A DNA stretch of 42,843 nucleotides from contig NKIB01014512.1 in assembly GCA_002256025.1 (NCBI GenBank), positions 1 to 42,843 on the forward strand. The letters run 5' to 3'. A program made the translations under genes and the position numbers. Below, one piece after another: positions 1 through 42,843 of the stretch. Source of the DNA: Asterionella formosa. Taxonomy: Eukaryota. Positions within the stretch are counted from its first letter, which is position 1. Each line of letters starts with the position of its first letter. The notes below the pieces were generated by a model. The model saw only the letters and a program-made list of their open reading frames with translations. It was not told the DNA's origin and ran no database searches.

Positions 1-66
1 AGGAATTGTGAAAGATCAGCGCGTTGCTTTGGTTGATCAGATTGACGACCGAGCTGTCCATCAATC

Positions 67-1188
67 ATGAAGCTCCTTCCTCATTTGTCTCTCCTCCTCC
101 TCTCACTGTCGGCCACACGGGCCAAGAAATTCCTTTCCCTCTCCAACCTCTGGATCCAAGCTCGCCGGGTGGCCAATCTCTCACACACGTTCGGTTCGCC
201 GCATGTTACCGCACAAACGCCCTATGAGCGCATCGCTTCTCATCCCGTATTTCAAGTGACAACAAGTTGGGGCGCACCCTACATGAACTTTGAGAAGGTG
301 GACCGGGCGAATGACGACGCCAAAGTTGGGGCCGGCCAGGAGACCCGACCAGTGACTCTCTTTTACATGGACCCAGAAGATGCCGTACAGATGCATGAGG
401 AAATGAAGCAAATGGATCACATGAGTAAGAGTGACATTCGAATCACTGCCACAACGCTTGCCAAGGCGATTCGACAGGCTGCAAACTTTGGGGATGGACT
501 CCCCACTGGTTCTCCGATTGACCCTCTGACCGGGAAGCTTAAAAGTGCAAGTGAAGGAGGCTCTCTTCGTTACAAGATTGTTCCCAGTAAAAGACAGCTA
601 TACTATGCAGCAAGGTGCAAGGGAAGAGAGCGGGTGGGGTTGTTTGGAGCTTCCCCAACGGAAGATGCATTGCAAGTCTTGGAAGGAAGCGCGGCAATAA
701 ACGCTGCCAACCTGGCTCGTCGAATCAGCAAGTCCTCGCAAAAGACACCATCCCAGCAAAAGGTGGCTCATATGGAGGGGTACACTGGAATTCCAGTCTT
801 TTTCGCGCCAGAAATGCGTCGAAAATATCCGATTCATAAGCGATTGGTGTCTAGGGAACAAGAGATTCCACTATTCTTTTCATATGAGGATTTGATGCAG
901 GCCTGGGGGACCATGCGCACGAAAAGCAATGGTGTGGCTCCGGCGGAGCCGTCGGAGGTGGAAGTCTACAACTTGATGGATGTCTTAACGTCTATGGACC
1001 GCCAGCAATCCATGAAGCAACGGCCATTTTCTGCCAAAAATCTGTTCAGATCGGTGAAGAACGCAGTGATGTCATCAAAGACTGGATTGGAATGCATTAC
1101 TTTTGTTCCTCCTTCCAATTGTGTCGAATACAAAGAACGAGCATCTCGTGAAGGCAATGGCAAAGCTCGTCTTCGTCCCATGCGATAA
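67..1188 (+). CDS. Tic22-like plastid protein-import component, with N-terminal signal peptide
   Basis: Intronless 373-aa ORF. Tic22-type motif order: PVFQVTT..GAP, LFYMDPEDA, YKIVPS, GIPVFF, IPLFFSYEDL, VEVYNL, FVPPS. Hydrophobic N-terminus MKLLPHLSLLLLSLSATRA. Confidence 0.8.
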   Translation: MKLLPHLSLLLLSLSATRAKKFLSLSNLWIQARRVANLSHTFGSPHVTAQTPYERIASHPVFQVTTSWGAPYMNFEKVDRANDDAKVGAGQETRPVTLFYMDPEDAVQMHEEMKQMDHMSKSDIRITATTLAKAIRQAANFGDGLPTGSPIDPLTGKLKSASEGGSLRYKIVPSKRQLYYAARCKGRERVGLFGASPTEDALQVLEGSAAINAANLARRISKSSQKTPSQQKVAHMEGYTGIPVFFAPEMRRKYPIHKRLVSREQEIPLFFSYEDLMQAWGTMRTKSNGVAPAEPSEVEVYNLMDVLTSMDRQQSMKQRPFSAKNLFRSVKNAVMSSKTGLECITFVPPSNCVEYKERASREGNGKARLRPMR

Positions 1189-1338
1189 ACGCTGCAATTC
1201 AACATAGTAGGTAACATCATAGCTAAAGGTGTAGCATACTCGTTAGGTATGAGGTACTAATTTACAGCAAATCGCGATAAGTGTTAAGGGTTGACAGCTG
1301 GCCTTTGCCAGTTTACAAATCACGCATGATTAAACCAT

Positions 1339-3606
1339 CTACGCGACATTCTGGTGCGTTTTTTTGATAGAGTTCTGGGTTCGATCCTCGAAGATGATGT
1401 CAGCGGCCATAGACGCAATAACACAAATAGTGCTATGAGTGTTTCCGTTTGGAATATGAGGCATGACACTTGCATCCACGATACGTAGGCCAGATATGCC
1501 CCTCACATGCAAGCGGTCATCGACAACAGCCATGGGATCATCGGCTCGGCCCATTTTTGCCGATCCAACCCAATGACTATTGGGTAAGTGGTGCAGTCTG
1601 ATGTGCTGTTCCAAAGTATAACCTGTGACTTGAGCACCAGGTATCAGCTCTTCACCGGTCAACTTATTCAGAGGAGCATGATTCATAATGTTGCGAACTT
1701 CGTCCATTCCCCAGGCAAGGCGTTCAACATCCAAATCAGTGAGATATTCAGATGTATCAGCTGGAAGGGTGATCGAGGGTAACTGGTACTTGGAGTGCGA
1801 GCCTCCCTCGGTGTGCACATCTGCATTGTCTAACTCAAGATCAAGGTCCATACTTTCGGTAGAAGGACTCACTTCGTAACGAGCTTCAGGTTGCAACAGG
1901 GCAACTGTCACCAACATGGCACCTTCAGTCATTCTACCCCCATCAAACGGGATACCCTTATCTTGGGCAATTTTTCGTTCCAGCAAAGTTACATGCGGCT
2001 CAATCGATCGAGGGAAGACCGTCAACTGAATGTCAGGAACACCATTCACAGCCAATGGTGATGTCAAAAAGCCCCCAGCAGAGAATCCGGGTGTGGCAAA
2101 TGTTCCAAGATTGTTGGCCCATTCCTTCCGCTTATCAAAAGTTACATTCGTGACAGGATCGCGCAGCAAGTTTTGGAGAGATTCAACAGATAAAAAGTAG
2201 TCGTCCAAATCATTAGCAACTGTGTAAATAGAGGAGGCTTGCTCAGCTAGCTGGGGTGCTATCTCCCAACTCATTGCCACAACTGGATGATCCTGAAGGT
2301 TCTTTCCCACACCAGGAAGATCAACAACGTCTCCACCATCACTAATTCCTGAGTTAAAAAGTAGCTGCGGGGTCATAATTGCTCCGGCTGCCATAATGAT
2401 TTCGCCTTGTTCGTCGCAGAGCATTGCATGAAACGTACTGCCGCTGTCAGTGGCAATGTACTCAACTCCCAACGCTTTGGTAAAACCTTTTCTTTGTCCT
2501 GTGATGACTTTCGTTACCGTAGCTTTCGTTCGAATCACCAAATTACTAGGAGGTTGTCGATCTGAATTCCAACCGCCGAGGAAGGCTTCGGCGATTGAAT
2601 CTCTGACTCCATTTCGCACATTGAACTCATAATATCCAGCCCCGACCCGAGTAGAAGAATTAGGAGCATTGAAACCTCGTTTGGCCAGTGGCCAACCAGC
2701 AGCCAACATGGATTCAACAAAAACTGGAGCAATAGCATCTATCACAGGTCCGGCTGGAGAAGTTGTCACCGGACCATTTCGCCCCCGCCACGACATGTCG
2801 CCCTCGTCCTCACCCTCCCAGTATTTTGGATGGTCCCATAAATCAACATAAGTCTCGAGGTCTTTATAATGAGCCAGAGCTGTTTCGAACGTCCAACTCG
2901 TCATGTTCCATTTTTCAAAGTCTTCAGGAATCGATCTGACATAAATCATTGCATTGATCAACCCACATCCGCCCAAACCCCTAGCGATCAAAGTTTGTGG
3001 AACAGGCCAATGATGTAGCGAGCATGAGTTTTCCGAGAGCTGATCTTCTCTACCAAGATTGCTTGCGACACCACTCCACATAAGTGGTATGTCATATTTG
3101 TTTAGTTTCAGAGCTTTCGCATCCCAGCTCAAATCTCCAGATGTCGCGATGTCTGGATTCTGCAAAGTCGTCAGGACTGATGATTGACTAGCTGCACCAG
3201 ATTCTAGTAAGAGCACCTGATCAAGAGAACCTTCACGTTGCAGCTTTCTGGCAATCTTGGTTGCTACCAGGATCCCACTGGGCCCCCCGCCAACCACTAT
3301 AAACGCAAATTGATTGATTCCCGATCCCGTGATTCTTTTATCTGTTTGAAAGCTCCCGTTGGTGTCACCAGATCTAAAGGATCCCGACAAAACGACTACG
3401 CCCACCAGGGCGCACAAAGAAAATAGAAGTCGCATCCACCAATCTGATCTGGAATCTTTTGCGGTCGCGTCATTGGTGGTGGATGTCATGGGCTGGCGGT
3501 ACTTCTGTGTGTCAATGTTCTGCGAATATTCGTATGTATAGCCTTCATTTCGTAGCTCCGTTCCAAGAGCTCCATAGCCATGAACCAACCCGTTCCTAGT
3601 CGCCAT
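1339..3606 (-). CDS. GMC (glucose-methanol-choline) oxidoreductase with N-terminal membrane anchor
   Basis: FAD motif FIVVGGGPSG, ARGLGGCGLINAMIY, AAGAIMTPQLL.NSGI, VGKNLQDHP, catalytic HWVGSAKMG, LRIVDASVMP and GNT. TM segment LLFSLCALVGVVVL. Start placed at MATRNG (3606); the ORF is open to 3669. Confidence 0.93.
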   Translation of the reverse strand: MATRNGLVHGYGALGTELRNEGYTYEYSQNIDTQKYRQPMTSTTNDATAKDSRSDWWMRLLFSLCALVGVVVLSGSFRSGDTNGSFQTDKRITGSGINQFAFIVVGGGPSGILVATKIARKLQREGSLDQVLLLESGAASQSSVLTTLQNPDIATSGDLSWDAKALKLNKYDIPLMWSGVASNLGREDQLSENSCSLHHWPVPQTLIARGLGGCGLINAMIYVRSIPEDFEKWNMTSWTFETALAHYKDLETYVDLWDHPKYWEGEDEGDMSWRGRNGPVTTSPAGPVIDAIAPVFVESMLAAGWPLAKRGFNAPNSSTRVGAGYYEFNVRNGVRDSIAEAFLGGWNSDRQPPSNLVIRTKATVTKVITGQRKGFTKALGVEYIATDSGSTFHAMLCDEQGEIIMAAGAIMTPQLLFNSGISDGGDVVDLPGVGKNLQDHPVVAMSWEIAPQLAEQASSIYTVANDLDDYFLSVESLQNLLRDPVTNVTFDKRKEWANNLGTFATPGFSAGGFLTSPLAVNGVPDIQLTVFPRSIEPHVTLLERKIAQDKGIPFDGGRMTEGAMLVTVALLQPEARYEVSPSTESMDLDLELDNADVHTEGGSHSKYQLPSITLPADTSEYLTDLDVERLAWGMDEVRNIMNHAPLNKLTGEELIPGAQVTGYTLEQHIRLHHLPNSHWVGSAKMGRADDPMAVVDDRLHVRGISGLRIVDASVMPHIPNGNTHSTICVIASMAADIIFEDRTQNSIKKTHQNVA

Positions 3607-4004
3607 TTTCGGCTCGTTGGAAAAGAAAAATAGCGGCGATGGGAGTCCCAGTAAGCATGAAGAATACAAATGATAGACATCAGCCCTCCAAAATTAACGA
3701 AGCCTACCTTGATGGGTCTCGGTTCCTTCAAAACAGATTGTTCTAGCCGACAAAAGTATCGAGTGACGATACGACAGGAACCTGTATGCACTATAATGTA
3801 GGGTTAATTTATTTAGTCTGGATGTATTTATTCCGGTATGAATATGTATATAGTAATTGATACAATTAAGCCCCAACAACCACATCACTTAACGACAAAA
3901 TCATCCACCGTCAACCATCAGTCAATCACAGATTCACTGATGGTCGGAGTATCTGTGAATGTACCGTATCGCTATACCCGGTGGTACCAGGTACCAGAGG
4001 TATA

Positions 4005-4107
4005 CCAGCAATTTGCGGTCATTTTGCTTAAAGAAACAGTTTAATATGGGATAAAGATAGCTAAAGTTTTAGTTTCAGCACAATTACCCGGTACCGCAAC
4101 TTGCAGG
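4005..4107. mobile_element. ~103-bp MITE with CCWGCAAKTTGCGGT terminal inverted repeats, flanked by TA (Tc1/mariner-type)
   Basis: TA|CCAGCAATTTGCGGTCATTTTGCT ... AGCACAATTACCCGGTACCGCAACTTGCAGG|TA. The same TIR recurs at 33313 and, inverted, at 9830-9854. Confidence 0.7.
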
Positions 4108-4559
4108 TATGGTACCCTGGTAAGTAGATCCAGAAAGTAAACACAACTGTACCTGGTACCGGTGGTGCAGTCTACTGATACCGGTACTGGTTAATGTGTG
4201 TTTGTCTGTATAGATTTTATTTTCAATCTCAACGGTTTGATCATGACTACCGGTACCGGTACCGGTATGACAGCCGCTGACCGATTCATGAACCAGCTGA
4301 TGCAATGTCCCAGGCAAATGACTGATGTACAGGTGCCCGTATGCATCATAGAAGACAGCAAAACAAAATACTTGTACTGGTACCTGGTACCGGCAGTTCA
4401 TCCTATATATCGGTACCTGTACATGATACGATCCTCAATAGACCCGATAATGCAAACGAGACTCAGATCAACTTATCACAGATCACCAGAGAAAGCTTGT
4501 ATAGTTTTAACATGATAGCAGAATGGTTTACATTTATCTCTCTCTACATGTTGCATTCA

Positions 4560-5723
4560 TCAAGGGAGAACTTTTGGTTCCTCTGGTGGTCCAAGATCTT
4601 GTTCATCAGTTTCAATGTCTTCATCAACTGTATTCGGGTCATTAACATTAGCCCATTGTCCACGCCAACGCCCACCGTGACGGGTGCCTCCTTTGGGGTA
4701 GTCTCCAAACTCCTTGCTAAAATTCAAAGGATCAAAATTCTCTGTTTGAACAGATCCAAATACTTGCCAACGAGCGTATTTCGGAATCTTTCCAGACTTT
4801 TGCTCAGAATGCCAGAGCTTATCATAGGCAAATTTAATGGTCCAAGCTTCATCAAATGATTGCCCTGGGTAATCAAATGGGCATCCTTGGCTTGGACCAC
4901 ATCCAAGCTTGTTTGCAAGACTGACAATCCCACTATGCTTCCACGCCACGACAGCAACCTTACCGCACATTTCACCAGATGCTAGCTTACCAATAATGTC
5001 GTCAGCAAGACGAGAGACAGATTGGAAGCTTGAGTTGATAGTTAACCCGGCCTTGTCAGCCAAGGGAAGAACCGTCTCAACTTCCCTAAAATTGTGTTTC
5101 CTTGGGTTGTTTCTACCGATGGGGCTTTCGGCATAAATAAAGGATGGCTTGGGCCAACGTGCATTTCTGGAACCAAACAGTGTTGCCAGGAAAACAGAGC
5201 GCTCATAGCCAATGTACGAACAGTGCTCTCGTATGCTTGCCTTCTCGCAGTGACGAACAATGACAACTGTTCCTTCGCAGCCATCTGGTGCACTGTCGTA
5301 AACACCGTCGCTCAAGTCTACAACGCCCGATGAATCTGGTTCAATGGCAAGAAGGTAAGAATCTCGGTAGTCGTCAGCCATAGTTTGGGCACGATGGCGT
5401 TTCCATTTATTGGATCGTCCTAACAGAGGAATGTCGGGGAAACCAGTGTTTGGATCAAGCGGAAGGATGCGAAAGGATTGATCTCCTTCGTTTGGATTTC
5501 CCCAAGTCATTAACAAGAAAGCTAATTCAACGAGACAAACAAGCAATGCTCCATAGAGAACGAGCTTAACAAACCGACCGCTGCACTGAATTTTTGTGGC
5601 CAACGTTCTTGTATCGTCCTCGTGTTTTTCAATGGGAGCCTTGCAGATCAACGAAGTTGTCTCAGACGCAGGTATTCCTTGCTCTGAGATTGGTGAAAGT
5701 CCCGAACGTGAATTATAAAGCAT
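4560..5723 (-). CDS. Histidine phosphatase (phosphoglycerate mutase-like) superfamily protein, type II membrane
   Basis: VIVRHCEK (RHG-like), R-containing GYERS and REVET, and VAWKHSGI (second His). Single TM LVLYGALLVCLVELAFLLM. Confidence 0.75.
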   Translation of the reverse strand: MLYNSRSGLSPISEQGIPASETTSLICKAPIEKHEDDTRTLATKIQCSGRFVKLVLYGALLVCLVELAFLLMTWGNPNEGDQSFRILPLDPNTGFPDIPLLGRSNKWKRHRAQTMADDYRDSYLLAIEPDSSGVVDLSDGVYDSAPDGCEGTVVIVRHCEKASIREHCSYIGYERSVFLATLFGSRNARWPKPSFIYAESPIGRNNPRKHNFREVETVLPLADKAGLTINSSFQSVSRLADDIIGKLASGEMCGKVAVVAWKHSGIVSLANKLGCGPSQGCPFDYPGQSFDEAWTIKFAYDKLWHSEQKSGKIPKYARWQVFGSVQTENFDPLNFSKEFGDYPKGGTRHGGRWRGQWANVNDPNTVDEDIETDEQDLGPPEEPKVLP

Positions 5724-6656
5724 AGTGGCACGAATCTCTTTCGTGTTGCTTCAACAGTCACTGAAATTTGATAATTATGAAACAATGAGTAAGAGTGGAA
5801 TGCTGTGTTGTCGGCTTGTGGTTGAATCCATCACCACCCGGTAAAATGAGTGATGATTTCCTGTGATCATCAGTCGTCACTTTTTACACATAAAGCTCCA
5901 TCAGCATACCATCAGTTAGACTGTTGTTTGCTCGACATGCCAGGCTAGTAACCGGCATACATTTTGTTATACAAAATACATAGAGAGCATCATGACACTT
6001 CTCTATATGTGTGATACCCCCGGAACAACATACCGGTTTGCTGCACATGAATTTATATTCATACCTAGGGAGTTGTGGTAGAAGACGGTTCTTACCATGA
6101 GGAAAAAGTAGCTAAATTTCTCAATTCTCGCAACTTGCTTGGCACTCCGAGCACCAGGAAATGATGCTAACTACATCGTCACCATTCATACGTGTAAAAA
6201 AACAAAAAAACCGAAACTGCAAACATAAAGCCCTTTCTTTGCTGTCACACAGAAATAACGGAAACCCGGAAAATGGTGTGACATGCTGTTCCCAATACTT
6301 TGTACGCGCCAAATTATGTACCGGTAAACATGATGTCAACAAAAGCTCGAATGAAAGCTGGGAATGGAAGCATCTGGTAAAACTGTTACAAGGGTACCAG
6401 GAGTAATGTACTCCCAGCCCATTTCCGACCGAGCATTGCATTTGCGTTCTCAGAAATCCTTACTACATAGCAGAGGAGAGCATTGACGGAGCTAAGATTG
6501 TTGTCAAGCACGAGAAAAGAAATTGGGAGCCTGGTTTCGATGGGTTGGTGCAACTCGATGACAAAGGGTATTGAGTTGATGAACCTGGGTCAAGTCCAGG
6601 TGGCTTCAAAAATGCAATACACTGAGCATTTTTAGCCCAATTGATCCATGCGCAGA

Positions 6657-7525
6657 TCAATCCTGATTATTGGGCCAAGAAGGACCAATATCTGGAGATG
6701 ATTGAGTAGCCTTTAGTTGGTGAGCCGATTCATTGGGTGAAATTAACGGATCTGACGTCTCTGAGCGCGAAGGTCCAATCGAAGGTCCGATCATCTTTTG
6801 TCTTTTAGACTTAGTATTACATGGTTGGAAATCTGGCCCAAGTGGTCTTCGACTGGGCCCTGGTGGAGCTATTCTTCGCTTTTTGGTCGCTTGCCCTTGG
6901 ATAGCTCCCAATGCAAAACACTTTGTCTCGTACTCGCTCAATTGCTCCATAAAGACTGGTATTGGCTGCGCGTCAGGACGTGTCTCCCTTATACTTTTCA
7001 TTGCTTCATTTAAAGTCATCCCCTCCTTTCGCATTAGATAGAACGCGACACATGTCGTGGAGCGCGACACTCCTTGTTGGCAATGTACCAGAACACTCCC
7101 ATGACAGAGACCACTAGCAATGAACTTGACAGCCTCATCTGCGTGCGACAAAAGATCTGACGTTGGTGCATCATATACGCAAATTCGTTTGTAAACAAAT
7201 GTTTTGCTTGATTCAAAATAGTTGGGAACGCCAGCCTGAGCATTTTCGTTTATTTGAAAAAGCGACGAAACCAAAAACCATCTCACGAGGAGAAGGAAAA
7301 GAACGAAATAACAAGAGTAAGATCAAATGAACAATAGGAGGTTACACCCAACGAACATGGTAGGCCTACCTGAACGCCTGCCTCCTTCGGCGGTGTAACA
7401 TTCAAGATGTGAGTAATAGACTTTGCTCGTAACGAAGGTAGGTCTTTAGCATCAACCTTCCCCCCAAGATAGATGCTGTTTCTTCCACGTCCAGTAGCTT
7501 CTTCGGAACAGAAAACGAGGCTCAT
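6657..7525 (-). CDS. Dual-specificity protein phosphatase (2 exons: 7525-7370, 7235-6657)
   Basis: IYLGG, ITHILNVT, and catalytic VLVHCQQGVSRS followed by FMEQL. Phase-0 GT..AG intron 7369-7236 joins KEAGVQ/AGVPNYF. Confidence 0.92.
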
Positions 7526-8075
7526 GATGGCACAGTTTGATCTCAACGTTGCAATTGCCAACACAACGGATGTATATGCATTTATGCATTTTTGGCTCGT
7601 CGCCTTGTCACCACTGAGCGATGAGAAGGCGACAAGCCTTTCCTCATCCGAATAAAGCAATACCTGTAATAAATATATACCGGTAGGTAGACCAACCCGT
7701 ACGATATAGTATTACGTATAAACAGTAAACAGTAGACTATCAAATACGAATAGACTACCGGTATACTAAGGGGCGTTCTTATCATTTTTGATGGGTATCA
7801 TAACATATGAAAAAGTATCATGCAACGGCTTGTCGATTTAAACTGATACTATTCACTCTCCTCCACATCAAAAGACCCAATTTGTATCACCCAAAACTTT
7901 CGTATCCTCACGAAATTTCAACGGCTACTAAATAGGTAACTAGCTAGTATTGAAAACATATTGGAAATCCACGCATACGTACTTGATGAAATATACTGTT
8001 ATATAACCTAGTATTCATGTACTGCTAGATTGGTCTGCACCATAAATTATAAATATATATCAATCAATCATGGTG

Positions 8076-8770
8076 TCACTGCTCAACAATGAAGAGGACC
8101 ATCATTATCATCTGAGTACAGATGATGATTCCCTTTTCAATGGGACAACACCAGATTGAAGACCTGATCACACTTTCTCTCACATAATGCAATTTCCAAA
8201 TGTGCTTGGACAATCTCAAAACATGAAGAATCATAATCCTTACTTTCCAGTTCTTTCCATGCAAGGAGTTCGAGTCGAACAATACACTTTTCTAGAACAT
8301 CGAGATAAGCATTTTCAAGTCATGGTGGGGGTGCACATATAGACTATAGTACTAGTTGCTTGTAGCTAAGCAGCATTGGTCTTTTCAAATTAATCCAATG
8401 CATTCGCAATTTTGTCAACAGAGGATGATAGATAATGATGTCAATATTTCATGCCTTCCCATCTTTCTAACACTGAAGTTACTTGAAGATTTTGACAATG
8501 ATGTTGGAGCAGTATCAACACCTTCACGGAAATCAGTTTCAGTGCTCTCACAAAAGGCAACAATGGTACAATAAAAGTTTAACAAGTGAGGAACCTGACA
8601 CAACCAAAGATGGTAGTAAAATATGAACAAACAGGACCCAACAAAGTTGACAAAATCATCATGGCTTCCTGATTTCTTGTTGTTTCGATAAGCCACTTGA
8701 TAATGATGGTTAATGAACGCCATCGCCATCGAAAACTCTTTAGACGACAAGAAGAAATCATTTTTGTCTT
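8076..8770 (-). pseudogene. Degenerate coding-like fragment of unknown family in AT-rich repeat debris
   Basis: Protein-like stretches in shifting frames (e.g. LENAYLDVLEKCIVRLELLAWKELESKDYDSSCFEIVQAHLEIAL) broken by stops. Family not recognised. Confidence 0.3.
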
Positions 8771-8799
8771 TGCATAAACAGCATCAATTCCATTTTGAT

Positions 8800-9081
8800 C
8801 CCATTATTAATTTTCATAAAATGTTACTAGGAGGGTGCAGTCATCATTATCATCAATATATGTAATTAAAAATTTTTGGGCAAGGGATCAAAACTGTCGT
8901 GTTTCCTAGAATTGTATCAAAATTTCATGCTTAAGTTGATCCAATTATTAGTTTTCATAAAATGTTACTAGGAGGGTGCAGCCATCATTATCATCAATAT
9001 ATGTAATTAAAAATTTTCGGGCAAGGGAACAAAACTGTCGTGTTTCCTAGAATTGTATCAAAATTTCATGCTTAAGTTGAT
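8800..9081. repeat. Tandem duplication of a 141-bp unit (8800-8940, 8941-9081)
   Basis: Two near-identical copies of ...TTTTCATAAAATGTTACTAGGAGGGTGCAG...CATGCTTAAGTTGAT. Confidence 0.95.
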
Positions 9082-9531
9082 GCAATTTACCATTTACGCA
9101 TTTATTGGGACGTTTCAATGTATCTTTCAGGAAATATTCCAATTACCCACCAAAATGGAATAATTCCCAATGACCTCATTTCTAGCAAGGATCATGCCAA
9201 CTTGTTAAATGCTCGAAGGGGCATTCTATATTTCCTCTCAAATGCTTCCTTGTGATACACCTTGTTGACATGAGAATGCCATGATATTCTCTTATTTTCC
9301 CATTTTGGCCTTCCTTTTTGTTACTGTTTTCTAGCCACCAGAGCTAGATACTTGTTCATTAGTTCTTGAGAGTCTCCACTAAAACTTCGGTGAAACTCGA
9401 AAATGAAGTTTTACCTAATACCAGCCAGTATAACAAAAACACGATCAAACAACCCGGAAAATACAAACGATTGACTACCGGTAACACGGCGAAGTTTGCA
9501 TGTGCTTACCGGTATGTTACATTACCAGGTA

Positions 9532-9855
9532 CCAGAAACTTCCTGAGAGTCATAGGCATTTCCTGAAAGTCATATACTTTGCGTTCTCTCGTTTTTGCAA
9601 CTAGAAGAGTTCTGCNNNNNNNNNNNNNNNNNNNNNNNNNNNNNNNNNNNNNNNNNNNNNNNNNNNNNNNNNNNNNNNNNNNNNNNNNNNNNNNNNNNNN
9701 NNNNNNNNNNNNNNNNNNNNNNNNNNNNNNNNNNNNNNNNNNNNNNNNNNNNNNNNNNNNNNNNNNNNNNNNNNNNGTTCTCTTTTTATAAGATTGAATA
9801 AGCCCCTATCCGGCCACACGTTGTACGTTTCAGGAAAATGACCGCAACTTGCTGT
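9532..9855. mobile_element. Degenerate member of the CCWGCAAGTTGCGGTC-TIR MITE family spanning an assembly gap
   Basis: Right end TTTCAGGAAAATGACCGCAACTTGCTG. Left end TA|CCAGAAACTT..GTCAT..TTTCCTGAAA is a decayed inverted copy. Confidence 0.45.
9616..9776. other. Assembly gap (N run)
   Basis: 161 Ns. Confidence 1.
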
Positions 9856-10151
9856 TGCCCTGGTACCAGGTAGTACCACCAGGTACTGACTGTACCAAGT
9901 AGCACAGTATTGTCTTCCCCAGGACCATCATAGACGGAGTTCGCAGCCCACCACGCCAGGAGTGGGAGGGGTTTTGCAGCTCCACTGTGGTGTGTAGCTT
10001 CTGGTAGACTCTGGTACATTGCTTGCTACTCATCCGAATCACACCGAACACACTTTACTTACCTCGGAGCTTGACCAACAATCGAGGTCGCTCTATGCGA
10101 GATTTGATCATTGACAGAGACTTCTCGTTCTGAGCGTAGTTCGACTCAATC

Positions 10152-11407
10152 ATGTCGGGTGACGATGCAAAGAAAGTGAAAAGAGCCAATAAGAGAGAAG
10201 TCGAAGAGGCAGTTGATGAAGCTGTCGACGAAGCCGTTTCAGCGATCACTGACGAGAATGATGATGACAATGACAATGAAACTGAAATTGATGCAGACGG
10301 CAACATCAGAGTGTTGCCAAAAAAACGCAGACTTTGTCGATATCCCGGATGCACCAAGGTGATCAAGTCACAAGGACATTGTCAGCGTCATGGAGCGAGG
10401 GCAAAGCGATGCAAAGTTGATGGATGCGATAAGCAGGCTCAGGTACAGTGCTTATGATTGTTTATGCAAATTCTGGCCACATGTCGCAATGGTAGCTTGA
10501 CCAGCTCAAAATTTCCGTCTTGTCCATTTCTCGTGCCTTCTTCATTGCCCTAGGGAACTCATGACGGTATGTGCAAACGCCATTGGAAACATGTCCACTT
10601 CCCACCCCCTGTCACCAAGACCGAGGACCAACCACCTCCTCCAGAGGGTGATTCTGTCTGGGACACCATTGTGCCTGCCAGCATCTCCTATCGTCCCACA
10701 ATGGGTAAGAACAAGTTTAAAATGGAGAAAGAATCACCGGACGTCGACCCTCCTCCACCCCCTGAAGGCGTAGTTGTGATGCCTCTTGTCGCTCATTTGC
10801 GTGAGGGCGACGGCAAAGATGCTGGATGGCATCGTAATGCCGAACGCCGCGCTCGTGGTATGCATCCGGTATCATCCTTAAGCTCTCAACTTGAGCCTTG
10901 GGAGCGTCAGCTAGTAAGTTTCTTGTGCGATGAAGCTTCATATTTTGTGCAATTGCTTTGATTCCAAACAATGAACTAATGAAATTATTAAATCGCTTCT
11001 ATAACCCCAAGGCACTTGTTGAAATTCTGTTGCTCTCAGGTGGCACACCATACGCTAATTTCAGGGACTTGTCTCATGCATGGGGTCGCGAAAAGGGGTT
11101 CCATCACCTCTTGGCTTCTTCCGTTTGCGAACGCCGTGGTGAAGTGGAACGCAAAAAACGCAGTGATGCCGGTCGTGTTATGACCGATGCCCAGCGCAAT
11201 GCATTCAAGGAAAAGCTGAACAAGAGCAAGCTCACTAGAGGAGATGATTCTCCGAGAAATGGAGACTGCTCTGATGAGGAGGAGGACGATGAAGATCTTA
11301 AAACACCTTCTGACGAAATGGTTAATCACAAAAATGTTGCAATAGAGGAAATCGAACTAGCACATACAGCGGCCCACCCAAGGGAGGAGAATACAGTTCA
11401 GGTATGA
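10152..11407 (+). CDS. WRKY19-like / CxxxxC..CxxH zinc-finger repeat protein (exons 10152-10442, 10554-10913, 11012-11407)
   Basis: CRYPGCTK..GHCQRHG and CKVDGCDKQAQG|THDGMCKRHW. Both GT..AG introns restore the reading frame. Confidence 0.8.
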
Positions 11408-12306
11408 GTGAAGGTGAAGTTAATTGATTTTTGTTGAGTCCAGAGCTGATTTTTACGGGAGAGAATGTTGGTTGACCATTATTTGGAATGTTACTGCGAT
11501 AAAGTCCTGCACTGTGCCATCTGGTTTCGGTTTTAGCGGGAAAAATGGATAAATGTAATTTGTTAGTATGCGACTCCTTGTAACTTCGGTACCAGGTTCC
11601 TGGTACCTGGTACCTGGGTAGGAGCATGGTGGATCAATAGAAATTGAAAGGTTGGCTGTTATTCCCAAACCAAAATTGCCTACCGGTACCTGGTCCAGGT
11701 ACCCGGTAGTAGCTAATGATTGATCGGAATTTTGGGATTGTTGTTAGCTTTGATCTCGACTTGACGTACCCTATTCGCTTGTCTGTTTCAAAAAAGTATG
11801 GCGCGCCTTGAAAATGAAATACCTCTAAGCGTTGTTCTACTGAAAAGGCCGTTTTAAAAAGGTAATCAAGGCATGTATCACTTCTTAGTAAAGTAGCCGA
11901 AAGCCCTCACCTACATTCGAATTGTCCATCGTGACGAGTGTTATGTCGCAGGGGAGTAGCGCGCCTTATTGATGATCCGGGTTGGTGGCTACATGATAGT
12001 TGTTATTTATATTACGCAGCAACCTTTAAAATTACCTTGTGTGTGGTACGGTATTTACATACACCGTAAGGCAGTAGCAAATGAATATACAGGTTTACAC
12101 ACAGGTTTAAAAATGCTGGTCAAATTCACTACCTACTAATTGTGCATATCACATCACATGAACATTCGTTCTGCAGCCAAGACCGGTGTGCCAAGTCCTA
12201 TATTTCGAGCCGCCTTGTTGTTCCCCTCTCCCTGACACAGCTCTCTTCTCCACGGCATAGGGCTTCTTTGGATTTGACATTGTCGGAGGCTCGAGGACCG
12301 TTTAAA

Positions 12307-15300
12307 ATGTCGACGGGTTCAGCAACATCCGTAAGTAGCTTTCAGATTTCGGGTTCAGCCATTTTTTTTCTCGTTGAACATGGCGACTCTAGTCAGTAGT
12401 TAGTTCCTCATTGGACCTACCTTTATAGGAAGTCGCTGAGTTATTTGCTGCAATGATTTTCTGCTTTGCTTAGGATGAAATCTCACATTTTGCCTCCTCG
12501 TTTCTCGATTCAGGCGTCCCCGCGTCCCACTTCATCTGACGGCAATGAACGCAGGAATCCTCGTCGAGCAGGCGGCGCAAAGGTAACCTATGAACCGAAT
12601 TTAGATTCTACTAATGGTTCTCTCGAAGCTGACGAGTCTCTTTCCAAAGAAGAAGATGAAGAAGAAATGCAAGAAGAAGTTGAAGAAGAAATGGAGAAAG
12701 AAGTCGAAGACAAAGAAGCTGCTGGCCGAAAGAAGGCTTCAAACCGAAAGCGTTCCAAGTCAGAGGACAAAACAGAATCGCAAGGCCGCCGATCTGCTCG
12801 ATCCACCAAGTTCACGAGCAGCATGAAGGACCCAAAAGAGGATGACGATTTCTTGGAGAGAGTTTCCACACCCATCAAGACGATTCACTCCAAGAAGGTG
12901 CGCAAAGCTCCCGCGGACCAAGTTAGTCCAACCAAACCAAAGTCTCCTGCAATTCGACATTCGACGCAACGACGCCGTGTGGAAACAGCAGTACTCATGT
13001 CAACTGACGAGGATGGTTCAGAGGAAGCTTCTGACGAGGAAAATGATGATGATGACGATGAGGATAGCATGAAAATCCAGCGTATCCTTGCTTGCAAAAC
13101 ATTGACACGCAAGGAGTGGAAGATGATATGTGACAAGATGAATACCTCGGAAGTGGACTTTGGGAGTCGCTGGTTTCAAGAGGAACAGAAAGACAAGGAA
13201 GTGCTGGGTGATAGTACTTTTGAAGAGAGGTTCCTTGTCAAGTGGTCCGAGCTGAGCTATCTCCACAACTCATGGGAAACTGAAGTTGATCTCATTGATC
13301 AGGTTGACAATGCAAAAAATTACTTGACCACATTCTTCCGAAAGAGCAAGAATGGCTTGTTATTTAGCGCGGACGAGCGATGCGATGGCGACTTTTTTGA
13401 TCCTGGTTATATCCAAGTCGATCGCATTCTACAGGTGCACCTTCCCGAAGACTCGGCGAACGCTGAAAATAACAAGTATGGGATTATATTGGATCGAACC
13501 CACAAGGATTTTGAAAGTGGGACTGGGAGGCAGTTTCTCATCAAGTGGACTAACATGTCATATTCGGAAGCTACGTTTGAGTTCGAGCGAGATTTGATTC
13601 TGAATGAAATCGAATATGAGGAACAAGTGAAGAATTTTTTGGATCGCTCAGTGAAGGTATGTTTGCGACTTGCATCCCGGGTTCCTTCATCTTCCCGCAT
13701 TGCTAACACATTTGAATAGCCAACCAAATCAGACATGAAAGTATTATTCAAGCTTGGAGAAGAAGAAACGCGGCGCACCTACAAGATTTTCGGGGACAAA
13801 AGTAAATTGTGTGAAAAGGAAAAGGATATCATGGTTGCTGCATATCAAAAAGATCTCGCAGATGAGATTTATCCAAATGGTGGGCAACTCCGTGATTATC
13901 AAGCTGAAGGAGTCTCGTGGATGATAGCCAACCTGATCAACGAGCGCTCCTCCATTCTTGCTGATGAAATGGTAGGTGACTGTTTGTCACGTCTAGCAAA
14001 ATGCTTTGAATCGATCTAATGTGCTCTCTCATATAGGGTCTCGGTAAAACACTGCAAACTTGTTCATTTATTAATCTCGTCGCCAATCATCTCAATAAGC
14101 GTGGACCATTCCTTGTCATTGCGCCATTGTCTACTCTTCAACACTGGCATCGAGAGTTTACCAGCTGGACTGGATTGAATGCGATCATCTACCACGGCTC
14201 TGCTAAGGATCGAGAGCTCATTCGGGAGCACGAATTTGCTTTTGACTGCGATAAACCTAAGTCGGGTGTTGCCTTCAATTCCAGTTATCTCAAAAAATGC
14301 ATGCCTCGAGGTAAACCAAGTATCGAACGCCAGTGGATGGTACAAGTCGTTATTACTACTCCAGAACTTCTTGTTGCAGATGACTTTTCTGAACTAACCG
14401 CAGTCGAGTGGGAAGTTCTTGTTGTCGATGAAGCCCATCGGTTGAAGAATCATAGTTCAAAGCTAGCTGTAAACTTGCGCGATACTCGCTTTCAATTCAA
14501 TCATACGCTTTTGCTGACAGGTACTCCAATCCAAAACGACATGAAGGAGCTTTGGACACTGTTGAATTTTATCGATCCGGGAAAATTTGGTGACATTGAC
14601 AACTTTCTCGAAAACTATGGTGATATAAAAAGCAAGGAGAAGATCGACGAACTGCACGAAACCATCCGACCGTTCATTCTTCGACGACTGAAAGAAGACG
14701 TGGAGAAAAGTGTGCCGCCGAAAGAAGAAACATTGATTGAAGTCGAGTTAACTGTGTTGCAAAAACAGTATTATCGAGCCCTGTACGAAAAGAATGTACA
14801 GTTTCTACACCGAAACAAGAAGAGGGCACTGGATGGTCCAAGCATAAGCAATCTTGCTATGCAGCTTCGAAAGTGTTGCAATCACCCATTCTTGTTGCGG
14901 GGCGTAGAAGACGAAATTCGTCAACAGGAAATGAGATCAGAACAACGTCTAACAGAGGGAGATTTTTTGGTTAAGTTTTCTGGAAAGCTTGTTCTTCTTG
15001 ATAAGCTTTTGCCTCGCTTGAAAGCCACGGGGCACAGAGTTTTGATATTCTCCCAATTCAAAATCATGCTAGACATAATTGAAGACTATCTGAATGAGCG
15101 CAAAATGAAAGCGGAACGCATCGATGGTTCGATTACGGGGAAAAAGCGTCAAATGGCAATCGATAGATTTCAGGCCACCGACGTTGAGGGCAAGGAGGCA
15201 CCATTCGTAATGATGCTTTCCACACGGGCAGGTGGTGTCGGTATCAATCTGACAGCTGCAGATACATGCATTATATTTGATAGTGATTGGAACCCACAAA

Positions 15301-18300
15301 ACGATCTTCAAGCCCAAGCTCGATGCCACAGGATTGGTCAGACGAAAATGGTGAAAGTATATCGGCTGCTCACTCGAAAGACGTATGAGATGCAAATGTT
15401 TCACATGTCCTCAATGAAAATGGGATTGGATCAGGCCGTTCTCGGAGGATTCGAAAGCAAGGATGGAAGCGGTGAAGGAGCAATGACGAAAGAGGAGGTT
15501 GAACGACTTTTGCGCCATGGTGCCTATGATATTTTCAACGAAGATAAGGCAGGCGTCTCGGAAGCGGAATCTTCCGCCTTTGAGCAGCAGGATATTGACA
15601 CGATTTTGGAACGACGCAGCAAGACAGTCATACACGAAAACCCCGGAAGTAAAAGCAACGTTGCAGGTAGCACTTTTTCGAAGGCAAGCTTCAAGGCACC
15701 TAAGGCCGCTGACGGCAGTAGGTCCGCCGGAGATGATGATGTTGACATCGATGATCCCGACTTTTGGAAAAAAATGGTTGGAGAAGGCCAATTGAATAAT
15801 GATGACTTGGACCTTGGTGGACAGAAGCGAAAGCGTCGGGAGACTACATATTGTGAAAAGGACTATAAGAAGCAACTAGACACTTCGATATTGCTCAGTG
15901 ACTCTAACAACACTGATGATGATTCATCAGCCTCGGATGTTGACCAAAGTTCTGACGAAAGCATTGACTATATGATAGATAATACTGGATTGCCTAATGG
16001 GAACGAGGTACCGAAAAAGAGGGAACGAGCTCGATGGGGAACAACGTCAAAACTAAGCAACACATGCCAATGGAACAAATCTGACGCCGAGAAACTCCTG
16101 AAGGGCCTGCAATTATATGGTTACGGCTGCATGCCGTGGTCTGATTTTTGCACGAAAATGTCAGTTGCTGACTGCGATATTAATGAAGCACAACGAATAT
16201 GCTGGGCCTTTCTACTGATGGCCATTCAAGAAGCCGCTCACGATGACGTTGTAAGTGCGCAAAAGCGAGCCATTCGTGCAGCAGAGAAGAAGCGAGAGGA
16301 AGAAGGAAACAAGGATGATTTCAGCAGTGGAATTCTTGGACAAACTGAGGTTTTGCAGATCGCCGCTGCCACTGTGGATATAGAAGGTTGCTTCAAAAAG
16401 CTTTGGGACATTCATCGAACATGGATTGTGAATGTGTTGGAAGATGCAGTGATTTACGCGAAATCTCATCGTGCCCGCCCAAAGGAATCACTTCAACGAG
16501 CTATTTATCTAACTGCGGTGCGGTCAGGGAATGGCGAGGAAAAGGAGGTGAAGGCCGTATTCGCGCAGAATGTCTGGCCAGCACTTAAAAGTCGGGGATG
16601 GACGATAGAAACAGTTGAATCAGAGAATGGATCATCAACGCGGTATGTCAAGGGCGACCAGAGCGTGAGTACATTTATGATCAGGCGCAAGATTCCTTTG
16701 CTTTCGCAATACCTAACTTTGTTTTCCTGCTATACCTACAGTTCAGGACTGTACATACTGTTCTCGGTGCGGTACCAGCTTTCCACCCGGAACTTGCTGT
16801 TATGGTGGAATCGATCCAATCATCGTTGGCCAGTTCTGTTCATGCCACTAAAGTGGTCTTGGACGACGATTTCTATTCAAAACTAGGCCCAAATACAATT
16901 AGTGCCGCTTCATTGGTACGACTGCTCGAGCATTTTGCCCCGCTGCAGCTTCTCGTCGATCGGACAACACCAAAGAAAATCGGGTTGCCGAGAAAAGTTC
17001 TCTTTCAGTGTGCCTTCATGAAGGTTGCAAATGATTATTCCGGTCCCCTGGTTAATACCTCCTTCAATGAGGACGTTCTCAGGCGAATCTCCAGCATGTT
17101 GGTCATTGATAAGCGAGTGATTCTCCCTCATCCACAGTGGACTATAAATCACGATGCTGTTCTGATATTCGCAGTTGCCAAGCACGGTTGGATTGAGCAT
17201 GATATATGTATACGGAACATCACTGAGGACACTTCGATTAAGTGGGGTGCTCCTTTTGAGAGCACAAAAACAAGTGGTTCCCTAGCGGACCAAAAAAATA
17301 TCAGTGAGGAAACATTGAAAGCATTGTTCAATGGAGCTGCTCGGGTGGCCTCCTTTTTGAATCACGAGCAAGAAACATTAGATTCGGTTAAGGGATTCAA
17401 AAAGCAGCTTTTGGTTAAATCCTTTGGCTTAGTTTACGCCCCCTCAAATCAACGAGGGGCAGACTTTGCTAAAGATAATGCCCAGGTTCTGCAGTGGGAG
17501 GTCGATGCCGCTTTGTTGCGAAAAGCTGCCGGTGCTGCTAACGTAAACGATGAAAACTTAGTTCCAAACCAAGAGAATGTCGACTTGCCCACGAAAAAAG
17601 ATTTACTCCGGAGAGCAAGGGCTGTGCTCGCAAATCCACCTGATAAGTCAATGACAAAAGCTGCTCCGAAAGGAGTGGTCATAGTTCCAGCAAGAACCGA
17701 CCACACCTATTGCGTCCTTGATCAAAGTGACCCAGCGAACCTATTCTTGGCTGAGCTTTTGCGCTCTCTTGTCAAAGTTTCGTTTAACAACTCTGGAAAG
17801 CGCAAGAATATAGGTCGCAGACTGTGCACGTATGCCCTTGATGAAGCGAATCAACGCGTTCGCGATGATTTGCCGAGTGAATCCTTGGAAGTAATGACGA
17901 AAATTGTGGACCATTTGATGCTGGTTGGCCGCTTCATTCAGACAAAGTCTCTACAGGCAAAAAACGTTATCAGAGTGATACTTGGAATTACTCCCATCGT
18001 TCCCAAAAATCCGGCCGATCCTATTTTTCCCACGGATTATCGAAATACTCTCACAATCATCGGAGGTGCCGAGACAACTATAGACTCTGAACCCGCTGCA
18101 AAGGCACCAGTGGTGCGATCCAAAAAGCCCAGGAACGAAAGTGCTATTGGCGACCAAGCCATAAGCTTGGCCATGTCTAAGGCAATGAGTTTGGTTGAAG
18201 TGAGTGAGCAATTGTCGAGCTCAGGAAAGGCGTTGGAGTCGTCACTTCAGCTGACAACACCTGAGACCTTGCTGCTTACTGTTATGGGTTCTCAAGGTTT

Positions 18301-19540
18301 GCCCGTTTGGACTTGTGCGTGGAATGATGTTGTTGAAGGAGAAAATATTTCCCCCGAACTTCAAGGTCCTGGGTGCGACTGCGTTATTTCTTGGGATGGG
18401 ATGGGTCGAGTGTTTGAAGCCGCTGCCGAGCTCTGGCACACGACGGCCGAGAAGAAACTTGCGCAGAGACAAAGTACCTTCATCGCGACATATGGAAACA
18501 TCAACAACGAATCCATCGCAAGGAAACAAGCTACCAAGAAGCTTTTGAGCCTCGAGCAAGATGTGAAAGCCAAATTCAGGGCACTAGCTATTGCGGCCGA
18601 CTACTCGAATAATCCGCGGAAGTTGGCGAAGAAGTGTATCATGTTGGTGGAAGCTCTCCGAAAAAAGATGGGACCAGTTGACTCGAAACCTGGAGGTAAG
18701 AAGGCCAAAACAATTCGACGAAGTGAGCACGGACTGGGCCCATACGTTCTGCTTTGGTTCGACAAGGAAAACACTAGGTGGGCCGAGTCGTTTAAGATTA
18801 TTGACAGTACTGGTAAGCCGTACGGCTACACTGCGGTGGACTTCTTCAAGTCTGACAAAAGCAAAGCATCACCTGCTGATGACGACATCGATATTGCCGC
18901 TGTGTTGGACGAGAAGGGATGTCGAAATATCTTCACTCAGATCGCTCAGCAGACTCGTGCTAGGTCACTTTTCCTTCGTTACACAAAATTGCAGTTGCAG
19001 GAGTGGGTTTCGACCGCTGTAAAGAATTGCGATGTCACAGAGGATGAATGGGAAGGTCGACCAAGCTGGTGGGACAACAACAAGCCGCCAACCAATAACC
19101 ATGACTTTCTCCTTATGGAAAATCTTCTTGAGTACGGCTTCAGCGGCATTGACGAGCCACTACGATTGATGGCCCCTCAGGATCTGGATGGCGATGAAAG
19201 TCTGTCAACTAGTCATATGACAAGAGGAAAAGTGCAGGATCGTGCGAACCAGCTGACGCGAGAACTCCACATGATAGAAGAGACTTCAGAGGCCATGCAG
19301 AAGTACTTGAGTGTACGTCGAGATGTTAGTGCTGTTATCCCAACGGTTCAATCTGGAATTCAATCTTTCTTTGGCGCGTCGTCGATTGTCAAGAACGCTA
19401 CCAAACTTGCTGAAAGAATTGAAAACGGCTCACCACCAATTACCTCAAAGCGAAAGGAAGCTTCGGTGAACTCTATTGATTTGATTGAAGAAGTTGATGT
19501 ACTGTCACCGGGGAAAAGTCCAAGATTGAGTTTTGAGTAG
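12307..19540 (+). CDS. CHD-family (CHD6-9-like) chromodomain SNF2 chromatin remodeller; exons 12307-12330, 12514-13656, 13720-13971, 14037-16664, 16742-19540
   Basis: Tandem chromodomains (FLVKWSELSYLHNSWE; FLIKWTNMSYSEATFE), LRDYQ, ILADEM|GLGKT, DEAH, LLLTGTPIQN, QLRKCCNHPFL, STRAGGVGINL, DSDWNPQNDLQAQARCHRIGQ, and SANT/SLIDE-like WT..HD..L..KHGW. All four introns are GT..AG and keep frame. Confidence 0.93.
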
Positions 19541-20310
19541 ATGTCGCGTCAATACTGTAAGGTGGTTCCCATGATGGAAAATAGATACAGAATAACAATT
19601 TATTGTACGTAAATGCGAAGTACCGGTAGATAAATCAGTAGACTTCATTTCCTTCAGATGAGCTTTTGTTGGAAACAATCTCTGCAAACAATGCCTCAAC
19701 AATAGCATAGATGATACTGATGGATAGCACTACAGCTGATCCAGCAATGAAGTGTGATGAAGATGAACAGCTTTTGTGCTCACAACCATTGCTATCTCAA
19801 GAGAAATGAGAGGAAAATTCAGACGATGGTTTTTTTAAACATTGATGTATGAGCTCTGTTCATAATGATTCTAGGAAAGAAAGCGATCTAGAATGGAACA
19901 AAGAATCAGATAAATCATTACAGCCAGATGAAGTCCTTGTGCCATAAAACATTCATTTTGACAAGAAGAGTGATTCTGAACAGGTTGATGAATCGCTCAT
20001 TTTCATAACCTTCTGATGAAGGACTTTATGACAATTCCCGCTCCATCTATTGTCTTGCCACTTTGGTACTTAAAAGTAATTTTAATGATAAAAGTAATCA
20101 TTTCCTGAGTTTCTTTGGGCTGTTCCAACAAGGCACGAGGAGAAAACCTATCTGGCCGCTTTGTTGCCCGCCTGCCCCATCCTTGTGGGGTGCTTGGCTG
20201 GCACCTTGGGAGGATTTGAACTCCTCTCACCTTGAAAATTTATTCAGGAGTGGTTTGAAGCACCCCATCATCCATAATAAGCTCTATAAGGCCGTTGCTA
20301 ACTGTTGACC

Positions 20311-20433
20311 CAAACCAAAACCCAAAAACTTATTTATGGATTGGTTTTGGTCACCAGACTGGCTGATGCAAAAACAATGCTATCAGTTTTTGGGAAATCC
20401 TAAATGTTGTCAACCACCTACTGTGACATAGGA
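20311..20433 (+). repeat. Dispersed repeat, copy 1 (related to 24127-24256)
   Basis: CAAACCAAAACCCAAAA...TTGGTTTTGGTCA...ATGCTA...TTTTTGGGAAA...ACTGTGACAT(A/G)GGA is shared and collinear with copy 2. Confidence 0.75.
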
Positions 20434-20839
20434 TGACAAAACCATTATAAAAAAAGTAAAATATTTCTATTAGACTACTTTAATAAATGAAATATGATCA
20501 TTCCTATTTGGGAATTAGTTAGTATTCCCCAATTTGAGCGATGTTGCAGTCTTGTCATCCAACTACACACCGGTATGTACATATACTAACAATGTTATGT
20601 GGGTGATGGTCACATGAATCCATGTCTGCCGTGTTGGTGAAATGAGGGTTTTACGACATGTTGATTGTGGTGAAATCAGCGATGATTTGTTGTTATTGCT
20701 GTTGTTGTTCTTCTTCTTCTCGCCAGTGCTTGTACCTGGTACCTGGTACCAGAGTACCTTATAACTATTGTTGTAAATATATATGATATATATGATACCT
20801 ACTACCGGTATATGTAGAACTTACATCATTTGCATGAAA

Positions 20840-21320
20840 TGACCGAAGCTGGCTGTTTCCTTTCCAATCAATCAACAATTCCGGATCCTTCGCTGAATTA
20901 AATCGAAAGGAGAGCTTAGACCGAGATGTTGTTTATGGTGAAGCGCTCCTGAAATGAACAGAGTCATGCTGACTAGTGTGAAATAACGCACAGGCAACTT
21001 TTCGATGCAATTAAAAATCAATTTCAGCAAAGGCAAGAGCTATTGGTAGCAAGCCTGCCAACTTATTCCCAACTTTCAAAGACGAGATCGTATCAATTCC
21101 CATGGGGATGGAGGTGAAATCAGTTCAGTTTTTGATGACATTGAAAATCAATATCAACAGCTGCAAGAGAAATTGGCAGCAAATCCAAATGTATTGTAGC
21201 TTGTAGATGGAGACAATGAGGTACCAGCGGAAGAATTCAGTGGACTGTGGTTTGTCTGGAAAATAAGTTCCATGCTGCAGATGCCATTATACAAAGGATG
21301 CTACAGTAACAAAGGTATGT
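20840..21320 (+). pseudogene. Degenerate coding-like fragment of unknown family
   Basis: Broken frames such as LFDAIKNQFQQRQELLVASLP and SSVFDDIENQYQQLQEKLAANP, which resemble each other. Confidence 0.3.
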
Positions 21321-21631
21321 AGTGAACACAATATCTTCATGTACAAGCACAGCAAATGTATTTTAGTTTATGGCAGTGTTGACAATTTAGTGACATTAAA
21401 GCTAACAAACAAATGTATAGAATGATATAATGTGCTCTGTTTCTTCATTTCGCCTTACAGTCGTCAATCAGTGCAGACATTGCACATGAATTGATAGTGG
21501 CTGCAACTACTAAAATTGTATTGGAGGTGGATTGTGAGCAATAAGACATGATCACAACAAAACTGGAAGCAGACAAGGGTTGATGATACCTTTAGGATGA
21601 TTGATTTGTATATAAATGTGCATACCGACAT

Positions 21632-21790
21632 CTTTTTTGGTACGAGCAAGCCATTTTGGGCATGAGCAAGCAAGTCTTGAAATATTCCGGGAAATTATAT
21701 GTAATTATTCATGCCTAGTAAACATCTTCTTATATAATACACTGTTACTTATAACTGTAAAAAATTTGTGTTGTGTTGACCTACTGATCA
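21632..21790 (+). repeat. Dispersed repeat, inverted homologue of 26268-26420 (fold-back element arm)
   Basis: TTTTTGG..GAGCAA.CCATTT...CAAGTCTTGAAAT.TTC.GGGAA...ATTCATGCCTAG...TAACTGTA...AAATTTGTGTT..GT.GACC aligns to the reverse complement of 26268-26420. Confidence 0.8.
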
Positions 21791-22259
21791 CCTCTGGGGT
21801 TATGGGTACAACGATTTGTGTTATAATACACATGATATAATAATTTTTTAACATCAGAGCGCGCCAAGTATCTGCCATTACTTGGGATTTGCTGATTGAC
21901 CATTTCGCATGATGAGGATAAACAAAGATATATAAACTCACAATTTTTAGGTAATGTGAGTCCATACCCAAGAAATCAAACAATGCATATAAACAATCAC
22001 CAATCAAATGAAGGAAAAAAGTTGGTATTCTTAAATCAAGTCCTCGTTGGCACTTCCAAAACTTAAGTTTAGTGTTTAAGCAAGTTTCAAAACTATTTAA
22101 ACCTTATTTTACTGTTAACTTCACCAAGCAGGAGCATTGGACCCAGTGGATAAGCACATTCATTTCAATGGACAGATTAGATAAACCATCAATTCACGAA
22201 AGATTATTGTTCTCAAACCCTAATAATCGTTGAATTCCGGAACAACCTCGTTTTGATTA

Positions 22260-23879
22260 TTAGTCACCAAAATCACTAAAAATTGAATCATCTGGAACCG
22301 ACAACATAACTGAATCTACACTTTCCCCCATTGCAATATTCAAAATTGACATCGATGATTTTCCTAGAGAGCTCATGTTGTCAGGTTCATCATCCATAAT
22401 GTCCACTGGTCGAGGATCTTCTAGAGGTTTACCCTGAGCCTTCTTCCGAATCTCTTGCTCTTCTTCTTCGTTTCCTTCATTGATTGTATGGTTGTGAAAA
22501 ACCTGGCGTTTATCATCTCTCCAGACTTGTGAAAGGGTCATGGACATGTCAGCAGATGCTCCCAGTTTCTGGCTGGACCGACGCAGTGAATTGCGTAAGA
22601 AGAAATCTCTGTCTTCAATATTAATGGAAGCTCGTCGAGGATCCAAAGACGGGTCTCTATCCAATCGATCAAGTCCTTGCGCAGCTATTTTTTCAGCTTC
22701 GCTCAACTCACATCTACCTGAGCTACGGATAAAGTCGGCTCTTGGATCATAGATGATCGGGTCATATCGTGGGTCTGAACCTATGGAACTTTTACTTGGC
22801 TCGTTGGATCCCATACTCTTTATGCTGTCCGAACGATTGCTGTCAAGAGCACTCTTCATGAATGATAAAGTTGAACTGGACATGGCAGATGTGTCTCTGC
22901 TGCCGTGCAATGGAATAGGTTCAATGGTACCCATGGTTTCAATGGACTCGTTCAGTTCACTACTGTACTCATTTTTTGTCTTCAACTTGTTCAATGAGTC
23001 TGTCAACTCGCCCACACGATAAACAATGTGTCGATCCTGATTGTCTGCCATTTGAGTGGATGGAGGACTTAGCATTGGGATGGTTGCAGCCAGGTGATGG
23101 AATTGCTGAGCAGCTTGCAATTGCTCTATCTGATGCTGCGGTTGAACTACATTGTATGCTTGTGCATATGATGGATCATTTGAAGGAACATTTGTGGATG
23201 GGTATCCTAGCCAATCCACAGGTGCCTCACTGTAAGTTCCTATCGGAATAGGTTCGTAGGGATTATGTTGCCTCATTGCCGGCGAGTAGTCCGAACTTAG
23301 GGGAGAACCAGAATAAATACGATCCATGGAAGCAATCTGAATTTCTTTCGGTCGAGAGCTACCAAAGGGGGGCTGAACCGAGAAGTTCTCCAGACGGATC
23401 TGCGCCGGTGCTTGAGTTGCTTTGGGCTGTGGAACAGGGGAGTGATTGGGCGACCTATCCACCCCTTTTTCGCGTTGCTGCCGAAGGGCTTGCTTCGCTT
23501 TCTCCATGATAGTTTCTTCGTCTGCAGGCGTCCATGCATCTACTCCCTTGGGGATGCCAAGACGCTTTGCGTCCGCCGCTTCTAGTCTTTTGAGGAAACG
23601 ACCGTTCAGGGCCAGCACTTGATTGACAATATTCCGAGCAATGTTCGCCTTTGTCTGTCGATGATTCGTTGCCATATATTCTTCCTTGCGCTCGCCCACA
23701 AGCAAGCGGAAACGGATATTTCCTTCGTGGTCGTTTGGTCCTGACCCTCTCCCGAAGAGAACGTCATTGGGGAACAGATGAATGACAACTTCTGGGTCAA
23801 CCCCTTCTTGCTGTTGCGTACTTTCTGGAGGGAGTGCTTTCATTTCAGAACTATTTTTAGCTTCTGTCGCCGACATCAT
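22260..23879 (-). CDS. DUF6824-domain protein (diatom-expanded family)
   Basis: PNDVLFGRGSGPNDHEGNIRFRLLV...GRFLKR...W...EKAKQALR followed by a long low-complexity tail. Intronless, 539 aa. Confidence 0.88.
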   Translation of the reverse strand: MMSATEAKNSSEMKALPPESTQQQEGVDPEVVIHLFPNDVLFGRGSGPNDHEGNIRFRLLVGERKEEYMATNHRQTKANIARNIVNQVLALNGRFLKRLEAADAKRLGIPKGVDAWTPADEETIMEKAKQALRQQREKGVDRSPNHSPVPQPKATQAPAQIRLENFSVQPPFGSSRPKEIQIASMDRIYSGSPLSSDYSPAMRQHNPYEPIPIGTYSEAPVDWLGYPSTNVPSNDPSYAQAYNVVQPQHQIEQLQAAQQFHHLAATIPMLSPPSTQMADNQDRHIVYRVGELTDSLNKLKTKNEYSSELNESIETMGTIEPIPLHGSRDTSAMSSSTLSFMKSALDSNRSDSIKSMGSNEPSKSSIGSDPRYDPIIYDPRADFIRSSGRCELSEAEKIAAQGLDRLDRDPSLDPRRASINIEDRDFFLRNSLRRSSQKLGASADMSMTLSQVWRDDKRQVFHNHTINEGNEEEEQEIRKKAQGKPLEDPRPVDIMDDEPDNMSSLGKSSMSILNIAMGESVDSVMLSVPDDSIFSDFGD

Positions 23880-24126
23880 GATTCCAACTGCTGCAGCAAC
23901 AAATCAAGCCAGGCTATCAGGGACAGTTGTTGCGCGTTCGGGCAGTCACTAGCTTTACCTATAGTAGGGCAGGTAGTTTGTTTGAGTGAATGTACCTGGT
24001 TGAGTACCAGCACCGGTACCAGGGTCTTTTGAAGCGAGGCAACACTTATTAAACGAGGCCGCCATCACAGTTCACATTCTTGGATACACAGGGGTTGTAC
24101 GGGTAGTCTACAGGAACTGAGGCCGG

Positions 24127-24256
24127 CAAAACCACAACCCAAAACAATATTTTGGTCTGGTTTGGTTTTGGTCAGACAGACGAAAAAGCGATGCTAACGG
24201 TTTTTGGGAAAACCGAAACGTTATTTTGTCATCCAACCATCGACTGTGACATGGGA
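24127..24256 (+). repeat. Dispersed repeat, copy 2 (related to 20311-20433); possible MITE end
   Basis: Collinear similarity to copy 1. Ends ACTGTGACATGG, partly inverted to CCATCACAGT at ~24062. Confidence 0.7.
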
Positions 24257-24687
24257 CCTGGTACCTGGTACCAGTTCCTGTGGTATCGGCAAATGAATCT
24301 TCAGGTGGCGACCAGCAGCAATAACAAGACAAGATAGACTACTGGGATACAGACACGCGGACACGATAGCTGGTGCTGACCTCATGCTATAATATTAATA
24401 ACGTCGTATTTGTCTTGCTGCTGCTATCTTACTGATGATATGATCTCTTCGTCGTGAGATGCCTATGTTCCCGGTATGTTATAATCCCCCCTCCCCCTCA
24501 AAAGACACGAAAACTTGCCGCCAAGAATATCACAAATTATATATACCGGTAGTCATGCGATGATAAGCATGGCCACATTGTCAGATATCAACTACAATAA
24601 CGATTACGAACGCAAGTGCTTTTTGGTGTTGAGCCTCCTCTGCTCCGATTTCCTCACCTTTAGCTGTTGCCATCGCTGAAAACAAAA

Positions 24688-25802
24688 ATGATAGTCGTCC
24701 CCGCAGCAAACAGCAACTATATCGAGGAAACTCAGTTGTCGCCACACTCCATGATGGCGGAAGCAGTTGTGACAGAAGCATTGGCAGAACGCAAACACCT
24801 CGTTCAGAAAGAAAGTTCTAAGGAGGCGGAAGATGGTGCTGGAAATGATGAAAGTTCTGAGGGAGAGGCTCTTTTGGGAAAAAGGTCTCGTTTCGACGAA
24901 GAGAAGGAAACTACAGATGAGCTGAAAAAGCTGTGGGAACCTGCCACGACTGATCTGGAATGGAAGCAGACTGCAGCCGTTGAAAGGACCATAACGATGG
25001 TGTACGCTCAGATTGAATCTATGATACATCAGGGATTAGAAGCATATCATGGTTGGGAAATTATGTCACGAGACTTGGCGCATGCGAAAGAAGAGATTGA
25101 AACGAAAGATAGGGATATCAAGAGACTTCGTACTTTTGAAGAGCAATCCAGAACCACCGTCTCTGTGAGTATGACAACTAATTGCATGCATCATTATTCA
25201 TCGACCTGATCTCTACTTCTAACTTTTTCAAAATTTCCATTGTTCAGAACCTCTTGCGAGCCGTGGAAACATCTAAATCAGACGCCAGGGATGCTTCACG
25301 TGCTGTTCAGATGGAAGCCAGACTTCGAGCCGATCTCAGTGTTTTGCGCTCGGAAAAGGATGAAGCACTCTCTTATTCTAATGAATACAAGCGCAAAGTT
25401 ACTCTGTTGGAAGAAGAACTTCGATTGATCAAGTCCAAGCTTATCAGAGTTGGTCAGGAAAAGGTCAAGATGGAACGTGATTCTCGTGCTGCTATTTCCT
25501 TGGCACGCAGTCTTGATATCAACTCTTCTGCTGATGTAGACTTCCATAAACGAAAGGTCAGAACACCCAACGCTTCAATATTTTCAATTCTGGGTCGCAA
25601 TATGTATCATGATCTAACTTACTTCTATTCTTAGGTTGCTGAGTTGACAATTCAAGTACAGGCACAGCAAGCCTTGACCAGTGAAAAGTCACACCAGCTC
25701 GATGAAATGCGTCGTCAAATGGAACGATCCATGAGTCAGAATAGACTTGCACATATCCGTGCTGAAGGGACCAAGAATCGAAATCCTCGCCATTCAACGT
25801 GA
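24688..25802 (+). CDS. Coiled-coil protein of unknown function (exons 24688-25164, 25248-25556, 25635-25802)
   Basis: Two phase-0 GT..AG introns join TTVS/NLLR and HKRK/VAEL. Heptad-rich sequence; TGA stop at 25800-25802. Confidence 0.8.
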
Positions 25803-26159
25803 GCATTGACAGAAATTAGTGGAGTCACTCTATTAGTTCGAGATGGAAAATATATACCGGAATATTCATACCAAATTTTTCGATGCCATGTAGTAGCTAT
25901 TACTCGGTCCAACATACGATAGGATTATAGTTTACACATCACGCATATACCAGTAGTAAATGTGGTCGATACCGGGAGTCGATAGCAATGTTCATGTCCG
26001 GTATTTTAGTCCATAAATGATGCTGAGTACCCACATTGTAAATACCGGTGCCGGTACCTGGTTCTCACATTTTATATCGGCAGCCTAAAATATTTGGTTG
26101 GGTAATAAATAGTGGCAACGCTTCAAAATTAAAAAAATACTACCGGTATATCACTCATG

Positions 26160-26420
26160 CTGATAATACAAACGTTGTACTCATAACGCTAATTTTTTGT
26201 TTGTGTTGACCAAATTGCATTAGTAACTCCAGTTTGCACCTCGAGGTGCCAACCAGAGTTAACAAATTTGGTCAGCACAAACACAAATTTATATACAGTT
26301 ACAAATAACAGGCTAATATATAAAAATATGTCTAGGCATGAATCACAACATATTAATTCCCAGAAAATTTCAAGACTTGTGTGCTCATTCTCCAGAAATG
26401 GATTGCTCTTGCCCAAAAAG
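26160..26420. mobile_element. Fold-back (palindromic) repeat element centred at 26242/26243
   Basis: TTGTTTGTGTTGACCAAATTG...AACTC...GCACC TCGA GGTGC...GAGTT..CAAATTTGGTCAGCACAAACACAA forms a long imperfect hairpin. One arm is also found at 21632-21790. Confidence 0.7.
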
Positions 26421-26814
26421 GGCATAATGGCAGCAATGGGATTATTTTCTTTTTTGCCAATTTTGTGAACAGTGCCCTGGTATTGCTTACCTTCATTGTG
26501 TCAAGGATTTCCATAACTGGCATTTTGTTCTCTGCTTTACTGCAGCATTTTGCCACTCATATTATCCATGCTGGCTAGCAGTACTGCCTGTTTTTTTGCG
26601 CTCAATTATTGATGAATTAAGAGAGACGCAGACAGGGTTTTTCCCGAGGTTCCAGAGCCTGTCATTGTTTTTCAGGGTTCGTTATGCTATTTAGCTGCTC
26701 CTTACTGCAATATTAAAGATAAATAAGAAGAAGGGAAAGACGAGTTGCTTCAAGATACACAATGAAGTTTTCTACTAAAAGTCGAAAACAAAACTGTAAA
26801 GCAGACTGCAACAT

Positions 26815-26945
26815 GAGGAGGCATGACAAACGAGCGGATGCATCACTGGGAAAATCTAGCTGTCACTAATTATAGTTAAATATATTTCATGCTAGTTAAT
26901 ATATAATAAGCAATCTAAAATAATTCGAATTAGAGCGCAGTGAAA
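26815..26945 (+). repeat. Dispersed repeat related to 34853-34978
   Basis: Shared AGGAGGCAT..CA.AC.AG.GGATGCAT...AATTA.AGTTAAAT...ATAATAAG.AATCT.AAATAATTCGAAT..AGAGC.CA.TGA. Confidence 0.7.
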
Positions 26946-27267
26946 GCGCGCCCAGTCTAATTATTAGGATGGTACCAGGTACCAGGTACCAGGGTACGAC
27001 CCGTACTGTAAATTCTTTTCCTTTGCGCTTTTATGTAGTTCTTATTACATGACAGTATTTTACGTAAAAACTAGTAGCCACCATTCACGACGACCATAAC
27101 GGGACACCAGTGCACAATCTCGGAAGAGGAAATGCAGTTGTGTTCCAAACTATGCACACAATGGCAAGGAAAAGCGCAAGAGACAATCATCCCTGCCCCC
27201 CTCACTCTACCCTACATGTGTTCGTGAGTTCCCAAGAACAGAATTTTATTTCCAACCAAAGAAAGGA

Positions 27268-28815
27268 ATGACGGCTTATCGCCTTGTTTCGGAACAAACT
27301 CAGAACTCAATACATGCAACTAGTGATGATTCTGTTAGCTGCGATGAATGCGACGAAATAGTCGACAGTGGTGGAACATATGAAATATTCATTTCAAGTA
27401 ATGACATTCAGGTTTCTGTCGTCAATGAAATGCCAGGAGTTGCGCGATCAAGCCAAGTATTGATGAACTTTGTCGTCATGTCTGTTCTCTTTAGCGCCAA
27501 TCATGGAGCGATGGTATCATGTTTAGCCTTCACAACCCTTCAGCTCGGATCCACGGGGGCATGGGAGCTTTCACTTCTCCATTTGGTTTATGCTGCTTCG
27601 GCCCTTTTGGGGTCGACGTTCGTTGTCAAGCAAATGGGGTCTCGAAATTCCATTACGTTTGGAATGGCACTTTACTCGACATATGTCTTCTGTTTTTGGT
27701 CGTCGATTCAATGGCCCTTTTGGAAACAGGAGCTGGCTGCGGTCGGAGCCATTACGGGAGGTGTTGGTGGAGCAATTTTGTGGACAGCGCAAGGCTCATA
27801 TTTCTGTATTGCTGCGAAAGATTACGCTGACACCGGCAACGATAGGGATTTTGAGGAGGCCACTTCCTTCTTGGCTGGAATCTTTGCTTTTATCTATTTG
27901 GTGGGAGAAGTTATGTGCAAGCTATTGTCATGGGCAATATTGGAAACAGAGAACTCAACCTGGAATAAAGTTACTGGAATCTATACTGCTCTTGCGATCT
28001 CATCGACTGTCATGATGGCATGGGTTTTCGACTATCCCAATGATGCAACTGTACGCAATTGTTCCGTAACCTACAAATTAACAGCTGCCTTGCAGCTTTT
28101 GATACGAAATCCAAAAATGAAGTACATGATTGGCCTCAACGCTGTCTTTGGCCTTGCATATCCCTTTGTAAATTCATTCGTTAACGGAGAAGTTGTTCAT
28201 CGCGTGTTGGCAAATGACGAAAACCTTCACAACGTCGGTCTTTTCTCGGCGATGTCAGCAGCAGTAGCTGCAATATGCAGTTTAGTTTTTGGTTGTCTGA
28301 CTCAGCACAAGGGAGCGGTCTTGATATTTGGTGCATTTTCGTTCGGTATGGTAACGATACCATTCCTGATACAACCCAACTTTGGAATGTGGGAAGAGCG
28401 TAAGCTTGCATTAGTCTATTTCTTTCAAGGAGTTGGCCGCTCCACGTTTGAAGGGGCACTGCGTGCCGTTTTTGCCGAATACTTTCCAGATGAAAGGGAA
28501 GGTGCCTTTGCCAACATAATTCTTCAGAATGGCGTGTTTACTGCTGTAGGGTTCGTCCTTTCTTATTATGTGCCGTGTTGGACAAAGGACAGCTTCTGTC
28601 TCGAATTCAAAGAAGGCGGACTCCATAACATTTTAGTTCTTGAGGTGTCTGTGGTTGTCACTGCCGTTGTGGCTATCATGGGGTACTCGCGAGCGTCCAT
28701 TCTTGTCGCTGTTGACAATAGCGGGGAACATCAATCGCGCCTGGAACCGTTACTAAACAACGAACGAGGCGATGCTGAGATAGAAAACTTGGGAATTATG
28801 GATTGTCCCAGTTAG
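27268..28815 (+). CDS. UNC-93-like major facilitator superfamily membrane protein
   Basis: About 11-12 TM helices. GGVGGAILWTAQGSYF is the UNC-93 signature; FLAGIFAFIY and EGAFANI also fit. Confidence 0.88.
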   Translation: MTAYRLVSEQTQNSIHATSDDSVSCDECDEIVDSGGTYEIFISSNDIQVSVVNEMPGVARSSQVLMNFVVMSVLFSANHGAMVSCLAFTTLQLGSTGAWELSLLHLVYAASALLGSTFVVKQMGSRNSITFGMALYSTYVFCFWSSIQWPFWKQELAAVGAITGGVGGAILWTAQGSYFCIAAKDYADTGNDRDFEEATSFLAGIFAFIYLVGEVMCKLLSWAILETENSTWNKVTGIYTALAISSTVMMAWVFDYPNDATVRNCSVTYKLTAALQLLIRNPKMKYMIGLNAVFGLAYPFVNSFVNGEVVHRVLANDENLHNVGLFSAMSAAVAAICSLVFGCLTQHKGAVLIFGAFSFGMVTIPFLIQPNFGMWEERKLALVYFFQGVGRSTFEGALRAVFAEYFPDEREGAFANIILQNGVFTAVGFVLSYYVPCWTKDSFCLEFKEGGLHNILVLEVSVVVTAVVAIMGYSRASILVAVDNSGEHQSRLEPLLNNERGDAEIENLGIMDCPS

Positions 28816-28913
28816 AGGAGGCTCAGGATGAGCAACACCAGGAGGGGGGATTGTCATTTCTTGAACGCGACCAACATTACCGTGGGTTGTTCATTCTTAC
28901 CAACATTATTCAT

Positions 28914-29678
28914 TTACCCTTTCTCAAGTTGGTCGATCAGTTCACGAGCTTGCCTTGGTTCAAGCAGCCCGAAAATTATACACTGTGAATCTGTGGAATC
29001 TTTTGTGCACCATTCGTTCGTCATCTGGGCTGCAACAGCAATTGCTTCTGATTCGGGAAAGCCTCGTGCACCTGCCCCGAGAAGTGGAGTGGCCACCCTC
29101 AGGTGTGATTCAAACGCTTTTTTCAGAGCTCGCTCATAACAGAGACTTAGGTATTCATGTGGATTTTCATGAAATTTATAAAATGGTGGGGTTGTGTGGA
29201 CAATTTCGTCGTACTCGTCTTTCAGCAGTTTGCACCCTGCTGACGTTTTGACAGCGCTGCCTACCGGACATACATCGCCATTCATTGCCATAATTTTCTG
29301 CATTCGGCACTCCAACTCAAGTCTCCAGCCACCCTGTTGATGGACGAGTCCATCCACAACAGAGACTGGATAAAGCATTCCTGTTCCGACTTCCATTCCT
29401 CCCCATTGCGAAACATATCCTAAAGGTTGCCAGTCCTTATGCATTGACATTGGCTTCTCTTTCGGGACAGGTCCTCCCCGGGGAAAATATGGGAAATTCC
29501 TAACTCCAGAAAGCTGTGGGTTACCTGGATTAATAAGAAGCGTCGCATGGACTCTCGATTTTCCGAAGTTGGTGACAATACACGTTGTTGTCCAGATTTC
29601 AATGGATCTGTTCGAGGATCGCGAGATCCTGTGAAGTAGCTCAGGTCCGATTGATGGTTTGAAGAATCGTTTTGACAT
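28914..29678 (-). CDS. Macrodomain (ADP-ribose-binding/hydrolase-like) protein
   Basis: LINPGNPQL, VDGLVHQQGG, CPVGSAVKT.AG, IVHTTPP, L..CY..AL and VATPLLGAGARGFP. Confidence 0.88.
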   Translation of the reverse strand: MSKRFFKPSIGPELLHRISRSSNRSIEIWTTTCIVTNFGKSRVHATLLINPGNPQLSGVRNFPYFPRGGPVPKEKPMSMHKDWQPLGYVSQWGGMEVGTGMLYPVSVVDGLVHQQGGWRLELECRMQKIMAMNGDVCPVGSAVKTSAGCKLLKDEYDEIVHTTPPFYKFHENPHEYLSLCYERALKKAFESHLRVATPLLGAGARGFPESEAIAVAAQMTNEWCTKDSTDSQCIIFGLLEPRQARELIDQLEKG

Positions 29679-30729
29679 TCGTGATGAGCTCGATATAAAA
29701 GATTCGACTTTGGAAGTCGAAAGAAAAGACCCAAGTACAGCGAACAGGAAAGGTATTTGGTGATCGGCTATAACACAATACTCAAAAGTGATGTGAGTAA
29801 TCTCTCGTAATCAATAGTTCCACAGTCAACAAGCAAGCAGCACACAGAACGTTTCGATACAGAATAATCACAAAGATGGCACTAATTGCACAGTGGATAG
29901 AATGGGGTACCCGAAGATAGGTTTTCCGATCATCTGTTATCGGGGTCGGAAGTAATTTTCATATACGGGTAAACTATGTAGTCGTAATTAGTAAAGGATA
30001 ACGGAATCACGATATACCGGTAAACAACTGAAGCGCAAATCACGACAAATCCATGTGCCGCCGGACACATTGAAAAACAACGGTGGTATCATACTACCGG
30101 TATGCTTTATTCTACTCCAGAGTAGCTGGTACCCGTACAGTACCAGCACCAGGTACCCTGGTACCAGTAAACCTATAATACCGGTATGTGATCATGATAA
30201 ATATACCGGTCTATGTACCAAGTACAAGGTAACCCTGGTACCCCTAGTACCAGCCTCACATACCGGTTGTCTAATGGACATGTTGCTGCATACCGGTACC
30301 AGGTACCACCCTACCAGGGTACGTACTCCGAGTGCCGATAGTACTGCTGGTACACCTAATCATTTCCCTACCAGTCAGTGCAATCCTGTATCTGCAGCTT
30401 TCTAAAACGTCGTAGTAGAAATGCATATTGTGGAACAAAAAAGAACTCCTTTGGTGATGGGCCTCAGGTTTTCACGCGATATTGCCCTTGTTATTATTTC
30501 CGGAATCGAACGAATCCTTTCCATGTTAGCCAGTATAGCCTTCGCTTTGTTTGACAGAACAATTATCATGTGTCGAAAATCTGAAAACTTTGAGGAACAG
30601 AAAGCAGTCCTTTGAAGTAAAGCGTTCAATGCAACTATTCTTCATTGCATACTTTCAATCAAGTTGTCGGCTCCGATATATTCGACGTCCACGGTAGCCT
30701 GCTGATTGATATTTGCTTCGATTTGCGAC

Positions 30730-32544
30730 ATGAAGTTCATTTTTATCATGTTGATGGCGGCTTCGCAATCGAGGAAAGGTCTAGCAAGCAACCGGGTTCT
30801 GGATCTAAAGCTTGACTTTGATGCTATTCCAGATGACCATTCCTCTGAGGCTCTTCGTTACAATACCCTGGTCCTCGAGTCTGCACTCAACTCCCTGGAG
30901 GCCTTCGAAACGTTGATAGTTGGTCAGAACTTCTTCCTTTATCACGGTGTAAATGCTACGGACATGAAAGATGTAGTTATTCAGATTGATGGAAGTCTTA
31001 ACTTTGAACGAGATTTCTCAGAATCCTGGAACGAGAATTCATATCAAGTCGGTGCATCGTTGATTCGTCCGAAACCTTGTATAACGCTGACCCGAGGCAA
31101 GAATATTACTTTTACATCAACCACACTAGGGCGAGGCATTATTCATGGAGGTGGCCCTCAATGGTGGGGAGTCCCATTCATTGGATACCAAATGCTACGA
31201 GAGCACCGACCAAGACTGTTCTATGCTCATCGGACGATTGGTCTTGTCATCGAGAACATGATCTTCCAAGACTCTCCATTCCACTCCCTATATCTTTATT
31301 CTATCAACCAAGTTGTGATTCATCACGTGAGCATCGTTAGCCGTAGAACTACTCGTGATGCCCACGGTCTTATCGACCTCTCTGCTTTTAACACTGATGG
31401 CATAGATGTCGCCGGGCACAATGTCCATATTCACGATGTTGATATATGGAATCAAGATGACTGTATAGCAGTCAAGGATAATGATCCGAATTTTGATCTT
31501 CTTTCCTCGAACATGACTTTTGAGCGCATTAATGCTTCGGGTTTGGGGTTTGTGATAGGATCTATTGGAACATCAACAGTCCGAAATATTACTTTCCGAG
31601 ACAGCTACCTGTACAAGTCATACAAGGGCATCTATCTCAAGTTCCGCGAGCAATCAACGTCGAATCAATCGGGCATAATTGAAGATATCCTTTTTGAGAA
31701 TATTACAATTGAAAGCCCCCAGCAGTGGGCTATTTGGATTGGACCAGCTCAACAAGCGGGTGGAAGGTGAGTTCGTGTTTTTTACTGACCTAAAACAAAT
31801 CAGTTAAAGCCTTCACAGTGCTAACGATTGTCCTTCTATAATTTAAGGAGTCGTGATCCTTGCTATCCATCGCCATGTAGTTTGTGTTGGCCGACTACTC
31901 CTGGGGCGGAGTGCAATGCAGTCAAACATGCTAGATATCGAAACATCACTCTCAAAAATATTATGATCTACAACCCGTTGGGAACTGGTGTAATCCTTGG
32001 ACATGAGGACATCACAATTGAAGATGTTGTTTTCGACAACGTACTCATTCTCACGACTGAGCATAACAGCTCCATTGACCGATATAGTTCATTTCCAGGC
32101 CTTCGGCAGCCAGTGCACGATCCCTATGTTAAATATGGGTTTATCATTGTAGCGTTGATGGTCGGGTTTCTCGTGGCAGTGACGCGACTTTGCTGCCTCG
32201 CCGTATCATCGTGGTCCTCTCGTGCCACCGGCTGCTGCTTCCGTTGTCGCAACTATAACGAGCTTGAACAAGAGGATTGCACCCCAGAAGGTCAAAATGA
32301 ACAAGTCGTCCATTCGGTGAGTCCAAAAGCTTGCACAAGGCGTGTGGCACGACGAATGACAATACTTTCGATGGTAGTGGCCTTGGTAATTTCATTTGGA
32401 GTCCTTACTAGTTTGCATGCCTCTGTTGCACGGAGAACAAGCGATGAAAGCAAGTACTTTGTGTGTTCCGGCGTTGCCAACGGCGTCGCCCAAGGCAAGA
32501 CCTTTCCAATTCCATATTGTTTTGAGGACAAGACAACCAGGTAG
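30730..32544 (+). CDS. Glycoside hydrolase family 28 (polygalacturonase-like) with two C-terminal TM helices (exons 30730-31766, 31848-32544)
   Basis: GGGPQWW, DSPFH, FNTDGIDV, NQDDCIAVK, GLGFVIGSIG and VRNITF beta-helix repeats. Intron 31767-31847 has a NAGNAG acceptor (AAG GAG; either keeps frame). Confidence 0.88.
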
Positions 32545-33312
32545 AATAGTGTTATTACATCCAATCTATGCCGTGGAAGTTGCGCTGGTTGTTGCAACTG
32601 GACGGTGCTTTGACTGTGATATAGAAGGAGTTTATGATTAGCATGTTGTCGCCGGCGTTCACAATGTAGATGGGACGGTCGGAAAAAGACCTCAGTTAAA
32701 AAATGAAAAGTTACGTATGCTTTTATCAATCACTCTGAATTCAGACAGGGATAACAGTTTCTTTCATCATTGATCCATTCACTGCAAATCGTAAGGGTTC
32801 ACAGTTAGAGGTACTTACGTTTCCATTCCCTCTTACTAAAACGTTGACATGGCTGGATCGAGGCAAGTGAATCCTAGGAGAGTACAAGCCCTCCTTCGGA
32901 TGATTGATACTGTTGCAGCCTTGATTATGCAAATGTGAGCACACACACCTTCAACACGTATCTGCATCGTTGGATTGATTATGATACAACATCATCGGCA
33001 TTTGCTCAGCGTCAAATCAGCCAAGGTTCGTTTCTGTAATGTGGAATGATCATTTTAACTTTCACATGCTGATACAAATCCATGTTTTGGCCTCTGATTG
33101 CATAACGGTACCAGGTACCGGTATATATTCATGGTTTTGTCCTCGATTTGTCTGTGCATCGACCGACGGCTTGCAGCCCATCATTCACATACCGGTACTG
33201 AGTTCAATGAAGGTCCGGTAATCAAGATATTTAGCTTAACCTTTTCGTAAGTACCGAACGTATTTTATCGGACCTTCCCAGTAGGTACCACCAGGTACCT
33301 GTGGTTTAAGTA

Positions 33313-33340
33313 CCTGCAAGTTGCGGTCATTTTGCTTGAC
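33313..33340 (+). mobile_element. Solo left TIR of the CCWGCAAGTTGCGGTC MITE family
   Basis: TA|CCTGCAAGTTGCGGTCATTTTGCTT. No matching right end seen. Confidence 0.6.
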
Positions 33341-33498
33341 TGGCCACATGGCAACAGTCAGATGTGTACATGGTTATACCTACAGTGTATGTGAACTTTT
33401 AAAAAATACGGAGGCTTAAAACTTTTTTGCTTTCGAGTTGGCATACCATCAGTTTTGCTATAAATATGATCACTTTGGCAGATATAGCAAAATGTTGA

Positions 33499-33668
33499 AG
33501 TCCCTAGGGTTCTGGAGGGTGAGGCTGAAGAAAAGACAGGTCCTGTTGTACCATCCATACAGACGAATAAAACTGGTATTAATTGCTTCCATTCAAGATT
33601 CAAAATGTGGGCACAAGTGCAGTTATTGGATAGCTTTAATGTACTATAAGATTGAATTTCAATTTTTT
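33499..33668 (+). mobile_element. 5'-truncated copy of the SINE-like element at 40167-40451
   Basis: AGTCCCTA.GG.TC.GG...CTGA.GAAAA...GGTC..GTTGTAC...GAC.AATAAAAC..GTA...TTATTGGATAGCTTT.A.GTACTATAA...TTTTTT is collinear with the 3' part of the full copy. Confidence 0.7.
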
Positions 33669-34370
33669 CTCATGCATTCTGTTCTCTGTTACTGCTCAAA
33701 TGTACTGGACTCTATCCATGAAAAAAGATGTACAACCAGCAAGTAGTGTACAAACTCAAAACAACTGATGGCATATCACTGGACTTGATCACAAATGCAA
33801 CTGTTAGCTAGGAAGACAGGTTCGCAGTCGCTATCCTTACCAAAAAAAGGAGTTGGTCCGAGCAAATGAAGGACTCTAACAACAAGGAGTGGTCAGGTAG
33901 AAAAGGTTATAATAACTGGAATGACTGCTGTCTTGACCCCATTTCAATGCAGTGGTGTATGCTAGTTTCCATTGCCAAAGCTTCACGGGGATATTGATCA
34001 TCCAAGACAATCAAATCAATGAAAAATTACAATGCTGATCTCTTTTTGGCTGACAGACATCGACATGTTAGCTTCTTGGGCTCAGCTGTTGGATGGTCTT
34101 TCTCTGAATAACTTTGCTATTGGTTACCACTGAATGAAAATATATCATGCTTGTTGAGACATAAGGAGCAATATCCTACAATTAGGGCTTTCTTGTACCT
34201 TGCTCTTAGCATGCTGGTTTTGCGCATGTTACCCTGTCACTTGCTTCTTGTGAAGGTCCCCCCCATTTGCTTGTCAGGAGTCATGACAGTAAGCTTGATC
34301 ATGGTCCAGTGAATTGCATTGTTTTCTGATGTCACGCCCAGAGATACGTAATATGATTGCACGTCATAGC

Positions 34371-34504
34371 TAGTTACCTGAAACTGCGTTACAGCCACCT
34401 GCAACAATTAATGGCACTACTAAGCCATTCCCTTTGAGTCATATGTTATGTATTGCACACCATAGTTACCTAAAACTGCGTTACAGCCACCTGCAACAAT
34501 TAAT
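34371..34504. repeat. Two 42-bp direct repeats (34371-34412, 34463-34504) separated by 50 bp
   Basis: TAGTTACCT(G/A)AAACTGCGTTACAGCCACCTGCAACAATTAAT occurs twice. Confidence 0.9.
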
Positions 34505-34852
34505 TGCCAGATCTTTCATTTCCTCATGAATGCCTTGTACTATAAGTTTGTTGATTTTGTTTGTTATGTGAATAAACATACTAGGGCTTTGTGATTTGTG
34601 TCAGTGATAATCATACCACCCCGGAACTGTTTGAAATGCCAATGTATACACTTCTCTTCCCTGATTAGCTACTGGTTGTACTTCTCTTGGTTTTGTAGGT
34701 TCTTTCTTCTAGTCAAGATACAGAGGCACTGGGCAAGATCCCTCTACTAAGTAAGCAAGGTGCATTCCATTACCCATTTGTTCAAAACGAAGCCTTTCTA
34801 GCTAGGTGTTTCATAACAAAGTTGAAGGGAAAATTATGAAATGCATGAATTA

Positions 34853-34978
34853 TAGGAGGCATATCACACAAGAGGATGCATTGCTACGAAAATTTAATTG
34901 TTATTAATTAAAGTTAAATTTATATTTACCATCAGATAATAAGTAATCTGAAATAATTCGAATATCAGAGCACAATGA
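34853..34978 (+). repeat. Dispersed repeat related to 26815-26945
   Basis: Collinear similarity to 26815-26945, as described for that feature. Confidence 0.7.
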
Positions 34979-35449
34979 CGATATCATATATTATATCACC
35001 AATGAGTATTTGTGATCTAATCATTTTGGCACAAATTAATTTGGTATTTCGAAGCACGCCCATTTTTCTTTTCTTATCGCTCAGAGCACGCTTAATAGGT
35101 ATGTACCGTATGCCGGCGGTGTACATAATATATTATCCGTAGCTATCTATTTTTAGAGCACCGGTATATTCCGGTACACTGGTCTGACAAATACTAAGCC
35201 GAGTACTGGTACCAGGGTACCTGGTACTCCCTCTGTGGTAATGCACAAGGTGGTGGAAGATTTGTGGACTACTTACCTGCATGTATTGGTTCCTGGTGAT
35301 GCTCCGTTCTTGTAATTTGATACCACAATGACACTACCAAAGTATCGACCTTAATGCCCCATTCACTCCGGTTCTACCATAACTCTGCTGCTTCAATAAC
35401 AAGTTCACTTGCCTTCACATCCAAATATATTAATATATATATCATCAAA

Positions 35450-36144
35450 ATGGGGTGCTGTTGCTCTTGCCTGAAAGGCGACGGGTCATCCGCATCTACG
35501 ATGGAATCCGAAATGACGTTGAGGAAAAAGGCCGAGGGCAAGGCCATGATGATATCCAAGGTCATGTCTGCTCCAAGTATTGAGATCGAATCTTCCTTGA
35601 AGATCGGAGGAAATGGACTCGCCCTTGCTGCGGTCAGCATCGAGCAAGATGCCGCCTACTGGGAATGGCATGTTGAAATTCCATCCGGTGATTCCACTGA
35701 TATTATGTTTGGAGTTGCCACCAAGAAGGATGCCAAGTTCTACAAGAGTCTAGAAGAAGCCGACGGAGATGGTAAGATCGAATTTGCTGGGTTTTCACTT
35801 TTTAAGTTCACAATCAATCAACAAACTAACTCACTTACATTGACTTGCAAGAATCCCCACAAACAAACGGAACAGCGTTGATGAAGAAGGTCCCCATCCA
35901 CGATGATGACACCATTGGCGTTGCTGTACAGCAGTCTGATTTGCCTATGGTGCAATTCCTAGTCAATGGTGAACCGATGCACGAGCTGGCGATCAATCGT
36001 TTCAGAGGGACTGTTTACCCGTCTGTTTTCTTGCCGGCAGGAGAAGGTGTAAAAGTCACTCTAGTGTTTGACGAAAATGACTTTCGACAGTTTTCACCTC
36101 ATGCTCGATTTGGACCAGTGATTTTGGCAACTAGCATTATATGA
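35450..36144 (+). CDS. SPRY-domain protein, SPRYD7-like, with N-terminal acylation motif (exons 35450-35771, 35852-36144)
   Basis: MGCCCSC (myristoyl/palmitoyl type); GNGLALA..IEQDAAYWE, FGVATK, DTIGVA...LP.VQF.VNG and GTVYPSV. The 80-bp phase-1 intron restores GD-E-SP. Confidence 0.82.
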
Positions 36145-36368
36145 AAGGGGGGATGGCTTATGATTTGATCGGGGAAACGTATGCTGGGTGTAAAGCAGTA
36201 AGAGTTTGAATTCGATATGAACAACCCTACCTAGTAGCAACCATTTACAAAACTGCCCATGATTCAATAAAGAATATACAAGATATTTCTATCTTGAGCA
36301 AAAGGATCTAGCATCCAACGACTCAATCAACACATGTAAAAATTGCAATCAATCCTCGTTGCAGAATT

Positions 36369-36803
36369 CTATCCAAAGAACTTCTTCGCTATGGCCATTC
36401 CCAACGCTGCAGCCCCCACACTTCCTACGTTATTAACTATGACATACTGCATAGCTCTCATTGTCTCTCCCTTCGCTAACCAGTTCACAACGTCGCAAGA
36501 AAACGTAGAAAAAGTAGTAAACGATCCACAGAATCCAACGCCCATCATCAACTTCGTCCGAGGTTTCATTCCCGGCATATTTGGAAGAGCCGACACTGGA
36601 GCTTGTGAGATTGTTCCAAGAGTAAATGATCCGGTAATGTTAATTGCTGCTGTGTGCCACCCTGTGTACGCTCCAAAGCGCTTGGGATCCTGAGCAATCT
36701 TTTCAGCTGCCATGTGTCCGATTCGAAACCGACAAAAGGCTCCACAAAAAGCACCAACACCGAGTGCAGCTGCATCTGCAGCTAACGGGGTGAGAATTGT
36801 CAT
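36369..36803 (-). CDS. crcB: Fluc/CrcB fluoride exporter (single 4-TM domain)
   Basis: GAFCGAFCRF, TAAINITGSFTLG and GVGFCGSFTTFSTF signature; 144 aa. Confidence 0.9.
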   Translation of the reverse strand: MTILTPLAADAAALGVGAFCGAFCRFRIGHMAAEKIAQDPKRFGAYTGWHTAAINITGSFTLGTISQAPVSALPNMPGMKPRTKLMMGVGFCGSFTTFSTFSCDVVNWLAKGETMRAMQYVIVNNVGSVGAAALGMAIAKKFFG

Positions 36804-39385
36804 GCTTCGTTATACAAGAAAGGAGCAACCAACAATCAACAGGCGGAGAGAGTCTTCTAGACTGATACCCTGGCACCCTGGTACCATGCCTCAGGTACTG
36901 TACTGCAGGTATATCTATCATTACTATGCCGATTTGTTATCATCTACCGGTGTCATACCACCTCGAAAGCCTCAGGGCTATATATAATTTTGAGCTTGTC
37001 AAATGGTGTACCGGTAATTCATTGTTACATATAAATAGTACCTGGTACCAGTTACCGGTACTCGCGTACCAAGTACCAGGTAGCTTACTAAATGTTCATC
37101 ACATGTTGATGGAATTTTAAGTTCTTGAGTTGGTATCTACATGATTGAGTACCATTGACAGGTAGTGTACCAGATACCATGCACTAGGTGGGTGGGTGTA
37201 CAAGGTAGCTCGTACAACCAAGATGTCACACCCACTAAAAGATATACACCCTGGAAATTGAAAAGAAAAAACTCACCATTGCTTTGTCAAACTTGCTGAC
37301 TTCGAAATCATTCCTGATAAAAACGGAAGACCGTTTGCAGCACTGCTGACCTCGAAAGCAAGCCCCGTGTAGAAATAACCACATCTTTTTGCTCTGCATA
37401 AGCACTGCTTCACTTCTTGTGTGCACTAAACACTGGTTATGTAGCAGGCTATGCACTCCAGTACCAAAAACCCCTGCAACACACATAATCGAAAGCAGGT
37501 GAACACTTAGCATTAGCTAGGAACAAGGCTGCAAATGCTTGTACCAGTGATTAAACAAGCAGGTCCTGCCACTTTTTCTTGGACTTGGCAAAAAATTGCT
37601 TGTGCATTATTTCATACTATTCTTGTGATGATTCATTTCATTTCAGGAGTTTTTTAGAAACACTGTCTTATTGTCCTTGTCTATAACATATGCCGAGAAA
37701 AGTATGAATTGCCCAAGAAATGACAAAATGCATACAAAGGTGATTTCGCCAACCTCATGAACAAAATTGACACCCGCATAAATTGTATCTTGGCTTGAGG
37801 AAATGCTCAATGTCAATGTAAAATTCCAATTTTCATTTGTCATCCCTCGCCAGTAAACCAAAATGTTGCAAGTGTCTCTTTTCCGTCGTCTACATTTTTC
37901 CCCAGAATTTATGGGGAATCAACCAGAAATGAAGAAAGACATGAAAGAAAACATTTCATCATGATGCACCAGAGTGAACACCTTGCTTTGTTCTAAAACG
38001 TTTTTGTGGTTAAATATTTAATTGGCAAAAACGATATATCAAAATTTCGTAATGATGGAGAATGAAATGTTTTAACTCAATCAGTTGATTTTCTCAATAA
38101 TAAATCCAGGTGTATACTTATTATTATTCTAGTAGAAGTCTAGTAGGTCATCCAGGACTGCATGGGCTTTTAGGAGAAACCATTGGCTGTGTCCTCTTCA
38201 TCCTGTCATATTTGTTCAAAGTCACACCTGTAGCCTCGGATATTGGTCTGGACGAAAATATTAACAAGATTTTACATTCTTGTGGTACAAGAGGAAATCA
38301 TGGCTGCGCCAAGATTTTTGGCCATCTAAGTTCCTATAAAAACATTCAGCACCACAGTGAATAATATGTTTTCATTATGGGAGAACCCTTTCAACCAGCA
38401 TCCGCTTATCAGCTGCCTCACCATTAACAAATCCTTGCTTCATCAACTCACGTGGTTGTTGCTTAACAGCGCACAATTGGGCCATATTCTCCCTGGCAAA
38501 AAAGGCTGAACACGAAGTACAAGAGTTGAAACGCCACTTTCGCCGCATCATATACCATGACATGTGTCCTGAGAGGTTATAAGGGATTGTGGAATGGTGT
38601 ACACATCCAAACACTTATCAAGACCATCAAATAAAGGTTGTACGCCCATTGAAACTAGTACTGGTGAAACACCAGAGCGATATATCTGAGTTCCTCGAGT
38701 TTGAATATTATTCATTTATGAAATACCATGATCTCTAATCTGGTGAAACAGAATTGAACTTGGAAGATGGATTCTTGTGGTTGACAACTTTGACCAGGCG
38801 ATTTGTTATGATATTCTAAAGCCAAGCAAACGGTCGTAGTATTGTTACATATTCAGCTGTTTGTCCATTGATGAACAAAGAATGGTTGGATGAGAGAGAG
38901 AAGGAAATACCAAATGAATTTGATAAGCAAATCAATTAAACAATGTTATAATAAATTTGATAAAACCTTGATTCATGAGGCCGCCATAATTATGCTGAGA
39001 AAGAACCCTTTATCATTCACCATCACGACACCGATGAGCATCCAGATGATTCTGTAACATCTGAAAATATAAGATCAGATCAGGCTCACTATCCAGATGA
39101 AATGATCAATACACACTGGTAATGCTCCCTCATGGTGACCGCCATGATCTTGCCAAGGTCATCAGATTGACGCAAAAAATGGATGGTAACTTTATTGGAT
39201 GAAAAAACAGTCCATTACAAAAGATTCTGAAAATGCACAATGGGTAAGTGAGGGGAATTAGTGTCTATTTACGCGATGCGAAATTTCTAGCTAGTTACCT
39301 AAAGAATAAGGAGTGTATTGTTGAATGTTTATATGTAAGTCTATATTAAACTACAAAATTACAAAATGAGGACCTAATCAAGATT

Positions 39386-39647
39386 CCATAGAAATAGGAA
39401 TCACGGCAATCAATGTGTACATGAAACTAAGTACAAGAAAATATGTTTAGCTATTGTTTTGCATTTTGAGCTGTTGCACCCTATCTGAGATTTCACTTTC
39501 TCAAGTTTTCTCATCAATTCGTACATTAGATAATTATCATCTAGAATATGCTTTCTTTCAAGTGAGCCATTGCGGATTCAATGGTGCCTCCCATTTGGAT
39601 ATACCATAGAATTAGGAACTACGACAATCAATGTGTACATGAAACTA
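39386..39647. repeat. Two 44-bp direct repeats (39386-39429, 39604-39647) inside the insertion in the Copia remnant
   Basis: CCATAGAA.TAGGAA..ACG.CAATCAATGTGTACATGAAACTA occurs twice. Confidence 0.85.
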
Positions 39648-40166
39648 CTAATTACAATGGAAGTTGAAGAAATATGACATGAACAAGAATAAAATGGGTG
39701 AGGACTTCAAGGCTAATAGGAGAAGTCCATGAGTTCCTTTAGTTCCTTGTCTTTGCATGTGAGTTCATGATTTTTAAATGGATTGTCATGTACAAAGAGA
39801 AGAAATTCTCAACTGCGTGGTGGTTGAAAGAATGGCGTCCAACCATTCATACAAGAATTGAAGTGAATGATTCTAATTTTGAAGTGGTTTACCTGTTCTT
39901 GACTCATGGATATTCACCATCGAATTACAAGATGAGGAACACCCAAAATATTACTTTCAACACATTTGCTGCGCAAATTTATTCCAAAATAGATGAAGAA
40001 GGCGAACCAAACTTCATCTTTAAAGAGACTATAAATCACTGTAAAGCAAAAATGCATCTGATAAGATTGATCAATATCTTAAATTTGGTAGGGTCAATTT
40101 TAAGAAAAAGAAACCATTGGATGGTACTGGAAGAGGAGTGGATTGATGGTTCTACATCTTGGATTC

Positions 40167-40451
40167 GGGAATGGCTTAGTGGTTAGATCACCTTCTGCGG
40201 TGGCGGGTTAGATTCCTGAATTCTCCACCTTTTTTCATGTAGTCCCTATGGATCCGGGGGGGGGNNNNNNNNNNCCCCCACCCCCCCACCCCCCCCCCCC
40301 CCCCCCCGCACTGACGAAAAGAACGGTCTGGTTGTACTGTGTGTATGGACAAATAAAACCAGTACTAGCTAATTGTGTCCAGCCATTCATTTGGACCTGA
40401 GTGCGATTATTGGATAGCTTTTAAGTACTATAAAGCTTAATTGACATTTTT
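40167..40451 (+). mobile_element. tRNA-derived SINE-like element with 20-bp target-site duplication
   Basis: TGGTTCTACATCTTGGATTC is duplicated at 40147-40166 and 40452-40471. A-box TGGCTTAGTGG (40172-40182), B-box-like GGTTAGATTCC (40206-40216), acceptor-like GGGAAT/ATTCTC and a T-rich tail. 10-N gap at 40265-40274. Confidence 0.72.
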
Positions 40452-40770
40452 TGGTTCTACATCTTGGATTCTATTAAAATACCTAAAGGAGTCCAAGTAA
40501 ATTGAAATACCATCATTTTAGCCTTGGTTTTCTTTAATAATTACCATCCTGGAATCAAAACAATAAAAGTTGTGACTTTGGGCACTGGAACGCAGGGAGA
40601 AGGGTGGATACATTCCCTCTAGTGGAAGTCAGGCAATTACTCCTCTTTCTTGATGTCTGCGTTTTCTGTTGTGCTGTGATAATTATCTTTCTACTATCAT
40701 CTTATCAACCCTGGAAAAAATTTGATAGCTTATTTTGAACTTTTTGTGGAAGAGGAGTTGGTACCAGTCA

Positions 40771-41515
40771 TCACCAGAATGCTTGCTCCCCTTGTCCCCT
40801 CTCCCCCTTGCTTAGTGTTGATGTGCAGGGAATGAAAATCCGAGTAGATTGCTGTCCCATTTTTGCCAACGCTGCCAATTCCTGGAACAGAAATTCTGCC
40901 TTCAAAATAAATCTCAGTTTTGTGCCCTTTCTCAACTTGAGGAGCTTTTTCAGTGGGTGCTTGAATAAGTGAGTGTCCCTGATGCAGATCTTAAAGCGCT
41001 GTGATTCTTTTGTCAACGACTGCACTATTATCTTGTTCTTTTCACTGTTTTTGAGAGCGTTTTTTCTGTCCTCCCATGCTGTACTAGTTGCTAAAACCTA
41101 TGTTTGCTCTATCACTGTAGCTGTGCCAGCCACTGTTGCTTCTTCTGATTCCTCTGAGGTTGCTGATCACCACCAATTGGAGAATTCTTCAAATATAATA
41201 TTTGCTATTTGCCTGATTTACTTCCTTTAGAAGTGAAGCAAATACTGGATCTTTTTGTTGTGCAAGTTTAATGTTTCTTGTCTTTTTCAAAGTGTATTCT
41301 TCAGCAGTATCTTTTGCCTGCGCCAGTTTGGCAGCAAAATCTTCTTTGTTATCACTGTCATTGTTAGATGCATTGATTTGAGCACCTTTCTGCATTTTTC
41401 CTTTGATTGCTTTGCCGCCTTTTGCTGCTATGGAACTGCATTTGCGTGTAGTGTACGTCGCATGTTGCTTGCCTGGAGCCTTGTGGCCAGTGGTGTTTGA
41501 TTGAGTTTTTGCCAT
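40771..41515 (-). pseudogene. Degenerate ORF starting with a histone H3 N-terminal-tail-like sequence
   Basis: MAKTQSNTTGHKAPGKQHATYTTRKC resembles H3 STGGKAPRKQLATKAARKS. It continues into non-histone K/E-rich sequence with stops and frameshifts. Confidence 0.55.
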
Positions 41516-42550
41516 AGTGATGGTGGCTTTTTGAAGAGGTGCCCCAAAAGGGAACCTAGAAGCCTTTGTAGGTTCACTACCAGAAGATTCCTTACTGCTT
41601 GATAATTGCACTATGATAGTCTTTATTGGGAATGGCTTGCTCAGTTGGGTGGGCACATTGCCTTTGATTTGAATTTGTGTGCTTCGATTCCCGCAATTTT
41701 TTTGAGAAGCAATTGTTGGGTTCGACTCCCACATTCCTTCCTGTCCCACACAGTCTTGCCTGGTATGCAAGGAAAAGTGGGTTGCCCCCTACAAGCTTTG
41801 TGTCACCTTCCTAGGAGGTTGGAGTTTCCCCTCATGCTGCAGCTAAGATGATGTTGGGGCTCACCTATGCCAACAAAACTAAGGAAGCTCACAGACTTGT
41901 CTGAGGCAGTGCTATGCGATTCCACTTGTAACTCTGTGGTCTTATAAAGCGCATTATAAGTGACTTTCAATATGACAGTCTTTATTCTGCTCTCCTTTAT
42001 GCTTAGCAAAAAAGTGAATACATTCTTGTATATGTTGACAATATACTGTGAATTTCACATGCTCCTGGTACAATCCTTAAACAATTACAGAATGAACCAT
42101 TCCTGTCAGACTTCAAGATTCCATGTGTTGCAAATGTATGCTGTGGTGATTACAAGGTCACACTGATATCGTCAGTGTTCCCTTGAGCAGACTGTTTTAA
42201 TCTTGGGTCAGTATGAACTGTCCAAGCAAATCAGTCATGTTTGTATTTGTGCCTTCATTCCATTGATATATTCATCTATGTATATGAACCAAATATATGT
42301 ATGCGTTTGGTGTCATGTGTGATGATGTGTTCTCATGAATGCTTTTATGTAGCTTTAGCATTGACTCCTTATAATTTTATTCTTTGCTGTTCTGTTGAAC
42401 TTCATTGTTTCTTGTTTGTTTGCATTCGATCTCCCCTCCAGTTTGATCTCGTCATGAGATCTTATCAATAATACCAAACCACAAAAACGTTGCAAAACAC
42501 ACAACACAATTCATTTAGCTGTGCCAGTATTCTGTAGTGTTAATACCTGG

Positions 42551-42843
42551 TTATGTTGGACGTTTAATGGTTTTTTGAGTGGTAGGTCTACGACTTGTAG
42601 GCCCTTGAGTTGGGACCTTCGATGTGGGTACACCCGTGGGCATTCGAGTTGGTGCTCTAGTTGTTGGCTTACCAGTGGGCATTCGAGTTGGTGCATTTGT
42701 TGTAGGCATCCCAGTGGGCATTTGAGTAGGTGCATTTGTTGTTGGCATACCAGTGGGCATTTGAGTTGGTGCATTTGTTGCGGGCATACCAGTGGGCATT
42801 CGAGTTGGTGCATTTGTTGTGGGCATAGCAGTGGGCGTTCGAG
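42551..42843 (-). CDS. 3' end of a Pro/Thr-rich repeat (mucin/cell-wall-like) protein, truncated by the window edge
   Basis: 39-bp tandem units (~42636-42843) encode PTTNAPT(R/Q)MPTGM, a PTxxPT stalk typical of secreted diatom proteins. It could be a pseudogene, given the decayed surroundings. Confidence 0.6.
   Translation of the reverse strand, partial: RTPTAMPTTNAPTRMPTGMPATNAPTQMPTGMPTTNAPTQMPTGMPTTNAPTRMPTGKPTTRAPTRMPTGVPTSKVPTQGPTSRRPTTQKTIKRPT

Follow-up and report, generated by a model that had tools for sequence, protein, structure and literature searches.

The short TA-bounded palindromes TACCGGTA and TACCWGGTA that crowd the non-coding DNA of the stretch studied here are small insertions at TA sites and most likely excision scars left by TA-duplicating transposons of the Tc1/mariner type (pogo-like), with TACCGGTA probably stemming mainly from families with CCGT ends and TACCWGGTA probably from a family with CCA ends. 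The window, that is the whole stretch of 42,843 nucleotides, is contig C14512 of assembly G000 (68.4 Mb, 15,436 contigs). It consists of compact eukaryotic DNA and contains one gene with a match to DUF6824, a domain typical of diatoms. The public sequencing runs in which DNA of the window is present are lake, freshwater and algal samples, and the host is accordingly a probable freshwater diatom.

The palindromes are a real, genome-wide feature. TACCGGTA occurs 28,528 times in G000 as compared to 1,718 occurrences of the reversed control, and the figures for TACCWGGTA are 26,886 (TACCAGGTA and TACCTGGTA with 13,279 and 13,607 copies, respectively) versus 902 (466 + 436). Taken together, the two words amount to some 55,000 sites over 68 Mb. 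In the window, 22 copies of TACCGGTA face an expectation of 0.34 (order-2 Markov) and are accompanied by eight copies each of TACCAGGTA and TACCTGGTA, two of TACCAGTA, three of TACTGGTA, two of TACCCGGTA and three of TACCGTA. The general form TACC-N0-2-GGTA is present 46 times in the whole window (mean 0.63, maximum 3 in 100 shuffles) and nine times in the segment 3961-4420 alone (mean 0.09, maximum 2 in 1,000 dinucleotide shuffles). The preliminary description, which had called the non-coding DNA saturated with these motifs, is borne out by these counts; the three arrays it named start exactly at 4248, 26973 and 20733, and complete motifs lie in nine of its eleven clusters, the other two (23990-24025 and 26040-26065) containing degenerate forms only.

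The segment 3961-4420 sits between the minus-strand ORFs 1339-3693 and 4560-5750, upstream of the former. It begins with TACCGTA (3962-3968), putatively a partial scar type (TA + CCG + TA), and continues with TACCAGGTA embedded in GG..CC, a scar of the W class (3985-3993). After a MITE discussed below follow TACCCTGGTA (4113-4122), a W-class variant that reads as CC + CTGG and is expected from CCAG ends, TACCTGGTA and TACCGGTA (4150-4158 and 4179-4186, together spanning 4150-4186), the array (TACCGG)3TA at 4248-4267, and TACTGGTA and TACCTGGTA with one TA in common (4375-4389). The two other named arrays are a TACCTGG array at 20733-20750 and, about 100 bases ahead of an ORF at 27100, two units of TACCAGGTA plus one TACCAGGGTA at 26973-26996.

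Placement relative to genes was assessed in the window and in a 443-kb sample of six large contigs, including the window, which were chosen for size and repeat hits and not at random. Stop-free frames of at least 150 amino acids, covering 44% of the sampled DNA and 30% of its TAs, were used for this. None of the 22 TACCGGTA and one of the 16 TACCWGGTA sites in the window fall inside such frames, and the corresponding numbers for the 443-kb sample are 18 of 221 and 6 of 164, which agrees with the reported rarity of the motifs in exons. With ORF ends as a rough proxy for gene ends, a long ORF has its 5' side no more than 500 bases away from 45% of the 203 TACCGGTA and 39% of the 158 TACCWGGTA sites outside ORFs, as compared to 17% for 18,042 non-ORF TAs; the values for the 3' side are 5%, 4% and 10%. 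The motifs are enriched upstream of genes, which supports the earlier idea of arrays at gene flanks.

An upstream enrichment of this kind is what selected transcription-factor sites would show, and similar words are reported promoter motifs in oomycetes, namely motif-9 (GTACCGGTA), streme-5 (ATACCGGTAT) and motif-1 (TACATGTA) (PMC3520976, PMC10031896), the same word as in our window being reported upstream of Plasmopara and Phytophthora genes (PMC10031896, PMC3520976). The oomycete motifs resemble the palindromes described here in being the same or analogous TA-bounded words that abound upstream of stramenopile genes, but differ in that the accessible texts interpret them as transcription-factor sites. 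We consider it very unlikely that selection for such sites, as proposed for motif-9, produced the words studied here, as they appear whole, by insertion, even within transposon copies, and vary from strain to strain. Later selection on some scar sites, or binding of proteins to them, may have occurred and is compatible with an origin by insertion.

Comparison of strains and of repeat copies shows that the palindromes arise as small, TA-anchored, non-duplicative insertions. When contigs assembled from four public runs were compared with positions 22200-37300 of the window, at least three differences between plain TA and TACCGGTA became apparent (3 of 12 rows among the matches listed, of 48 indel rows). 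At 29977 (29977-29980) run X3 carries the unit, and the window and run X12 have a plain TA. At 37008 the unit of the window (37009-37016) is replaced by a plain TA in all four runs. At 37088 (37087-37090) the unit is present in X3 and missing from X11, X14 and the window, where a plain TA is followed by AATG. The plain alleles contain no CCGG at any of the three positions, so that none of the differences is a duplication.

The same picture emerged from an all-against-all comparison of 250 loci plus the window, the loci having been picked non-randomly through repeat searches. It yielded 529 clean indels, and a run with 180 loci agreed. Among 31 six-base indels, 11 correspond to a change from TA to TACCGGTA and two to TA-CCAG-TA, and none of these is a duplication; for the former, mostly a single carrier is opposed by one to twelve copies lacking the unit. 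Seven-base indels comprise four cases of CCWGG and one of CCCGG among 13. All four single CCWGG indels are located at a TA with CC directly after it, and two of them can equally be read as duplications. One CCATGG indel was also found, as were two compound insertions at a single ancestral TA, CCTGG-TA-CCAGG and CAG-TA-CCAGG. Short insertions of other kinds occur as well in the copies of L001-L250: of 140 indels of three bases 37 read TA-C/G-TA, of 65 indels of four bases 11 read TA-GC-TA, and TAGCTA is enriched 2.5-fold. It is possible that these frequent classes represent the principal scars of the CCGT families, to which TACCGGTA is assigned by its ends and flanks only. Two routes from one motif to another were dismissed: decay of CCSGG to CCWGG at CpG does not fit the preponderance of W (164) over S (19) fillers, TACCGGTA with its 221 copies having been lost far less to TACCAGTA/TACTGGTA (103), and a two-step change from CCGG to CCWGG was found in none of 164 one-base indels, the sole conversion being from CCGG to CCCGG.

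Palindromes could also be written without any transposon if templated or snap-back synthesis during repair of breaks generated CC..GG sequences. The palindromic nature of the products speaks for this mechanism, as does the fact that some TACCGGTA insertions arose in a TACC context (the right end of the MITE); in 10 of the 11 listed CCGG insertions, however, the TA is not preceded by GG and not followed by CC, so that a local template is missing, and the inserted letters agree with the ends of resident elements. We regard such repair as a highly improbable source.

Units stack far beyond what random choice of TAs would produce. In the 443-kb sample, 70 unit adjacencies were counted as opposed to a mean of 10.5 and a maximum of 21 in 200 simulations with random use of non-coding TAs, and the notion of iterated events at one place is therefore upheld. 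It is conceivable that the arrays are microsatellites in which GGTACCW or TACCGG expanded through slippage or unequal exchange. This would be in line with the exact duplications among the CCWGG indels, with the (TACCGG)3 run at 4248 and with the 24 alike versus 14 unlike pairs of neighbouring W units (p = 0.14). Yet 308 of the 363 tracts consist of one unit, just 27 of the 70 neighbouring pairs are identical, and all 11 CCGG indels between repeat copies as well as all three strain indels lie at TAs without an adjoining unit, which renders a microsatellite origin improbable. Slippage may play a secondary part in the arrays but does not account for their origin, and it probably added some of the identical W units. 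It may also have helped to build the array at 4248-4267, since neighbouring CCGG units are rare (3 of 70 adjacencies) and two of the three cases belong to this very array.

The composition of the units gave a first indication of their source. Between CC and GG, the 443-kb sample has no filler in 221 cases, W in 164, S in 19, AG/CT in 22, AT in four and CA/TG in one, and neither CCTAGG nor CCGCGG occurs. As CCG ends do not explain CCWGG, this spectrum was read as the product of perfect CCAG ends; the asymmetry of the fillers thus predicted elements with 5'-CCAG termini, and a CCAG-ended family was found afterwards. In fact, G000 harbours both CCGT- and CCAG/CCAC-ended elements flanked by TA, in other words the CC-terminated, TA-targeting families on which the footprint reading of the preliminary description depended. 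Together with the TA-anchored, non-duplicative nature of the insertions, this supports a footprint origin.

The CCGT group belongs to the DDE_1 transposases, whose profile has 93 matches in G000. Family A has the ends TA-CCGTAAAACC and is represented by a full copy of 2,464 bases (L131) with a 421-aa DD35D frame, a DDE_1 match (E 1.1e-21), a weak match to BrkDBD and short terminal repeats, the spacing being taken from protein P0002. This copy carries a second, convergent frame of 145 aa (L131:2348-2785). Family B ends in TA-CCGTATACTTC and family C in TA-CAGTG. Duplication of TA was confirmed for families A and B by paralogous empty sites, and CCGT ends have 135 matches in G000 as compared to 44 for the control. 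Passer elements of the pogo superfamily likewise combine DD35D, BrkDBD, TA duplication and short terminal repeats (PMC7386202, PMC9976928); family A, with DDE_1, is likened to Passer by these features. The footprints described for Passer in human cells measure 0-4 bp (PMC9976928), as opposed to 5-6 for the CCWGG and CCAGGG found here, a difference that speaks against the scar reading. A search for Tc1-type DDE_3 transposases in G000 was unproductive, none of 16 candidates having passed.

The CCAG-ended element was detected in contig C2172 by a scan for inverted repeats. One CCAG subfamily possesses 35 exact 25-base termini, 31 of which adjoin TA; in a subset of 23 of these termini, TA stands before 21 and GGTA before 16. 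L249 is apparently an intact CCAG-ended copy, to judge from its 3,540 bases, identical TA-CCAGTCAAAAACTG ends and a stop-free frame of 779 aa that is 54% identical to P0003. In L248 and L250 the ends read CCAC or CCAA. The transposase of this CCA family has 121 related matches in G000. Its protein P0003, 98% identical to L246, contains the conserved residues D241, D390 and D428, that is a DD37D signature; a threshold of E ≤0.001 yields 3,746 relatives. No significant match of P0003 was obtained in Pfam, among PDB sequences or by BLAST with the CCGT transposase P0002. Its predicted structure is confident (pLDDT 89), the best solved matches of the model being Mos1 complexes (probability 1.0, E 1.3e-3) and, at a lower level, SETMAR and Sleeping Beauty, none of which reaches E 0.001. 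A DDD triad, a predicted mariner-like fold, terminal repeats and TA flanks would place the CCA family among the IS630-Tc1-mariner elements. With thousands of public relatives and no Pfam family, its transposase represents a large unmodelled DD37D clade. The pogo-like Mover elements are DD36D and occur in stramenopiles (PMC7386202). The CCA family shares with Mover and unclassified pogo-like clades the DDD triad, a long transposase, TA flanks, a (predicted) Mos1-like fold and a stramenopile host, but differs from Mover, as far as described in the accessible text, by DD37D (D390 to D428), by the lack of a match to Pfam DDE_1 and by a strong preference for GG-TA flanks. Supplementary family lists of PMC7386202 and PMC4482050 may already contain relatives of the elements described here.

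Scars and elements agree not only in their letters, the scars matching the termini of the resident TA-duplicating CCGT and CCAG/CCAC elements, but also, class by class, in their flanks. In the CCA family, 22 of 35 termini have GG ahead of the TA, as opposed to 3 of 50 in the CCGT families (A 3/37, B 0/13). Likewise, GG is present on the outer sides of TACCWGGTA in 201 of 328 cases (61%) and of TACCAGGGTA in 61%, as compared to 51 of 442 (12%) for TACCGGTA and 7.6% for TAs outside ORFs. This match is partly circular, because arrays themselves create GG flanks and a scar-like unit adjoins 14 of the 22 GGTA termini, though among termini away from scar-like units 8 of 21 are preceded by GG, still well above background. 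Consistently, W units lie in arrays in 89 of 164 cases and CCGG units in only 20 of 221. There are thus two scar classes: TACCGGTA is mostly solitary, and TACCWGGTA occurs in arrays at GG-TA-CC.

Transposases of the Tc1/mariner type make staggered cuts, after which the repaired site retains both copies of TA and a small number of bases from the ends of the element; PMC1925063 and PMC9976928 are consistent with this. Applied to the resident families, such cuts would leave the donor with two to four terminal bases, from which repair would retain CC+GG, CCA+GG or CC+TGG, CCAG+GG, CCA+TGG, or CCA+G between two TAs. An element of the CCA family that inserted at GG-TA-CC would on excision give rise to GGTACC-W-GGTACC, that is two preferred targets from one, and repeated visits would let arrays grow at places accessible to the element, which lie mostly upstream of genes. 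The looser choice of TA by the CCGT families would yield mostly solitary copies of TACCGGTA, and the MITE and other elements would later make use of the scar tracts. The proposal that excision creates new targets and thereby amplifies itself accordingly stands in part: amplification is retained, but what would be rebuilt is not just any TA but GG-TA-CC, the site preferred by the CCA-ended family and regenerated by its own scar. Scars exceed the elements found by hundreds, about 55,000 sites being opposed to 35 exact termini of one CCAG subfamily and 135 CCGT-end matches, so that the scar reading requires either a very large number of cycles or scars that persist for long. A locus with an element in one allele and a scar in the other was not encountered among the loci compared, and the search with flanks returned plain empty sites only.

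The MITE at 4008-4104 (plus strand) had been put forward as TA-flanked, with CCWG ends, and as the producer of the scars. Comparison with its family reveals a core of about 90 bp with the ends GCAAG...CTTGC that resides in the middle of a TACCAGGTA. Exact copies of the left end of its family (20 bases) number 513; a further end of this family lies at 9828-9854 (minus strand) and a solitary left end at 33311-33337 (plus strand). Its flanks, TACCWG...CWGGTA, are such that removal at TA would indeed yield TACCWGGTA. However, this is at odds with a set of 60 oriented copies, among them three pairs that are nearly identical and a few copies with poorly parsed ends. The bases next to the terminal G and C on the outer side agree with each other in 50 copies (A/A 28, T/T 19) and are complementary in only three; both A/A and T/T occur, and the W is hence a direct repeat. 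TA is present on both sides in just 19 of the 60, and at L085 two tandem copies have one CAG in common and no TA. An origin of TACCWGGTA from a local MITE with CCWG ends and TA duplication is thus scarcely tenable. The MITE exists, but the empty site reconstructed from its flanks is TACCNGGTA, exactly in 18 copies and with at most one change in 29: it is a tenant of the scar tracts that lands in the middle of existing scars. On the other hand, its own right terminal repeat has received a scar, TACCCGGTA at 4085-4093, where most other copies have a plain TA.

The target duplication of the MITE, as read from the flanks, appears to be either the triplet CWG (in this copy the CAGs of 4006-4008 and 4104-4106) or, on a shorter reading, its central W (the single A at 4007 and 4105). 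Five copies (L033, L054, L089, L092 and L097) keep the terminal G...C although the flanking triplets are unlike, which favours a one-base duplication over CWG. A hAT-like duplication of eight bases was discarded, as the distal flanks are unmatched, and no usable empty allele was present among the matches listed for the loci compared. The NuwaI group of PHIS elements duplicates CWG, usually has GGG ends and is described from animals only in the accessible text of PMC4482050. The MITE resembles NuwaI in that its flanks are readable as a CWG direct repeat and differs by its GCAAG or CAAG ends and by the several copies that better fit a one-base duplication with G...C ends. Among 25 DDE_Tnp_4 loci examined (of at least 150 matches), none had GCAAG or CAAG ends of its own that would point to a partner transposase. 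L181-L205 constitute a very young DDE_Tnp_4 family with dozens of near-identical copies and the ends TNA-GGGTCGTTC (TNA-GGGTC). The segment 24000-24290 was likewise rejected as a source MITE; only 24127-24256 is repeated, and this part is the end of a TNA-GGCCG family unrelated to CC ends. It is, like a segment at about 20290-20530, a decayed end of a multi-copy Harbinger-like element that starts with TNA-GGCCGTTGC.

Footprints and the re-use of one site are already known. The footprint of Tc1 is taCATGta (as cited in PMC3520976), and Osmar5/Stowaway elements leave two TAs separated by 1-4 bp of their terminal repeat and re-insert beside old footprints (PMC1925063). Our scars are like these in combining a duplicated TA with a few terminal bases, in their several lengths and in site re-use. 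They are unlike the footprints described in the accessible parts of these sources in their number of about 55,000 in 68 Mb, their division into two classes and the fact that one of these would restore a preferred target of six bases and thus form arrays. A literature search, the scope of which did not extend to most subscription journals, Repbase and supplements, returned no report of scars this dense or of a target-rebuilding scar.

Footprints are usually seen as rare traces; here the two scar words reach about 55,000 copies and are segregating in the wild, and the departure of transposons would be among the main origins of small insertions in front of genes. By restoring a sequence-specific target, such a scar would provide a simple positive feedback that creates hot spots and safe landing sites. 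We tentatively suggest that a transposon whose scar duplicates its own preferred target wrote tens of thousands of promoter-region palindromes that act as landing pads for other elements, and that the same process made GTACCGGTA and TACATGTA of the oomycetes, although we hold this wider proposal to be rather doubtful. Seidl et al. considered a footprint origin of TACATGTA and did not expect it in view of conservation and abundance (PMC3520976); the argument that such TA-bounded palindromes are too common for footprints, as given in the accessible text, is weakened by our counts. Since PsMyb37 binds TACATGTA (PMC11134190), a Myb-bound site of Phytophthora effector genes would, if the proposal is true, be a co-opted excision scar, and regulatory motifs would have been born from footprints and not from inserted transposon sequence. 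The question becomes testable in oomycetes through the polarity of indels in existing genomes.

Some further repeats of the window deserve mention. Two segments of about 154 bases (21632-21785 and 26267-26420) form an inverted pair that is 80% alike, 4.8 kb apart and separated by two genes. Tandem repeats are located at 8795-9087 (141 bases, 2.1 copies) and 42623-42843 (39 bases, 5.7 copies). Furthermore, the telomere-like word TAACCCTA/TAGGGTTA is about 8-fold enriched at internal sites in a sample consisting of C2172, C12851 and the window (15 versus 1.8 occurrences).
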